Positions 1 to 64,000 of a stretch of 64,000 nt of DNA are shown piece after piece (positions within the stretch are counted from its first letter, which is position 1; each line of letters opens with the position of its first letter). Position numbers and translations under genes: made by a program. This stretch comes from Candidatus Latescibacterota bacterium (GTDB taxonomy: Bacteria; Latescibacterota; UBA2968; UBA8231). Under the pieces are notes generated by a model that saw nothing but the letters and a program-made list of their open reading frames with translations, was not told where the DNA came from and searched no databases. The DNA is taken from NCBI GenBank assembly GCA_965243025.1, contig CBDETY010000003.1:2112001-2176000 (forward strand), in the 5' to 3' direction.

Positions 1-135
1 GTTCATCCATGCGATCCTCCCTCAATCCCGGCTTCCTTCTTGATTTCCAGCACAAGCACGCCCCCCGGATTGACACACCCGCGAAATCCCGTTTACCGTA
101 GCGCCGGACCGTTCACAGAACCGATTGGAGGAGAC

Positions 136-729
136 ATGACCAGGGTGCGGCGCGCCCTCGTCAGCACCGCGGACCGGACCGGCGTGGCGGAGCTGGGGCA
201 GGGGCTGGTTGAGCTCGGAGTGGAGATTCTCTCGACAGGCGGAACCGGGGCGGCCCTGAGGGAAGCCGGGATACCGGTGACCGAGGTGGCCGAGGTGACC
301 GGCTTTCCCGAAATCCTCGACGGCCGCGTCAAGACCCTGCACCCGCGCATCCACGCCGGGCTGCTGGCTCTGCGCGGGAACGGCGGGCACATGGCGACCC
401 TGGAGGAGCACGGCATCGAGCCGATCGACCTGGTCTGCGTCAACCTCTACCCGTTCGAACGGACCATCCGCCGCCCCGGCTGCACCCTGGCGGAGGCGAT
501 CGAGCAGATCGACATCGGGGGCCCCTGCATGCTGCGCTCGGCGGCCAAGAACGGGGAGTCCATCTACGTGCTGAGCTCCCCTGACCAGTACGGGGAGGCG
601 CTGCAAAGGCTGCGCGACTCCGGCGGCGTCATCGACCCGGAGTACGGCCGCCGGCTGGCGCTGGAGGCGTACCGGCTCACCGCCGGGTACGACGCCGCCA
701 TCGCCTCCTACCTCGCGGAGAATGTGTGA
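136..729 (+). CDS. purH: Stand-alone IMP cyclohydrolase (MGS-like N-terminal half of PurH); no AICAR transformylase domain
   Basis: RRALVSTADRTG, ILSTGGT, TGFPEILDGRVKTLHP, VNLYPF and IDIGGP motifs; GGAGGAG SD before ATG 136; stops after 197 aa. Confidence 0.85.
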   Translation: MTRVRRALVSTADRTGVAELGQGLVELGVEILSTGGTGAALREAGIPVTEVAEVTGFPEILDGRVKTLHPRIHAGLLALRGNGGHMATLEEHGIEPIDLVCVNLYPFERTIRRPGCTLAEAIEQIDIGGPCMLRSAAKNGESIYVLSSPDQYGEALQRLRDSGGVIDPEYGRRLALEAYRLTAGYDAAIASYLAENV

Positions 730-755
730 GTGTTGGCGGCGGGCGGCTCCGGAGT

Positions 756-1058
756 TCACACCCTGCGGCCCGACCAGCGCGCCTTCCAGTACTCGCCGAG
801 ATCGACCTCTCCTTCGATCCGGTCCTCCCCCCTCGCCCTGCCGGTGAAGCGGTAGGTGGCGCCGACCCCCTGGAACTGGATGTCGACGCTCATTTCCATA
901 TCCCCGCCATCCGCACTGCCCCGGACTTCGTGCTCCCCGTACCGGGTGCGATACCTGCCCGATATCACCGATCCGGTCTGATTCAGGCGGGCGCCGTGCC
1001 GGGCGCTGCCGCCGGTGAAGTCGACGTCGATCTCCCAGTCGCCGCTGAAGATGCCCAT
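756..1058 (-). CDS. Small beta-rich hypothetical protein resembling the C-terminal domain of long SelA-like proteins
   Basis: 100 aa; SGDWEIDVDF...IEGEVDLGEYWKARWSGRR; GAGGTG SD upstream. Confidence 0.65.
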   Translation of the reverse strand: MGIFSGDWEIDVDFTGGSARHGARLNQTGSVISGRYRTRYGEHEVRGSADGGDMEMSVDIQFQGVGATYRFTGRARGEDRIEGEVDLGEYWKARWSGRRV

Positions 1059-1192
1059 GGATTCACCTCGCCTTTTTCATGGGATTTGGCTGGACTGCCC
1101 GGAGCCTGGCGACGAACCTGTGCCTTCGGCAAGGGTTGGCGTACGTTGGAAAGCCACCGCCCCGGCACCCTACCCGGACCGAGCAGACCGAC

Positions 1193-2077
1193 ATGCCCCG
1201 AAGAATCAACCGCGCCATAGAGCTCCTCGAGCAGGACCAGCCTGTCTACTACACCGGCGGCCACACCGGTCACGTCCTCACCCGCGGGCAGGGCGACGCG
1301 GACGCGGCGACCTGGGCCGACTACATCAACGTCGGCATGGAGCACGGGGCCTTCGACATGGCCGGCCTCGACGCCTACATGCAGGGACTGATCGAGGGCG
1401 GACCGACCAGCAGCGGCCACCGCACCCCGGCGGTCATCGTCGAGGCGCCCGTCGACGGCTCGAGCGAGCAGATAATCCGCTTCAACGCCTGGCAGTTCCG
1501 GCAGATACTGGCGCGCGGAGTGCACGGCATCCTCCTCTGCCAGGCGGAATCCCCGGATGCGGTAAGGGCCTTCGTCGAGTCCTGCCGCTACCCCACCGCC
1601 CGCATCGGCGAAGGCCGCGGGCTCGGAACCGGCACCCGGGGTGTGGGCGCCGAGCCCTCGGCGGCTCCCGTGTGGGGGGTCGACGCCGATGAGTACGTCC
1701 GCCGCGCCGATCCCTGGCCCCTCAACCCCGAAGGGGAGCTGCTGCTCGGCATCAAGGTCGAGTCCGCGCGGGGCGTGCACACCATCGAGCAGATGCTCTC
1801 GGTGCCGGGAATCGGGTTCGCGGAACTCGGCCCGGGCGACCTGCACATGTCCTACCGCATTCGGCGGCCTGAAGGGCCCTACACCGACCCGCGGGTCATC
1901 GAGGCGCGCGAAAGGGTCAAGGCGGCCTGCGACGCCAACGGCGTCCGCTTCCTCGAGTCGGCCACCCCCGAGACCATCAGGCAGGCCATAGACGAAGGGG
2001 TTCGGGTCATATCCGGCCGGAGCGAAGAGACGGCCCGGGCCGGAAGGGAGTACTCCAACCGCACCATGCCGGTGTAG
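1193..2077 (+). CDS. HpcH/HpaI aldolase/citrate lyase family protein
   Basis: MEHGAFD, GIKVES and ELGPGDL motifs; start taken at MPRRINRAIELL. Confidence 0.8.
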   Translation: MPRRINRAIELLEQDQPVYYTGGHTGHVLTRGQGDADAATWADYINVGMEHGAFDMAGLDAYMQGLIEGGPTSSGHRTPAVIVEAPVDGSSEQIIRFNAWQFRQILARGVHGILLCQAESPDAVRAFVESCRYPTARIGEGRGLGTGTRGVGAEPSAAPVWGVDADEYVRRADPWPLNPEGELLLGIKVESARGVHTIEQMLSVPGIGFAELGPGDLHMSYRIRRPEGPYTDPRVIEARERVKAACDANGVRFLESATPETIRQAIDEGVRVISGRSEETARAGREYSNRTMPV

Positions 2078-2145
2078 TCTGGAAAGGTCCGGGCAATTCG
2101 GCTGTTGTCAGGGGTGTGGCCGCCAGGGGCGCGCCCGACCTCGTT

Positions 2146-3246
2146 TCAACCGGCTCGGAGGACCTCGGAGAGCCGGCGGGCGACGATCTCGTCCTCCCCC
2201 TCTTCCATCAGGTGCGAGGCCACCGCGACCCCCTCGCCCGAGGCGCTCAGCTCTATGCGGGGAGCCCCCGCCGACAGCTCCCTCTCGACGTCGCCCGGGG
2301 AGATGCCCACGGCCCCGGGGTCCCAGGTGATCTCGAGGATCGGGGCGACGTTGGAGCGCCCGGGCCGGCGGATGCTCGTCGCCACCGTATCGACCGCCTC
2401 TACCGCGGCCGCAACGGTCGCCAGGCGGCGCTCCCACTCCCGCCATTCCGCCTCGTGGTCGCGGGCCACCCACTGTTCCACCGCGGCCAGCAGCCCCATC
2501 ACCTCCTCCTTGCCCGCCTTCATCGGCCGCCCGATCGAGTGGTGGGGAGCCCCGTTGAGGAAGGCGGCCTGCAGCAGCTCCTTGCGCCCGAGCACCAGCC
2601 CCGAGGACTGCGGGCCGCGCAGGCACTTGCCGCCGCTGTAGGCAACGGCGTCCACCCCGGCGGCGAGGTACCTGTTGGGGACGTCGGGCCGCTCCGCCGC
2701 GGCGTCGACGAAGGAGGGGATTCCGCGGGATTTCCCGCAGGCGGCCATCTCCGCCACGGAGATCTCGCCGAGGTCCTCGGCGTCCCCCTTCATCAGCAGC
2801 AGGGCGGTGCGGTCGTTGACGGCGTTCTCCAGCTCTTCCCGGGTGCGCACCTCGACCATCTTCACCCCGACGGCGCGCACCGCGTGGTCGTACACGTGGC
2901 GATGGCTGGGCTGCACGATCACCTCGTTCTTCATGCCGGTGGTGTCGGGCAGGCGCGCGATCTTCTCCGGGTCGCCGCCGGCCACCGCGGCGGCCGTCAC
3001 CTGCGCGAGCGCCGCGGCGCACCCGTTGACCGCCAGTCCCCACTCGCACTGCATGAGCCCGGCGATGCGGCTGCCGACCGCTTCGGCCAGCTCGTCGAGG
3101 TGGACGTAGCTCCGGGAGGCGGCCGTCATCGCCGCGCGCACTTCGGGCAGCAGCAGCGAGCCGCTGATGATGGTGTAGAATCCGCGGCAGTTTATCAGGG
3201 GCCTGACGCCGATGGCGCCGTACGTGGGAAACCGGAGATCGCTCAT
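2146..3246 (-). CDS. SelA/DgaE-like PLP-dependent enzyme
   Basis: GVRPLINCRG, FVDAAAE, YSGGKCLRGPQSSG (PLP lysine), GRPMKAGKEE; ATG overlaps the gmhA stop (ATGA). Confidence 0.85.
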   Translation of the reverse strand: MSDLRFPTYGAIGVRPLINCRGFYTIISGSLLLPEVRAAMTAASRSYVHLDELAEAVGSRIAGLMQCEWGLAVNGCAAALAQVTAAAVAGGDPEKIARLPDTTGMKNEVIVQPSHRHVYDHAVRAVGVKMVEVRTREELENAVNDRTALLLMKGDAEDLGEISVAEMAACGKSRGIPSFVDAAAERPDVPNRYLAAGVDAVAYSGGKCLRGPQSSGLVLGRKELLQAAFLNGAPHHSIGRPMKAGKEEVMGLLAAVEQWVARDHEAEWREWERRLATVAAAVEAVDTVATSIRRPGRSNVAPILEITWDPGAVGISPGDVERELSAGAPRIELSASGEGVAVASHLMEEGEDEIVARRLSEVLRAG

Positions 3247-3821
3247 GCCGCTTCGCCGGGCGGCTCCATCTCCATGAAGTAGTAGCAGATCACGTGCATG
3301 AGCACGGTGTGGAGATCCTCGACGCGGCCCATGTGGTGGCTGTCGACGACGACTGCGAGATCGGCCGCTTCGGCCAGCCTGCCTCCCCCGAACCCCGTCC
3401 AGCCGATCGTCCGCATCCCCAGCTCCCGCGCCGCGGCGACCGCGTCGAGCACGTTGGGGCTGTTCCCGGAGCCGGAGATGGCGATCAGCAGGTCGTCGGC
3501 CTCCCCGAGGTTGCGCAGCTGCTCGGCGAAGATCGAGTCGTAGTCGAGGTCGTTGGCCAGCGCCGTCATCCAGGAGACGTTGTCGGTCAGGGCGGTGACC
3601 CGGAAGCGTTTCCCGCGCGGGTGGCCGAGGCTGGCCCCCTTGCCGAGGTCGTTGGCCATGTGGCTCGCCGTGGCGGCGCTGCCGCCGTTGCCGCACAGGA
3701 AGATGCGGCTGCCCCGGTCGCGGGCTTCGGCGATCTGCCGGCGGCAGCTTTCGACCGCCCCGAGGTCGAGGGATGACAGCGTGCCCTGCAGCTCGTCGAG
3801 ATAGTTCCGCAGATGGTCCAA
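3243..3821 (-). CDS. gmhA: SIS-domain phosphoheptose isomerase-like protein
   Basis: CGNGGSAATASH, TALAND, ISGSGNSPNV, VEDLH. Confidence 0.85.
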   Translation of the reverse strand: MDHLRNYLDELQGTLSSLDLGAVESCRRQIAEARDRGSRIFLCGNGGSAATASHMANDLGKGASLGHPRGKRFRVTALTDNVSWMTALANDLDYDSIFAEQLRNLGEADDLLIAISGSGNSPNVLDAVAAARELGMRTIGWTGFGGGRLAEAADLAVVVDSHHMGRVEDLHTVLMHVICYYFMEMEPPGEAA

Positions 3822-3830
3822 GGCTGCGCC

Positions 3831-5234
3831 TCAGATATTGAGCGCTTCTCCGAACGCCTCGGCGGCCGCTTCCATCACCGCTTCCGAAAGGGTCGGGTGG
3901 GCGTGCACCGCGGTGGCGAACTCCTCCCAGGTCGCTTCGATCCTCTTCCCGAGGGTCACCTCGGCGATCAGCTCGGTCGCCTCGGCGCCGATGATCGAGG
4001 CCCCTGCCAGCTCCCCGTACTCCGCGTCGAACACCAGCTTCACCATCCCCTCGGTCTCTCCGGCGGCCCGCGCCTTGCCGCTGGCGGCAAAGGGAAAGCG
4101 GCCGACCTTGACCTTCAGCCCCCTCTCTCCTGCCTCCGCCTCGGTCAGCCCGACGCTGGCGACCTGGGGCTGGCAGTAGGTGCAGCTGGGAACGCTCTCC
4201 GGATCGATCTCGGGGCGTTGCCTGCCGGCGATGAACTCGACCGCGGCGACCGCTTCGGCCGAGGCCGCGTGGGCGAGCTGCGGGGCCCCGACGACGTCGC
4301 CGATGGCGCAGATCCCCTTGACGCTGGTCTCCATGCGGCCGTTGACGGCGATCTGACCGCGCTTGGTCCTGACGCCGTTCGCCTCCAGTCCCAGCCCCTC
4401 GATGTTGCCGGTCACCCCGACCGCCATCAGCACGACGTCGGCGTCGACTTCCCCTTCCTCCCCCCCGTTCCGGAACGAGACGCGCATTCCCTGTCCGGCC
4501 TCGGCCACCCCGGTCACCGAGACCCCGGTGCGCAGGTCGATCCCCTCCCCGGAAAGGCTCTTCGCCAGGATTCCCGCGACCTCACCGTCCTCGCGCGGCA
4601 GCACCTGGCTCTCCGCCTCCAGCAGATGGACCTCGGCGCCGAAGGCGTTGAAGAACCAGGCGAACTCCACCCCGATCGCCCCGGCCCCGATGATGGCGAT
4701 CCGGTCCGGGCGTTTCTCCAGCACCATGGCCTCGCGGCTCGAGATCACCTTCTCCCCGTCGATCTCCACCCCGGGAATGGAGCGCGGGCTGCCGCCGGTC
4801 GCCAGGATGACGTTGGCCGCCTCCAGGGTCTCGGTACCGTCGGGGGATTCGACCGCCACCTTTCTGCCGGGGGTGAGCCTGCCGCGGCCGCTGAAGACGG
4901 CGACCCGGTTCTTCTTCATCAGGAACCTCACCCCCCTCGCCAGCCCTCCCGAGATCTCGCGGCTTCTCGCGATCAGCCGGTCCCAGTCGTAGCCGACCTC
5001 CCCGACCGTCAACCCGAACTCGCCGGCGCGCTGCATCAGCCGGTAGAGCTCGGCCTGCTTGAGCAGGGCCTTTGTCGGAATGCAGCCCCAGTTGAGGCAC
5101 ACCCCCCCGAGCTCGGGCTCGGCTTCCACCAGGGCGGCCTTCAGCCCGAGCTGGGAAGCCCGGATCGCCGCGGTGTACCCGCCCGGTCCGCCGCCGATGA
5201 CGGCGACGTCGAACACCTTGTCCTTTTCAGCCAT
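3831..5234 (-). CDS. lpdA: Dihydrolipoyl dehydrogenase
   Basis: GGGPGGY FAD motif, GGVCLNWGCIP redox disulfide, GAGAIG NAD motif, HAHPTLSE. Confidence 0.95.
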   Translation of the reverse strand: MAEKDKVFDVAVIGGGPGGYTAAIRASQLGLKAALVEAEPELGGVCLNWGCIPTKALLKQAELYRLMQRAGEFGLTVGEVGYDWDRLIARSREISGGLARGVRFLMKKNRVAVFSGRGRLTPGRKVAVESPDGTETLEAANVILATGGSPRSIPGVEIDGEKVISSREAMVLEKRPDRIAIIGAGAIGVEFAWFFNAFGAEVHLLEAESQVLPREDGEVAGILAKSLSGEGIDLRTGVSVTGVAEAGQGMRVSFRNGGEEGEVDADVVLMAVGVTGNIEGLGLEANGVRTKRGQIAVNGRMETSVKGICAIGDVVGAPQLAHAASAEAVAAVEFIAGRQRPEIDPESVPSCTYCQPQVASVGLTEAEAGERGLKVKVGRFPFAASGKARAAGETEGMVKLVFDAEYGELAGASIIGAEATELIAEVTLGKRIEATWEEFATAVHAHPTLSEAVMEAAAEAFGEALNI

Positions 5235-5461
5235 TATCGCCCGCTTCCAACGCTGGTTTCCTGTGTTGGGGAGTTTGACAATCTAAGGGGTGCACAGTCT
5301 CCGTGCATCGGGGTCGCCTGCGTGAGTCCCGCCTCGAAAGACAGGCAGGCAACCGCAGCCGCAGGCTGCCGGCTCGGTGGTCTGCATTCGCTATTTTTCG
5401 AAGGGTGCGGGCCGAATCAAGTCCCGGACCGTCCTGGCGACCGCTATGTTCCCCCTGCATG

Positions 5462-6658
5462 TCAACCATTCGACCCCACTGCGCTCCGCAGCGGCCCCGC
5501 CAGGTCGCCGCGCCCCTCTACCATCACTTCGGTGAGCCCCAGCCAGGCGGCCATCGACCCCAGCTGCACGGCAAGCCCGGCAGCGACCTCCCCGGCTTGG
5601 CAACCCTCCTCCAGGTACGCACCCCGGACGATGAGGACGCGGTTCGCCCGGTCCGCCTTGAGGTCGACGCGACCCGCCAGCACCTCCCCTGTCAGGAACG
5701 GAAAAACGTAGTAGCCGTAGCGCCTCTGCGGCGCCGGGACGTAGATCTCGATACGGTAGCGGAAGTCGAACAGGCGCTCGGTCCGGTCCCGGAACCAGAT
5801 CAGGGAATCGAACGGGCTTAGCAGGGCCCTGGCCCGCACCTGCCGGGGAATCCGCGCGTCGCGGTGCAGGTAGGCGGGCCGGCTCCAGCCTTCGACCCGC
5901 ACCTCGGCAAGCTCCCCTTCCTCCACCAGCTCACGGACCCGGGGCTGCGCCTGCGGCGCGCGGATGCGGTAGTAGTCGGCGAGGTCGGCCAGGGTGCCGA
6001 CGCCGAGGGCGCGGCCGGCAAGGCGCAGAAGCCCGCGCAGGGCGTCCTGCTCCGGCGGGGAGGGCGCGGCCAGCAGGCGGGGCGGAATCACCCGCTCGAC
6101 CAGGTCGTAGACGCGCACGAAGTTCCCCCGCCTCATGGCCGCCAGCCGGCCGGTCGCGAAAAGCCACTCCAGGGCGAGCTTGCCGTCGCTGCGCCCCCAC
6201 CAGGGCCGGTTGCGGTTGCGCCCCGGGTCCTCGAGGTCCGATACCGCCAGCGGCCCCCGCCCGGCGACCTCGCGGTAGATCGCCTCCACGTAGTCGCCGC
6301 GCTCCCGCGCGAACGAATGCATCGCCCCGGACCGGACCTCCTCCATGCGGTGCCGCAGGAGCGGAAAATGCCCGACCGGCAGCAGCGACGCCTCGTGCCC
6401 CCAGCCCTCGAACAGCCTCCCCTTGCCGTACGCGTACCCGTCGAAGCGGTCCTGAGGGTACGGGCCGAGGCGGGAGAACGCCGGCATGTAGTGGGTGCGC
6501 ACCGCGACGTTTACCGAGTCGAGCTGCACGATCCGGACACGGCCGAACAGCCGGTCGAAGTGGCGGCTGTCGACGCGTCCGGCCGGGGGCCGGTCGGCGA
6601 ACCCCTGCGCGGCCAGCGCGATGCGGCGGGCTTCCCTGTTGGACAGCTCAGTCTTCAT
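5462..6658 (-). CDS. YcaQ/AlkZ-family winged-helix DNA crosslink repair glycosylase
   Basis: VQLDSVNV (QxD), LLSPFDSLIW, YRIEIYVP..RRYGYY, GRVDLKADR; start at MKTELS. Confidence 0.85.
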   Translation of the reverse strand: MKTELSNREARRIALAAQGFADRPPAGRVDSRHFDRLFGRVRIVQLDSVNVAVRTHYMPAFSRLGPYPQDRFDGYAYGKGRLFEGWGHEASLLPVGHFPLLRHRMEEVRSGAMHSFARERGDYVEAIYREVAGRGPLAVSDLEDPGRNRNRPWWGRSDGKLALEWLFATGRLAAMRRGNFVRVYDLVERVIPPRLLAAPSPPEQDALRGLLRLAGRALGVGTLADLADYYRIRAPQAQPRVRELVEEGELAEVRVEGWSRPAYLHRDARIPRQVRARALLSPFDSLIWFRDRTERLFDFRYRIEIYVPAPQRRYGYYVFPFLTGEVLAGRVDLKADRANRVLIVRGAYLEEGCQAGEVAAGLAVQLGSMAAWLGLTEVMVEGRGDLAGPLRSAVGSNG

Positions 6659-6831
6659 TGCGATGCCCGGCAATGGAAATCGGACAGGTTCCGGCAAAGT
6701 TGAAATTGCATTTGAATGAAAACAACTTTTCCAATCCCGTTTGCACGAACGCAACCGTTTTTGAATGGCGATTCCCTGTTGCCACAGCCCCTTTTCCGGC
6801 GCCTGAAAGGCGCCGCCTATGAAAGCGATCG

Positions 6832-7281
6832 ATGTCGATAACGATCTACAGTGACGGCGCCTGCTCGGGAAACCCCGGTCCGGGGGGCTGGGCGGCCCGC
6901 CTGAAGTACGCCGACGGCCGCATCCGCGAGCTGGGCGGGCCCGAGCCGGACACCACCAACAACCGCATGGAGCTGCGGGCGGCCATCGAGGGGCTGAGGT
7001 TCGCCGGACGCGGCGAGCCGGTCACTATGGTGACCGACAGCGAGTACCTGCTGAAGGGGATCACCCGGTGGATCCACGGCTGGAAGAAGAAGCAGTGGAA
7101 GACCGCGTCCCGGAAGCCGGTGCTCAACCAGGACCTGTGGAGGGCCCTCGACGAGCTCAACGGCAGCAGCGTCAAGTGGGCGTACACCCGCGGCCACGCC
7201 GGCGACCCGGACAACGAGCGCTGCGACGAAATCGCCCAGGCCTTCTCGCGCGGGGAGCAGCCGCGGCTCGAGGGCGGCTGA
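6832..7281 (+). CDS. rnhA: Ribonuclease HI
   Basis: YSDGACSGNPGPGGW, TTNNRMEL, TDSEY, NQDLW, GHAG..DNERCD. Confidence 0.97.
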   Translation: MSITIYSDGACSGNPGPGGWAARLKYADGRIRELGGPEPDTTNNRMELRAAIEGLRFAGRGEPVTMVTDSEYLLKGITRWIHGWKKKQWKTASRKPVLNQDLWRALDELNGSSVKWAYTRGHAGDPDNERCDEIAQAFSRGEQPRLEGG

Positions 7282-7290
7282 CCTTCCGGA

Positions 7291-8055
7291 TCAGACCCAC
7301 CTCCACACCCAGTACGCGGCATAACCGAAGTACTCCTTGAACGCCCGGGTCGAGTAGCGCAGCCAGCGGGCATCCGGTACCAGGCGGAACAGCGACCACC
7401 CCTTGGGCACCACGACGATATCGGTCGGGGCCGGGAACACGGACAGTCCCTCGCGGGAGAAAGCTGCCGCAGCCCGGCGCATGTGGGACGCGGAGGTCAC
7501 CAGGAGAATGCGGTTGGCGCCCATGCCGCGCAGGAGCCCGGCGCAGGCGGCGGCGTTCTCCCGGGTGGTGCGGGAGGCGGTCTCGAGCAGCACCGTTTCC
7601 TCGGGCACGCCGTACTCCAGCGCCAGCCGTTTCATCTGCTCCGCTTCGCTCATGGGGCCGCCCATGCTGCCGCCGCTGAGGAGGATCACCGGCGCCTTGC
7701 CGGCTCGCAGCAGCCGCATGCCGTGCAGCAGGCGGTCGAATCCCTCTTCCGCGTGGACGGAGACCCGCGGTGCGACCGGCGGATCCGTGAATCCACCCAG
7801 AACGACGATGGCTTCGGCCTCGGGGTGCGCTTCGGGCTCGAGGAGCTCGAAGTCGTTCTCCAGGGATCCGAGGAGCAGGCCGGCGACCATCGGGGTGCTG
7901 AAGAGGAGGAGGAGCAGGATACCGGCGGCCGCGCAGGATCCCGCCCATCCCCTGCGCCGGCGCAGCAGGAACCAGAAGGCGGCGACCCAGAGGGCGGTCG
8001 AGATGCCGAGGGGGCTGAGAAGGGGGGTGAACAGCTGCGACAGGAAGAAATACAT
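7291..8055 (-). CDS. YdcF/ElyC (DUF218) family membrane protein
   Basis: N-terminal TM helices, IVVLGG, SGG..SEA, SRTTRENA, LVTSASHMRRA, KEY. Confidence 0.88.
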   Translation of the reverse strand: MYFFLSQLFTPLLSPLGISTALWVAAFWFLLRRRRGWAGSCAAAGILLLLLFSTPMVAGLLLGSLENDFELLEPEAHPEAEAIVVLGGFTDPPVAPRVSVHAEEGFDRLLHGMRLLRAGKAPVILLSGGSMGGPMSEAEQMKRLALEYGVPEETVLLETASRTTRENAAACAGLLRGMGANRILLVTSASHMRRAAAAFSREGLSVFPAPTDIVVVPKGWSLFRLVPDARWLRYSTRAFKEYFGYAAYWVWRWV

Positions 8056-8182
8056 CGGCGCCCGATTTAACCCCGGGGAAAACCGAATCGTTCAGGGCTG
8101 CGGGGAGCCTGAAGTCCGGCTCCACATACCGGGACCTCCGCGCCCGGGGGCCGGCCCTTCGGGATCCGGGGTCCTTCGAAGC

Positions 8183-8911
8183 CTATTCCCAGGTCTTGCC
8201 GCCGTCGGTCGACATGCGGGTGCGCCCCTTCCACCGGGCGACATCGTCCCCGGAGTCGACGTCCGCCCGCTTGGTGACCGCAACCTCCACCCCGACCTCG
8301 CCGCTGCCGTCGGGCCGGTTGGTTTCGATGCGCACGCTCTTGAACTGGAGATCCTCCCCCTCGAGGGCGCGGACGACCTCGCGCTGAACCCGCATCTGCC
8401 GGACTTCGAGCGCCTCCCGGCTGATGCCGCTCACCTTGAAGCGGATAACCAGCTCCCCGAGATCGGGGTCGAGACTGATGCCGTAGAAGTCCCCGAACTC
8501 GGGGTCGATGACCCGTTCCGCGGCGGCCGTATGGCGGTGGAGCGTCGCCCGCGCCGGGCGGCGGACCAATGGCTCGCGAGCGCTTTGCTCCTCCTTCCGG
8601 TCCGGTTCCCGAAGCCGCTCTACCACCTCCTCTCCCGGCTCGAAACCCCGCAGCGACGGCCCCCATATCCAGCCCTCGACGTTGATCCGAACCCATTTCC
8701 CCTCCCGTTCGAGCTCTTCGACCTCGATCCCCTTGACAAGGGTCCCGATCTGCTCGCCGTTGGGGCTCGAGCGGATGTTCTCCACCGGCTTTTCGACCTC
8801 GAGCCGGCGCGCCCCGAGCAGGTCGTCCACCCCGATGGCGAGAGTCGCCCCCGCCACCGGGACCGCGAGGAGAGCGCGGCAGAGGCTGGCTTTGAGTATT
8901 GTGCGTTTCAT
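8183..8911 (-). CDS. Exported hypothetical protein with SH3b-like domain
   Basis: Signal-like N-terminus; ENIRSSPNG...GKWVRINVEGWIW. Confidence 0.7.
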   Translation of the reverse strand: MKRTILKASLCRALLAVPVAGATLAIGVDDLLGARRLEVEKPVENIRSSPNGEQIGTLVKGIEVEELEREGKWVRINVEGWIWGPSLRGFEPGEEVVERLREPDRKEEQSAREPLVRRPARATLHRHTAAAERVIDPEFGDFYGISLDPDLGELVIRFKVSGISREALEVRQMRVQREVVRALEGEDLQFKSVRIETNRPDGSGEVGVEVAVTKRADVDSGDDVARWKGRTRMSTDGGKTWE

Positions 8912-9092
8912 GTCGTAAACCCCCTGTGCTGCCCTGGTTTTATGGACCGCGACCGCAGCCGTTGCAAGCCCCGGCAGATCCCGGTCTCGATTACCGCATC
9001 GGCATGATGCACCCCTGTCAGGAAACGGGTGGCGCAGGTTTCCGGAAAACGGAGTGAAATGGCTGCTCCGGGAGCCGCGCGCATTCCCCGGC

Positions 9093-9242
9093 CTACTGGC
9101 CCTGGGTGACCCGTTCGGCGATATCGGTTGCGTAGTAGAAGAGTACGGTCAACCCCGCGGCAATGGCGACGGCAAGGCCGACCAGCAGCCAGGCCTCGTA
9201 CCTGGGCGGACGCGGAGGGGGCCGGTTTTCAAGACCGAACAT
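9093..9242 (-). CDS. Small (49 aa) single-TM hypothetical protein
   Basis: MFGLENRPPPRPPRYEAWLLVGLAVAIAAGLTVLFYY...; purine-rich GAAGAGAG upstream. Confidence 0.5.
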   Translation of the reverse strand: MFGLENRPPPRPPRYEAWLLVGLAVAIAAGLTVLFYYATDIAERVTQGQ

Positions 9243-9391
9243 GGGTGCGGCTCTCTTCGTCGGTTGGTATGGCGGAATCCCCCCGGAACAGCGGGACCGC
9301 CATCGAAAAGTCGTTTTCGGGAGCAGACGGGGCAATCGCCGGTATCTCGTCAGGGCGGGCCGGCAGGGTTCCGGCATCCCCGTAATTTCGA

Positions 9392-9420
9392 TTGACACTT
9401 CCCGACCCCTCCGCTACCGT
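9392..9420 (+). promoter_or_regulatory. Putative sigma70-type promoter
   Basis: TTGACA-17 nt-TACCGT, 47 nt upstream of ATG 9468. Confidence 0.55.
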
Positions 9421-9467
9421 CACGCGAACCTGTTCCTGAAACGGCCTCGAGCCCGCTATCGCCCCCC

Positions 9468-10154
9468 ATGCTCTCCTTCCGCCGCTCCGCGGCGATCGCA
9501 CTCGCAGCGGTTGCCGCCTCGGTACTCATCCCCTGGACCGCCGACGACATCGAAAGAAACTCCGCTCTCGACATCGAGCTGGTGCGCTCCGGCAAGGTCG
9601 AGTTCAAAGGGATCGAGGCGACCTTCGAGGAGCTGTCGCGGGCATATGCCCTGACGGTCTTCTCCGAAGCGGAATTCCTCGGCTGGTCGGCGGTCCCGAA
9701 CCCGACCCATCCCGAGGCGGAGGCCCTTGTCACCTGCCGCTTCCGGGTCGCCGGAGCGGCCCCCGGTTCTTCCCCTGCCGGCGCCGCCCCCCCGCAGGTG
9801 CGGCACCGCGCGGGCCCGCTCGATGTCACCTGGCGCCTCAACACCCTCGCGGGGATCGGGATCGCCCCCCACGACGATGGCGCGCGCGACGCCATCGCCA
9901 ACTTTCGCAACACCGTCGAGGACTTCCTCGACCGCCTCGTTCTCGTCGGCAAGGAGGACGCCTTCCTGCGCGGCGGTCCGGGACCGGGGCACCCCGTCGT
10001 CGACACCCTCGATCCCGGAACCCCACTGTTGCGGGAGGAGACCGCCGGGGAATGGACCCGTGTGAAGCCCGCCGGCTCCGGCATGCAGGGAACCACCGCC
10101 GCGAGCGGCTGGCTGCGCAGCGAACACCTGGGCCTGCTGCCGGAAATCGATTGA
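9468..10154 (+). CDS. Exported hypothetical protein with C-terminal SH3-like domain
   Basis: Hydrophobic N-terminus; AFLRGGPGPGHPVVDTL...GEWTRV...SGWLRSEHL. Confidence 0.65.
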   Translation: MLSFRRSAAIALAAVAASVLIPWTADDIERNSALDIELVRSGKVEFKGIEATFEELSRAYALTVFSEAEFLGWSAVPNPTHPEAEALVTCRFRVAGAAPGSSPAGAAPPQVRHRAGPLDVTWRLNTLAGIGIAPHDDGARDAIANFRNTVEDFLDRLVLVGKEDAFLRGGPGPGHPVVDTLDPGTPLLREETAGEWTRVKPAGSGMQGTTAASGWLRSEHLGLLPEID

Positions 10155-10208
10155 CCGATCCCGCCGGCCCCGGGAATCCGTTCTGTCTGGCCGGGAAGAG
10201 AAAAAAGC

Positions 10209-10238
10209 TTGACGAACCGGGTGCAGGGCCCTTAGCCT
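10209..10238 (+). promoter_or_regulatory. Putative sigma70-type promoter of the B12 operon
   Basis: A-tract, then TTGACG-18 nt-TAGCCT, upstream of the riboswitch. Confidence 0.45.
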
Positions 10239-10274
10239 GTATCAGCGGCCTGTTGCGGCAGGCCCGGTTCAAAA

Positions 10275-10475
10275 ACAGCTGTAACGGTGCAGGTGTCCGC
10301 TGCCGACGGCAGCGGAAGAATAGGGAAGGCAGTGAAAATCTGCCGCGGTCCCGCCACTGTGACCGGTAGAACGGCCCCCGGGCCGTAACGCCCCCGGCGT
10401 CAGCCACTGATCCCCGCGATCGGGAAGGAGCCGGACGGCGATCCACCGGAAGCCAGGAGACCTGCCTGCGACCGA
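10275..10475 (+). promoter_or_regulatory. Cobalamin riboswitch
   Basis: AGGT...AATAGGGAA..GTGAAAATC..GGTCCCGCCACTGT...AGCCACTG...GGGAAGG...GAAGCCAGGAGACCTGCC (B12 box) ahead of B12 genes; ends approximate. Confidence 0.95.
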
Positions 10476-10511
10476 GGTGAACGGAATCCTTCGGCAGAAA
10501 GGTGGTCACCG

Positions 10512-12785
10512 GTGCCCGGCACCCCGACCCGCTCTCGAACGAGGGCGGGTTTTTTCATTTCCCCCCTCCTCGCCGGCCTGTTGTCGGCCCTGCATCCCCA
10601 GGTCCTTGCGGCCGGGGTCCTGCAGGGAAGGCTGGTCGACCAGGAAAGCGGAGCCCCCGTTTCAGGGGCGGTGGTGACCCTGCGCGCCCCTTCCTCGGGG
10701 CAGGTGCATTCCACCCGCAGCGACACCTCCGGCTTTTTCCGCCTCGAGAACCTCCCTCCGGGAACCTGGAATCTGCGCCTGGAACGGCTGGGGTACCGCC
10801 CTGTGCGGCTTCCCTTCCGCATTGGCGCCGGACCCGCAGCGGTCGAGTGGCGGCTCGAGCCCATCCCCCTGCTCGTGGACGAAATGATCGTCCGCGCCCG
10901 CCGCCATCCCGCCGAAGAGCACGTCGCCGCCTTCGTCGAGACCATTCCCCTCGACGGTCCGCGCCCCCCGGGGGCGGACCTCGCCCGCACCCTCGACCGC
11001 GCCGCCGGAGTCAACGTCCGCCGTTACGGCGGACTGGGCAGCTTCAGCACTCTTTCCATCCGCGGCTCCACGGCCGAGCAGGTGCTGGTCTTCCTCGACG
11101 GGGTTCCCCTGAACAACGCCGCGGGCGGCGGCGTCGACCTGGGGGGGCTGCCCGTCGGCGGCCTGGCCAGCGTCGAGATCTACCGCGGGGCGGTGCCCGA
11201 GCGCTTCGGCGGCAACAGCCTCGGCGGAGTGGTCCACCTGCGCACCCGGCCGCTCGGGAGCAGCCTCCGCACCCTTTTCAACACAGCCAGCGGCTCCTAC
11301 GGCACCCGCCGGCTGGGGGCCTCGATCGGCGGACCCTGGAAGGACTGGGAGTACCTGGGCCTCGTCGACTACCGGGCAAGCCGCAACGACTTCCGCTTCC
11401 GTGACGACAACGGCACCGAGTACAACGACCGGGACGACGGCTGGGCGCGGCGGCTCAACAGCGATTTCCGCGGCCTCCGCGGCCTCGCCAAGATCGGGCG
11501 CCCCCTCGGGGCCGGCCGCCTGCAGATCCACTCCACCTTCGACCTGAGCCGCAAGGGCATCCCCGGGATCGGCAACAACCAGTCCCTGCACACCCGCTTC
11601 GGCACCTGGCGCCACATCGCCGAGGCGGGGCTCTTCGGTCCGCTGGCGCGCGGCCGCGCCGGGTACCGGCTCAAGGCCCACCACACTCTCTCCGGGGAGG
11701 AGTACCGGGACCTGCACGGCGAAGTCGGGGTGGGCCGCCAGCACGACCGCAACACCACCCGGAGCCTCGGCCTGCGCGGCGAACTCAACAGCCTGCTGCC
11801 GGGCCGGTCCCTGCTCACCGCCTTTGCCGCGGTCCGCAGGGAGACCTTCTCCCCCGACGACCTGCTGCGGAACGACAGCCGGCTCCTGCGCAGCCGCCGC
11901 CGGAGTGTGGCGGCCGGCACCGAGGTGGAGGTGCCGCTGGGGCAGCGGCTGACCCTCAACGCCGGCACCCAGGCGGAAGCTCTCGAGGACCGCTTCTTCG
12001 ACCGCAAGAACTTCGCTCCCAGCGCCGTGCTGCCGAGCCGGGACAACCGCGAAATCCTCTGGGGATACCGCATGGGGGCGACTGTGAACCTGGGGACCGG
12101 CCTGTCCTTCAAGGCTCACAACGGCCGCTATGGGCGCGCGCCCAGTTTCTTCGAGCTCTTCGGCGACCGGGGCGCGGTGATCGGCAATACCGGTCTCGCC
12201 AGCGAACAGGGGAGCAACCGGGATATCGGCCTGGTTTTCCGCGGTCCGGCCGAAAGAACCGGGCTGGTCCTGGCCGAGGCCGTGTACTACCGCAACCGCG
12301 TCGAGGACCTAATCCGCTTCATGCAGAACTCGCAGCGGGTGTCGCGGCCCCACAACCTGGGACGCGCCTTGCTGCAGGGAGTGGAAACCCGCGCCGAGGC
12401 GCGGATGTCGTCGGTCCTGGAGGTGCGCGGCAGCTACGTGTACCAGCGCGCCGAAAACCGCACCCCGTTCTCTTTCGAACGGGGCAACGACCTGCCCAAC
12501 GCCCCCCGCCACCGGCTCGACACGCGCGTGACCCTCGACCTGTACGGCAGGGAGATATACGGAGAATTCAGCCGCGAAAGCAGGCACTTCCTCGACCGCG
12601 CCAACCTGCGCCCGGTGCCGGTCCGGGCCCTGTTCAGCGTGGGCGGCACCGTGCCGCTGGCAGGAGACCTCGCTCTTTCCTGGGAGCTGCGCAACCTCGC
12701 CGACAACCGGGTCGCCGACCTGTGGGGCTACCCGCTCCCCGGCCGCTCCTACGGGTTTTCGGTGCAGTATGCCGGCCATCCGTAA
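10512..12785 (+). CDS. btuB: TonB-dependent receptor, probable cobalamin/cobinamide transporter (BtuB-like), with N-terminal carboxypeptidase-regulatory-like domain
   Basis: Plug motif SIRGSTAEQVLVFLDGVPLN, VEIYRG, C-terminal YPLPGRSYGFSVQY; first gene behind the B12 riboswitch. Confidence 0.85.
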   Translation: MPGTPTRSRTRAGFFISPLLAGLLSALHPQVLAAGVLQGRLVDQESGAPVSGAVVTLRAPSSGQVHSTRSDTSGFFRLENLPPGTWNLRLERLGYRPVRLPFRIGAGPAAVEWRLEPIPLLVDEMIVRARRHPAEEHVAAFVETIPLDGPRPPGADLARTLDRAAGVNVRRYGGLGSFSTLSIRGSTAEQVLVFLDGVPLNNAAGGGVDLGGLPVGGLASVEIYRGAVPERFGGNSLGGVVHLRTRPLGSSLRTLFNTASGSYGTRRLGASIGGPWKDWEYLGLVDYRASRNDFRFRDDNGTEYNDRDDGWARRLNSDFRGLRGLAKIGRPLGAGRLQIHSTFDLSRKGIPGIGNNQSLHTRFGTWRHIAEAGLFGPLARGRAGYRLKAHHTLSGEEYRDLHGEVGVGRQHDRNTTRSLGLRGELNSLLPGRSLLTAFAAVRRETFSPDDLLRNDSRLLRSRRRSVAAGTEVEVPLGQRLTLNAGTQAEALEDRFFDRKNFAPSAVLPSRDNREILWGYRMGATVNLGTGLSFKAHNGRYGRAPSFFELFGDRGAVIGNTGLASEQGSNRDIGLVFRGPAERTGLVLAEAVYYRNRVEDLIRFMQNSQRVSRPHNLGRALLQGVETRAEARMSSVLEVRGSYVYQRAENRTPFSFERGNDLPNAPRHRLDTRVTLDLYGREIYGEFSRESRHFLDRANLRPVPVRALFSVGGTVPLAGDLALSWELRNLADNRVADLWGYPLPGRSYGFSVQYAGHP
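10527..10555 (+). terminator. Intrinsic terminator/attenuator (riboswitch expression platform)
   Basis: ACCCGCTCTC-GAAC-GAGGGCGGGT stem (one G-U) followed by a T tract. Confidence 0.8.
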
Positions 12786-12943
12786 ACCCGCCGGAATGAG
12801 TGGGTCCGAACTTCATGCCACCCGTTTCCCGGGAACCGGGGGACATCCGCAGCCCCGTTGTTGCCACCCGACTTTGGCGCCAGCCACCAGGCTCCGCTCA
12901 TGTCATCCGACCACACAACCTTATCGACAAGAGGAGGATTTTC

Positions 12944-14359
12944 GTGCACCGATGTTTCATCGCCGCCGCTTCAGCCGCCGGATTGCTGCTTTTGGCGGGC
13001 CCGGCCCGGGCTGAGAGCGGTCTCTTCGTCGTCACCACCGACTATTCCACCGGCAGCACCGCCTTCCTGGCCGCGGGCGCGTCCGAGGCCGAGGTCAATC
13101 TGCTGGGCATTCACTCCGATGCTGTGGGGCATTACCACGACGGCCGCGTCTATGTCGTCAACCGGCTGGGTCAGGACAACATCCTCGTGCTCGACGAGGG
13201 GGATCTGCGCACCCCCCTGGCCCAGTTCTCGGTCGGCAACGGCGCCAATCCGCACGACATCGAGGTCGTCGCCCCCGGAAAGGCGTACGTGAGCCTCTAC
13301 GACAGGGCCTCCCTGCTGATCGTCGACCCCCGCGACGGAGCCGAACTTGGCGAGATCGACCTGAGCGCTTTCGCCGACGCCGACGGCCTGCCCGAAGTGT
13401 CGCAGATCGCGCGCGTCGGCGAGCGGCTCTACCTCAGCTGCCAGCGGCTCGACCGCGACGGGGGGTGGGGGCCGGCCGACATCAGCTACCTGATCGCCGT
13501 CGATCTCGCGACCGACACCCTGGTCGACGTCGACCCGGACGCCGAGGGAGTGCAAGGCATTGCGCTGAGCGCCTCCAACCCCAACAGCATGGTGGTGATC
13601 GGGGAACGGATCGCAGTGGGAGTGGTGGTCAACTTCGGGGACCGGTCCGGGGGAGTGGAGATCGTCGACACCGCCGCCGACCGCAGCCTCGGGCTGGCGG
13701 TCAGCGAAGAGGACCTCGGCGGCGACATCACCTCCATGGTGCTCGTCGACCCGGGCCGGGGCTACGCGGTGGTCGCCGACGAGAACTTCGCCAACAGCGT
13801 GCGGCCCTTCGACCTGTCGAGCGGCAGCGTCGGCGCCCCCCTGGAAAACATCAGCGGCGGTTTCGTCCCGAACCTGGCCGCGGACGGCGACCGCCTGATC
13901 GTCGCCGACCGCGGCTCCTTCGACGATCCCGCCAGCGCCGGGCTCAAGTTCTACGACGCGGCCACCGGAGCGTTCCTGCGCGGCCCGGTCGACACCGGCC
14001 TGCCGCCGTCGAGCATCGTGGTTCTCAGCGACGCGACGGTCCCCACGGCCGTGGAAGCGGCCACGGGGGGTTTGCCGCAGGTGTTCGCCCTCGAGCCGGC
14101 CTGGCCCAATCCCTTCAACGCCTCGGTGCAGATCCCCTTTTGGGTCCGGGAGGGGAATACCGTTGTCGAGCTGACCGTTCACGACGTCCTGGGCCGCACC
14201 GTCCGCACCCTGGCCTCCGGCCCGGCGGCCGCGGGGCGGCACGTCGTCCGCTGGGACGGCCGCGGTCAGGCCGGGGAGCCGGTGGGCAACGGCGCCTACC
14301 TCGTGCGGCTGCGCGCAGGTGGCAGAGCCGCTGTCGCAAAGGTGATGTTGCTGAAATGA
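12944..14359 (+). CDS. Secreted YncE/BtuG-like beta-propeller protein with C-terminal FlgD-Ig/T9SS-like sorting domain
   Basis: GAGGAGG SD before GTG 12944; signal peptide; blades GRVYVVNR, NPHDI..KAYVS, RLYLS; tail AWPNPFN...VHDVLGRTVRTL...WDG...GAYLVRL...KVMLLK. Confidence 0.8.
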   Translation: MHRCFIAAASAAGLLLLAGPARAESGLFVVTTDYSTGSTAFLAAGASEAEVNLLGIHSDAVGHYHDGRVYVVNRLGQDNILVLDEGDLRTPLAQFSVGNGANPHDIEVVAPGKAYVSLYDRASLLIVDPRDGAELGEIDLSAFADADGLPEVSQIARVGERLYLSCQRLDRDGGWGPADISYLIAVDLATDTLVDVDPDAEGVQGIALSASNPNSMVVIGERIAVGVVVNFGDRSGGVEIVDTAADRSLGLAVSEEDLGGDITSMVLVDPGRGYAVVADENFANSVRPFDLSSGSVGAPLENISGGFVPNLAADGDRLIVADRGSFDDPASAGLKFYDAATGAFLRGPVDTGLPPSSIVVLSDATVPTAVEAATGGLPQVFALEPAWPNPFNASVQIPFWVREGNTVVELTVHDVLGRTVRTLASGPAAAGRHVVRWDGRGQAGEPVGNGAYLVRLRAGGRAAVAKVMLLK

Positions 14360-14405
14360 ACAGCGGCCCCGCGGACAAGGGGCCACAACAGGAGAGGGAA
14401 CAGAG

Positions 14406-14975
14406 ATGGTTACCCTGTCGAGGCTCTACACCAGAACGGGGGACGCCGGCATGACGCGGCTGGGCGACATGTCGCAGGTCCCCAAGACAAGCCCCCGGAT
14501 CGCCGCGTACGGGTGCGTGGACGAGCTTAACTCCGCAATCGGGCTCGCCCGGTCCTGCGGCGCCGCGCACGACGACGTCCTCGCCCGGGTGCAGAACGAT
14601 CTCTTCGACCTGGGGGCGGACCTCTGCGTCCCGCAGGGGGACGCGGAAGAGAAAGAGCGCCTGCGCGTGCAGCCGCGGCAGGTCCTTTTCCTCGAGCAGC
14701 AGATCGACGGGCTGACGCGCGGCCTCGCTCCCTTGCGGAGCTTCGTCCTGCCCGGGGGACGGCTGCCTGCGGCCTGGCTCCACCTGGCGCGCACAGTCTG
14801 CCGGCGCGCCGAGCGCGCAGCCTGGCAGCTCGCCGAACAGGAGCCGGTCGGCGAGCCCGTCCTGCAGTATCTCAACCGGCTTTCCGACCTGCTCTTCGCC
14901 ATGGCGCGGGCCGCCAACGACGGCGGCGAAGCGGATCTGTTGTGGGAGCCCGGTAAAGGCGCGGCCGATGAGTGA
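14406..14975 (+). CDS. pduO: PduO-type ATP:corrinoid adenosyltransferase
   Basis: LYTRTGDAGMT, AYGCVDELNS, QNDLFDLGADL, FVLPGG, RTVCRRAER, YLNRLSDLLF. Confidence 0.95.
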   Translation: MVTLSRLYTRTGDAGMTRLGDMSQVPKTSPRIAAYGCVDELNSAIGLARSCGAAHDDVLARVQNDLFDLGADLCVPQGDAEEKERLRVQPRQVLFLEQQIDGLTRGLAPLRSFVLPGGRLPAAWLHLARTVCRRAERAAWQLAEQEPVGEPVLQYLNRLSDLLFAMARAANDGGEADLLWEPGKGAADE

Positions 14976-16185
14976 GAGCGACATCCCCAGCGACCCCGGG
15001 GCGGCCCTTCTTCCGGCGGGGAGGTTACTGCGCAATCTGCGCTTGTTGGCCCTGCTTGCTCTCGGGGCGCCCGCTGCGAGCTGGGCCGACTGCCCCGACG
15101 ACTACGACCCGGCCAAGGACTACTTCCCCCACAAGGCCGAACTGCAGTACGCCGAGAGCTTCGCGATCGAGTACTTCGGCAGCTACAAGCTGGTCACCGT
15201 GCGCACCCCGTGGCCCGGCGCCGAAGAAGCCGTCCGCTACCTGCTGTTCCAGTGCGGCACCCCGCCACCGGAGGGGTACGAGGGGGTCCAGCGCATCACC
15301 GTGCCGGTGCGCCGACTCGCGACCCTGTCGACCACCCAGCTGCCGCACCTCGAACTGCTCGGCGCCCTCGACAACCTGGTCGCGGTCAGCGACATCGCAA
15401 TGGTGAACTCCCCCGGGGTCAACCGCCGTTTCGAGGCCGGCGGGATCGCCGAAATCGGCTACGGTCCAGGGGTCAATCTCGAGCTGGTGCTGGAACTGGA
15501 GACCGGCCTGGTCATGACCTCGGCCAGCGCCCGGTCCCGGCACAACGCCCACCCGGTCCTGCGGCAGGCCGGCGTCGCCGTGGCGATCAACGCCGAGTAC
15601 ACCGAACCCTCGCTTCTCGGCCGCAGCGAATGGCTCAAGTTCACCGCGGCCTTCCTCAACGCCGAGGCCCTGGCGGAAGAGCGGTTCGCCGGGATCGCCG
15701 CCCGCTACCACCGGTACGCCGCCCTGGTGCGGGATGTGCCGGCCCAGAGGCGCCCCACGGTGTTCGGCGGCTCCCTGTGGCGCGACACCTGGCACGTGGC
15801 CGGGGGGCGCAGCTACGCGGCGCAGCTGGTCGCCGCCGCGGGAGGCGCCTACCTGTGGGCGGACGACGATTCCAGGGGCAGCCTGCCCCTCGACTTCGAG
15901 GCGGTGTACGAAAAGGCCCACGCCGCCGACATCTGGCTGACCATGCGCAACGAGTGGCGGTCGCTGGCCGAGGTGCAGGCCGCCGACGAGCGCTACACCG
16001 CGTTCGCGGCCTTCCAGAGCGGCCGGGTCTACAATGCCAACGCCCGGCTCAACGCCCACGGCGGCAACGACTACTGGGAAAGGGGCCTCGTCGAGCCCCA
16101 CATCGTGCTGGCCGACCTGATAAGGATCCTGCATCCCGAACGGCTTCCGGAACACCAACTCGAGTACTACCGGAAACTGGACTGA
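14968..16185 (+). CDS. Fe/B12-type ABC transporter substrate-binding protein
   Basis: VPVRRLATLSTT, EYTEPSLLGRSEWLKF, NDYWERG..PHIVLADL. Confidence 0.88.
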   Translation: MSESDIPSDPGAALLPAGRLLRNLRLLALLALGAPAASWADCPDDYDPAKDYFPHKAELQYAESFAIEYFGSYKLVTVRTPWPGAEEAVRYLLFQCGTPPPEGYEGVQRITVPVRRLATLSTTQLPHLELLGALDNLVAVSDIAMVNSPGVNRRFEAGGIAEIGYGPGVNLELVLELETGLVMTSASARSRHNAHPVLRQAGVAVAINAEYTEPSLLGRSEWLKFTAAFLNAEALAEERFAGIAARYHRYAALVRDVPAQRRPTVFGGSLWRDTWHVAGGRSYAAQLVAAAGGAYLWADDDSRGSLPLDFEAVYEKAHAADIWLTMRNEWRSLAEVQAADERYTAFAAFQSGRVYNANARLNAHGGNDYWERGLVEPHIVLADLIRILHPERLPEHQLEYYRKLD

Positions 16186-16190
16186 GACCG

Positions 16191-17279
16191 GTGCCCGCCC
16201 GTTCCGATAGCGCCGCGCACGCCCCCCCCTTGCCCCGGCCGGGGCCGCGCCCGTGGCTCTTTCCGGGCATGGCCGCCGCCCTGCTCGGCTTTTTCGCGCT
16301 CAGCCTCGGCGTCGGGTCGGTCTCGATTCCGCTCGACTCGGTGGTCGCCATCCTCTGGGACGGGGCCGGCGAGAAACCGAGCTGGACCCACATCGTCCAC
16401 TCGATCCGCCTGCCGCGCGCGCTCACCGCGGTACTGGCCGGGGCCGCCCTGAGCGCCAGCGGCCTGCAGATGCAGACGCTGTTCCGCAATCCCCTCGCCG
16501 ACCCCTTCATCCTCGGCATCAGCGCCGGGGCCAGTCTGGGGGTCGCCCTGGTCGTCCTGGGAACCGGGATCACCGGGGCCGGGCTCCTGGCCGGGCTCGG
16601 GCTTCTGGGACAGGCCGGGGTGGTCGCCGCGGCGGTGGCAGGCGCCGCCCTGGTTCTCGGCCTCGTGCTCCTGGTCGGCCGGCGCCTGCAGCACGTCATG
16701 ACCCTGCTCATCCTCGGCCTGATGTTCGGCTACCTGACCGGCGCCCTGGTCAGCGTGCTGCTCTACTTCAGCATTCCCGAGCAGGTGCAGACCTACGTGC
16801 TGTGGACCTTCGGCAGCTTCGGCGCCGTAACCTGGGGACAGCTCTCCGTCCTGGCGCCGGTGGTTCTCGCCGGCCTGGGGATCGCCGGCCTGCTGGTCAA
16901 GCCCCTCAACGCCCTGCTCCTCGGCGAGACCTACGCCCGCAGCATGGGCCTGGGGGCGCGTCCGGCGCGGCTGTGGATCATCGCCAGCGCCGCGCTGCTC
17001 GCCGGCGCGGTCACCGCCTACTGCGGCCCCATAGGGTTTGTAGGGGTAGCGGTCCCGCACCTGTGCCGCGCCCTCTTCAACACCTCCGACCACCGCGTGC
17101 TGCTGCCTGCCTGCCTGCTTTCGGGCGGCATGCTGGCCCTGGCCGCGGACCTGTTGGCCCGCCTGCCGGGAAGCCAGGCCACCCTGCCGCTCAACGCCGT
17201 CACCGCCCTGATCGGGGCGCCGGTGGTCACCTGGATCATCCTGCGCCGCCGCACCCTGCGGCAGTCGTTCGCCGCCTGA
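16191..17279 (+). CDS. FecCD/BtuC-family ABC permease
   Basis: IRLPRAL, QTLFRNPLADPFILGISAGAS, LLGETYARSMG, GPIGFVG; start GTG 16191 or ATG 16269. Confidence 0.9.
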   Translation: MPARSDSAAHAPPLPRPGPRPWLFPGMAAALLGFFALSLGVGSVSIPLDSVVAILWDGAGEKPSWTHIVHSIRLPRALTAVLAGAALSASGLQMQTLFRNPLADPFILGISAGASLGVALVVLGTGITGAGLLAGLGLLGQAGVVAAAVAGAALVLGLVLLVGRRLQHVMTLLILGLMFGYLTGALVSVLLYFSIPEQVQTYVLWTFGSFGAVTWGQLSVLAPVVLAGLGIAGLLVKPLNALLLGETYARSMGLGARPARLWIIASAALLAGAVTAYCGPIGFVGVAVPHLCRALFNTSDHRVLLPACLLSGGMLALAADLLARLPGSQATLPLNAVTALIGAPVVTWIILRRRTLRQSFAA

Positions 17280-17284
17280 CCGCC

Positions 17285-18334
17285 GTGAGTGCAGCCATTC
17301 TGCAGGCAAGAGGTCTGTGCATCGGGTACGCCCCCAGGCGGCGCCCCCGCCTCGAGGTGGCCGCGGACCTGGAGGTCGAGCTGCTCGAGGGAGAGCTCGT
17401 CTGCCTGCTGGGGCCGAACGGCGCCGGCAAGTCCACGCTGGTGCGCACCCTGTCGGGCCTGCAGAGACCGCTTTCCGGTGAGGTGCTCCTCCGGGGCCGC
17501 GACCTTCACGCACTCACCGAGGGAGAACGGGCGCAACTGCTGGGGCTCGTCCTCACCGAGCGGGTCGACGCGGGCAACCTGTCGGCATACGCCCTCGCCG
17601 GACTGGGCCGCTACCCCTACACCGGCTGGGACGGGCGCCTTTCAGCTGCCGACGAGGAGGTGGTGCGCCGGGCCCTGGCCGCGGTCGGGGCCGGGGACCT
17701 CGCCGCCCGCAGCGTCGGCGAGCTCAGCGACGGCGAGCGGCAGAAGGTGATGATCGCACGGGCCCTCGCCCAGGAACCCGCCGTGCTCCTGCTCGACGAG
17801 CCCACCGCCTTTCTCGACCTGCCCCGGCGGGTCGAAATCCTGCGGTTGCTGAGAGACCTGGCCGGGGCCGGCGGCCGCGCCGTGCTGCTGTCCACCCACG
17901 ACCTCGACCTGGCCCTGCGCTGCGCCGACCGCCTCTGGCTGCTGCCGCCGGGCGGCCCCCTGCAGACCGGGGCCCCGGAGGACCTGGTGCTTAGCGGAGC
18001 CTTCCAGCGGACCTTCGCCGGCGTCGAGTTCAATACCGCGACCGGTTCCTTCCAGCTGGAACAGGAGCCGGAAGGGGTGGTCGGCCTGGAGGGAGAAGGG
18101 CTCCATGCCCTGTGGACGGCGCGCGCCCTGGAGCGGGCCGGCTTCCGCGTCGACACCGCTGAGAATGCCCGGATTCGCGTCGAGCTTCTCCAGGACGGGG
18201 GCGCTACCGCCTGGCGCCTCCGGACCGGGGCGGAACCCCGGGTCTGCGCCACTCTTCACGAGGTGGTCGGCTGCCTGAAACATCACCTTGCCGATAGCGG
18301 CGAGCCCCCGCTCGAAGGAAGCGGGGATCGATGA
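17285..18334 (+). CDS. BtuD/FecE-family ABC ATPase
   Basis: GPNGAGKST, LSDGERQK, LLLDEPT, STHD. Confidence 0.9.
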   Translation: MSAAILQARGLCIGYAPRRRPRLEVAADLEVELLEGELVCLLGPNGAGKSTLVRTLSGLQRPLSGEVLLRGRDLHALTEGERAQLLGLVLTERVDAGNLSAYALAGLGRYPYTGWDGRLSAADEEVVRRALAAVGAGDLAARSVGELSDGERQKVMIARALAQEPAVLLLDEPTAFLDLPRRVEILRLLRDLAGAGGRAVLLSTHDLDLALRCADRLWLLPPGGPLQTGAPEDLVLSGAFQRTFAGVEFNTATGSFQLEQEPEGVVGLEGEGLHALWTARALERAGFRVDTAENARIRVELLQDGGATAWRLRTGAEPRVCATLHEVVGCLKHHLADSGEPPLEGSGDR

Positions 18335-19260
18335 ACCGCGTCGTCTCCCTGCTGCCGAGCAGCACCGAGATCATCTGCGCCCTCGGCTGCGGGGAGCGCC
18401 TGGTCGGCCGCTCCCACGAGTGCGACTACCCTCCGGGGGTCGGAGACCTGCCGGCATGCACGGCGCCCAAGTTCGACCCGGACGGCACCTCGTACCAGAT
18501 CGATCAGCGGGTCAAGGCGATACTCCAGGAGGCGGTCTCCGTGTACCGGGTGGACGCCGGCCTGCTCGACGAGCTGGAACCGGATCTGCTCGTGACGCAG
18601 TCGCAGTGCGAGGTCTGCGCCGTCAGCCTCGAGGAGGTCGAGAAGGCGGCCTGCCAGCTGGTGCGCTCCCGGCCGGCCATTCTTTCCCTGGAGCCCAACC
18701 GCCTCGCCGATGTCTGGGACGATATCGAACGGGTCGCCGCGGCCCTCGAAGTCGAGGACCGGGGCCGCGCCCTGGCGTCCGGACTGCGGGACCGTCTCGA
18801 ATCGATCGCCTCCCGCACCCCCTGCATTGACGACCGCCCGCGGGTCGCCTGCATCGAGTGGTTCGAGCCGCTGATGGCGGCGGGCAACTGGGTTCCCGAG
18901 CTGGTGGAGATTGCTGGAGGCCGGCACCTCTTCGCCGCCGCGGGAGGGCATTCCCCCTGGCTGTCGTGGGAGGCCCTCGAAGAGGCGCAGCCGGACTGCA
19001 TCGTGCTGATGCCGTGCGGCTTCGACATCCCCCGCTCCCGGAGCGAACTCCCCGCGCTGACCCGGCAGCCGGGGTGGCCGCGGTTGCGGGCGGTGCAGGA
19101 GGGGCGGGTGTTCCTCACCGACGGCAACCAGTTCTTCAACCGCCCGGGGCCGCGCCTCGTGGAGTCGGCGGAAATCCTCGCCGAAATCCTGCATCCCCGG
19201 TATTTCGAGTGCACCCGCGAGGTTTCGGGATGGGAGCGGTGGGAAGGGCCTGCCGGATGA
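18331..19260 (+). CDS. BtuF-like cobalamin-binding protein without evident signal peptide
   Basis: RVVSLLPSSTEI..LG, VGRSHECDYP, TQSQCEVCAV, FNRPGPRLVES. Confidence 0.82.
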   Translation: MNRVVSLLPSSTEIICALGCGERLVGRSHECDYPPGVGDLPACTAPKFDPDGTSYQIDQRVKAILQEAVSVYRVDAGLLDELEPDLLVTQSQCEVCAVSLEEVEKAACQLVRSRPAILSLEPNRLADVWDDIERVAAALEVEDRGRALASGLRDRLESIASRTPCIDDRPRVACIEWFEPLMAAGNWVPELVEIAGGRHLFAAAGGHSPWLSWEALEEAQPDCIVLMPCGFDIPRSRSELPALTRQPGWPRLRAVQEGRVFLTDGNQFFNRPGPRLVESAEILAEILHPRYFECTREVSGWERWEGPAG

Positions 19261-19325
19261 CCGGAAAGCCGATATGCAAGACCGGGATTGCCGGGGCCGG
19301 GAACTTCGAGGAAAGGTTTTGAGAA

Positions 19326-20471
19326 ATGGACGAGACCCTCGCCTGTGAAAGCGGGTACGCCGTCCGCCGCCGCGGCCGCTTCCTCATCGTCGAGCTCCTG
19401 CAGCCGCACCGGGTGCTGTGCACCTCGGCCCATGGCGGCGGCCAGCGCGAGGACCTGCGCTACCTCGTCAACCACCAGAGCTGCGAAGGCCGCGGCCACC
19501 AGTCGCGCTTCCTGCTTCTCAAGCAGCTCGGCGAGGCCGGGTACCACCGCGCCGCCTGCGCGGAACTCGGACTGGATCCCGAAGCGGTTGCCCTGATGGG
19601 GACCGCGGCCAACATGAACTGCGCCTCCCTGGCGAGCGAGGAGTTCGCCGGCCTGCAGGTGCGGGCGGCGGTTACCGCCGGGGTCGAAGGGAATGCCGGG
19701 CGCGCCGGCGATCCGGCCCGCTGGCACGAAGGGGAGGAGGGCTGGAGCGAGGTCGATCCCCACGCCGGCACGATCAACGTGCTGCTGCTGATCGACTGGC
19801 CGCTGACCCCGGCGGCCCTTGCCCGGGCGGCGATCACCCTCACCGAGGCCAAGTCGGCCGCCCTGCAGGAGCTGGCGGTCTCCAGCCGCTTTTCCCCCGA
19901 CCTTGCGACCGGCACGGGCACCGACCAGTACGGCATCGCCGCCCCGCTCGACGACCGTAGACCCAGGACCAACACCGGCCACCACTCCAGGCTCGGCGAG
20001 CTGATCGGCCGCTGCGTCCTGCGGGCAACCAGGGAGGCCCTGCGCTTGCAGAACGGGCTGGAGCCGTCCCACACCCGCAGCATTGCCTATGCCCTGCGGC
20101 GGTTCGGCCTCGACGAAACAGGCCTGGCGGCGGCGCTGAAGGAGCGTCTCGACGAGGAGGCATTCCTCCTGTTCGAGCAGAACCGGGAGGCGGTCCTGCG
20201 CGAACCGCAGGCGGTCGCCGCGGCCTACGGTTTCGCAGCGGTCTGCGACCGCGTGCGCCACGGGGTGCTCGCCCCCGACCAGGCCGCCCCCGTGCTGCGC
20301 CAGCAGGCGGCCGCCCTGGCCTCCTGCCTGGCCGCCCGGCCCGAGTCCTGGCAGAGCTGCTGGGAGCAGCTGACGGTCGATGCCGGCGAGCCCTCGCGGG
20401 CGGTGGCGGACGCCGTGGCACTGGGATGGCGTCGCAAATGGGACCAGTCCCCCGGCGGCCAATCACCGTGA
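19326..20471 (+). CDS. cbiZ: Adenosylcobinamide amidohydrolase
   Basis: MGTAANM, TAGVEGNA, GTINV, TEAKSAAL, ATGTGTD. Confidence 0.9.
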   Translation: MDETLACESGYAVRRRGRFLIVELLQPHRVLCTSAHGGGQREDLRYLVNHQSCEGRGHQSRFLLLKQLGEAGYHRAACAELGLDPEAVALMGTAANMNCASLASEEFAGLQVRAAVTAGVEGNAGRAGDPARWHEGEEGWSEVDPHAGTINVLLLIDWPLTPAALARAAITLTEAKSAALQELAVSSRFSPDLATGTGTDQYGIAAPLDDRRPRTNTGHHSRLGELIGRCVLRATREALRLQNGLEPSHTRSIAYALRRFGLDETGLAAALKERLDEEAFLLFEQNREAVLREPQAVAAAYGFAAVCDRVRHGVLAPDQAAPVLRQQAAALASCLAARPESWQSCWEQLTVDAGEPSRAVADAVALGWRRKWDQSPGGQSP

Positions 20472-20568
20472 ATCCTGCCCACGCCAACTTGCTCCCCCGG
20501 GCTCAAATCAGGTCCCCGGCCACGGGGAACCATTCGCTGCGCCGGTCGAGCGCATCGGGCCGACAGCG

Positions 20569-21573
20569 GTGTTCGACACCTATTCTTCCGGCTGGCAGCT
20601 GAGCCTGGAATCCCTGGCGCCCGACCCGCTGCTCCTGCTGGGCGCAGTGGCCCTGGACGGGCTGATCGGCGACCCCGTCTACCCCCTGCACCCGGTCCGC
20701 CTGGCCGGGGCGGCCCTGTCGCGGATCGAAGCGGCGCTGCGTCTCCTGGGACTGGACGGACACCTCGGAGGCTGCCTGCTCTTCGCCGTCCTGGGCTGCC
20801 TCTGCGCGGGGCTGGTCAGCGTCGCGGCCCTGGCGCTAGGGCACCTGTCCCCCCTCCTCGCGTCGGTGTTTCACCTCTTCATGCTGTACAGCCTGCTCGC
20901 CCTGCGCGACCTGTTCCGGCACGGCCTGGCCATCGACCGCGCCGCCGGCGCCGGGGACCTGGTTGCGGCGCGGCGGGCAACCGCCATGCTGGTCGCCCGC
21001 GATACCGCCCCGATGGACGCGGCGGCCTGCCGCCGGGCAGGCATGGAAAGCCTCGCGGAAAACGCCGTGGACGGCTTCGTCTCGCCGCTTTTCTGGTACG
21101 CCCTGCTGGGACTTCCGGGGATCGCGCTCTTCAAGGTGATCAGCACCATGGATTCGATGGTCGGCAACCGGACCCCGCGCTACCTCCGCTTCGGCTGGTG
21201 CGGGGCCCGCCTCGACGACCTGTTCAACTCGGTGCCTGCCCGTCTCACCTACGCGCTGATGGTCCTGGCCGCGGCGCTGCTGCCGGGCTGCTCGGCCCGC
21301 AAGGCCCTGGTTGCGGGCTGGCGCCAGCACCGGCTCGTTCCCGGCCCCAACTCCGGCTGGAGCGAAGCCGCGGCCGCGGGAGCCTTGCAATGCCGCCTCG
21401 CCGGACCGATCTGGCAGGGAGGGGAGCGGATCACCGATCTCTGGCTCGGTTGCCCGGAAGACCCCGAGGGCGGACGCCCGGGCGACCTTCCCCGCACCTG
21501 CCTCTTCATCGCCGCAACCTGCCTTGTATTTGCCGGGGCGACGGCGCTGGCCCTGCGGGCGCTCTATCCCTGA
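20569..21573 (+). CDS. cbiB: Adenosylcobinamide-phosphate synthase CbiB (CobD)
   Basis: LDGLIGDP..HPV, ESLAENAVDG, TMDSMVG, ARLDD...PARL, PNSGWSEAA; start (GTG 20569) uncertain. Confidence 0.9.
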   Translation: MFDTYSSGWQLSLESLAPDPLLLLGAVALDGLIGDPVYPLHPVRLAGAALSRIEAALRLLGLDGHLGGCLLFAVLGCLCAGLVSVAALALGHLSPLLASVFHLFMLYSLLALRDLFRHGLAIDRAAGAGDLVAARRATAMLVARDTAPMDAAACRRAGMESLAENAVDGFVSPLFWYALLGLPGIALFKVISTMDSMVGNRTPRYLRFGWCGARLDDLFNSVPARLTYALMVLAAALLPGCSARKALVAGWRQHRLVPGPNSGWSEAAAAGALQCRLAGPIWQGGERITDLWLGCPEDPEGGRPGDLPRTCLFIAATCLVFAGATALALRALYP

Positions 21574-21826
21574 CCCGGGAGCCGGTCGAGCAAAGAATGC
21601 AGGCGCCGTGCTGGCTCCCGTGACCGGAATGCGACTACGCGGAAACTGCGGGTGGACCGCTGGAAGTCCGTTACCCTGACGGTTTCCGCCAGGCTGGACC
21701 ACCGGGCCTCACCGGCGATCCCGGCTTTCACTCATCCGTTCACCCGTTTCCCCGCCCATACCGGATATCTACATTCCCGGTGGACATGCATTCGAACGGG
21801 CAGGAAGCCGTCGATGAGCGATCCTG

Positions 21827-22522
21827 GTGCCGGCACTGATTCGCATCGAAGGGGTGGAGAAGACCTACGACATGGGGGCGGTGCAGGTGCATGCCCTGCG
21901 CGGAGTGTCCCTGACCCTCGAGCGCAACGAGTACGTCGCCGTGATGGGCCCCTCCGGCTCGGGCAAATCGACCCTGATGAACATCATCGGCTGCCTCGAC
22001 GTTCCCACCGCCGGCACTTACGAGCTCAACGGGCAGCGCGTCAGCGAGATGGAGGACGACGACCTCGCCCGCGTCCGCAACCGGGAGATCGGCTTCGTCT
22101 TCCAGACCTTCAACCTGCTGCCCCGGGCCGACGCCCTGCGCAACGTCGAGCTGCCCCTGGTCTACGCCGGGCTCGGACAGCCCGCCCGGCGTGAGCGGGC
22201 AGAGGAAGCGCTCGCCTCCGTTGGGCTGAAAGACCGCATGCACCACCGGCCCAACGAGCTGTCCGGGGGTCAGAAACAGCGGGTCGCCATCGCCAGGGCC
22301 CTGGCCAACGAGCCCTCGATCATCCTCGCAGACGAGCCGACCGGCGCCCTCGACACCCGCACCGGGACCGAGATCATGTCCCTCTTCCAGAGGCTTCACG
22401 GCAACGGCCACACCATCGTCGTCGTCACCCACGAGGAGCACGTCGCCGCCTACGGCCGCCGCGTCGTCCGCTTCCGGGACGGCCTGGTCGAGAGCGACGG
22501 CGCCGCCGGGCCGGGAGGATGA
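21827..22522 (+). CDS. MacB/LolD-type ABC ATP-binding protein
   Basis: [36 protein letters not shown]. Confidence 0.93.
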
Positions 22523-23769
22523 ACCGGCTTCTGCCAGGCCGGCGGGGAAAGCTGGTTGCCGCGGCCGCTGTCGCCGTCGCGGCAACCGCCGGCGTGCTCG
22601 CCCTGTCCGGCACCGGCACCGGGAAGGGCGAAGCCGCAGAGACCTTCGTCGTCGGCAGGGGGGAGTTCCGCGTTTCGCACTTCGAGGCGGGTGAGATCCG
22701 CGCCCGCAAGGACGAGAAGATCCTCGCCCCGGAGGTGCGCGGGAGGTTGAAGATCACCTACCTCTGGCCCGAGGGAGAGAAAGTCGAGATCGGCGACCTC
22801 ATCCTCACCTTCGACCGCAGCGAGCTCGAGGCCGAGGTCAAGAACGAGGCCGGAGAGCTGGAGAAAGCCCTGGCGGACCGGGAAAAGGGACTGGCCAACC
22901 AGGAGCAGGTCCTCGCGGAGCTGGCGGTACAGATAGAGAAGTCCGGGGCCGCCCTGGAGCTGGCGCGTATCAGCCTGCAGCGCAGCGAGTACGCCTCCCC
23001 GATCGTCCGCGAGGAGCGGAAGATCGAACTCGCCAAGGCGGAACGGGCGGTCGCCGAGGCGCGCGAGAACCTCGAGGCGCGCCGGATCGTCAACCGCGTC
23101 GAGCGCGCCAACTTCGACCTGAAGGTATCCCACCACGAGAAGCGTTACGACAAGGCGAGGAAGGACTTCGACCGGCTGACCGTGTACGCCCGGCGCCCGG
23201 GCATCGTCGTCTACGAAACCATCCGGAAGAGGGGGACCGGCCGCAGCGGCAAGGTGACCGAGGGGGACGTCGTCTGGGGCGGGACGTCGCTTCTGAGTCT
23301 TCCCGACCTCAGGGCGATGCAGGTGGTGTCGCAGATCGGCGAGATGGACGTCACCAGGGTGAAGCCGGGGCAGGAGGCGCTGATCCGGCTCGAGGCGTTC
23401 CCCGGCCCGGTGTTCCACGGCGAGGTGGCGGCGGTGGCGCCGATGGCCGGCGAGGTCGAGGACGCCCCCAACGTGCACGTCTTCGAGATGGTCGTCGACA
23501 TCGAGGAGCAGGACGACCGCCTCTACCCGGGGATGTCGGCCGCTGTCGAGATCGTCCTGCAATCGATCCCCGACGTGGTGCGGGTGCCGCTGTCGGCGGT
23601 CCGCCTGGAGGAGGAGCGCGCCATCGTCTGGCGATCCGGGGCAGGCGGGTTCACCCCGGTAGAGGTGACCGCCGGCCCCCACAACGGCACCGAGGTCGCC
23701 ATCGAGTCCGGCCTGGAAGCCGGTGACGTTGTCGCCCTCCACGCCTCCTCGGTACCTTTGCCGCCATGA
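22519..23769 (+). CDS. Periplasmic adaptor (MacA/HlyD-like) 1
   Basis: N-terminal anchor, lipoyl half EGEKVEIGD, coiled coil, LYPGMSA. Confidence 0.87.
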
Positions 23770-25151
23770 CCGCTTCCTCCTCTCCCCCCACCGGGGGCGC
23801 GTCCCGGCTGCACCGGCGCAGGCTCATCGGCGCCGCTGCCGTCGTTCTGGTCGCGGGCATGGTCGCCGGTTTCCGGGTGCTGATGCCGGAAGCGTCCCCG
23901 GAAGTTGCCTCGTTCCCCGTCAGTCAGGGGGAGTTCCACATTACCCTGTCGCTCTCCAACGGCGAGCTCGAAGCGGTGAACGCCGAGCAGATCAACGCCC
24001 CCCAGGTGCGCGGCCAGCTCAAGATCACCAAGCTTTTTCCCGAGGGGGAAACCGTCGAGATCGGAGATCTCGTCATCGAGTTCGACAAGGCGGAGTTCGT
24101 CAAGAGGGTGACCGAGGCGCGGCAGGAGCTCGAGGCGAGCAGGGCGGAGCTCGAGAAGACGATAGCCAACCAGAAGGTCGAAATCGGGCGCCAGGAGTCG
24201 GACATCCACAACAAGGAGGCGGAGCTCAGGCTGGCGCAGCTGAAGCTGAAGAAGATGGAATTCGAGTCGCTGATCGACAAAGAGGAGACCCGCCTCCAGG
24301 TGAGACAGTCCGAACTCGCCCTCGAGCAGGCGGGCAGGAAACTCGAGGCGCAGCGGATCGTCGACCAGGCGGAGAAGAAGAAGCAGGAGCTCGACGTCGC
24401 CCAGAAGGAACGGGGCCTCGACAAGGCGGAAAAGGACCTCGAGAGCCTGTCGGTCCATGCCGACAAACCGGGACTCGTCGTGTACGAGAAGATCTGGAAG
24501 GGCTCCCGCCCCGAGAAGATCCGCGTCGGCGACGAGCCCTGGGGCGGCGCCACCCTCGTGACGCTTCCCGATCTGGCTGCAATGCAGGTCAAGACCTGGG
24601 TCAACGAGGTCGACGTCGACAAACTCGAGGTCGGGCAGCGGACGACCATCGAGCTCGACGCCCTGCCCGGTCCCACCTTTCCCGGCTCGATCACCAGCAT
24701 CGCCTCCCTGGGCCACGAGAAGGAGGGGGACAAGAACGTCAAGGTCTTCGACGTGGTCATCGGCATCGAGGAGGAGGACCGGCGTCTGAAGCCGGGAATG
24801 TCCGCCTCCTCGGTGGTGGTGATCGAAACGGTTCCGGAGCCGCGGGCCGACGGGGATTCCCTCGAGGTCAGCCCGCCCCCCGAGGCGGAGGAACACCCCG
24901 GCTTTCCACTCTACATCCCGCTCGACGCGGTCTTTGAAAAAGGGGGCGAGACCCTCGTCTACCGGGTGCGGGGCGGAGGCACCGAGGAGCGCAGGGTCGT
25001 CCTGGGAAAGCGCAACGACGACTACGTCATCGTCGAGGAGGGCCTGGGAGCCGGGGACCGCGTCGCCCTGCGCGACCCGACCCTGATGCTCGAGCACCTC
25101 GGCGGCATGCCCGGCGAGGCGGTGACCCCCGCCGCCCTGACCGCCGAATAA
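23766..25151 (+). CDS. Periplasmic adaptor (MacA/HlyD-like) 2
   Basis: EGETVEIGD, coiled coil, LKPGMSA; paralogous to adaptor 1. Confidence 0.87.
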   Translation: MTASSSPPTGGASRLHRRRLIGAAAVVLVAGMVAGFRVLMPEASPEVASFPVSQGEFHITLSLSNGELEAVNAEQINAPQVRGQLKITKLFPEGETVEIGDLVIEFDKAEFVKRVTEARQELEASRAELEKTIANQKVEIGRQESDIHNKEAELRLAQLKLKKMEFESLIDKEETRLQVRQSELALEQAGRKLEAQRIVDQAEKKKQELDVAQKERGLDKAEKDLESLSVHADKPGLVVYEKIWKGSRPEKIRVGDEPWGGATLVTLPDLAAMQVKTWVNEVDVDKLEVGQRTTIELDALPGPTFPGSITSIASLGHEKEGDKNVKVFDVVIGIEEEDRRLKPGMSASSVVVIETVPEPRADGDSLEVSPPPEAEEHPGFPLYIPLDAVFEKGGETLVYRVRGGGTEERRVVLGKRNDDYVIVEEGLGAGDRVALRDPTLMLEHLGGMPGEAVTPAALTAE

Positions 25152-25167
25152 CCACCTGCCGGCGCCG

Positions 25168-26421
25168 ATGGATTTGCGGGAAACCCTGGGACTCTCCGCG
25201 GCCGGACTGGCCGCGCACAAGCTGCGCACCTGCCTGACCATGCTGGGAATCATCTTCGGCGTCGCCGCGGTCATCGCCATGCTGTCGATCGGCGAGGGGG
25301 CGAGGCAGGAGGCTCTCGGCCAGATCCGTCAGATGGGGATCGACAACATCATCGTCCAGCACTGGAGCCCCGAAAGCGATGAGGAAGGGGAGGGAGGGGA
25401 AGCCAGGGCAGGGCAGAATCTCTCCCGGGGGCTCAGCCGCCAGGACGCGGAGGCGCTCGCCGAGATCTGCCCGCTCGCCGAGATCGTCGCCCCCCTGAGG
25501 GAAATCAAGGTCAAGGCGCGCGCCGGCAGCACCCCGTTCCAGACCATGCTGGTCGGGGCCACCCCCGAGTACATCCGCGTCCTCGACGCCCGCCTGGGCC
25601 GGGGGGTCTATCTCAGCGACGAGGATCTGCGGGATGCCCGGCGGGTCTGCGTCCTCGGCAGCGACGCCAAGCGGGCCCTGTTCCTTTTCGAGGAGGCGAT
25701 CGGCAGGCAGGTGAAGCTGCACGACCAGTGGTTCACCGTGGTCGGGGTGCTCGAGGACAAGGGAGCGGCAAGCGGCAAGATCGGCGGCGTCCTCGAGGTG
25801 CGGAACACCGACGAGGACATCTACGTGCCGCTGACCACCCTGCTCAAGCGCTTCAAGTGGGAGGCCGACCAGGCCGAGCTCACCCAGATCACCATCAAGG
25901 TCCCCGGGTCGGAGAAGCTGCAGGAAGCGGCCAACATCATCCGCTCGATCCTGCACCGCCGCCACCGCGGCGTCGACGATTTCAAGATCGCCATCCCCGA
26001 GGAGCTGCTGCGCCACAGCCAGAGCACCCAGAGAATCTTCAACATCGTCATGGGCTGCATCGCCGGCATCTCCCTCGTCGTGGGCGGCATCGGCATCATG
26101 AACATCATGCTGGCCTCCGTGCTGGAGCGGACCCGGGAGATCGGCATCCGCCGCGCCCTCGGGGCCCGGCGCAGGGACGTGATGGCCCAGTTCCTCGTCG
26201 AGGCGGTCGCCGTCAGCCTGATCGGGGGGGTTCTCGGGGTGATCCTGGGGTATTCTCTTACCGAGCTCATCACCCTCTACGCGCACTGGAAGACCATCGT
26301 CCATTTCTGGACCATCGCTCTCTCCTTCGGCGTCGCCGCCGGGGTCGGGATCACCTTCGGCTACTACCCGGCGCGCCAGGCGGCGCTGCTAAACCCGATC
26401 GACGCCTTGCGCTATGAGTGA
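25168..26421 (+). CDS. MacB/FtsX-family ABC permease
   Basis: KLRTCLTMLGIIFG, GGIGIMNIMLASVLERTREIGIRRALGA, PARQAALLNPIDALRYE. Confidence 0.93.
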   Translation: MDLRETLGLSAAGLAAHKLRTCLTMLGIIFGVAAVIAMLSIGEGARQEALGQIRQMGIDNIIVQHWSPESDEEGEGGEARAGQNLSRGLSRQDAEALAEICPLAEIVAPLREIKVKARAGSTPFQTMLVGATPEYIRVLDARLGRGVYLSDEDLRDARRVCVLGSDAKRALFLFEEAIGRQVKLHDQWFTVVGVLEDKGAASGKIGGVLEVRNTDEDIYVPLTTLLKRFKWEADQAELTQITIKVPGSEKLQEAANIIRSILHRRHRGVDDFKIAIPEELLRHSQSTQRIFNIVMGCIAGISLVVGGIGIMNIMLASVLERTREIGIRRALGARRRDVMAQFLVEAVAVSLIGGVLGVILGYSLTELITLYAHWKTIVHFWTIALSFGVAAGVGITFGYYPARQAALLNPIDALRYE

Positions 26422-26869
26422 CGACCGTGGGCTTCCCGGAGCCGAACCCTTCCGGGCCCGGGGCAGGGACAACCGCCTCCAGCCGGGGAGCCGGCTGGGC
26501 CGGCAGGTGCTGATCGATCTCTACGACTGTCCGCGCGAGGTTCTCGACGACGAGAAGCTGATCGCCGCGAGCATGATCGCCGCCGCCCGGGAAGCCGGGG
26601 CCGCGGTCGTCGGTTCGACCTTTCACCGCTTCTCTCCCTGCGGGGTGTCCGGGGTGGTGGCGATTCGCGAGAGCCACCTGGCCATTCACACCTGGCCGGA
26701 GTTCGGGTACGCGGCGATCGATCTGTTCACGTGCGGGGACGGGGTCGACCCGTGGATCGCCCACGACGCCCTGAAACGCGCCCTGGGCGCCGGCCGCGGC
26801 GAGGCCATCGAGCTGCCGCGGCCCGGGGCCAACGGAGGCTGGCCGGGAAACGAGGTGAAATCGAAGTGA
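26414..26869 (+). CDS. speD: S-adenosylmethionine decarboxylase proenzyme (class 1B) family
   Basis: HRFSPCGVSGV, ESHLAIHTWPE (pyruvoyl cleavage site), DLFTCG. Confidence 0.88.
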   Translation: MSDDRGLPGAEPFRARGRDNRLQPGSRLGRQVLIDLYDCPREVLDDEKLIAASMIAAAREAGAAVVGSTFHRFSPCGVSGVVAIRESHLAIHTWPEFGYAAIDLFTCGDGVDPWIAHDALKRALGAGRGEAIELPRPGANGGWPGNEVKSK

Positions 26870-26925
26870 TGGAGGCCGGAGACGGGCAAGTCCCCGCTCC
26901 GGGAGGGAAATCCCCGCGCCGACGG

Positions 26926-27915
26926 TTACCGGCCTTGCTGCTGGAGTTCCTGCAGGTGGACCGCGAGGTGGTCGCGAAAGGCCCCTATGCGCTCCTGGAG
27001 CACCGCTTCCATCTCCTTCAGCTCCTGCTGCCTGGCGCGCAGCTTGTGCAGCTCGAGCATGAAACCGCGGGGGGCGACCACGGCGACCATCCCTTCACCG
27101 CTGCCGACCTCGACGAGGCCCCCGCCGGTGTTCCGGGGATCGTCCCGGGGGGGCTGCCCGCCATCTCCGGTGAAGTTCACGGCAGAAGTTCCCTGGCCCG
27201 GTGACTCCACGGAAGCACTGCCGGGAATCTCCCCGACGGCACTCATCTGCAGGTGGAACTGGCGTGCCAGCGACCACAGCTTCCGCTCCATGCGGCCCTG
27301 GTCTTCGAGCCACCGGATCCGCCCCTCCATCTTGCGGGCTTCCTCTCGCAGAAGGCTCAGACGGTCTTCCAGCAGCACCAGCTTCTGCCGGATCTCGTCC
27401 GGTCCGTCGCTGGCGGCGATGGTCATGTCGACGGGATAGCGGCCCAGCTCCGGCTCGATGACGTCGTACCCCAGCTTCCGGCGTTCCTCCCACAGGATCA
27501 TCATCTGCATCAGGAGTCCCTTGTCCATCGCTTTCGACAGGGCACCGAAGAGGCGGCTGATCTCCCAGTCGTAGGCAAGGCGCAGACGCTGGCGAAGGGA
27601 ATCCGCTGCCGCGCCCGCCTGTTCGATGCGCTGGTCGACCTCGTCGAGTCGGCGCTCGATTTCCATCGACTCGATGAGCGCCTTGCGCATCTCCTCCGAC
27701 CTGGGGGCTGCCCGCTTCAGGCTGTCGATGACGGCAGAGAGGTTTCCGGCGGTTCGGGCGAACTGGTGCCGCGACTCGTGGAGCCGCTCCCGGATCACCC
27801 CGAGGTTTTCCCGCTCCAGCCTGAGGGCATCGAGGTCCCAGGCCTCGGGCTCCTCGCCCATGGCCGGCGCCCCGAGCGAGGCCACGGCTGCCCCGAGAAG
27901 TCTACGCCATGCCAT
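26926..27915 (-). CDS. Exported coiled-coil hypothetical protein
   Basis: Signal-like MAWRRLLGAAVASLGAPAMG; heptad-rich; overlaps the regulator stop. Confidence 0.65.
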   Translation of the reverse strand: MAWRRLLGAAVASLGAPAMGEEPEAWDLDALRLERENLGVIRERLHESRHQFARTAGNLSAVIDSLKRAAPRSEEMRKALIESMEIERRLDEVDQRIEQAGAAADSLRQRLRLAYDWEISRLFGALSKAMDKGLLMQMMILWEERRKLGYDVIEPELGRYPVDMTIAASDGPDEIRQKLVLLEDRLSLLREEARKMEGRIRWLEDQGRMERKLWSLARQFHLQMSAVGEIPGSASVESPGQGTSAVNFTGDGGQPPRDDPRNTGGGLVEVGSGEGMVAVVAPRGFMLELHKLRARQQELKEMEAVLQERIGAFRDHLAVHLQELQQQGR

Positions 27916-29281
27916 ACTTTTCCAGCTTGTAGTAGAGAGCACTCGTTTTCACCCCCAGCAGCTCCGCCGCCTGGGTCTTGACCCCGTTCGCTTCCTCCAT
28001 CGCCCGGCAGATCAGGTCTCTCTCCAGCGATTCCAGCTGATCGTTGAGGGCGAGCTTGCTCGCCGGCGTCGGTTCCCCGTCCCCGCCGGGTTCGTCGGCC
28101 GCATCGGCGAGCGGCAGATCCCCGGGGCCGATCTCCTCGCGGTCGACCAGGACCACCGTGCGCTCGATGACGTTCTCCAGCTCGCGAACGTTCCCGGGCC
28201 ACGGATAACGGCAGAGGAACTCGACCGCTTCCCCTGACAGACGCCTGAGGGGCAGGTTCATTTCCCGGCATTTCTTGCGGAGGAAGTGATCGACCAGAAG
28301 GGGAATGTCGTCGCGGCGCTCCCTCAACGGGGCCAGGTGCATGGGGATCACCTCGAGCCGGTAGAACAGGTCCTCGCGGAAGCTGCCGTCGGCGACCCTC
28401 TCCTTGAGGGCCTGGTTGGTGGCGGCGACGACGCGCACGTCGGCGCTGATGGTGCGCTCCCCCCCGACCCGGTCGAACTCCTTCTCCTGCAGCACCCGCA
28501 GCAGGTTCACCTGGGTTTCGAGGGGGATGTCGCCGATCTCGTCGAGAAAGATGGTGCCCCCGGAGGCCAGCTCGAACTTCCCCTTCTTCATCTTCAGGGC
28601 TCCGGTGAACGCCCCCTTCTCGTGTCCGAACAGCTCGCTCTCGACCAGGTTCACCGGAAGGGCCCCGCAGTTGACCTTGACGAAGGGGCCGGTGCGGCGC
28701 GGGCTGAGGTTGTGGATCGCCCGGGCTACCAGCTCCTTCCCCGTCCCGCTCTCCCCGTAAATCAACACGGAGGAATCGATGGCGGCCACCTTTTCCACTC
28801 TCGCCAGGACCTCGGCGATCTGCCGCGACCGCCCGACGATTTCGCCGTAGCGATCCTCGATCTCCTCGCGCAGGTACTCGTTCTCCTCCCCGAGCCTGTC
28901 GCGCTCGCGGCGGTCGGCGCGGTGGTCCAGAACCCGCTGCACCTTGAGCCGCAGCGCTTCCATGGGAAACGGCTTGGTGATGAAATCGACTGCGCCGATC
29001 TGCATGGCGCGCACCGCGATCTCGATGGTGCCGTGAGCGGTTATGATGATGACGTCGGTGTCGGCGAAATCCCTTCTGACCGCCTCGAGGAGCTGCAGCC
29101 CGTCCATTTCCGCCATCCTGAAGTCGGTGATCACCAAGTCGAAAGCCGCCTGCCGCGCCAGTATCAACAGGGCTTCGGCCCCGCTGGCTGCCTTGACCGC
29201 GTCGCATCCCATGCGCTCGACCACCAGGGCGATGCCGGAGCGCATGGTCTCGTTGTCGTCGACGATCAGTATCCGGCTCAC
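27902..29281 (-). CDS. Sigma54-dependent NtrC-family response regulator
   Basis: Receiver ILIVDD...ITDFRM; GESGTGKE, ESELFGHEKGAFTGA, FLDEIGD, WPGNVRELEN; Fis-type HTH. Confidence 0.96.
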   Translation of the reverse strand: MSRILIVDDNETMRSGIALVVERMGCDAVKAASGAEALLILARQAAFDLVITDFRMAEMDGLQLLEAVRRDFADTDVIIITAHGTIEIAVRAMQIGAVDFITKPFPMEALRLKVQRVLDHRADRRERDRLGEENEYLREEIEDRYGEIVGRSRQIAEVLARVEKVAAIDSSVLIYGESGTGKELVARAIHNLSPRRTGPFVKVNCGALPVNLVESELFGHEKGAFTGALKMKKGKFELASGGTIFLDEIGDIPLETQVNLLRVLQEKEFDRVGGERTISADVRVVAATNQALKERVADGSFREDLFYRLEVIPMHLAPLRERRDDIPLLVDHFLRKKCREMNLPLRRLSGEAVEFLCRYPWPGNVRELENVIERTVVLVDREEIGPGDLPLADAADEPGGDGEPTPASKLALNDQLESLERDLICRAMEEANGVKTQAAELLGVKTSALYYKLEKYGMA

Positions 29282-30816
29282 GCCTGCACCAGCCTGCTCC
29301 GCCGGGCGCTTCGGCCGGCGGGAAGATGGAGGGTCACCGTGGTGCCCCTGCCGGGTTCGCTGGCGATGTCGATGCGGCCGCGGTTTTGCTCCACCGCCTG
29401 CCGGGCGATCGCCATTCCCAGGCCGGACCCCTTCTCCCTGGTAGTGAAGAAAGGCTCGAACAGGCGCGCCTGAACCTGGCTGGGGATCCCCGGACCGGTA
29501 TCCTCGATCTCGACCGAGACCCCCGCGTCGCCTGCCTCGGCGCGTACCGACAACCGCCCTCCCGTGCCTGCCATCGCCTGGACCCCGTTCTTCATCAGGT
29601 TGACGAAAGCCCGCTTGACCTGCTCGGGATCGGCGAAGACAGCCAGCTCCGGGGGAATCTGCTGGTCGTATTCCACCCGGGCGCGCTCCATCTCCGGCGA
29701 CAGCAGAAAGGCGGCGTCTTCGACGAGCCTCGCCACCTCGACGCTTTCCGGGTCCGGTGGAGCCTGCCTCGAGAAGGCGAGGAAATCGGCGATCACCCTG
29801 TCGAGGTTCCCGACCTCGGCGATCACCTTCTCTATGTGCTGCTTGCGGGAATCCTCCTCCGGCAGGTCGTCGGCGATCAGGCCTGCGTAGATCTCGATAC
29901 CGCCCAGCGGGTTGCGGATCTCGTGGGCGACTCCGCTCAGCATCTGGCGCAGCTGCGCGTCCCTGGCCAGCAGCTTGAGGCGCATCTCCTCCATCGTCTC
30001 CCCGAGGTAGCCGATCTCGTCGCGCCCCGAGGTGTCGACGGCATTCTCCAGGTTTCCGCCCCCGATCTCGCGGGCAGCGGTAACCAGCCTCTGGATCGGC
30101 CGCGTCAGGGTTCGTCCCAGCAGCAGCGCCACCACCAGGGTCAGGAGCGCGCTCAAACCGGCGAACAGGTAGACGGACTGCCTGAAGCGGTGCACGGCCT
30201 TGGTGTACCCCGGTCCGATGTCGACGGCGACCCCGGCGACGACCTCGCCGTCGTGGAAGACCGGGGCGTACCCGGTCATGTAGTCGAGCCCGGCTTCATC
30301 GGTGAACAGCAGAGTGTGAGCCGCCTCTCCCTCCCAGAGTCTCTCCACCTCCATGCGGTCGCGGTACTTCAGCCTGGGGTACTCGCGGCCTATGGCGATC
30401 CCGGGCTCGGTGTCGAGAAGGCTGCGGCCGTCGCGGTCGAAGACGTAGATCCTGCGCGCCCCGACCATCTCACGGGCGCGGCGCAGCCGGTTCGTCGAGT
30501 TGCGGTAGAAGCCGGAAGCCTCGTACCCGGGACGCAGCATCATGACGGTTTCCCCGTTGATCCCCGAAGCGATCAGCTCGACTTCGGCGACGAGGTGATT
30601 CCCCATCTGCCGCTCGAGGCTGTCGAGGGCGCGCTCGTACAGGACCCAGCCGCTGCCGCCGACGACGACCATCGCCAGGAGCACGAAGCTGAGAACGAGG
30701 CGCCGTCCGATACGTCCGCGCCGGGCGACCCTTTCCCTGACCCCGGCCGCATACAGGATCTCCCCGGGGCGGTCCTCCGCCCGGGGTTTGGCTGCGGGAA
30801 TGGCAGGAGAGGTCAT
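29278..30816 (-). CDS. HAMP-domain sensor histidine kinase
   Basis: Two TM segments, HAMP (DEIGYL), H-box AHEIRNPL, N-box NLMKNG, DTGPGI, FEPFFTT, GSGLGM; start at MTSPAIP. Confidence 0.92.
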   Translation of the reverse strand: MTSPAIPAAKPRAEDRPGEILYAAGVRERVARRGRIGRRLVLSFVLLAMVVVGGSGWVLYERALDSLERQMGNHLVAEVELIASGINGETVMMLRPGYEASGFYRNSTNRLRRAREMVGARRIYVFDRDGRSLLDTEPGIAIGREYPRLKYRDRMEVERLWEGEAAHTLLFTDEAGLDYMTGYAPVFHDGEVVAGVAVDIGPGYTKAVHRFRQSVYLFAGLSALLTLVVALLLGRTLTRPIQRLVTAAREIGGGNLENAVDTSGRDEIGYLGETMEEMRLKLLARDAQLRQMLSGVAHEIRNPLGGIEIYAGLIADDLPEEDSRKQHIEKVIAEVGNLDRVIADFLAFSRQAPPDPESVEVARLVEDAAFLLSPEMERARVEYDQQIPPELAVFADPEQVKRAFVNLMKNGVQAMAGTGGRLSVRAEAGDAGVSVEIEDTGPGIPSQVQARLFEPFFTTREKGSGLGMAIARQAVEQNRGRIDIASEPGRGTTVTLHLPAGRSARRSRLVQA

Positions 30817-30820
30817 TCTT

Positions 30821-31753
30821 TCAGGCCGCAGATGCCGGTTCCAGGTTGCTGCCCTCCTGCTCCCAGGCCTGCCAGTAGCTGCGCAGGCGGCGGCAGAAGG
30901 CCCCCGGTTTCTCCGCGTAGATCCTGCGGGCGAGCCGCATCGACCCGGTCTGCAGGCATTGCCGGCGCTCGGCGATAGCCCTGTCGAGCTCGGCCAGGAT
31001 GCCCGGGTTCTCCGTGCCGGGAAGCAGCTCACCAAGGGTGGCCGACAGGACGGAGAGGTCGTGATCGTCTCCCAGCATCTCCCCGAGGGCGTCCGCCTGA
31101 GCGATGGCTGTCGCCATCTGCTCCGGCCAGATCGATCTGAGGATCTGGTGGTGATACCAGAGGTACTTGACACGCTTGCGCCATTCGTGGAGAGCCTCGT
31201 CGGTGGGCAGGCGAAGAGCCTCCCCGAACTCGGCACACCCCTGCGCATAGATTCGCCGGAGGCCGGCTTCGAGCCCTTTCCAGCCGTCGCGGAGGGGCCA
31301 TTCCGAGGCGCGGCGGTCCGCTTCCTCGAGCGCCTCGACTGCCGTTTCCACCGCGAGAGGGGTAACGCCCCCGGATCGATGGGCGAGCTGGCGGCCTTCT
31401 ACCAGGCGGGAGCGAACGGCGGCGAAGCTGTCGGGGGGTTGCCGCTTCCCCAGCCGGGCCATGAGGGCGTCGAACGTCTCCACGAGGGCAGCGGCATCCC
31501 GGATCGCGGAAAGCTGAGCGGCGACGGCGCGAAAACAGGCGTTCTCGCGCCGGTACGCCTCATTGCCCAACCCTGTGCGTACCAGGCGCGCCAGGGCGCG
31601 CAGGCGCTTCATGCACTTGCGGGCTTCGTGGACCTGCTCGTCACGCGAGCCGGTGCGGCTGCGCAGGTGGGCGACGGCGGCCTGGAGCTGCTCGCGGGCA
31701 ATTCGGCGCACCCCGGCAGGCACTCCCTCGCCGCGGATCAGTCGGTAGGCCAT
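30821..31753 (-). CDS. CHAD domain (polyphosphate-binding) protein
   Basis: VHEARKCMKRLRA, LSAIRD, LHEWRKRVKYLWY, LGDDHDL. Confidence 0.9.
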   Translation of the reverse strand: MAYRLIRGEGVPAGVRRIAREQLQAAVAHLRSRTGSRDEQVHEARKCMKRLRALARLVRTGLGNEAYRRENACFRAVAAQLSAIRDAAALVETFDALMARLGKRQPPDSFAAVRSRLVEGRQLAHRSGGVTPLAVETAVEALEEADRRASEWPLRDGWKGLEAGLRRIYAQGCAEFGEALRLPTDEALHEWRKRVKYLWYHHQILRSIWPEQMATAIAQADALGEMLGDDHDLSVLSATLGELLPGTENPGILAELDRAIAERRQCLQTGSMRLARRIYAEKPGAFCRRLRSYWQAWEQEGSNLEPASAA

Positions 31754-31957
31754 TTCGATTCCGGCGGTTAACCATGCTGTCCAGATTTCGGAAAGTTACT
31801 CACCCCGAAGCCGGATGTCCACCCTAAGGGCTAATACATACTGATACTTCCATCCATTGCGCCTACGGCCTGGCGGGCCTTGGCGGCAACTTCTGCGCGC
31901 CCCCTGGGCGGTTTAGCGTAACTCCCTCTTTTTCCATATACTTGAGACAGATTTTCC

Positions 31958-32123
31958 AGTCTGGACGGCGCCTTTGTGGGTGGACCGGCAGCGGTGCTCG
32001 GCATCGCGGTCCTTCCCGGGTTCAAGCGGGTCCCGACGGTCACCCCGTGGCGTAATTTGCGGGCCCCCTGACTCCATGCCTCCCCTTGACGGGTTTCGCC
32101 ATTCAGCCCCCCGGGGACAGACC
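31958..32123 (-). ncRNA. Candidate structured leader RNA/riboswitch-like element
   Basis: Minus strand GGCTGAAT...GGAGTCAGGGGGCCCG...CGGGGTGA...; several hand-identified stems; in the 450-nt intergenic region upstream of the CHAD gene. Confidence 0.35.
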
Positions 32124-32206
32124 CCCCTGCCATTCCACGGGAAACCGGCAGCCGGCGCTTCAAAATCCCCGGCGTTTCGCAGCTGGATGAACACGCACTC
32201 TTTCAG

Positions 32207-33271
32207 ATGAAAATCGCCACCGTCATCGGCGCCCGCCCCCAGTTCGTGAAAGCCGCCGCGGTTTCCCGCCTTCTCGCCGCCCGACCCGGCGACCGCGAGC
32301 TGCTCATCCATACCGGCCAGCATTACGACCGGGGGATGTCGGCGATCTTCTTCTCCGACCTCGGCATACCCGAGCCGGCCTGCAACCTCGGCATCGGCTC
32401 CGGTTCCCACGGAGAGCAGACCGGCCGCATGATGATCGCCCTCGAGCCGGTACTGCTCGGGGAACGGCCCGACCTGCTGCTGGTATACGGCGACACGAAC
32501 TCGACCCTGGCCGGCGCCCTGACCGCGGCCAAGCTGCACATCCCCGTTGCCCACGTTGAGGCGGGGCTGAGAAGCTTCAACCGGCGCATGCCGGAGGAGG
32601 TCAACCGGGAGCTGACCGACCGGCTTTCGCGCTGGCTTTTCTGCCCGACTCCTGCCGCGGTGCGGAATCTCGCCGACGAGGGAATCCGCCGGGGTGTCTT
32701 CCACTCCGGGGACGTGATGCTCGACGTCCACCTTCTGTTCGCGGACCTGGCGGAGAAACGCTCCACCGTGCTCGCCGATCAGGGCCTGCGCCGGGGGGAG
32801 TATTTCCTGGCGACCCTTCACCGGGCGGAAAACACCGACTCCCCCGAACGCCTGCGGGAGATCTTCGCCGCCCTGGGGGATCTCGGCAGTCCCGTGTTTC
32901 TGCCTCTGCACCCGCGCACCCGCAAGGCGGTCGAGGTACTGGGACTGAAAATGGCTCCCTCGGTCCGCCTCGCCGACCCGGTCTCCTACTTCGACATGGT
33001 GCTGCTGCAGAAAAACGCCAGGGCGGTTCTCACCGACTCAGGGGGCATGCAGAAGGAGGCCTGGTTCTGCCGCACCCCCTGCGTCACCCTGCGCGACGAA
33101 ACCGAGTGGACGGAGACGGTCGAGGCCGGGTGGAACCGCCTGGCCGGCGCCGACAGGGAGGCGATTCTCGGGGCGGTCGAAAGCTTCGAACGCCAGGCCC
33201 CGGCCGGGAGCATCGACGCCTACGGCGACGGCACCTCGGCGCGGAAAATCGTCGACATTCTGACATCCTGA
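32207..33271 (+). CDS. wecB: UDP-N-acetylglucosamine 2-epimerase (non-hydrolysing)
   Basis: GARPQFVK, HTGQHYD, YGDTNST, HVEAGLRS, TDSGGMQKEA, YGDG. Confidence 0.95.
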   Translation: MKIATVIGARPQFVKAAAVSRLLAARPGDRELLIHTGQHYDRGMSAIFFSDLGIPEPACNLGIGSGSHGEQTGRMMIALEPVLLGERPDLLLVYGDTNSTLAGALTAAKLHIPVAHVEAGLRSFNRRMPEEVNRELTDRLSRWLFCPTPAAVRNLADEGIRRGVFHSGDVMLDVHLLFADLAEKRSTVLADQGLRRGEYFLATLHRAENTDSPERLREIFAALGDLGSPVFLPLHPRTRKAVEVLGLKMAPSVRLADPVSYFDMVLLQKNARAVLTDSGGMQKEAWFCRTPCVTLRDETEWTETVEAGWNRLAGADREAILGAVESFERQAPAGSIDAYGDGTSARKIVDILTS

Positions 33272-33435
33272 GGCCCTGTGTCTGTCCGCAAACGGATTGC
33301 CGAGGCCCGGCCCGCGAGGCCTCCGGTCGGCGTGGAACTGGGCGGGGACACCGGGGTGTACGGCGAGCGAATGCCGCCCGGCGATCCGCAGGAATCGGCC
33401 GCAGAATGGCGGATATTGACCGGACCGGACAGTAG

Positions 33436-35130
33436 ATGCTCGACCTGATCGCAGCCTCTCCCGCAGTCGGCAACCGCAGTTTCGAGGAGGCGGTATCCCT
33501 TTTCCGCCGCAACTTTCCCGTTCATTCCGGCATTGCGGTTGCCACGGCCCCGGGCCAGGCCCCCGCTGCTCTGGTGTACGGCGACTGCTCTTCAGATTCC
33601 CTGCGCTCCCATGCGGAGACCTGCCGCGGCCTGGTCGCCATCCCCGCCCTGCCGCCGGCCGGTCCCTCCTCCTGCGGCGCTGCGGACGCCTACCGGCTCG
33701 ACGGGGCCACCGTTCCCCTGTTCACACCTGTGGAAGCGCCGGAAATCCCGGGTTTCCGGCCTTTCGCGCAGACCGAACACGGGCGGACCCTGGCCCTGGA
33801 GGGCCGGCTCGGTGCGGCGGAAGTGGTGGTTTTCACCGCGGATCTGGTCTCGGAATCGCACCAGCTGCTCAGCGGCGCTTTCGAAGCGGGGACCGGAACC
33901 GACGTCCACGGCCGCCACAACCCCGCCCACCCCGAAACCTGCCGCACCCCCGCCGCATCCTTTCACTTCAACCTGGTCGCCAATGCCGTGCGCCGCGTCT
34001 GCGACAGGGCGGGGCTTCCCCTGCTCTCCATCCCGCGCTGGCCGGCCGCCGCACCGATGGCCCTGTTCCTCAGCCACGACGTCGACGCCGTCAGGAAGTG
34101 GACGGGCAAGCGGGTGCTGTACGAGCTGGCGCGTTCGGCGGTGCGGCGGGAGAACCCCGGCCCGACGCTGCGCTCCATCGCCGCCGGCCTCGGCGGCCGG
34201 GACCCCTACTGGAGCTTCGACGAGCTGCTCGAGCTGGAAGCCGGGTTCGGGTTTCCTTCGACCTGGTTCTTCGCCCCGTTCGGCGGAGACTACGACCGCC
34301 GCACGCGGCCGATTGATCCGGTGTACCGGCGCCCGGCAAGCGAGCTCGCCGAGGCCTTCGGCAGGATCCGGGACAGGGGCTGCGAGATCGGCCTCCACGG
34401 AGTCCGGAACTCCTTCGCCGATGCCGCCGAGCTGCTCCGGCAGCGGGAAAACCTCGAGCAGCAGGCGCGCAGCAGGCTCGACGGCCTCCGCTTTCACTAC
34501 CTGATGTTCCGCCACGGCAGCACCCACGCCGCGGCGGCCGGAGCGGGCCTGCGCTACGATGCCAGCCGGGGGTTTTCCGACCGCGCCGGGTTTCGCGACG
34601 GCATGGCCGCCCCCTGGTTCCCTCTCCCGGAAGGGAGCGACCTCGTCGAGCTGCCACTGCACTGCATGGACGGCCTGTTCCTGCACGCCTCGGACCCCGA
34701 AACGGCTGCCGCCGAGGTCCTCGAGGCCTACCGTCTCGCCAGGGCGGCTGGAGGCATGTTCAGCTTCCTCCTCCACCCCGGCTGTCTCGACCCGCTGGAA
34801 ATCCCCGGGCTCGAGGCCTTCTACCGGGATCTTCTCTCCCGAGCCCGGGACGAAGGCTGCCTGGGCATGACGGGACGGCAGCTGTGCCGCTGGTGGCTGG
34901 CCAGGGAGCGGGTCCTGAAAAGCCTCGAGTTCAGTCCCGGCCGCTTCAGAATCGCCGGGGTTCCGGTCCCCGGGGAGATGGAGTTCGCCTTTTCCGTTCC
35001 CTCCGGGTCCGGGCTGGAGGTGTCGCTGGAAAACGGCGAGGCCGCGGCGCAGCGCCGCCGGAACGGCGCCCTGCTGTTGCGTCCCGGGCCGGTTGATCCC
35101 GGGCGCGGGATCACCTTCCTCCTGGGGTGA
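33436..35130 (+). CDS. Polysaccharide deacetylase (CE4-like) family protein
   Basis: LSHDVD, STWFF, EIGLHG, RFHYL, YDASRGF, LLHP. Confidence 0.8.
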   Translation: MLDLIAASPAVGNRSFEEAVSLFRRNFPVHSGIAVATAPGQAPAALVYGDCSSDSLRSHAETCRGLVAIPALPPAGPSSCGAADAYRLDGATVPLFTPVEAPEIPGFRPFAQTEHGRTLALEGRLGAAEVVVFTADLVSESHQLLSGAFEAGTGTDVHGRHNPAHPETCRTPAASFHFNLVANAVRRVCDRAGLPLLSIPRWPAAAPMALFLSHDVDAVRKWTGKRVLYELARSAVRRENPGPTLRSIAAGLGGRDPYWSFDELLELEAGFGFPSTWFFAPFGGDYDRRTRPIDPVYRRPASELAEAFGRIRDRGCEIGLHGVRNSFADAAELLRQRENLEQQARSRLDGLRFHYLMFRHGSTHAAAAGAGLRYDASRGFSDRAGFRDGMAAPWFPLPEGSDLVELPLHCMDGLFLHASDPETAAAEVLEAYRLARAAGGMFSFLLHPGCLDPLEIPGLEAFYRDLLSRARDEGCLGMTGRQLCRWWLARERVLKSLEFSPGRFRIAGVPVPGEMEFAFSVPSGSGLEVSLENGEAAAQRRRNGALLLRPGPVDPGRGITFLLG

Positions 35131-35149
35131 CGGGGGTGCGGAGTAACCG

Positions 35150-36394
35150 ATGAGCCCGCCTGCACAGGTGCTGGTTCTGGTCGTCGACGAGGTCCTGGAG
35201 GACGGGCGCGTCTTCAAGACCTGCACTTCTCTGCGCGATGCCGGGGCCCGGGTCACCGTGGGCTGCACCAATCCGGGGGGCCGCCCCGAAAAAGAGGTGC
35301 GCGAAGGCCTTAAGATCGTGCGCTTTCCCCACCCTCCCGAATTCTTCCTCAAGCGCTGGCACTCGCGGCTTCAGGGCCGCTTGGGCCGCCGGCTGGGAGG
35401 GGCGGCCTCGAGCCTGCACGAGCAGACCTCCCCTTCGGGGCTCCGGTCCCTCCTCCGGACCGCGGTGCTGTCGGCGAACTTTCGCCACCTGCTGCGAACC
35501 ACCGCCGCGGCCAACCAGCGGATGATCCGGGCCTTTCGCGGCGGGCGCTACGACCTCGTTCACTGCAACGACCTTCTCACCCTGGAGGCAGGGGTCGGGC
35601 TCAAGGACTCCGGGGCTGCCCGCGAACTGCTCTACGACGCGCACGAGTTCTGGCCTGGAATGGCCTCCGAGGGCAGCCTGGCGAACCGCGCCTGGGGGAA
35701 GATGGAAGGGGAATTGATCGGCCGCGCCGATCGCGTCGTCACCGTCAATCCATTCATCGCGGAGCTGCTGGAGAAGACCTACCGGCTGCCGCGCACCCCG
35801 GCAGTGGTCATGAACTGCCCCCCGCTTGCCGCTGACGGGCAAGGGCGCACCGCCGGCGACCCGGTGCGCGTGCTGTACCAGGGAAGGCTCCAGGCCTACC
35901 GGGGCCTCGAGGAGCTGGTTCTGGCTTTCGCGAAAGTCGAGGGAGGCACCCTGACGGTTTCCGGGGACGGCCCGTTGCTGGGAGGGCTGCGGGCGCTTGT
36001 GGAATCCGAGGGGCTCGGAGGAACAGTGCGGTTCAGCGGCCGTTTCGCACGGGACGGGGGAATGCGGGTTATCGGGGAATGCGACATCGGCGTGATCCCC
36101 TACAAGCCGGTGAACCTCAACAACACCTATGCCTCCCCCAACAAGCTGTTCGAGTACATGATGGGGGGACTCGCCCTGGCCACGAGCAACCTGCCGTTCC
36201 TGTCCAGCGTCGTGGCGGCCGAAAAGGCGGGGATCGTCTTCCGAAGCCTCGAGCCGGCCGAGATCGCCATTGACCTCAACAGGTTGATCGGCGATCGGCA
36301 GGCCCTTCAGCGATTCCGGGACGCGGCCCGGGGCGCAGCCCGCCAACGCTACCACTGGGACCGGCAGTTTTCGCACTATCCCTGGGGACCCTAG
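35150..36394 (+). CDS. Glycosyltransferase family 4
   Basis: HCNDL, YDAHE, YQGRL..RGLE, SPNKLFEYM..G. Confidence 0.9.
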   Translation: MSPPAQVLVLVVDEVLEDGRVFKTCTSLRDAGARVTVGCTNPGGRPEKEVREGLKIVRFPHPPEFFLKRWHSRLQGRLGRRLGGAASSLHEQTSPSGLRSLLRTAVLSANFRHLLRTTAAANQRMIRAFRGGRYDLVHCNDLLTLEAGVGLKDSGAARELLYDAHEFWPGMASEGSLANRAWGKMEGELIGRADRVVTVNPFIAELLEKTYRLPRTPAVVMNCPPLAADGQGRTAGDPVRVLYQGRLQAYRGLEELVLAFAKVEGGTLTVSGDGPLLGGLRALVESEGLGGTVRFSGRFARDGGMRVIGECDIGVIPYKPVNLNNTYASPNKLFEYMMGGLALATSNLPFLSSVVAAEKAGIVFRSLEPAEIAIDLNRLIGDRQALQRFRDAARGAARQRYHWDRQFSHYPWGP

Positions 36395-36691
36395 TCCCGG
36401 TCCCCGTATCCCCCTGGATCCGGCCGCGGCAGGGCGGACAGACAGAGAACCAGGGCCGAGGGCCTTTTCACCCCACTGGCCCGGGAACCCCTGCCCGAAC
36501 CGGGCGCCTGATCGACCCGATCATTACAGCCCGGTCCCGGCCGCAGGAGAGACCGGACACCGGTTCCGGCCATGAACCGGCGAGCTTTACAGGTTCGTCT
36601 GCCACACCCCGAAAAACCTTTGTTTCTCAAGGCCGCCGTGGTACCTTGTAGCAAGGTATCCCGGGGGGCTGTTTCGGGCCCCCGGCAATGG

Positions 36692-36707
36692 CGGCACGGC
36701 CGTTGCG
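36692..36707 (+). promoter_or_regulatory. Putative sigma54 (-24/-12) promoter
   Basis: CGGCACG-GCCG-TTGCG versus consensus TGGCACG-N4-TTGCW, exact GG-N10-GC spacing, about 110 nt upstream of ATG 36814. Confidence 0.55.
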
Positions 36708-36813
36708 ACCGGCGGCGAAGTCAGCCCGACCTGCCGCCCCGGCACTCGGGCCTGAGCGAACCGCGCGGACGGAGACCCGGCCGGCCGGACCTGTCGAGAG
36801 AGGAGGGTTGTCC

Positions 36814-39800
36814 ATGCTGAACCCCCGTTTGTTCCGTCTGCTGACGGCGGCCGCCTGCGCCGCCCTTTTCGGAGCTGACCCGGCGAATGCTGCCGGAGGA
36901 AAGATCACCGGGACGGTGAGCGATGCCCTGACCGGGTACGCCCTGCCCGATGCCAACGTCCTCCTGGTGGAGACCGAGGCCGGCGCCGAGACCGATACCG
37001 AGGGGCGCTTCTTCTTCCTCAACGTCGCCCCCGGCCTCTATACCCTCAGAGTCACCTACGTCGGGTACCGGCCCGTCACCATGGAGGGGGTGCGCGTCTC
37101 CGCCGATCTCACCACCGATCTCGAGTTCGTTCTCGGCAGCGAGGCGATCGAGGTCGAGGAGGTGGTGATCCAGGCGGAGCGCCCCATCATCGACAAGAAC
37201 GCAACCAACGCGGTGCGCATCGTCGATGCCGAAGACATCGAGATCCTGCCCGGCCGGGGACTGGGCTCGGTGATCAACCTGCAGCCCGGGGTGGTGATAG
37301 ATGAAGGCGTGCTGCACATCCGCGGCTCCCGGTCCGACGAGATCGGCTTCTACGTCGACGGGACCAGCGTGCGCAACCCGGTTTCCGGCGGCAGAGCGGT
37401 CAGCCTGATCGACGAGGCCCTGCAGGAGATCCAGCTGCAGGCCGGGGGCTTCAACGCCGAGTACGGCGGCGCCAACGCCGGCATCATCCTGCAGGAACTG
37501 CGCACCGGCGCCCCCGACTGGGAGGTCGGATTCCTGACCGAGACGGACAATTTCACTTCGAAATACGAGGAACGCTTCGGCACCTACTCATACGGCTACT
37601 CCAGCCAGGTCCTCACCTTGAGCGGTCCGGTGGCCGGCAACAGGGTCCGGGCTTTCCTGGCGGGGCAGCGCCGGGTGCAGGACTCGGTGCCTACCTATTG
37701 GGAGGGCTTCGAGTTCGAGAACCTGGCCGACTCGGGAGACCGGGGCGGGCGCATCCACTGGCGCGAGGACGACGATGGCAACGCCATCCCCGACACCGTG
37801 AACCTGCGGCTGCAACCGGGCAACATCGATCACACCGGCTCGGAGCGCCTCACTTTCAACGGCACCCTGCTCGTCGACCTGCAGCCCTTCCAGCTGCGCC
37901 TCACCAGCCTCTACTCCGCCACGAACGGGGAGCGCAACCTCGCCCCCGTCTACAGCATGCTGAACACGGGTCGCCTGTCCGAGTGGGAGCGGGCGTCGAG
38001 TCTTTACAATCTCAAGGCCATCCACTTCCTCGATCCCAGGACGTTCTACGAGGTCAACGTCAGTCTCTACAGTCAGGACCGAAAGATCTTCGACCCGCAT
38101 TTCAGAGACGACTTCCTGCTCTACAACGACAGCCTCGCCGTCGCCGGGATCGACCCCGATTTCATCCCCTACTCGGCCCAGGGGATCTCGCTGCGGGATC
38201 TTGATCTCAACGGCTTCCCCTTTTCCCGGCCGGGCGACCTGGCTGCCGGCTACGGCAAGGAGGAGGACGGCTACCACGGAGTCAGCGGCAGCCTGACGCG
38301 CCAGACCGACAACCACGAGTACAAGGTCGGCTTCGACCTCCAGCGCTGGACTTCCCGGCGCTACGGCGTCGGCGCGGGCGGGCTCCGTTTCGCCATCAAG
38401 AACCGCTACCCGGAGCTGGATGAGGTCTACGACGAGTACTACGACGGGTCGATCGACGCCGGCGAGCTGTTGGACGCGGTCATCGCCAAAGCCGAGACCC
38501 TGCCGGACGGCGAGGGCAGCCTGGAGGACTTCGCCAGCCTGGTCCGCAACACGAGCCGGGCCGACTACTTCGGGTACGACGCCTTCGGGCGCCGGGACCA
38601 GGGGAGCGGCCTGGAGGCGCCGCGCCGTCCGCTGCTGGCCTCGGCGTTTTTCCAGGACAAGATCGAGTACCGCGACCTCATCGTGAACGCCGGGCTGCGC
38701 TGGGACTACTACGACGTCGACAGCTACCGCTTCAAGGATCCGCGGGCTCCGGCTCGCGACGATTCGCTCTACACAATCGACCTCGGCTCGATGACGAAGA
38801 CCCGCACCTTCAACGAGATCACCCCGCGGCTCGGCTTCTCGTTCCCGGTGTCGGACGTGACCGTCTTCCACGTCCAGTACGGCCGCTTCTCGCAGATGCC
38901 GGCGATGCGCTCCATGTTCGCCGGCGGGGCGCGGCTGGCCCTGGAGCTGGGCGGGCAGAACTTCATCTCCGTGCCGACGGCCTTCGACATCGAGCCGGTC
39001 CGCACCACCCAGTACGAGATCGGCTTCGAGCGCCAGTTCACCGCGGACGCCTCCTTCGACATCACCGGCTTCTACCGCGACGTCAAGGGGCAGCTGCACC
39101 TGCAGCGGCAGGACGTCTCGGCCGAAGCGGTGGACGCAAACGCCTACAACTTCCTGCAGAACGGCGACTTCGCCACCACCAAGGGCCTTGAGTTCGTCTT
39201 CAAGCTGCGCCGCGTGAACCGCCTGCGCACCGAGCTCAACTACACCCTGTCCGACGCCCGCGGCACCGGGTCGTCGATCAACTCGGCGGTTTCCGGGGTC
39301 GAGAACAACACCAACCTGCCGACGATCATCTCGCCGCTGGACTTCAACGAGACGCACCGGGGCAACATCTTTCTCGACTACCGCTTCGCGGACAACGACG
39401 GCGGGGCCATCCTCGAGAACCTGGGGGCCAACCTGCTGATGAAGTTCAGCAGCGGCCACAACTTCACCCTCTTCACCGGGTCCATCGGCCAGCGCGGCCC
39501 GGAGGAAGGCGGCATCCTCGCCGGCGACGATCCGCGCTCGCGCAAGCCCGCCGAGAGCATCAACGTGTCCTCGACCCCATGGACCTTCGAGGTCGACTTC
39601 AAAGTCGACAAGGAGGTCGATCTCTTCGGGACCGGTGCAAAGGTCTACATGTACGTGTACAACCTTTTCAACCGCCGGAACGTGATCAACGTGTACGGCC
39701 GCACCGGCAACGCCGAGGACGACGGCTTCCTCACCAACCCGGATCTGAGCAGTCAGATCGTCGAAGCCAGCGGCGGCCAGACTTACCGGCAGCTGTACGA

Positions 39801-39903
39801 GGCGATCAACCTCGCCAACCGGCAGCACTACTGGACAACCCAGGGCGGCGACATTCTCGGCGACCCGCGCCAGATCCGCTTCGGCGTCGAACTGGGACTC
39901 TAG
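36814..39903 (+). CDS. TonB-dependent receptor with carboxypeptidase-regulatory-like N-domain
   Basis: AGGAGG SD; GKITGTVSDA, plug HIRGSRSDE...GGFNAEYG, C-terminal PRQIRFGVELGL. Confidence 0.92.
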   Translation: MLNPRLFRLLTAAACAALFGADPANAAGGKITGTVSDALTGYALPDANVLLVETEAGAETDTEGRFFFLNVAPGLYTLRVTYVGYRPVTMEGVRVSADLTTDLEFVLGSEAIEVEEVVIQAERPIIDKNATNAVRIVDAEDIEILPGRGLGSVINLQPGVVIDEGVLHIRGSRSDEIGFYVDGTSVRNPVSGGRAVSLIDEALQEIQLQAGGFNAEYGGANAGIILQELRTGAPDWEVGFLTETDNFTSKYEERFGTYSYGYSSQVLTLSGPVAGNRVRAFLAGQRRVQDSVPTYWEGFEFENLADSGDRGGRIHWREDDDGNAIPDTVNLRLQPGNIDHTGSERLTFNGTLLVDLQPFQLRLTSLYSATNGERNLAPVYSMLNTGRLSEWERASSLYNLKAIHFLDPRTFYEVNVSLYSQDRKIFDPHFRDDFLLYNDSLAVAGIDPDFIPYSAQGISLRDLDLNGFPFSRPGDLAAGYGKEEDGYHGVSGSLTRQTDNHEYKVGFDLQRWTSRRYGVGAGGLRFAIKNRYPELDEVYDEYYDGSIDAGELLDAVIAKAETLPDGEGSLEDFASLVRNTSRADYFGYDAFGRRDQGSGLEAPRRPLLASAFFQDKIEYRDLIVNAGLRWDYYDVDSYRFKDPRAPARDDSLYTIDLGSMTKTRTFNEITPRLGFSFPVSDVTVFHVQYGRFSQMPAMRSMFAGGARLALELGGQNFISVPTAFDIEPVRTTQYEIGFERQFTADASFDITGFYRDVKGQLHLQRQDVSAEAVDANAYNFLQNGDFATTKGLEFVFKLRRVNRLRTELNYTLSDARGTGSSINSAVSGVENNTNLPTIISPLDFNETHRGNIFLDYRFADNDGGAILENLGANLLMKFSSGHNFTLFTGSIGQRGPEEGGILAGDDPRSRKPAESINVSSTPWTFEVDFKVDKEVDLFGTGAKVYMYVYNLFNRRNVINVYGRTGNAEDDGFLTNPDLSSQIVEASGGQTYRQLYEAINLANRQHYWTTQGGDILGDPRQIRFGVELGL

Positions 39904-39924
39904 ACGAGGAAGGGGGAGCGACCC

Positions 39925-42900
39925 GTGAAGAAGCTCATCACCTTCGTGGCGGCCGGGGCGCTGCTTGGGGCCACAGACCCCGTGGAAGGCCGCGGCCTTC
40001 AGGCCTACGGGGCGGCCAAGGCCGCCCAGGACGAGACCATATCCGGCCAGCAGACCCTGATCAACGTCAACAACATGTCCATGTGGTTCAAACGCGACGG
40101 CTGGTCCGGGCGCAACCCGCTGAACGACAACTCCGGGGTGACCTTCCCGCGGTCCACGGGGGCGGTCATCTTCCAGGACGGCCTGATCTGGGGAGGCATG
40201 GTCAGGGACGGCGATCCCCAGGAGTTGCGCGTCGGCGGCCAGACCTACGCGATCGGCACCGTTCCCGGCCGCATCCTCAGCAGGGGCGTGGCCGAGGATC
40301 CGGGGGACCCGGGGGTGCGCATCTACCGGATCCGCCGTGATTACCGGACGGCTGATCTGCGCCTCGACGCCTCCGAGGGCCTGGGGGTCGGCCTCAGCTC
40401 GGTGACCGACGGCGACGTCGAGGATTTGCGGGCCCAGTACGAGCGCGACTGGCGCGAGTGGCCCTGGGAGAAGGGGGCGCCGTACTACGACAACGACGGC
40501 GACGGCTCCTACGACCCGGACGTCGACGAACCCGGGGTGGCCGGAGCCGACCAGGTGGCCTGGTTCGTCGTCAACGACCTCGACGAGGGGGCCACCCAGG
40601 CCCTCTACGGCTCAAATCCGATCGGGCTGGAAGTGCAGATGCTGTTCTGGGCCTATGCCCGCACCGACGCCCTCGGCGACGTGATCTTCAAGAAGTACAC
40701 CGTCATCTACAAGGGGGCCAGCGCCACCCCGGACACGGCCCGCATCGAGGATATGTACTTCGCCCAGTGGTCGGACCCCGACCTCGGCGACTACGGCGAC
40801 GACTTCGCAGGGGCCGACGTCGGCCTGAGCCTGGGGTACGTGTACAACTCCACCGACCACGATCACACCTACGACTTCTTCGGGCTGGCGCCGCCGGCGG
40901 TGGGGTACGACTTCCTTCAAGGCCCCGTGGTGCCGGTTTATCTCAAGGACGACAATGGAGATACCCTGCTCGACGAAGATGGGAACCCCGTTCTCGACGG
41001 GAGTTCCGAGGCGATCTTCAACTTTGGACTGCGGCCCGGGTTCCGCAACCTGCCCATGACGTCGTTCGTGTATTTCGCCGCAGGTTCGGCGATCAGCGAC
41101 CCGGAACTTGGAGACTACATCGGCACCCAGCAGTGGTACAACCTGCTGCGCGGTTTTCAGCCGCAGCCGGATATCGACAACCCGGTGCCCTACACCAACC
41201 CCCTGACCGGCGAGGCCACCTTCTTCACCCTCGACGGCGATCCGACCACCGCCCAGGGCTGGAACGACGGCGTCCCACTGCCCTCGGGCGACCGGCGCAT
41301 CGTGCTGAATACCGGGCCTTTCGAGATGGCCCTGGGAGATACGCAGGAAGTCGTGGTCGCCCTGCTGGGGGGCATCTCCACCGACCGCCTGCGCAGCGTC
41401 TCCAAGCTCAAGTTCAGCGACCAGTTCGTGCAGGACGCGTACAACAGCTTCTTCGAGGTGCCCTCGCCGCCGGTGGGGCCGGACGTGCGGGTCACCGAGC
41501 TGGAGGCCAGGGTCCTGCTCGACTGGGGCTGGAACGAGGATGCGATCGCGCAGACAGAAGCAGACGACGGGTCGGGTTTCCTCTTCGAGGGGTACAACCT
41601 CTACCAGCTGCCCTCGGCCGAGGCTCCCCTCGGCCAGGGGACGCGCCTTGCCACCTACGACCTGGAGAACGGGGTCGCGTCGATTCTCGGAATCGCTCTC
41701 GACGACGAGTCGGGGGTCATCCTCGACGTCCCTCTGCAGATCGGGGCCGATTTCGGCGTCCGGCGCAGGGTGTGGGTGACCCACGACGCCCTGCGCGGAG
41801 GCCCCCTGGTCAACGGTCAGGAGTACTACTTCGCAGTCACCGCATACAACCGCAACACCGCCGAAGAGGCCGCGGTGACCACCCTGGAGAGCAGCCCCAG
41901 GACGCTCATCTGCGTGCCCCGGAAGCCGCCGCCGGGAACCCGCTACGGGACCGAGGCGGATGACAGCATACCGGTCGACCACCTCGGAGGCAGCGAGGGA
42001 ACGGTGCTGGTCAAAGTCGTGGACCCGACCCGTACTACCGGGGATTCCTACCAGGTGGAGTTCGGGGAAATGGAAGGGACCGTGGTCTGGAACCTGGTCA
42101 ACACGACCTCGGGCGAGGCGGTCCTGGAGAATCAGACCGACCAGACGGGCATGTCCAACTACATGCCCGATGACGGCTTCGAATTCATGGTCTCCGGTCC
42201 CCCGCTCGCCATCAAGGGCTGGACCTGGATGCGGGACGGAGAGCCGAATGACGATGACCGCTGGCTCACCGGGGTCAACTGGGGAGGGGGCTCCTTTTTC
42301 GGTGGCGTGGACCTCGGGGCGTATTTCTTCGGCAGCTCCATCGTCACGGGGGCCGAGTTCATCGCCATAGAAATCCGCTTCAGCAACACCGATACCCAGA
42401 AAGCCTACCGGTATCTCAGAGGGGGAGACCCCAACTACGGGTTCCAGGACTTCGTCGAGGTTCCATTCACGGTATGGGATATCGACAGCGATCCCCCGCG
42501 GCAACTGAACGCCGCCTTCGTGGAGAACAGCGGTTCCACCTCGGAAGACGGCACCTGGCTCCCCGCCGATACAGAGGAGGACCGACCCCTGGGAGGGCGC
42601 GAGTACCTCTTCATTCTGAACAGCGACTACAGCGACCAGTCCCTTGCCCAGTACTCGGAGGGCAAGAGCATACTGGCCGACGCCGAAACCTTCGATGTTC
42701 TCTACGCCGGGTGGCTGAAACTGGCCGACGGGCACGAGAGCTCCGAACTGACCGACGGCCAGGCTTTGCGCCTCACCCCTTACCGCGTCAACACCCCGGA
42801 GGACATCTTCAGCTTCCAGGTGCCCGGAACCTCGTTCGATTCCGAGTTGCAGAAGGAGGACGTCGCCCTGATCAACGTCTTCCCCAACCCCTACTACGGC

Positions 42901-43179
42901 GTCAACGAGGCCGAGACCTCCCCCTACAACCACTTCGTGACCTTCAGCCACCTGCCGCGGAGAGCGACCATCCGGCTGTACGACCTGGCCGGCAACCTCG
43001 TGCGCGCGCTGGAGAAGAGCGATCCCGACCCCTTCCTGCGCTGGGATCTCAACAACCACAACGGCCTGCCGGTGGCCAGCGGCATCTACCTCGCCCACAT
43101 AGAACTGCCGGATGTCGGCAGGAACCGTGTCCTGAGGGTGGTGATCCTTCAGGAACAGCAGTTCCTGGAAAGCTACTGA
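39925..43179 (+). CDS. Large acidic secreted protein with T9SS-like C-terminal domain
   Basis: Signal peptide; DNDGDG Ca-binding-like loop; FN3-like YYFAVTAY; tail INVFPNPY...IRLYDLAGNLVR...WDL...VASGIY. Confidence 0.85.
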   Translation: MKKLITFVAAGALLGATDPVEGRGLQAYGAAKAAQDETISGQQTLINVNNMSMWFKRDGWSGRNPLNDNSGVTFPRSTGAVIFQDGLIWGGMVRDGDPQELRVGGQTYAIGTVPGRILSRGVAEDPGDPGVRIYRIRRDYRTADLRLDASEGLGVGLSSVTDGDVEDLRAQYERDWREWPWEKGAPYYDNDGDGSYDPDVDEPGVAGADQVAWFVVNDLDEGATQALYGSNPIGLEVQMLFWAYARTDALGDVIFKKYTVIYKGASATPDTARIEDMYFAQWSDPDLGDYGDDFAGADVGLSLGYVYNSTDHDHTYDFFGLAPPAVGYDFLQGPVVPVYLKDDNGDTLLDEDGNPVLDGSSEAIFNFGLRPGFRNLPMTSFVYFAAGSAISDPELGDYIGTQQWYNLLRGFQPQPDIDNPVPYTNPLTGEATFFTLDGDPTTAQGWNDGVPLPSGDRRIVLNTGPFEMALGDTQEVVVALLGGISTDRLRSVSKLKFSDQFVQDAYNSFFEVPSPPVGPDVRVTELEARVLLDWGWNEDAIAQTEADDGSGFLFEGYNLYQLPSAEAPLGQGTRLATYDLENGVASILGIALDDESGVILDVPLQIGADFGVRRRVWVTHDALRGGPLVNGQEYYFAVTAYNRNTAEEAAVTTLESSPRTLICVPRKPPPGTRYGTEADDSIPVDHLGGSEGTVLVKVVDPTRTTGDSYQVEFGEMEGTVVWNLVNTTSGEAVLENQTDQTGMSNYMPDDGFEFMVSGPPLAIKGWTWMRDGEPNDDDRWLTGVNWGGGSFFGGVDLGAYFFGSSIVTGAEFIAIEIRFSNTDTQKAYRYLRGGDPNYGFQDFVEVPFTVWDIDSDPPRQLNAAFVENSGSTSEDGTWLPADTEEDRPLGGREYLFILNSDYSDQSLAQYSEGKSILADAETFDVLYAGWLKLADGHESSELTDGQALRLTPYRVNTPEDIFSFQVPGTSFDSELQKEDVALINVFPNPYYGVNEAETSPYNHFVTFSHLPRRATIRLYDLAGNLVRALEKSDPDPFLRWDLNNHNGLPVASGIYLAHIELPDVGRNRVLRVVILQEQQFLESY

Positions 43180-43186
43180 GCGGAAA

Positions 43187-44245
43187 ATGTCGAACAGGAG
43201 ACCTGTCATGATTCGGATCGACCAACGCGTCCGGTTCCTTCTGCTGGCCTGTCTCTTTCTGGGCTGCGTGCAGGCGCACGCAGCGGGTCGCGACCGCATC
43301 GGCACCGCGGCCGCGCCGGAGCTGCTGATTCCGGTGGGGGCCCGCGACATGGGCCTGGGGGGCGCTTCCATCGCCACGACCTCCGGAGTGGAAGCCCTGC
43401 ACTGGAATCCCGCGGGACTGTGCCGTTCGGCGAACGACGTCGACCTGATGGTGTCGACCATGGATTACATCGCCGGAATTCAGGTCAACTACGCCGCGGT
43501 GGGCAGCCTCTTCCCCTCGATCGGCAGCCTCGCCCTGAGCATCAAGTCGCTGGACATCGGGGACATTCCGATCACCACCGAGACCCAGCCGGACGGTACG
43601 GGGGCCACCTTCAAGCCGACCTTCATGACCCTGGGGGTCCACTTCGGACGCGCCCTGACCGACCGCATCGGCGTCGGCGGGACCGTGCACTACGTGACCA
43701 ACCGGATCGAGCGCGCCCAGGCGACGGGCATGTCCTTCAGCGCCGGGCTGCAGTATTCCGACCTCGGCGGCATCGAAGGGCTGGACCTCGGCGTGGCCCT
43801 CAAGCACATCGGCCAGCGGCAGAGTTACGAAGGTCCGGCGCTGCTGAACCGGGGAGATATAGGTTCCCTGCGACGCGGCCCTTCCTTCTACAGCGTCCAG
43901 GCGAGCTCGGCCGACCTGCCTTCGACCTTCGAGCTGGGTCTGGCCTGGAACTACCCGGTGACGTCGATGGGAGAGCTGAATCTCAGCTCCGTCTTCGAGC
44001 ACCAGAACTACAGCTACGACCAGTACAAGCTGGGAGTTGAGTACGTGCTCAACGGCTTCCTGGCCCTGCGCGGCGGCTTCGACTACGCCGCCGGCGCCGA
44101 GGACGACTCCTACCTGTTCGGCAACAGCTTCGGACTGGGGCTGAGCCTGCCCGGCGGCAAGACCCGCTCCCGGCTCGACTACGCCTACGGCAGCGTCGAC
44201 CGCTTCGACGCGCTCCACACCTTCACCTTGCAGGTCGGCTTCTGA
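43187..44245 (+). CDS. PorV/PorQ-family outer-membrane beta-barrel protein
   Basis: ELLIPVGARDMGLG, HWNPAGL, LPSTFELG, LALRGG, terminal Phe; alternative start ATG 43208. Confidence 0.85.
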   Translation: MSNRRPVMIRIDQRVRFLLLACLFLGCVQAHAAGRDRIGTAAAPELLIPVGARDMGLGGASIATTSGVEALHWNPAGLCRSANDVDLMVSTMDYIAGIQVNYAAVGSLFPSIGSLALSIKSLDIGDIPITTETQPDGTGATFKPTFMTLGVHFGRALTDRIGVGGTVHYVTNRIERAQATGMSFSAGLQYSDLGGIEGLDLGVALKHIGQRQSYEGPALLNRGDIGSLRRGPSFYSVQASSADLPSTFELGLAWNYPVTSMGELNLSSVFEHQNYSYDQYKLGVEYVLNGFLALRGGFDYAAGAEDDSYLFGNSFGLGLSLPGGKTRSRLDYAYGSVDRFDALHTFTLQVGF

Positions 44246-44255
44246 AGCAACGCCG

Positions 44256-44273
44256 CAAGGTCAGCTGACCTTG
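44256..44273. repeat. Perfect 18-bp palindrome in intergenic region
   Basis: CAAGGTCAG|CTGACCTTG. Confidence 0.7.
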
Positions 44274-44394
44274 TGCGAGGTTGCGCGTACTTTGTGCGCC
44301 GAAGTCTGACTCCGCACCGGACAGGCGCTTCACCGGTTGTCGGATGGAGCGCCTGTCGCTTTCCGCCCATCCCGCTCACAAGCGAGATTCCGCG

Positions 44395-47300
44395 ATGAAG
44401 GTTCCGCGACCGGGCATTCTGTGCCTCGTCACCCTGTTCTGGACCCTCCTGCCCGGGACCCTCGAGGCCCAGTCGCAGGCGACCACCGGGGTCATCCGCG
44501 GTTCCGTCCGGGACCAGTTCGACAACCCCGTGGCCGCGGCCGCGGTCGCGCTCAGGGAGACCCGGACCAACTACGAGCGCACCCTTACCTCGTCGGATCT
44601 CGGGCTCTTCACCGCGGCCCTGCTCCCTCTCGGCAGCTACGACGTGACGGTGCGGGCTCCGGGGTGGAGCGAGGTGCGGCAGACCGGGGTTCAGGTACGG
44701 GTCGGGGAGACCGTCGAGCTCGCGGTCCGGCTGGTTCCGCGAATGGAGGAGATCGTCGTCGAGGCCGACCTGCCCGCGGTGGACGTTACCCGGAGCGAGG
44801 CGGCCACGCGGCTGCCGGAAGAGGCGGTGCGCGACCTGCCCAACAACGGCCGCAGCTTCCTCAACCTGACCCTGCTGACCCCGGGGGTTGCAATCGTTCA
44901 GGGACCCGACGGGGACGAGTTGAGCATCGCCGGGCAGCGGGGCATCCACAACAACATCTCCGTGGACGGGGCCGACTTCAACAACCCCTTCTTCGGCGAG
45001 CAGCGGGGCGGCCAGCGCCCGGCCTTCACCTTCAATCTCGACGCGGTCGAGGAGATGGTGGTGGTGCCCCAGGGTGCCAACGCCGAGTTCGGCCGCTCCA
45101 GCGGCGGCTTCGTCAACGTCATCACCAAGTCGGGCAGCAACCAGCTGCACGGCTCGCTGCATTTCTTCGGCAAGAACGGGGCCCTGTCCGGCACCGCGAG
45201 GCACGACGGGTTGCGGCGCGAGCCGGATTTCAGCCAGGGGCAGGCCGGCTTCACCCTGGGCGGCCCTTTGCTGAAGGACCGGGTCTTCTTTTTCACGGCC
45301 TACGATCAGCAGCTGCTCAGAGACACCCGGCAGCAGGAGAAAGAGCGCATCGACGGCCGGCTGCGCGCCTTCATGGACACGCAGTTCGACGGGGCCCTGG
45401 CCGGCGACTACGGCCCCATCGACCGCAGCGACGACGCCCGCGCCTTCCTCGCCAGGATCGATTGGCGCCTGTCGGAGGATCAGTCGGCCACCTTCAAGTA
45501 CAACTACACCTGGTCGGAGCAGGAGAACGGCACCTTCGACGTCGATTCCTGGGCGCGCAGCGCCAACGCCGTCGAAAGGGACTGGTCGCACGCCTTCAAC
45601 GGCAGCCTGCTGTCGCTGCTCTCCTCTACGGCGACCAACGAGCTGCGCTTCCAGGTTTCGCGCGAGGACCGCCCGCGCCCCTACAGGGGGCCCCTCAATC
45701 CCCGAACCGGGCGGCCCTTCCCCGACACGGCCATGGATTTCGACCGCGGCTACCGCTTCGGCATGCCCTACTTCATACCGGTCGAGTACTACGACACCCG
45801 CATCCAGCTCCTCGACAACATCTCCGTTGCCAGGGGGGATCACCTGATCAAGGCCGGCATCGAGTGGAACCGGGTGGAATCGGTCCAGACCTTCATCGGT
45901 TTCGCCAACGGCCGCTACATCTTCAGCTCGACCGAGGGTTTCCTCAACTTCGTCGAACAGGGGGACGGCTACGTCGAGTGCTCCGACGGCAGCACCGCCG
46001 GCACCGGGGCCTGCCCCGACGGGACGGAGATCGCCGGGCCGGTCCTGGTTTACCTGCAGCAGGCAGGCGCCGGGGGGCTGACCGTGGAAGAAGCCGGCAC
46101 CCAGGAAATCCCCCAGCACGAGCTGGCCCTTTTCGTTCAGGACAGCTGGAAACCTTCGGACAGGCTCACCCTCAACTACGGCATGCGCTGGGAAGCGCAG
46201 ATCCAGCCGGATGTCATCACCGATCCGGAGGAGGTGTTTTTCGCCGGTTTCATCGGCCGCACGGTCAGCAACGAAACGGGCACGTACGAGTTCCCCTCCA
46301 ACGGCGGGATCCCCTCCGACCGGGGCATGCTCCAGCCGCGCCTGGGGGTGGCGTGGGATCTGCACGGGGACGGCAGGACCCTGCTGCGCGGCAGCGCCGG
46401 TATCTACCACGCCCGCATCCCCGGCCTCAACCTCGCCAGCTCGCGCTCGACCAACGGCTCCCGCGGCCAGACGATCTTCCGCTCGAGCGCCCTGACGCCG
46501 GTTCTCGGGGCGCCCCCTGCCTACGGAGAGCTGTTGCCCTCTCCGGCGGGCGATCCCTTCCGGCCCAACATCTTCGTCTTCGACCAGGATTTCGAGAACC
46601 CGCGGACCATCAGTCTGAACGCGGGGATCGAACGGGAGCTGCATCCATCGGGGCTGGTCGGTTCCCTCGGGTACACCTGGTCCCGGACCGACCGCCTGAC
46701 GCGCTTCGTCAACCGCAACGACGCGGTCTTCGGCTCCCCGTGGTCGACCGGCCTGGGGGCGGACGGCGGCAACGGCATCGGCGACCTGACCGTGGTCGAG
46801 AGCACCGCCGAGTCCCGCTACCACGGCGTGGATTTCGGCCTGCGTCAGATGCTGCGGAAGGACCTGCAGTTCCAGGTCAACTACACCCTGTCGTGGGACC
46901 GGTCGGACGACGACAACGAGCGCGACCCCTTCACCTTCCGCTACGTCGACGCGACCCGGCTCGACCGCGAGTGGGGCTGGTCGGACCGCGACCAGCGCCA
47001 CCGCTTCAACGCCTGGGCCCTGGCGGGGCTGCCCGGCGGGTTCCTGCTCAACAACCGCCTGAGCTGGTACTCGGCGCAGCCGGTCTCCGAATCCTGCGGC
47101 GCCGGCAACCGGGGCACCGGGCATCCGGCGGTCAACCCCTGGGGCGCCCTCTCCGACCGCATTTGCGGCGACGGCAGCATCCTCCGGCGCAACTCCCTGC
47201 GCAAGGAGAACGAGTTCTTCTCGTGGGACCTGCGCCTGTCGCGGCCCATTCCGATGGGCCCCGGCAGGCTGGAGGCCATCGTCGAGGTCTTCAACCTGCT

Positions 47301-47421
47301 CAACACCGACAATTTCCGCGATCCGGCCAGCGGGGGCCTGCTGTTCAATTTCGACGGCACCGTGCAGTCCGGCCTCGGCGATCCGCGCGAGGTGCAGATC
47401 GGCTTCCGCTACGTCTATTGA
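44395..47421 (+). CDS. TonB-dependent receptor (Oar-like)
   Basis: Signal peptide ending AQSQ; LPNNGRSFLNL, NISVDGAD, AEFGRSSGG.VNVITKSG, PREVQIGFRYVY. Confidence 0.92.
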   Translation: MKVPRPGILCLVTLFWTLLPGTLEAQSQATTGVIRGSVRDQFDNPVAAAAVALRETRTNYERTLTSSDLGLFTAALLPLGSYDVTVRAPGWSEVRQTGVQVRVGETVELAVRLVPRMEEIVVEADLPAVDVTRSEAATRLPEEAVRDLPNNGRSFLNLTLLTPGVAIVQGPDGDELSIAGQRGIHNNISVDGADFNNPFFGEQRGGQRPAFTFNLDAVEEMVVVPQGANAEFGRSSGGFVNVITKSGSNQLHGSLHFFGKNGALSGTARHDGLRREPDFSQGQAGFTLGGPLLKDRVFFFTAYDQQLLRDTRQQEKERIDGRLRAFMDTQFDGALAGDYGPIDRSDDARAFLARIDWRLSEDQSATFKYNYTWSEQENGTFDVDSWARSANAVERDWSHAFNGSLLSLLSSTATNELRFQVSREDRPRPYRGPLNPRTGRPFPDTAMDFDRGYRFGMPYFIPVEYYDTRIQLLDNISVARGDHLIKAGIEWNRVESVQTFIGFANGRYIFSSTEGFLNFVEQGDGYVECSDGSTAGTGACPDGTEIAGPVLVYLQQAGAGGLTVEEAGTQEIPQHELALFVQDSWKPSDRLTLNYGMRWEAQIQPDVITDPEEVFFAGFIGRTVSNETGTYEFPSNGGIPSDRGMLQPRLGVAWDLHGDGRTLLRGSAGIYHARIPGLNLASSRSTNGSRGQTIFRSSALTPVLGAPPAYGELLPSPAGDPFRPNIFVFDQDFENPRTISLNAGIERELHPSGLVGSLGYTWSRTDRLTRFVNRNDAVFGSPWSTGLGADGGNGIGDLTVVESTAESRYHGVDFGLRQMLRKDLQFQVNYTLSWDRSDDDNERDPFTFRYVDATRLDREWGWSDRDQRHRFNAWALAGLPGGFLLNNRLSWYSAQPVSESCGAGNRGTGHPAVNPWGALSDRICGDGSILRRNSLRKENEFFSWDLRLSRPIPMGPGRLEAIVEVFNLLNTDNFRDPASGGLLFNFDGTVQSGLGDPREVQIGFRYVY

Positions 47422-47684
47422 ATTCGCTGCTGCTTCCCGACTTTCTGCGTGGCCGGGGTCCTTCTGCAAGCCGGCTGCGCGCCCCGCCTCAGACCGCCGC
47501 AGCAATCAGGCGGTTAACCGGCCGCTTGCCCGCAAAGAGATGCCCCGCTTATTCCCGGGGGTCGGTCCAGCGCCGATGACTTTCTTTGTAAATTGGTTAC
47601 GGTTACCGCCCGGTTCGATTACCTCACTGTGAATCCACCCCCCCGGCATCCGGAGCGAATGAGCATCCCTCGAGGAAATCCCGC

Positions 47685-48842
47685 ATGAACGCCCCCGGCC
47701 AGGAACAGCGGATTCAGACCGTCTGCCTGCTCCTTCTGACCATCGTCGCCGTGGCCGCGGCGCTCTTCTGGCTGCGCTCGGTCATGGTTCCCTTCGTGTT
47801 CGCCGTCCTCATCGCTTTCGGCCTGTCCCCCCTGATCAACCTGCAGGTGCGGCATCTCCGCTTCCCCCGGGCCCTGGCCATACTCGCCACCCTGGTTGCC
47901 GGATTCCTGATCCTCGTTCTGTTAGGGGTGCTGGTCTCGACGTCGGTCGGACAGCTGGCCGCGAAGGCGGACGACTACCTGCAGAGGCTGGTGCAGCTTC
48001 TCGACGTAGTCGTGGCGGCGATGCCCGGGCACCTCGAGGACGAGGCGAGGCGGGCGGTCGATTCGCTGTCGGACATCTCCCTGTCCACGGCCGGCACCAT
48101 TCTCGTCACGGTCACCAACGAGCTTCTCAGTCTGCTGTCGAGGGGCCTTCTGGTAATGATCTTCGTCGGCTTCATGCTCGCCGGAGGCTCGGAACTCGAG
48201 CGGACGCGAAACCAGTTCTGGAAAGAGGTCCAGTCACGCATTCAGCGCTACATCATCGTCAAGTCGCTGGTGTCCGCCCTGACCGGGGGGCTCGTCGGCA
48301 TCATTCTGGCAGTTCTCGGCATCGATCTCGCCCTGGTCTTCGGGGTATTCGCGTTTCTCCTGAACTTCATCCCGAGCGTCGGTTCGATCATCGCCACCCT
48401 CCTGCCCCTGCCGGTGCTGATCGTCAGCCCCGACCTCTCCCTGACGACCTGCGTGCTCGCCATTCTCCTGCCGATGACGGTGCAGTTCATCGTCGGCAAC
48501 ATCGTCGACCCGAAGCTGATGGGAAAGACTCTCGACCTGCATCCGGTCGCGCTGCTGCTGGCACTGATCGTCTGGGGGACCATCTGGGGGGTCGTCGGAA
48601 TGCTTCTCGCCGCCCCGATTACGGCGATTCTCAAGTTCATCTTCGAACGGATGGAGGTCACGGCGCCGCTTGCCGAGCTGCTTGCCGGGCGGCTGGCCGG
48701 CCGACCGACCGAGGAGGAGGATGGCCCGGCAGAAGAAACCGGGCACCATGAGGCGGAAGAAGCCGCTGCCCCCGAGGAGGGGGAAGAGGTGGAAAGCACT
48801 TCCGAAGGACAGCGATGCCCGGCGGACGGGAAGCCCGATTGA
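47685..48842 (+). CDS. AI-2E (TqsA/PerM) family transporter
   Basis: Multi-TM; LLNFIPSVG, PKLMG..LDLHP, GMLLAAP; acidic tail. Confidence 0.9.
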   Translation: MNAPGQEQRIQTVCLLLLTIVAVAAALFWLRSVMVPFVFAVLIAFGLSPLINLQVRHLRFPRALAILATLVAGFLILVLLGVLVSTSVGQLAAKADDYLQRLVQLLDVVVAAMPGHLEDEARRAVDSLSDISLSTAGTILVTVTNELLSLLSRGLLVMIFVGFMLAGGSELERTRNQFWKEVQSRIQRYIIVKSLVSALTGGLVGIILAVLGIDLALVFGVFAFLLNFIPSVGSIIATLLPLPVLIVSPDLSLTTCVLAILLPMTVQFIVGNIVDPKLMGKTLDLHPVALLLALIVWGTIWGVVGMLLAAPITAILKFIFERMEVTAPLAELLAGRLAGRPTEEEDGPAEETGHHEAEEAAAPEEGEEVESTSEGQRCPADGKPD

Positions 48843-48884
48843 GGGCTGCCTGAGGGGACTTCGGCGCGCCGGCTTCGGTGTTCC

Positions 48885-49895
48885 CTACCGCGGAGCGACC
48901 CCCTCCGGAAGCAGTTCCCCGGCCTCCAGCTCCGCCCACAGCGCCGGCGGGATCTCCTCCTGCATCAGGCGCGCGTTCGCCTCGAGCTCGGCCACCGAGG
49001 CCGCGCCGGGAACCACCGAGATCACCGCCTCGTGTCCGAAGGGGAACTGCAGGGCCGCCGCCCTCAGGTCTACGCCGTGGCGGTCGCAGACCGACTTGAG
49101 CTCCCGGGCCCGCTCCACCAGGTGATCGGGCGCGGGCTGGTAGTCGAAGGACACCGGCCTGCCAAGGTCCCCGGCGAGGATGCCGCTGTTGTAGGGCCCG
49201 CCGATTACCAGCCTGACGCCCCGCTCCACGCACAGCGGCAGCAGCTCCGGCAGGGCGGACTGGTCGAGCAGGGTGTAGCGTCCGGCCAGGAGTATGCAAT
49301 CGAGGTCGAAGCGGGCCGCCATCCGCGCCGTCCGCTCCCACTCGTTCATCCCCATGCCGACCGCCCTGACCGCGCCGCTCGCCCGCAGCTCGACGGCGGC
49401 CTGAAGCGCCTCGACGAAGACCTCGTCGGCGTGCTGCCCCTTGAAGTCGCTGTCGTGGACGAAGAAGATGTCGACCCCGTCCAACCCCAGCCTTTCCAGG
49501 CTCGAATCGAGGGAAGCCCGCAGGCCTTCGGCGCTGAAGTCGAAATCGCAGGTACAGCGCCGAATCCCCTCCTCGCTCCAGGGCTGCGGGTTTTCGGGGT
49601 CGGGCCGCAGCAGACGCCCGCCCTTGGTCGACACGGCGAACGACCCCCGGGGAAGCTGCGCCAGCACCCGCCCGCAGCGGACTTCGCTGCGCCCCTCGCC
49701 GTACAGGGGGGCGGTGTCGAAATAGCGCACACCCATCTCCCAGGCGCGGCGGATGATTTCCAGGGCCTCTGCGTACCCGCAGCCCTGGTAAATCCCGTCG
49801 GCCAGGACCATCCCTCCCAGGGGCGCGCCGCCGAGGCCCAGGCGCGTCACCGACACCCCCGTGTCGCCGATCTCCACCTTTTCGAAAGGGTCCAT
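48885..49895 (-). CDS. Aldo/keto reductase (L-fucose/D-threo-aldose dehydrogenase-like)
   Basis: LGLGGAPLG, FDTAPLYG, STKGG, LAGRYTLLD, GGPYNSGILA. Confidence 0.88.
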   Translation of the reverse strand: MDPFEKVEIGDTGVSVTRLGLGGAPLGGMVLADGIYQGCGYAEALEIIRRAWEMGVRYFDTAPLYGEGRSEVRCGRVLAQLPRGSFAVSTKGGRLLRPDPENPQPWSEEGIRRCTCDFDFSAEGLRASLDSSLERLGLDGVDIFFVHDSDFKGQHADEVFVEALQAAVELRASGAVRAVGMGMNEWERTARMAARFDLDCILLAGRYTLLDQSALPELLPLCVERGVRLVIGGPYNSGILAGDLGRPVSFDYQPAPDHLVERARELKSVCDRHGVDLRAAALQFPFGHEAVISVVPGAASVAELEANARLMQEEIPPALWAELEAGELLPEGVAPR

Positions 49896-49899
49896 GCAC

Positions 49900-50796
49900 T
49901 CACTCCAGCCCGTAAATCCGTTCGGCGTTGCCGGCGAACAGCCTGGCCTGCTCTTCCCGGGGCCGCGCGGAGACGATCTCTCTCAGGGAAGCGGTCCAGG
50001 CGCCGAGGTCCGCCCCGAGGTTGCAGACAGGCCAGTCGCCGCCGAAGACCACCCGCTCCGGCCCGAAGCAGTCCAGGCAGTGATCGACGGCCGGCGCCAG
50101 GGTGGCGGCGCTCCATCCGGCGGGGGCGCGGGCGACGATACCGGAGATCTTGCAGACGACGTGCTCCCGTTCCCCCAGCGCCGCGATATCGCTGAGCCAC
50201 TGCTCCCTGGTGTGGCTGAAGGGGTTGGCCGGGTCGTACCCGGCGGCGCCGTTGACGACGCCCGGGTCGGCGTTGCCGCAGTGGTCGAGAATGAAGCGGG
50301 TGTCCGGACACCTGTCCACCAGACCGACGGCATCCCCCAGCTCGGACGGCCTCAGACACAGATCGAAGCTCAGGCCGGACTCGCCGAGGTAGCGGATGTC
50401 GCTGACGAATCCCTCCCGCAGGCAGCGCCCGGGTCCGGCGGCCGGCACGTGCAGCACCTGCCGGATTCCCTTGACGAACCCGTTTCCCCTGTAGCGGTCG
50501 ATGTAGTCGCGGAACCCCTCCTCCCCCGGGCTCCCGGAGATCACCGCCCCGGCGACCGGGTTGTCCTCGGCGGCGCACAGGCCGATGGCGAAATCCGCCT
50601 CGGCTGGCCTCTGGTCCGGGTCGAGGTCGACCTCCATGTAGATGGTCCGGTCGATGCCGGTCCCCTCGGCAGCGGCGAGATAGTCGCCGACGAGGTGATT
50701 CCCCTGCAACGGCCCGGTACCCTCCCCGTCGAGCCAGGGCAGCGAGAACCGGTCCAGGTCCCAAAGGTGCTGATGGGTATCGACGATCGGCAGCAT
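49900..50796 (-). CDS. Amidohydrolase-2 family (sugar lactonase-like)
   Basis: DTHQHLW, ILDHCG, CKISG, FGGDWPV; GGAGGG SD before ATG 50796. Confidence 0.88.
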   Translation of the reverse strand: MLPIVDTHQHLWDLDRFSLPWLDGEGTGPLQGNHLVGDYLAAAEGTGIDRTIYMEVDLDPDQRPAEADFAIGLCAAEDNPVAGAVISGSPGEEGFRDYIDRYRGNGFVKGIRQVLHVPAAGPGRCLREGFVSDIRYLGESGLSFDLCLRPSELGDAVGLVDRCPDTRFILDHCGNADPGVVNGAAGYDPANPFSHTREQWLSDIAALGEREHVVCKISGIVARAPAGWSAATLAPAVDHCLDCFGPERVVFGGDWPVCNLGADLGAWTASLREIVSARPREEQARLFAGNAERIYGLE

Positions 50797-50976
50797 GTTT
50801 CCTCCCTCCAGGTTGTGATTTACTGAAGGTACGGCGACGATTGTTTCACGACCCGGCTTTTTCACCGGGTTTTCTCGACTTTCACGTGTGCACGGGATTG
50901 GCCATTTTGTATCTTTCGTAAGCGAACCGGTCGAATGGCCGACGAGTCGGCTTCCTGGTCCATGAGGAGCGAGGCA

Positions 50977-51420
50977 GTGGACGCAAATCTCGAGTTGGAT
51001 GTCAGGCTCGACCCCGAAGAGCCCAGGCGGGTTGCCGAGCAGTTCGAGCGCTTCGGAGCCGAGCATGGGTTGCCGGACAGAACGATTTTCGGATTTCAGC
51101 TTGCGCTTGACGAGATTCTGACCAACGTGATCTCCTACGCCTTCGAGGACGGCGCTCCCGATCCGGTCATCAAGGTCAACTTCGACCTCGACGACACCCG
51201 GCTCGAGGTGGTCGTCCAGGACAACGGCCGGCCCTTCGACCCGCTCCAGGACGCCGACGAGCCGGATTTGACCCTTCCCGCCTCTGGCCGCCCCATCGGC
51301 GGCCTCGGCATCCATCTCACAAAGGCATTCGTTCACACGCTTTCCTATGAGCGGGTGGACGGGTACAACCGATTGAACCTCGTGCAGCCCATGGAGGCGC
51401 ACCCGGAGGACAATGCATGA
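50977..51420 (+). CDS. RsbW/SpoIIAB-like anti-sigma factor Ser/Thr kinase (HATPase_c_2)
   Basis: LALDEILTNVISYA, QDNGRPFDP, GGLGIHL; start GTG 50977 or ATG 50935/50962. Confidence 0.9.
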   Translation: MDANLELDVRLDPEEPRRVAEQFERFGAEHGLPDRTIFGFQLALDEILTNVISYAFEDGAPDPVIKVNFDLDDTRLEVVVQDNGRPFDPLQDADEPDLTLPASGRPIGGLGIHLTKAFVHTLSYERVDGYNRLNLVQPMEAHPEDNA

Positions 51421-51752
51421 ACGTCGACACGAGCTTTTCCGGAAGCACCGCAGTCGCCGCAGTGAACGGCCGCGTTGATTCGGCCAATGCCAAGAGTTTC
51501 GAAGAAGAGCTGAGCGCCATCATCGACCAGGGGGCCACCGGCCTCGTGGTCGATTGCGGCGAGCTCAACTACATCAGCAGCGCCGGGCTGCGGGTCTTCC
51601 TGATCGCCATCAGGAAAACCAGCGCCGCGGGTGGAGGCCTGGCTCTTTGCCGGGTGCCCGAACATATACAGGAAGTGCTGGAGATAAGCGGTTTTTCCCG
51701 CCTGACGAAGATTTTCCCCACGGTGGAAGAGGCGCGGGACAGCTTCGGATAG
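51417..51752 (+). CDS. STAS anti-anti-sigma factor (RsbV/SpoIIAA-like)
   Basis: GRVDSANA, YISSAGLR (phosphoacceptor Ser), EISGF; ATGA overlap with the kinase gene. Confidence 0.92.
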   Translation: MNVDTSFSGSTAVAAVNGRVDSANAKSFEEELSAIIDQGATGLVVDCGELNYISSAGLRVFLIAIRKTSAAGGGLALCRVPEHIQEVLEISGFSRLTKIFPTVEEARDSFG

Positions 51753-51893
51753 CTTCCCGGCCATGAAGTGCATTGGACCGGCGAGCCCGTGCCCGCGGGT
51801 ATGCCGGCCCATAATGCGACCCGGTTCAGCCACCCGGGCTCCATACGTCCCGACCCTGGGACGGCACTCCCAAACCCCGCTCGAGGAGGACGC

Positions 51894-53297
51894 ATGAACG
51901 CACGCCGACACCGATCGTCCATTCTCCCCCGCCCGCGGATTCCCGGGGCGGCCGCAGCTGCCGTGATTCTCGCCGCCGGCATTCTCCTGACCCCGGGCAC
52001 CGCCGCCGCCGCGGACGAGACCGGCTTCGTCCTCAACACCTTCTCGTTCCTCGTATGGGGCGCCCTGATCATGTGGATGTGCGCCGGCTTCACCATGCTC
52101 GAGTCCGGGTCGGTGCGCTCGAAGAACGCCTCGATGATCTGCCTGAAGAACATCGGGCTGTACTCCATCGCCGGGCTCACCTACTACGCCATCGGCTACG
52201 GTCTGATGTACGTCGACGTCGGCAAGGTGATCGGCTCGCTGAGTCTCCTGTACGGTCCATCGGCCGACGAGGTCGCCTTCCTTGAGGGCGACAAGGGGAA
52301 GATGGGGGCGGTCGTCGCGAACAACTACTCCACCATGTCGGACTGGTTCTTCCAGATGGTGTTCGTGGCCACAACCGCCTCGATCGTATCCGGAACGCTG
52401 GCGGAGCGGGTGAAGCTCTGGGCTTTCTTCGCATTCACCGCGGTCCTGACGGCGATCATCTACCCCGTTGTCGGCGCCTGGACATGGGGCGGCGGCTGGC
52501 TCAACCAGATGGGCTTCACGGACTTCGCCGGCTCCACCATCGTCCATTCTACCGGGGGCTGGGCCGCCCTCGCCGGGGCCATCGTCGTCGGAGCCCGGTG
52601 GGGCAAGTTCCGCAAGGACGGCTCGGCCAAGCCCACCCCTCCGTCCAACATTCCCGCGGTAACCCTCGGCGTCTTCATCCTCTGGCTGGGATGGTTCGGA
52701 TTCAACGGCGGCTCGCAGCTCGCCCTCTCCGGCGCCGCCGACGCCCTGGCGATGAGCAACATCCTCGTCAACACCAACCTCGCCGCGGCGGGGGGAGTGC
52801 TCACCGCCATCTTCGTGTCGCGCCCCATTCTCGGACGCACCGACCTTTTCGCCGCCCTCAACGGGGCCATCGCCGGCCTCGTGGCGATCACCGCGGGACC
52901 GGACATCACCGATCCCTGGCTGGCGATAATCATCGGCGCCGTGGGAGCGTTCCTGTGCACCCTCGGACTGAAACTGCTCGAGCGCATGAGGATCGACGAC
53001 GTGGTCGGCGCGGTTCCCGCGCATCTCTTCGCCGGGATCTGGGGGACGCTCGCGGTCTCTCTTTCCGGGAAGGGCAGCTTCCTCGTGCAGCTCGTCGGGG
53101 TCCTTTCCGTCGGCGCTTTCGTCTTCGTCACCTCCCTGCTGCTGTGGGTCGTTCTGAACCGCACCCTGGGGACCCGGGTCTCGCGCGACGTCGAGGATAT
53201 GGGCCAGGACGCCGCGGAGCTGGGAATCGACGCCTACCCGGAGTTCGCCCTCATGGTGGACCCGGACGAGGGGGGAGACTACCGCGACCCGGACTGA
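51894..53297 (+). CDS. amtB: Ammonium transporter (Amt family)
   Basis: GFTMLESG, FFQMVF, DFAGSTIVH, GWFGFNGGS, IDDVVGAVPAH (both pore His present); GAGGAGG SD. Confidence 0.95.
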   Translation: MNARRHRSSILPRPRIPGAAAAAVILAAGILLTPGTAAAADETGFVLNTFSFLVWGALIMWMCAGFTMLESGSVRSKNASMICLKNIGLYSIAGLTYYAIGYGLMYVDVGKVIGSLSLLYGPSADEVAFLEGDKGKMGAVVANNYSTMSDWFFQMVFVATTASIVSGTLAERVKLWAFFAFTAVLTAIIYPVVGAWTWGGGWLNQMGFTDFAGSTIVHSTGGWAALAGAIVVGARWGKFRKDGSAKPTPPSNIPAVTLGVFILWLGWFGFNGGSQLALSGAADALAMSNILVNTNLAAAGGVLTAIFVSRPILGRTDLFAALNGAIAGLVAITAGPDITDPWLAIIIGAVGAFLCTLGLKLLERMRIDDVVGAVPAHLFAGIWGTLAVSLSGKGSFLVQLVGVLSVGAFVFVTSLLLWVVLNRTLGTRVSRDVEDMGQDAAELGIDAYPEFALMVDPDEGGDYRDPD

Positions 53298-53358
53298 AAC
53301 CTCGAGCTGATTCACGGGCCCGGACGCTGCGTGCGCCCCGGCCCGGTGGAGCCGTCCC

Positions 53359-54792
53359 ATGAACTTCGACGCCTACGATCTCGACGCCGCGATCTACGAT
53401 GAGATGTTCCTGCCGGACGGTACCCCGCGGGGCCACTCCCGGGCGTTGCACGACACCCTGAGTCAGCTGCCCGCCGACGAGGTAGGCAGGATCCAGGAAA
53501 GGGTCACCCGCTCCTTCTCGAACGAGGGCATCACCTTCACCGTCTACGGGGACGACGAGGCCGATGAGCGCATCATTCCCGTCGACTGCGTTCCCCGCAT
53601 CCTCTCCGCCGACGAGTGGCGGCACATCGAGACCGGACTCACCCAGCGCCTGGAGGCCTTGAACCGCTTCCTCGAGGACGTCTACGGCGAGGCGCGCATA
53701 ATCGCCGACGGGGTGGTCCCCGCCGACCTCGTGCGCGGCTGTCCGCAGTACCGCGTCGAGATGTGCGGGGTCCCGGTACCCCACGGCACCTGGGTCGCCG
53801 TCTGCGGCACCGACCTGGTGCGCACCAACGACGGCTGGCTGGTGCTCGAGGACAACCTGCGGGTTCCCTCCGGCGTATCCTACATGATCGCCAACCGCAA
53901 GGTGGTCAAGTCGAGCCTGCGCCGCCTCTACCGCGACTGTCGGGTGCGGGAGGTGGAGCAGTACGGGCAGGTGCTGCTCGAGACGCTCCGCGAGCTCGCC
54001 CCCGGGGGGCGCCCCGACCCCTGCATCGCCCTGCTCACCCCCGGGGTGGCCAACTCCGCCTTCTACGAGCACATCTTCCTGGCCCAGGAGATCGGCGCCG
54101 CCCTCGTGGAAGGCCGCGACCTGCTGGTAAACGACGGTTTCGTCCACATGCGCACCACCGAAGGGCTGCGGCGGGTGGACGTGATCTACCGCCGCGTCGA
54201 CGACGACTTCCTCGACCCCCTCGTCTTCCGTCCCGATTCGCTGCTCGGTGTGCCCGGGCTGATGCACGCCTACAGGAGCGGGCGCGTCGCCCTGGCCAAC
54301 GCGCCGGGGACGGGGGTGGCCGACGACAAGAGCGTCTACGCCTTCGTCCCCGACATGGTCCGCTACTACCTCGGCGAGGAGCCGATCCTGGCCAACGTCG
54401 AGACCTACCTGTGCAGGCGGCCCCGCGATCTGGAGTACACCCTCGACAACCTGCAGGACCTCATCGTCAAGCGGGTGGGCGAATCCGGGGGTTACGGCAT
54501 GCTCGTCGGCCCCCAGTCCACCCCTGAGGAGCGCGACGCCTACGTCGAGGAGCTTCGCGCCGACCCGGCGGGATTCATCTCGCAACCTGTGCTTGCCCTG
54601 TCCCGGGCGCCCTGCTTCATCGAGGGCCGCCCCGAGCCGCGCCACGTCGACCTGCGCCCCTTCGTCCTCCACGGCCGCCGGACCCGCATAGTCCCCGGAG
54701 CTTTCTGCCGGGTGGCGCTGCGCCGGGGCAGCCTCGTGGTGAACTCGAGCCAGGGCGGCGGCGGCAAGGACCTCTGGGTGCTGGAGAACTGA
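53359..54792 (+). CDS. Circularly permuted type 2 ATP-grasp protein
   Basis: YDEM, LEDNLRVPSGVSY, YRRVDDDFLDP, ANAPGTGVADDK, SGGYG, HVDLRPF, VNSSQGGGGKD. Confidence 0.93.
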   Translation: MNFDAYDLDAAIYDEMFLPDGTPRGHSRALHDTLSQLPADEVGRIQERVTRSFSNEGITFTVYGDDEADERIIPVDCVPRILSADEWRHIETGLTQRLEALNRFLEDVYGEARIIADGVVPADLVRGCPQYRVEMCGVPVPHGTWVAVCGTDLVRTNDGWLVLEDNLRVPSGVSYMIANRKVVKSSLRRLYRDCRVREVEQYGQVLLETLRELAPGGRPDPCIALLTPGVANSAFYEHIFLAQEIGAALVEGRDLLVNDGFVHMRTTEGLRRVDVIYRRVDDDFLDPLVFRPDSLLGVPGLMHAYRSGRVALANAPGTGVADDKSVYAFVPDMVRYYLGEEPILANVETYLCRRPRDLEYTLDNLQDLIVKRVGESGGYGMLVGPQSTPEERDAYVEELRADPAGFISQPVLALSRAPCFIEGRPEPRHVDLRPFVLHGRRTRIVPGAFCRVALRRGSLVVNSSQGGGGKDLWVLEN

Positions 54793-54793
54793 G

Positions 54794-55768
54794 ATGCTCG
54801 CGCGCAGCGCCCAGGGACTCTACTGGATGGGACGCTACCTCGAACGGGCGGAACACCTGTGCCGTCTGCTGCGACTGCAGGTCGAGTCGCTGGTCGACCG
54901 GCCGATAGAGGAGATCAACCACGGCTGGACCCGAATCTACGCCGGCCTCGGCCGGCAGCCCCCCGGGGGAGACCTCGCTACCGGCGGCAGCGACGACTAT
55001 GTCCTCGCCGATTCCTACACCCTGGCGGGGGACCTCACCTTCGAGCGCTCCAACCCGGACTCGGTGCGGCGGTGCCTGGCCCTGGGCCGCGAGAACGCCC
55101 GCCAGATGCGCAACTGCATAAGCGCGGAGATGTGGACCTGCCTCAACCTCTGCTGGCTGCGCATACGCGACCTCGGCATCGAGGACATCTGGAGGGTCTC
55201 CCCGGAGAGCTTCTACGCCGAGACCATCCGGGAGATCGGCACCTTCACCGGCGTCGCCGAGGCGACCATGTACCGGGACGAGGGCTGGCGCTTCATGCGC
55301 ATCGGGCGATTCATCGAGCGCGCCCAGCTTCTCGCCTCCTTCCTCCTCGCCCAGCTCGCCGGACGGGAACAGGCCGGAACCTCCGACACCGGCTGGACGA
55401 GCATGCTGCGCGCCTGCCTGGCGTTCGACGCCTACAAGAGCAGCCACAGCGTCGAGGTCCAGGAGGACCGGGTGCTCGACCTCCTCGTCACCGATCCACT
55501 GCTGCCGGGCTCGCTTTGCCGCTCGCTCGACATGCTGGCGGCCGAGCTGGCCGCCATGGCTCCCGGCCCGGGCGCACACGACGAGGCGGCGGCCGAGAGG
55601 CTCTCCGGCCGGCTGTGCGCCCTGATCCGCTACGACTGGCCGGACTGCGGGGACGGCGATGAGCGGGAGGGGCTTCTCGCGCAGGTCGGGGAACACTGCC
55701 GCAAGCTTCACGACCTCGTCAACGCGGCGTACATCGGCTACGCCATCGAGGACTCGCCGGTGCACTGA
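54794..55768 (+). CDS. Alpha-E domain protein (DUF403)
   Basis: MLAR.A..LYWMGRYLERAE, RENAR, second ER motif GRFIERA. Confidence 0.92.
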   Translation: MLARSAQGLYWMGRYLERAEHLCRLLRLQVESLVDRPIEEINHGWTRIYAGLGRQPPGGDLATGGSDDYVLADSYTLAGDLTFERSNPDSVRRCLALGRENARQMRNCISAEMWTCLNLCWLRIRDLGIEDIWRVSPESFYAETIREIGTFTGVAEATMYRDEGWRFMRIGRFIERAQLLASFLLAQLAGREQAGTSDTGWTSMLRACLAFDAYKSSHSVEVQEDRVLDLLVTDPLLPGSLCRSLDMLAAELAAMAPGPGAHDEAAAERLSGRLCALIRYDWPDCGDGDEREGLLAQVGEHCRKLHDLVNAAYIGYAIEDSPVH

Positions 55769-55771
55769 CGC

Positions 55772-56758
55772 ATGACCGGGGCAGTCCGTTTCGAGATCGA
55801 GCACGTCTCCCGCTACAGCTACGATTCCAGCGCGCGGCAGTGCGTCATGCTGCTCTGCCTGGAGCCGCTTCAGGACCGGGGCCAGCGGCTTCTCGACTTC
55901 GAGATCGAGACGCGGCCCCCGGCATTCCTCAACCGGGAGACGGACTTTCTCGGCAACGCCAGACACCTCCTCGACCTCAACCGCGAGCACCGGACCCTCG
56001 AGATCAGAGCCTGCTCCACGGTCGAGGCCGCCCCCTTCCCGGCGCCTCCGAACTGCCTCGGGACCGGGGCCTGGGAGGAGATCCGCTCCCGGCAGGATTC
56101 CTTCGCCTACTGGAACTTCACTCGCCCGAGCGCGCTTGTACAGCCCTCTGCCGGTCTCGAAGCGTTCGTACACCGGCATCGTATCGAGCCGGGCAGCGAC
56201 CCGCTCGAAAGCCTGTCGCGGCTTTCCGACACCCTGCACCGCTGCCTTTACTACATTCCGGGAAGCACCACCGCCGAATCACCGGTCGAGCACATCCTGG
56301 AAACCGGCAGCGGTGTCTGTCAGGACTACTCCCACCTGATGATCGCCATCGCCCGTTCCTGGGGCATCGCCGCCCGCTACGTCTCCGGCTACCTGCACCT
56401 TCCTGAGGGGTCCGGCGGGCAGCCGTCCGCCAACGCGACCCACGCCTGGGTGGAATGCAGGCTTCCGGGGCTCGGCTGGGTCGGCTTCGATCCCACCAAC
56501 CAGAGTCTCTCGGGGCACGGGGGCGTGGTGCGGACCGCTGCGGGGCGGGACTACCACGACGTGTCGCCGACCCGCGGCATCCTCCAGGGCGGAGGAGAAA
56601 CCCGGCTCGAGGTCGAGGTGCGGGTACAGGCCGCCGGAGAGGACCGGACCAGAGGGGCCTGGGACCGGGCAACGGGATCCCCCGGTTCCGCCCCGGTCGA
56701 AAAATCGCCTGGCCACAAGAACCCCGACGCGGGGGCCACGGCCGCCGTTCAACCCTGA
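55772..56758 (+). CDS. Transglutaminase-family protein
   Basis: Triad GVCQDY (Cys), HAWVE (His), FDPTN (Asp); GRDYHDVSP. Confidence 0.92.
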   Translation: MTGAVRFEIEHVSRYSYDSSARQCVMLLCLEPLQDRGQRLLDFEIETRPPAFLNRETDFLGNARHLLDLNREHRTLEIRACSTVEAAPFPAPPNCLGTGAWEEIRSRQDSFAYWNFTRPSALVQPSAGLEAFVHRHRIEPGSDPLESLSRLSDTLHRCLYYIPGSTTAESPVEHILETGSGVCQDYSHLMIAIARSWGIAARYVSGYLHLPEGSGGQPSANATHAWVECRLPGLGWVGFDPTNQSLSGHGGVVRTAAGRDYHDVSPTRGILQGGGETRLEVEVRVQAAGEDRTRGAWDRATGSPGSAPVEKSPGHKNPDAGATAAVQP

Positions 56759-56774
56759 CCGAGGAGCAAATTCA

Positions 56775-57215
56775 ATGGACCTGCTCAAGCGCATCATCGG
56801 CATCTATCTCGTAGCGACGGCAGTTGCGGTCGGCGTCCACACAGTGGTCGAACCGCTCTATCACGCATCCGGTCCCGGGCAGCCGTACAGCCCTCTGTGG
56901 AACGTCCTGAATCCCTTGATGGCCGCAGCCATCGCCCTGGCCCTGGTATTCGGCTATCTCCGCAAGCAGGAGGTGGACGGGGAAGGGGGAAGCGCCGGGG
57001 TAACCCGGGAATTCGTCGCCGCCAACGCCCACTTCTACGGGTTCCTGTTCGTCGGCATACTTTTCTTCTGGAACTGGTTCAACCTGCTGATGCCCGCGTT
57101 CACCGCGCTGGGTGACGACACGGTCACCCTGGTTTGGATACTCATCGACGCCACCCTGCCGCTGCTGCTGGGTGCAATGGGGGTTTCCCTGTTGCGTGGT
57201 GGTCGCGGCGAATAG
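56775..57215 (+). CDS. Small four-TM hypothetical membrane protein
   Basis: GAGGAG SD; four hydrophobic segments in 146 aa. Confidence 0.75.
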   Translation: MDLLKRIIGIYLVATAVAVGVHTVVEPLYHASGPGQPYSPLWNVLNPLMAAAIALALVFGYLRKQEVDGEGGSAGVTREFVAANAHFYGFLFVGILFFWNWFNLLMPAFTALGDDTVTLVWILIDATLPLLLGAMGVSLLRGGRGE

Positions 57216-57389
57216 CCTGGAAGGGAGTTGACGCTGTGCCTGTCCAATGGAGCCGGGGCCCACCGGGGTCCCACCAGAAAAAATTCTCACCGGGACGCCC
57301 TTTGCTTTGGCCGGCAAGCGTCCTCTTTCCCGGTTTCAACAGAGTAACCGAATGATACCGACAATCAGATTCCGGAATTGGAGAACAAC

Positions 57390-59519
57390 ATGGCAAGGCG
57401 TCCGACAGCTGTAATCGTTATGGGGGTCGCCATCCTCCTTCCCTTCTCGCATCCCGCCGCGGCGACCACCGCCGGCGAGGTGGTGGACCGGGAAACCCTG
57501 GAGGCTTTCGTGCGGGCGGCCAAGGCCCGCCTGGACAGCGCCACCACTCTTCTCGAGTACCAGGCGGCCCTGCAGGACTTCCGCACCGACGAAGCCTGGA
57601 AGCAGGGCTCCATCTACCTCTTCATCTTCAACACCGACGGAGTTTTCATCTTTCACGGGGACGACCCAAGCCTCGAGGGCCGGAACCTGATCGACCTCGA
57701 GGACGCCGATGGCGTCAGGATCGTCCAGGACCTGATTGCCGCCGCCGCCGGAGGGGGAGGTTTCGTCGAATATCTGTGGCCCGATCCTGTGGTCGCAGGG
57801 GACGAGGAAACCGGTTCGCCGAAAGTGAGCTACGCCCTGCCCTATTCCGCTCTCAACCGGGACTTCGTCATAGGCTCGGGGATTTTTCCGGGATCCGTCG
57901 GCGTGGAGGCTCCCCCCGGCGAGCCCGCAACACCCCGGGACTCGGTGATAACCGCCGCCGGAGTGGTGGACGGCGAGACCCTGCGGGCCTTCGTGGAAGG
58001 CGCCAAAGCACGTATAGAGGAAATTGACGAGTCGGGGGAACTGCTGTCGCCCTTTCTCTCCACTCTCAGGGAAGAAGGAGACTGGAAGCACGGGAACACC
58101 TTCCTCATTCTCATGAGCGAAGAAGGGATCGTCCTGCTTCACGCGGACGACGAGAATGCGGGGGACAAGAACCTCCATGCGCTCGAAGACGATCGCGGGA
58201 ACACGGTCGTGCAGGACCTCATCGCGGCCTCGGACACAGGCGGCGAGGTTGAGTATTTCTGGGACGACCCGGCGCAGGAAGGAGACGAGGATACTGCCAA
58301 GATCGCCTATGCTACCCAGTTCTCCGGCCGGACATACGGAAACACCGTCGTTCTCATTGGAGGGTATTACCAGGATGTGTCGCATGTCCCGCCGCCGGTG
58401 TACGACCTGTCGCTCATCCCGAGTCCGGAGGTGACGGCCGCCGAGGTTGCGGATCTCGAAAGCCTCGCGGCTTTTGTAACGGTAGCGCTGCAGGCCTATG
58501 TCACCGCATTGCGGGAACATGGCGTCGAGCGCTACAGGGACATCCTGAACGTCTTCAGGGCGGAAGAAGGAGATTGGCGGCATGGTTCGATCTACCTCTT
58601 CATCTTTACCACCAACGGATACGTGATCTTTCATGGAGCGGATCGGACCCAGGAAGCCCGGAGCGTGCTCGACGCCGAGGACATCAACGGGGTCAAGGTC
58701 GTCCGGGAACTCATCGAGGCAGCCAGGGCAGGGGGCGGCTACGTCCAATACAACCTCGATGATCCGTCAGTAACAGGAGACGAAGACACCGGTTCGCCCA
58801 AGATCAGTTACGCCAAGTCCTTTACCACGAGGAATGGCCGGGAGATTGTTGTCGGCGCCGGGATTTACGGGCTCCCTGCCCTGGGTGAGACTGTCCGAAC
58901 GGAAGTGGACGCCACGGTCCTGGGCGACCCGGTCGAAGACCTGACCGTCGAGTTTTCCCGGGCCATCGCCGGGCGCGCACGCGCCTACGCCTGGAAAGCC
59001 GTCACCGACACGGCTGGCAAGGCCTCCCTGACCATCTCCGGCTCGAGGCGCTCCCACGTCGGCGGTTTCTACGAAGCCCGCGCGCGAACGGCCGACGGCG
59101 ACGTCGTCGGGCAGTGGCACAGCATCCCCCTCAACCGCGGCATGCGCCAGGTTCTGGAGCTGCCCCTGGGAGGGGACGCGCGGGTGGTGTCCAGCGAACG
59201 GCTGGACGCCGCCAAACAGGTCGCCGAACCGGGGCAGCCGCTTGCCGTCGGCCTGGAACCTAATGCGCCCAATCCCTTCAACAGCAGCACCCGGATTCCC
59301 TACCGCCTGCAATCCCCCGGACCCGTGCGCCTGGTGATCTACAACGCTCTGGGCCAGCCGGTGCGCACGCTGGTGGAGGAGTCTCAGCCGGCAGGGGCGC
59401 ACCTCGTCCACTGGGACGCCCGCGACCGGCAGGGCTCGGCGGTTGCCGCCGGGGTGTACTTCGCCCGCCTGCATTATCCCGGAGGGGTGCAGACCCGGCG
59501 GATGCTCTACCTCAAGTAG
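57390..59519 (+). CDS. Secreted protein with three tandem single-Cache-like domains and a FlgD-Ig/T9SS-like tail
   Basis: Signal peptide; repeats with YLFIF..FHG..D.DG..V..LI..A..GGG.V.Y.W.DP..K..YA; tail NAPNPFN..IYNALGQPVRTL..WD..GVYFARL..MLYLK. Confidence 0.85.
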   Translation: MARRPTAVIVMGVAILLPFSHPAAATTAGEVVDRETLEAFVRAAKARLDSATTLLEYQAALQDFRTDEAWKQGSIYLFIFNTDGVFIFHGDDPSLEGRNLIDLEDADGVRIVQDLIAAAAGGGGFVEYLWPDPVVAGDEETGSPKVSYALPYSALNRDFVIGSGIFPGSVGVEAPPGEPATPRDSVITAAGVVDGETLRAFVEGAKARIEEIDESGELLSPFLSTLREEGDWKHGNTFLILMSEEGIVLLHADDENAGDKNLHALEDDRGNTVVQDLIAASDTGGEVEYFWDDPAQEGDEDTAKIAYATQFSGRTYGNTVVLIGGYYQDVSHVPPPVYDLSLIPSPEVTAAEVADLESLAAFVTVALQAYVTALREHGVERYRDILNVFRAEEGDWRHGSIYLFIFTTNGYVIFHGADRTQEARSVLDAEDINGVKVVRELIEAARAGGGYVQYNLDDPSVTGDEDTGSPKISYAKSFTTRNGREIVVGAGIYGLPALGETVRTEVDATVLGDPVEDLTVEFSRAIAGRARAYAWKAVTDTAGKASLTISGSRRSHVGGFYEARARTADGDVVGQWHSIPLNRGMRQVLELPLGGDARVVSSERLDAAKQVAEPGQPLAVGLEPNAPNPFNSSTRIPYRLQSPGPVRLVIYNALGQPVRTLVEESQPAGAHLVHWDARDRQGSAVAAGVYFARLHYPGGVQTRRMLYLK

Positions 59520-59681
59520 CCCGGAGCCCCGGAGCTTGCCCCGTCGCATCCGGCCGGGCCTGACTGTCGGCTTACGGTTGGCGCTCTCCGGATGTTCGTC
59601 AACCCAAACGGAGTTCGAACTGAAACAGCCAGGAGTTTTCCCGCTCGACCGCGGGTTTGCCCCATCATGAAGGAGACCCCC

Positions 59682-61031
59682 ATGAAATCCGTTTCATTTT
59701 CCCTGCTCGCGTGCGTCCTTATCCTGGGCGCCTGTTCCGACCTCGATCCGGTTTCCTCCAACCAGCCGGAAGCTGCCGCCAAGCGGATATCCAGCAGCCT
59801 GACCCCGAGCGCCCCGGTCGCCGGACTTGCCGAGTCCAGGCCCTCCCGAACCGGCTTCGAGCCCGGCCCCCTCGGTGCCGTCGAGGTCGGCGAGGGGGAG
59901 GCGCTGCAGATCCGCTCGCTGCTCGCGCACACCGTCGCGCCGTCACTGGGAGCGCCGTCCCGGCAAAGCATCGAGCTTGCGGTGGCGGACTTCGGACCCG
60001 TTCACGGCCGCGAGGTCGAGCTCGGAGAAGCCGTGGACGCCGCGTGCTCCCCGGAAGGGGGAAGCGCCGGCGCCGAACAGATCGCCGCCGAGCCGCAGGT
60101 GATCGGCGTCATCGGCACCTCCTGCTCGGCCGCCGCGGTGGCGGCTTCACCGGTTATAAGCGAAGCGGGGCTGGTGATGATCTCGCCGTCCAACACCTCG
60201 CCTTCGCTCACCTCCGACCTGGCAGGCAACGCCAATCCCGGCCACCACCCGGGGTACTTCCGCGTTTCCATCAACGATCTCTACCAGGCGCAGGCGGTCG
60301 CCGGCTTCGCCTACACCGAGCTGGGCCTGCGGAGCATGGCTGCGGTCGACGACGGCGACCCGTACACGACCGCCCTCGTCAGCGCCTTCGGCGACGCGTT
60401 CGAAGCCCTCGGAGGGACTCTTGGGGCCACCGCCCGGATCGAGAAGGGGGAAACGGAAATGACCTCCGTGCTCGCGGAGTTCGCCGGGGCCGGTCCCGAC
60501 GGCATCTTCTTCCCGCTGTTCGAGGTGGAAGGCTCCCCCTTCGCCGAGCAGGCGCGGGCCTTCGACGGCCTGGAAGGGGTGGCCCTCATTTCGGGCGCCG
60601 CCCTTCTCGTGTCCGAGTTCCTCGCCACGCCGCAGTCGGAGGGGATCTACTTCGCCGGACCGGAGTCGGCTCTCGGCTCGAACGTCAACGCCGCGACCGG
60701 CAGGAGCGCCGAGGAAGTGCTCGAGGCCTTCGCCGCCGCGTACGGGGGCGCCCCGGGGACTCCCTACTGGGCGCACTCCTACGACGCGGCGACGCTGCTG
60801 CTGGGAGCAATCGAGTCGGTCGCCGTGGCCGAGGGAGGCAAGCTGCACGTCGACCGCGCCGGGTTGCGCGAGGCGATCGCCGCCACCGAGGGTTTCCAGG
60901 GACTCGTCGGCGCGCTCTCCTGCGACGATTTCGGGGACTGCGGCACCGGGCGCATCAACATCTACCACCACACGGACGCCGGCATCGCCGATCCGGCGCA
61001 GCTGCCGGTGGTCTACCGGTTCGCTCCCTGA
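59682..61031 (+). CDS. Branched-chain amino-acid-type (LivJ/K-like) binding lipoprotein
   Basis: AAGGAG SD; lipobox LGAC; GVIGTSCS, ISPSNT, DGDPY, SYDA. Confidence 0.88.
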   Translation: MKSVSFSLLACVLILGACSDLDPVSSNQPEAAAKRISSSLTPSAPVAGLAESRPSRTGFEPGPLGAVEVGEGEALQIRSLLAHTVAPSLGAPSRQSIELAVADFGPVHGREVELGEAVDAACSPEGGSAGAEQIAAEPQVIGVIGTSCSAAAVAASPVISEAGLVMISPSNTSPSLTSDLAGNANPGHHPGYFRVSINDLYQAQAVAGFAYTELGLRSMAAVDDGDPYTTALVSAFGDAFEALGGTLGATARIEKGETEMTSVLAEFAGAGPDGIFFPLFEVEGSPFAEQARAFDGLEGVALISGAALLVSEFLATPQSEGIYFAGPESALGSNVNAATGRSAEEVLEAFAAAYGGAPGTPYWAHSYDAATLLLGAIESVAVAEGGKLHVDRAGLREAIAATEGFQGLVGALSCDDFGDCGTGRINIYHHTDAGIADPAQLPVVYRFAP

Positions 61032-61198
61032 AGCGGGACCTGACCACCGGTCGGATCAGCAAGGGCCTCGCCCAGTCCCACCGGGTATCGGCCGCAGATT
61101 CGGCAACCCCCTGGATAACGAGGTCAGGACCGCAGGCGTTCCCGCCTGTTTTCCGGGAACGGGAACAGCCGAGGTCACCGCAACCATTTCAGAACCCC

Positions 61199-61364
61199 TG
61201 ATGTCCCGTCGAAGAGATATGTCGCCATCGGAACGCCGATCCGTCCCGACTCACGGCGTTGCCTTCGCTCGCCGTACACCCTCGGTACGACTCGCTCAGG
61301 CGCCTTGTGAGCCGGGCGCCTCGGCATCCCGATTTTGTCAACCTGTCTCTGCGACGGGACACTA
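61199..61364 (+). mobile_element. MITE copy 1 (166 bp, IS630-like ends)
   Basis: TIRs TGATGTCCCGTCGAAGAGA / TCTCTGCGACGGGACACTA; about 90% identical to 63109-63274 (16 differences by hand count). Confidence 0.75.
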
Positions 61365-61377
61365 GTCGAGGCCCCCT

Positions 61378-63111
61378 CTGTCACCAGCCCCCGCAGACCG
61401 TCAGATCCGCTACGAACCGGACGAACGGTGCCCGCCGCTCCTGGCCATGCTGGTCGGGGTTCAGGGGATCGTGATCGTGCTCGCGCCCACGGTGTTGATC
61501 GTGGCGGTCACCGTGCTTGCCTCGGGCCAGGGCGAAAGCTTCATGTCCTGGGCGGTCTTCGCGGCCCTCGTCATCGCCGGGGGGGCCACTGCCCTGCAGG
61601 CTGCCAGAATCGGACGGCTGGGCGGAGGCCACCTGCTCATTACGGGAGTCACGCCCAACTTCATCGCCGTCTCGGTCCTGGCCCTGGAGGAGGGCGGCCC
61701 GGCCCTGTTGGCGAGTCTCATGGTCCTTTCCTCGCTCTTCTACCTGGCGGTTGCCGCGTGGCTGCCGCTGCTGCGCCGCATCATCACGCCGGTCGTCTCC
61801 GGCACCGTGCTCATGCTTATCGCCGCCATGGTCCTGCCCATCGCTTTCGACCGGCTGACAGAAGTACCGGAAGGGGCGCCGGCGGCCGCCGGTCCGTTCG
61901 TGGCCGCGGTGACCCTGTTCGTATCGACGATGCTGATGCTGCGCGCTCCCCGGACCTGGCGTCCGTGGTCCCTGCTGATCGGGATCGCCGCAGGCTGCGC
62001 CGCCTCGGCGCCGCTCGGACTGTACGATTTCGAGCGTCTGGCCGCTGCTTCCTGGATCGGAGTTCCCGACAGCGGGTTCCCCGGACTGGACCTGAGGCTT
62101 ACCGCCGGGTTCTGGGCCATGCTGCCGATGTTCCTGATCGTCGTCCTCGTACAGGCGATCAAGAACATCAGCGACGGCATGGTCGCTCAACAGGTGGCGC
62201 GGCCCCGGCCCCGGGCAACCGATTTCCGCCTCATCCAAGGATCGGTCTACGCCAACGGGGCGGGCATCCTGTTGTCGGGCCTGGCCGGGACACCGCCGAC
62301 ATCCTCCTATTCCTCGCTCACCGCCTCGCTCATCCACCTCACCGGGGTCGCCGCCCGCAACGTCGGCTACGCCATGGGAGGCCTTCTCGTGGTGCTCGCC
62401 TTCCTCCCCAAGGTGACCGGCGCCCTGCTCACCATTCCCCCCCCGGTCATGGGGGGCTTCCTGCTGGTCGCCCTGGGCATGTTCTTCGTCGAGGGAATCC
62501 AGACCCTGGCGCGGGCCGGCCTCGACCTGCAACACGCCATCGTCGCCGGACTGGCGTTCTCGATCGGCCTCGGCATGAAGGACCACAACATCCTCGAGGG
62601 CATTCTGGGAAATCCCTGGGGGGCGTTGCTCGGCAACGGCATGACCATGGGCACGGCGACGGCGATGGCGCTGACCGCCTTCCTCGAGCTGACCAGACCG
62701 CGCCGGCGGCGCCTCGAGGTCCGGCTGGATACTTCCGACCTTCCCCGGATCGACGCCTTTCTCCATGAGGTCGCAGCCAGGATGGGTTGGGACCATGGCG
62801 CCGCCGGGCGCCTGCGCTCCGCTGGCGAGGAGACCCTGGCGTGCCTGCTGCAGCCGGGAAACCCGGATCCGGCGGGGCAGGCGCCGCGCCTCGTCATCTC
62901 CGCGCGTCCGGAAGGTGGATCAGTCGAGATGGAGTTCCTGGCGATTTCCGACGAGGAGAACCTCGAAGACCGCCTTGCGTACCTGGACGAACAGACCGAA
63001 ACCGCCGATGGAGAAGAGCTGTCGTTCCGCCTGTTGCGCCACTACGCTTCCTCGGTCCGGCACCAGAAGTACCACGGGCTGGACATCGTTACGGTGCGGG
63101 TGACCCCTTAG
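61378..63111 (+). CDS. Divergent NCS2 (xanthine/uracil permease-like) protein fused to a degenerate RsbW-like HATPase domain
   Basis: Multi-TM; RRIITPVVSGTVLMLI, ANG..LAGTPP, FLPK..LLTIPPPVMGG; soluble tail 62701-63111; start uncertain (CTG 61378 or ATG 61447). Confidence 0.82.
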   Translation: MSPAPADRQIRYEPDERCPPLLAMLVGVQGIVIVLAPTVLIVAVTVLASGQGESFMSWAVFAALVIAGGATALQAARIGRLGGGHLLITGVTPNFIAVSVLALEEGGPALLASLMVLSSLFYLAVAAWLPLLRRIITPVVSGTVLMLIAAMVLPIAFDRLTEVPEGAPAAAGPFVAAVTLFVSTMLMLRAPRTWRPWSLLIGIAAGCAASAPLGLYDFERLAAASWIGVPDSGFPGLDLRLTAGFWAMLPMFLIVVLVQAIKNISDGMVAQQVARPRPRATDFRLIQGSVYANGAGILLSGLAGTPPTSSYSSLTASLIHLTGVAARNVGYAMGGLLVVLAFLPKVTGALLTIPPPVMGGFLLVALGMFFVEGIQTLARAGLDLQHAIVAGLAFSIGLGMKDHNILEGILGNPWGALLGNGMTMGTATAMALTAFLELTRPRRRRLEVRLDTSDLPRIDAFLHEVAARMGWDHGAAGRLRSAGEETLACLLQPGNPDPAGQAPRLVISARPEGGSVEMEFLAISDEENLEDRLAYLDEQTETADGEELSFRLLRHYASSVRHQKYHGLDIVTVRVTP

Positions 63112-63274
63112 TGTCCTGTCGCAGAAATATGTCGACATCGGGAAGCCGATCCATCCCGGCTCACGGCGTTGCCTTCGCTCCCCGTACACCCTCGGTACGA
63201 CTCGCTCAGGCGCCTTGTGAGCCGGGCGCCTCGGCCTCCCGATTTTGTAAATCTATCTCTGCGACGGGACACCA
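63109..63274 (+). mobile_element. MITE copy 2 (166 bp, IS630-like ends)
   Basis: TIRs TAGTGTCCTGTCGCAGAAATA / TATCTCTGCGACGGGACACCA; direct repeat of copy 1 at offset 1910. Confidence 0.75.
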
Positions 63275-63364
63275 GCAGCCCGGATCTCGGAAGGGGACAG
63301 CCCCCCAACGTGCCCAAACCTCCGGGCCAGGTCTGCCGGGACAGGCTTTGCGAAAAGTCGCGGG

Positions 63365-64000
63365 TCAGGCAGGAACGTTCTGCTCGAGGAATTCACGCAT
63401 CAAGCCGGCGCATTCCTCGGGTTGTTCCAGTTGCAGAAGGTGCGTCGTCTCGGGCAGGAAATCGTAATTCACCGTCAGGATATGGCTGAGGTCGAGCGTC
63501 GGCAGATAGGAGTATGGAAGGGTGGGATCGGCGCCGATGACCTTGATGGGGCAACCGAAGGTCGCAAAGTCCACCAACACCGCATACGGGGCGGCGTAAT
63601 CCACGATCTGCGCTTCGTACTCGGGCGGACAGCGAAGTTCATACCCCTCGCCGCCCGCACATTCGCGCAGGGTCGTCCTTGCAACCAGGTCGGAAACCCC
63701 GGGAACAACACGCTGGAAGGTTGGTATATAGGGAAGAACATCCGCGAGTTCCTCCCTGGATTTGAACCGACAGGTGCGGCGCCGGGTCATTGCAGCCACA
63801 CGCTCGCTCGCCGCGTCGAATTCCTCGTAGCTGGCGCCGCGCTTGCACAAGGGCGGATCGAACAGGACGCAGGCGGAAAACCCACTGCCCCTGGAAGGGG
63901 ACAAAAGCGCCGTCAGGGCGGCAAGCGAATGGAAAACCCCGATTTTCGGTTTCTTTCCGTAGTGGCGGTCGATTGCCTGAAGAATGAGGTCGTGGTCGCT
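63365..64000 (-). CDS. Alpha/beta hydrolase fold protein (5' end outside the window)
   Basis: Frame open to the window edge; IGVFHSLAA nucleophile-elbow-like motif, VLFDPP, C-terminal TTHLLQLEQPE. Confidence 0.7.
   Translation of the reverse strand, partial: SDHDLILQAIDRHYGKKPKIGVFHSLAALTALLSPSRGSGFSACVLFDPPLCKRGASYEEFDAASERVAAMTRRRTCRFKSREELADVLPYIPTFQRVVPGVSDLVARTTLRECAGGEGYELRCPPEYEAQIVDYAAPYAVLVDFATFGCPIKVIGADPTLPYSYLPTLDLSHILTVNYDFLPETTHLLQLEQPEECAGLMREFLEQNVPA

Follow-up and report, generated by a model that had tools for sequence, protein, structure and literature searches.

A putative nitrogen-scavenging gene cluster of a Latescibacterota bacterium combines a candidate partner switch with an ammonium transporter and amide-ligase genes

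The 64-kb stretch of a Candidatus Latescibacterota genome analysed here (referred to as the window) carries ten consecutive genes in which a kinase and STAS pair of the partner-switch type precedes an ammonium transporter (Amt) and the genes of a predicted amide-ligase module. Judged by gene neighbourhoods, the linkage of such a pair with this clade of Amt, with ATP-grasp/alpha-E genes and with an NCS2 permease fusion is non-random and extends across phyla. The explanation we favour, though with slightly less than even confidence, is that the cluster is a mosaic for nitrogen scavenging and not a fixed machine, its conserved core joining a partner switch to an Amt independent of GlnK and to an amide-ligase module.

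Gene content of the cluster

A preliminary description had reported ten plus-strand genes between positions 50935 and 63111 and had assigned domains to them; the coordinates proved correct and the Pfam and NCBIfam searches agree with the assignments. The features are as follows:

50935..51420, + strand: RsbW/SpoIIAB-type serine kinase, an anti-sigma-factor-like GHKL protein (HATPase_c_2, 78.5 bits)
51417..51752, + strand: single-domain STAS protein of the anti-sigma-factor-antagonist type (STAS, 73.3 bits; TIGR00377, 73.4, cut-off 53.45)
51768..53297, + strand: Amt ammonium transporter (TIGR03644 'marine subtype', 527.3, cut-off 514)
53359..54792, + strand: circularly permuted ATP-grasp amide ligase (CP_ATPgrasp_2, 519.9 bits)
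54794..55768, + strand: alpha-E protein, partner of the ATP-grasp protein (Alpha-E, 232.9 bits)
55772..56758, + strand: transglutaminase-like cysteine enzyme (Bact_transglu_N and Transglut_core)
56775..57215, + strand: 4-TM membrane protein of 146 aa (no family; four hydrophobic segments by Kyte-Doolittle)
57378..59519, + strand: triple-Cache secreted protein (dCache_2/sCache_2 in three stretches, FlgD_ig, and TIGR04183 at 32.2, cut-off 23)
59592..61031, + strand: LivJ/AmiC-type periplasmic binding protein (Peripla_BP_6, 118.7 bits)
61447..63111, + strand: fusion of an NCS2-family permease with an RsbW-like pseudo-kinase (Xan_ur_permease, 123.2 bits, residues 1-378)
62689..63108, + strand: C-terminal domain of this permease, 140 residues (RsbW/SpoIIAB/UsfX fold; no Pfam family)

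Minus-strand genes flank the cluster on either side (Amidohydro_2, 49900-50796; alpha/beta hydrolase, 63365-64000). Several of the ORF starts are probably set too far upstream. As homologues of the kinase are mostly 146-147 aa long and span about 91% of the query, its start is likely the GTG at 50977, and as relatives of the Amt align only from about residue 67 on, this protein probably begins at ATG 51894, after which comes a segment resembling a signal peptide. The Cache gene probably starts at ATG 57390 and the binding-protein gene at ATG 59667 or 59682, while in the permease gene conserved in-frame codons lie 5' of the first ATG. The kinase and STAS genes overlap by 4 nt; with the revised starts the gap between STAS and Amt measures about 141 nt, compared to 15 nt for the original ORFs. 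Since this gap widens to 1.4 kb with an opposite-strand ORF in a related Gemmatimonadota locus (L011), co-transcription is not implied, and since a gap of 415 nt precedes the NCS2 gene, the ten genes cannot be taken as a single operon.

Module linkage within a GlnK-less Amt clade

Relatives of the window's Amt were scanned in 80 loci. Together with 22 of these, the window forms a clade of 23 (SH-aLRT 100, stem length 0.67; the other 58 loci fall outside) that spans Gemmatimonadota, Gammaproteobacteria, Acidimicrobiia, Acidobacteriota and Chloroflexota and has a distinctive acidic C-terminal tail in common. The window's Amt is about 80% identical to those of two Gemmatimonadota loci (L001 and L011) and 74% to that of an acidobacterial locus (L017). 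An adjacent P-II/GlnK gene, searched for with Pfam-confirmed P-II seeds, occurs in 0 of the 22 clade loci as opposed to 36 of the 58 outside. The clade is horizontally spread and lacks an adjacent GlnK. As a separate observation, the Amt gene of L023 is flanked by inverted IS copies of 1128 nt that are 99% identical, and transposase or integrase genes occur near Amt in L005, L006 and L017.

With the reservation that some loci are short (L007 measures 4.4 kb), so that counts are not fully comparable, and that relatedness inflates the raw numbers, with few events being independent (kinase/STAS show about four arrangements, the triad of ATP-grasp, alpha-E and transglutaminase three, the permease four), a kinase and/or STAS gene lies by Amt in 5 of 23 clade members (window, L001, L011, L017, L002) versus 1 of 58 outside (L016), ATP-grasp/alpha-E genes in 5 of 23 (window, L001, L011, L017, L021) versus none adjacent in the 58 outside, and the NCS2 fusion in 4 of 23 (window, L010, L017, L022) versus 0 of 58. 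One locus outside the clade (L050) carries alpha-E and transglutaminase genes about 9 kb from Amt. The four ORFs that a local STAS HMM found in the 80 loci all lie at most 3.7 kb from Amt, with no match farther away; L001 has a fifth STAS, recovered by tblastn only, as a masked run breaks its ORF.

The six genes from the kinase through STAS and Amt to the triad recur as a block in L001 and L011. L017 holds all three modules in another order and a PP2C phosphatase gene, arranged as NCS2 fusion (minus), ATP-grasp-alpha-E-Amt, then STAS, kinase, HAMP-PP2C (minus), its kinase and STAS being 34% and 50% identical to those of the window. The order is ATP-grasp-Amt-alpha-E in L021, where Amt is inserted between the ligase genes, MCP-STAS-kinase-REC_PP2C-REC_PP2C-Amt in L016, and Amt-STAS in L002. 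These differing arrangements indicate that the modules are not one inherited block. Within the clade module linkage is the minority state: the partner switch, the triad and the NCS2 fusion do recur by Amt in the cross-phylum neighbourhood comparison that the preliminary description had called for, but 15 of the 22 clade loci carry no linked module at all and have unrelated neighbours.

A 'nitrogen island' without any regulatory tie, assembled by horizontal transfer and co-regulation (e.g. of the NtrC/sigma-54 type) as useful uptake genes gather by a mobile Amt, would account for the spread of the clade over five phyla, for the IS copies, transposases and integrases in the loci named above, for the unlinked majority, for the poor conservation of the cluster's last four genes and for the presence, 20 kb upstream in the window, of an NtrC-type activator and its kinase. 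We nevertheless consider it unlikely, as the same families come together in varying order and with sequences that have diverged, Amt has come to lie between ATP-grasp and alpha-E in L021, each STAS match in the 80 loci adjoins Amt, and the sigma-54 consensus shows no enrichment (11 matches, 18 expected).

The window's ATP-grasp protein matches PDB entry 3n6x (E 1.5e-163), which bears the title 'putative glutathionylspermidine synthase', and is 76% and 73% identical to the copies in L017 and L021, both beside Amt. Its alpha-E partner shares 54-58% identity with the proteins of L017 and L021 but only 35-37% with those of L001 and L011; two divergent triad lineages thus adjoin the same Amt clade, whereas the window's Amt is, as noted, about 80% identical to those of L001 and L011. 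In the transglutaminase C183, H224 and D240 are invariant (4 sequences), leaving the catalytic triad intact; its gene adjoins Amt in L001 and L011 and is absent in L017 and L021, where it is dispensable. An Anbu-type operon that includes the triad genes is reported to be induced by nitrogen limitation (PMC5666114, PMC6376114), and in marine metagenomes the domains of the triad reportedly vary together with those of urea metabolism (PMC3597751).

The three genes downstream of the triad behave differently. No Pfam or NCBIfam family matches the 4-TM protein, whose look-alikes in the Atlas are clusters of hypothetical proteins of about 144 aa, mostly from Chloroflexota (best score 0.97), and its gene occurs in none of the 80 Amt loci. 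The triple-Cache protein has a single N-terminal hydrophobic segment and a T9SS C-terminal sorting domain, with neither a further transmembrane segment nor an output domain detected by Pfam/NCBIfam and Kyte-Doolittle analysis; a weak match was found in one of the 80 loci (L023, 23% identity over 44% of the query). The LivJ-like protein is probably a lipoprotein, with a hydrophobic segment at residues 31-49 followed by a Cys, and tblastn at E<=1e-5 returned no match to it in the 80 loci; L001 and L011 hold a different Peripla_BP_6 gene that is not its orthologue. By their distribution these three genes lie outside the conserved core, as lineage-specific additions to a nitrogen-uptake neighbourhood, and their products would probably bind or capture substrates at the cell surface.

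This bears on the preliminary description's proposal of one integrated system, in which the Cache and LivJ-like proteins, Amt and the NCS2 fusion feed a switch under whose control the triad would carry out peptide tagging or make a nitrogen polymer. Only six of the ten genes recur together, and the ten are not a conserved module. Every domain is present, a Peripla_BP_6 protein adjoins the input genes of the switch in L001 and L011, and the RsbW-like domain modelled for the permease could dock a STAS protein; against this, the 4-TM and LivJ-like genes are missing from all 80 loci and the Cache gene from nearly all, the window's own binding protein comes without an accompanying histidine kinase or PP2C, and a T9SS-sorted Cache protein devoid of output domains fits poorly, which makes a ten-gene sensory system very improbable.

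Partner switch and permease tail

In an alignment of 31 kinase family sequences D59, E60, N64, D96-N97-G98 and L124/G125 are invariant and G122/G123 nearly so, residues which we take to be the N, G1 and G2 boxes. The window's STAS subfamily comprises about 52 clusters at >=61% identity. In an alignment of 39 STAS sequences neither S55 nor G57 varies, S55 presumably being the counterpart of the phosphorylated Ser in SpoIIAA. With these motifs intact, both components of the switch look functional.

The preliminary description had listed no P-II/GlnK, sigma factor, PP2C or Anbu-type protease among the ten genes. The Pfam scan bears this out, for these genes as well as for the window's other scanned ORFs, and a tblastn search in which three PP2Cs and one P-II of related loci served as queries detected neither domain in the whole 64 kb, matching nothing but the REC domain in a regulator of the NtrC type. 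Neither a PP2C nor a target of the switch was found in the window. In the relatives the phosphatase is near at hand: L001 and L011 carry a REC-SpoIIE (REC-PP2C) gene along with Peripla_BP_6, a HAMP-HisKA-HATPase kinase is seen in L001, and L017 carries a HAMP-SpoIIE phosphatase. We therefore rejected the missing PP2C as a trait of the system; the window's switch has the look of a normal partner switch of three parts with its phosphatase encoded elsewhere in the genome, the kinase-STAS pair having been kept beside Amt despite the loss of the phosphatase module. It is plausible that nitrogen is the common theme, in view of the Peripla_BP_6, histidine kinase and REC-PP2C genes adjoining the relatives' switch and of the induction by nitrogen limitation reported, in the sources named above, for an Anbu-type operon.

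Such components could also serve transcription. RsbW-type kinases classically hold a sigma factor, and one could be encoded elsewhere; the kinase would then be the anti-sigma factor of a distant sigma factor that STAS frees under nitrogen stress, with Amt, triad and permease as regulon members or neighbours free of post-translational contact. Neither kinase nor STAS stands out within its family, HATPase_c_2 and TIGR00377 (anti-sigma factor antagonist) respectively, their weak best NCBIfam matches are RsbW and SpoIIAB, the REC-PP2C and histidine kinase input of the relatives is typical of RsbK/RsbY-type sigma-B control, and the gaps in the window and L011 permit separate transcripts. We regard this possibility as somewhat unlikely, given that textbook operons have the sigma gene directly 3' of the kinase/STAS pair and none occurs among the Pfam-scanned ORFs of the window, L001, L011, L016 and L017, and that the pair stays by Amt in varied arrangements across phyla.

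For the mosaic cluster that we favour, all contacts between proteins, the way in which control runs and the nitrogen signal itself are inferred. The kinase would phosphorylate Ser55 of the STAS protein, and a PP2C phosphatase would strip the phosphate upon a nitrogen signal; in the relatives this phosphatase, encoded next door, would be driven by a histidine kinase and a periplasmic amino-acid/amide-binding protein, and here it would be encoded elsewhere. Unphosphorylated STAS or the freed kinase might then target proteins of the cluster, gating Amt in the place of GlnK and/or binding the RsbW-like tail of the NCS2 permease, whereby uptake of ammonium and organic nitrogen would be matched to amide-ligase capacity. 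Precedents for STAS proteins regulating transporters exist in MlaB with MlaF and in SLC26 STAS domains.

The permease is a divergent NCS2 protein that scores 152.7 with the NCBIfam ncs2 model, under its cut-off of 291.8, and matches UapA, SLC23A1 and UraA by sequence in the PDB (E 3e-9 to 6e-8). Its tail has no credible Pfam family, the sole match (Paf1, E 0.088) failing the cut-off. The AF2 model of the tail (pLDDT 85.7, pTM 0.80) was compared to the PDB with Foldseek, and the best 20 matches are all anti-sigma kinases (E 3.4e-7 to 2.9e-4, TM 0.62-0.83). An hhalign comparison with the kinase family covers 77 columns and places a Cys opposite the invariant kinase N64, and in an alignment of 52 tail sequences Gly is absent from the conserved columns. 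The tail is thus predicted to adopt the anti-sigma-factor (RsbW/SpoIIAB/UsfX) fold with its ATP-binding motifs missing and a dead ATP site, in support of the 'pseudo-RsbW' label given to it earlier. This joining of a transporter to an inactive anti-sigma-factor-like domain, in the last gene of the cluster, is an undescribed fusion. The tail domain is found in 3546 clusters at 90% identity (545 representatives at 50%), which far exceeds the STAS subfamily, and L010 and L022 have the permease beside Amt but no STAS; the tail must therefore be able to do without this particular STAS protein.

Comparison with known systems

The kinase and STAS genes resemble RsbW/RsbV and SpoIIAB/SpoIIAA in that they overlap and encode a GHKL serine kinase whose ATP motifs are intact and a single-domain STAS protein in which the Ser is conserved; they differ in that the kinase precedes STAS, an ammonium transporter follows the pair, and the window holds no sigma or PP2C gene. 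By adding REC-PP2C and a histidine kinase, the related loci resemble REC-PP2C-driven partner switches, of which RsbK/RsbY of Bacillus cereus is an example. With AmtB-GlnK the cluster has in common a bona fide Amt-family channel encoded next to a small cytoplasmic signalling protein; however, the neighbour here is STAS and kinase, not P-II, which is absent beside Amt throughout the clade, and a contact between STAS and Amt is putative.

The cpATP-grasp/Alpha-E/transglutaminase system was reportedly described by Iyer et al. in 2009 as the 'Anbu operon'. Its three families are all present in the window, ordered alike and with the Cys-His-Asp triad intact, and the reported link to nitrogen limitation fits the Amt neighbour. 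In contrast to that operon, no Anbu/NTN hydrolase is present, and the triad adjoins Amt or, in L021, is split by it.

SLC26/SulP proteins, which belong to a fold class related to that of NCS2-type transporters, likewise have a cytoplasmic C-terminal domain of the partner-switch type, and the MlaB (STAS)-MlaF pair is a reported case of a STAS protein regulating a transporter. Unlike SLC26/SulP, the transporter here is NCS2-type and its fused domain is RsbW-like, the other half of the pair, instead of STAS. The best structural match of the tail is UsfX, the anti-sigma-F factor of Mycobacterium tuberculosis (PDB 8ih8, 8jzt; E 3.4e-7, TM 0.68-0.75), an anti-sigma factor that is not known to act as a kinase and is under the control of STAS-type antagonists. 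UsfX occurs free in solution and its sigma partner is known, whereas the tail, at 17-19% identity to it, is fused to a membrane permease.

Gene content and boundaries of the cluster

Searches against Pfam and NCBIfam bore out, gene by gene, the list of ten genes in the preliminary description, all of them + strand ORFs within 50935-63111 (the G+C content of the window is about 68%). The absences stated there also hold, as neither the ten genes nor the other scanned ORFs of the window encode a P-II protein, a sigma factor, a PP2C phosphatase or a proteasome-type protease; tblastn with proteins from related loci as queries likewise found no P-II and no PP2C in the 64 kb.

Genes of the cluster and its flanks, with strand and model matches
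49900-50796, -, flanking gene, Amidohydro_2 (Pfam), one boundary of the cluster
Kinase, +, HATPase_c_2 (Pfam, 78.5 bits)
STAS protein, +, STAS (73.3 bits); TIGR00377 above its cut-off
Amt, +, Ammonium_transp (333.1 bits); TIGR03644 'marine subtype' (527.3 against a cut-off of 514)
53359-56758, +, triad: ATP-grasp (CP_ATPgrasp_2), Alpha-E (Alpha-E), transglutaminase (Bact_transglu_N and Transglut_core)
4-TM protein, +, 146 aa, four hydrophobic segments, no family model
Cache protein, +, three Cache stretches and a T9SS sorting tail
Binding protein, +, Peripla_BP_6
Permease, +, Xan_ur_permease and a 140-residue tail with no credible Pfam match
63365-64000, -, flanking gene, alpha/beta hydrolase, the other boundary

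Alignment with homologues indicates that several ORF starts probably lie too far upstream. The kinase start is probably GTG 50977, as its homologues mostly have 146-147 aa, and that of the Amt probably ATG 51894, as its relatives align only from about residue 67; the Cache gene probably starts at ATG 57390 and the binding protein gene at ATG 59667 or 59682. With the revised starts, about 141 nt separate STAS from Amt, and 415 nt lie upstream of the permease gene. In view of these two gaps a single ten-gene operon is unsupported and was not taken as established. An Rfam scan of 50000-64000, the 415-nt gap included, returned a chance miRNA match only, and sigma-70 promoters and terminators were no more numerous than in shuffled sequence. 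The gap that precedes the Cache gene contains a sigma-54-like -24/-12 match (57291-57306, +) with GG and GC intact and two mismatches; it carries no statistical weight, since the window holds fewer matches to the sigma-54 consensus than the shuffles (11 against 18 expected).

Three other loci of the window were recorded. About 20 kb upstream of the cluster (27902-31753, -) lie genes for an NtrC-type sigma-54 activator (REC, Sigma54_activat, HTH_8), a HAMP-HisKA-HATPase kinase and a CHAD protein, a possible transcriptional regulator locus of nitrogen genes. Positions 10512-21573 hold a cobalamin salvage and uptake cluster encoding a TonB-dependent receptor, a FlgD_ig (T9SS-tail-like) protein, Cob_adeno_trans, two Peripla_BP_2 proteins, an ABC ATPase, CbiZ and CobD. 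Positions 36688-47421, where a PorV-like protein and a 1084-aa protein without a Pfam family are encoded together with two giant outer-membrane barrels of the CarboxypepD_reg/Plug kind (1071 and 1046 aa), resemble a locus for T9SS/TonB-type uptake at the cell surface, consistent with an origin in the FCB group or Gemmatimonadota.

Linkage of switch and ligase genes to a GlnK-less Amt clade

The linkage check across genomes was run from the Amt gene, with 10-kb flanks so as to span all ten genes, and covered 80 loci with Amts of 49-81% identity to that of the window (numbered L001 onwards). These were searched by tblastn with the window proteins, by jackhmmer against all ORFs, with local HMMs for STAS, kinase, PP2C and P-II, and with Pfam (78 + 54 + 5 ORFs). 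In a maximum-likelihood tree of the 81 Amts, the window protein and those of 22 loci labelled Gemmatimonadota, Gammaproteobacteria, Acidimicrobiia, Acidobacteriota and Chloroflexota/Dehalococcoidia form a clade with an SH-aLRT support of 100 and a long stem of 0.67, while the 58 Amts outside it are all labelled Pseudomonadota and all but one Alphaproteobacteria. A P-II gene is adjacent to Amt in 36 of the 58 outside loci versus none of the 22 clade loci. All 23 clade members carry a hydrophobic-then-acidic C-terminal tail after a conserved YPEF (window 53240-53297), whereas the ten outgroup C-termini examined mostly have a short Gly/Ser-rich end, three ending otherwise; the acidic tail could be a clade-specific regulatory element. 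Since it is common to the whole clade, a C-terminal feature peculiar to the STAS-linked Amts was ruled out. In L023 (Acidobacteriota), the GlnK-less Amt is carried by a composite-transposon-like unit between two inverted, 99% identical IS copies of 1128 nt (7071-8198 and 11600-12727), each encoding a DDE transposase.

Modules beside Amt, counted from the Amt side only; raw counts include related loci (independent events only about 3-4 per module), and the flanks of some loci are incomplete because the loci are short
Kinase and/or STAS: clade 5/23 (window, L001, L011, L017, L002); outside 1/58 (L016)
ATP-grasp/alpha-E: clade 5/23 (window, L001, L011, L017, L021); outside 0/58 adjacent
NCS2 fusion (permease with tail): clade 4/23 (window, L010, L017, L022); outside 0/58

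Gene order at the related loci
L001 and L011 (Gemmatimonadota): kinase-STAS-Amt-ATP-grasp-alpha-E-transglutaminase
L017 (Vicinamibacterales): NCS2 fusion (-), ATP-grasp-alpha-E-Amt, then STAS, kinase, HAMP-PP2C (-)
L021 (Dehalococcoidia): ATP-grasp-Amt-alpha-E
L016 (Azospirillaceae): MCP-STAS-kinase-REC_PP2C-REC_PP2C-Amt
L002 (gammaproteobacterial MAG): Amt-STAS
L010: NCS2 fusion directly upstream of Amt

The modules thus recur beside the clade Amt in several phyla, while in the remaining 15 clade loci the neighbours of Amt are unrelated. Outside the clade, genes for alpha-E and transglutaminase lie about 9 kb from Amt in L050. All four ORF-level matches of the STAS HMM in the 80 loci fall within 3.7 kb of Amt, a fifth STAS (L001) being found by tblastn only, although this HMM is biased toward the subfamily because it was built from these same sequences. 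The arrangements differ between loci and the sequences are divergent, the L017 kinase and STAS protein sharing only 34% and only 50% identity with those of the window (Amt 74%), which argues that common descent alone does not account for the linkage. A rival reading that we regard as unlikely, in which the genes merely share a mobile nitrogen island, is supported by the IS-flanked Amt of L023 and by genes for a transposase or integrase close to Amt in L005, L006 and L017. Least probable by far is the proposal first made, a fully integrated ten-gene sensor. Its core of kinase/STAS, Amt and ATP-grasp/alpha-E recurs, but neither the 4-TM gene nor a binding protein of the window type occurs in any of the 80 loci, and the Cache gene has a weak match in L023 only (23% identity over 44% of the query).

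Judged by their conserved residues, both members of the kinase-STAS pair look functional. In an alignment of 31 kinase sequences D59, E60, N64, D96-N97-G98 and L124/G125 are invariant and G122/G123 nearly so, residues that we take to be boxes N, G1 and G2, with which GHKL kinases bind ATP; among 39 STAS sequences S55 and G57 are invariant, S55 presumably matching the Ser that is phosphorylated in SpoIIAA. The lack of a PP2C gene, noted earlier for the cluster, is not intrinsic to the switch, as a phosphatase adjoins the pair in L001, L011, L016 and L017. In L001 and L011 it is a REC-SpoIIE protein encoded upstream of the pair in divergent orientation, beyond which lie genes for a Peripla_BP_6 protein and, in L001, also for a HAMP-HisKA-HATPase kinase; in L017 it is a HAMP-SpoIIE protein. 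With the phosphatases of L001, L011 and L017, the switch thus has the composition of a normal three-component partner switch, and, judging from gene content, the nearest relatives would feed it through a two-component system together with a periplasmic binding protein of the amino-acid/amide type. The window has unrelated genes where the relatives have this input module, and its kinase-STAS pair still lies beside Amt. Output through a sigma factor of the conventional kind, encoded elsewhere, is a less probable reading that nevertheless deserves consideration; no sigma-factor domain was found in the Pfam-scanned ORFs of the window, L001, L011, L016 and L017.

Two peculiarities of the Gemmatimonadota loci concern gene calling and transcription. 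At about 9200 in L001 a masked run (read as X) fuses the kinase and STAS reading frames at their junction, so that ORF-based searches missed both and tblastn only recovered them. In L011 the 1.4 kb between STAS and Amt hold a minus-strand ORF of 399 aa (8576-9775) with a weak, sub-threshold Porin_O_P match; the pair and Amt therefore cannot share one transcript there.

The triad genes follow one another as ATP-grasp, Alpha-E and transglutaminase, separated by 1 and 3 nt. Residues C183, H224 and D240 of the transglutaminase (the Cys-His-Asp triad) are invariant in four sequences, and the ATP-grasp protein is a close homologue of PDB 3n6x (E 1.5e-163), a structural-genomics entry without an established function. 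The window ATP-grasp is 76 and 73% identical to those of L017 and L021 versus 64% for L001 and L011, and its alpha-E 54 and 58% versus 35-37%; the window Amt, by contrast, is closest to those of L001 and L011 (about 80%). As these identities disagree, two divergent triad lineages lie beside the same Amt clade. To our knowledge, this widespread system has no known product, even though a structure has been solved. Its peptide-ligase interpretation reportedly originates with Iyer et al. 2009. The presence of the triad repeatedly beside Amt, and once around it, restricts the candidate functions to amide chemistry that consumes or releases ammonium. That the triad is linked to nitrogen has been published before and is not new here: passages in PMC5666114 and PMC6376114, citing Hervas et al. 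2008, describe induction of the Anbu operon, triad genes included, under nitrogen limitation in Pseudomonas putida, and a passage in PMC3597751 describes co-variation of the triad domains with urea-metabolism domains in marine metagenomes.

The NCS2 permease and its RsbW-like tail

The permease scores 123.2 with Pfam Xan_ur_permease (cut-off 27), 152.7 with NCBIfam ncs2 (cut-off 291.8) and 165.8 with pbuX (cut-off 414), and matches UapA, SLC23A1 and UraA in the PDB at only E 3e-9 to 6e-8; the permease part can be regarded as a distant NCS2 member. It is followed by a strongly conserved tail (residues 415-554) that is found in 3546 clusters (90% identity level), the best 120 of them being 70-91% identical, and gives 545 matches at E<=1e-3 among 50%-identity representatives. 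In full-length matches (about 540-600 aa) the tail lies at the C-terminus; shorter matches, of varied length, may be fragments. The named proteins bearing it are annotated as 'uracil-xanthine permease family protein', 'xanthine/uracil permease' or 'hypothetical', and tblastn of the tail against plasmid records gave no matches.

The preliminary description had called the tail a pseudo-RsbW, and as a fold this label is correct. Sequence-level links to known families failed and the fold search alone was decisive: Pfam gave the tail no credible match and none to HATPase_c_2, a PDB profile search returned chance-level matches such as GAL4 and GspD, and the comparison with the cluster's own kinase was marginal (BLASTP E 0.013; hhalign over 77 columns, E 0.0022, probability 12.8%). 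An AlphaFold2 model from 52 sequences (pLDDT 85.7, pTM 0.80) was compared with the PDB by Foldseek, and every match listed through rank 20 is an anti-sigma-factor kinase (E 3.4e-7 to 2.9e-4, TM 0.62-0.83), namely UsfX (8ih8/8jzt), RsbW (6m36/6m37), SpoIIAB (1tid/1th8/1l0o) and the RsbW domain of Rv1364c. The invariant kinase residue N64 stands opposite a Cys of the tail in the hhalign alignment, and no Gly is found among the conserved tail columns (52 sequences). Together with the fold matches, these features justify the label, and ATP binding by the tail is very unlikely. Among the papers listed by a literature search, none was relevant to a fusion of an NCS2 permease with an RsbW-like domain.

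Two further observations concern these genes. Directly upstream of the first ATG of the permease gene, in-frame codons (61366-61446) encode a stretch conserved in homologues (P0044, L017), and the frame has a stop 27 codons upstream of this ATG with no ATG, GTG or TTG between; translation may begin at a non-canonical codon, or the protein may be N-terminally shortened in the window. In L022 (Dehalococcoidia), two tandem NCS2/RsbW-like fusions (1094-4707, -) lie about 5 kb from Amt.

Proposed mechanism and comparison with known systems

The cluster is best read as a mosaic of nitrogen-uptake genes around a conserved core, which comprises the partner switch, an Amt that lacks GlnK, and ATP-grasp/alpha-E, the last sometimes accompanied by transglutaminase. 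The NCS2 fusion is a frequent associate of this core, and three lineage-specific surface or membrane proteins are added. In the mechanism that we propose, the kinase and a PP2C phosphatase would set the phosphorylation state of the STAS protein, and this state would control cluster proteins post-translationally, through contacts all of which we infer; we put this forward tentatively, at somewhat less than even chances. The most plausible targets would be Amt, the STAS protein taking the place that GlnK has elsewhere, and/or the RsbW-like tail of the permease. A bolder reading, which we consider improbable, would have the partner switch (kinase, STAS and PP2C) take over the post-translational gating by P-II in the GlnK-less Amt clade, with the NCS2 permeases that bear the tail, a large family as yet unannotated as such, as membrane-anchored STAS receivers or anti-sigma factors. 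If true, one phospho-switch would set ammonium and organic-nitrogen uptake together. Among the papers listed by a literature search from which subscription journals were mostly absent, we found none that connects an ammonium transporter with a partner switch or a STAS protein.

Four known systems invite comparison. As in the AmtB-GlnK pair, the window has an Amt-family channel, but no glnK (P-II) gene is adjacent to it; how Amt is regulated without adjacent GlnK is an open question in many bacteria, to which a partner switch would be a second, unrelated solution. With the 'Anbu' operon the triad shares the same three genes in the same order, Cys-His-Asp being kept, whereas the Anbu (NTN/proteasome-type) peptidase is absent and the fourth gene encodes the 146-aa membrane protein without a family. 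The RsbW/RsbV-type partner switch is matched by a GHKL serine kinase with intact ATP-binding motifs and a single-domain STAS protein whose conserved Ser is the predicted phosphosite, but the window lacks its PP2C (SpoIIE/RsbU-type) phosphatase. Unlike the SLC26/SulP-STAS transporters, finally, the permease has no Sulfate_transp match and its tail is RsbW-like rather than STAS; NCS2 permeases with such tails as receivers or anti-sigma factors would be their mirror image, and the size of the tail family suggests that docking of partner-switch proteins on transporters may be more widespread than one would expect from the SLC26-STAS example.
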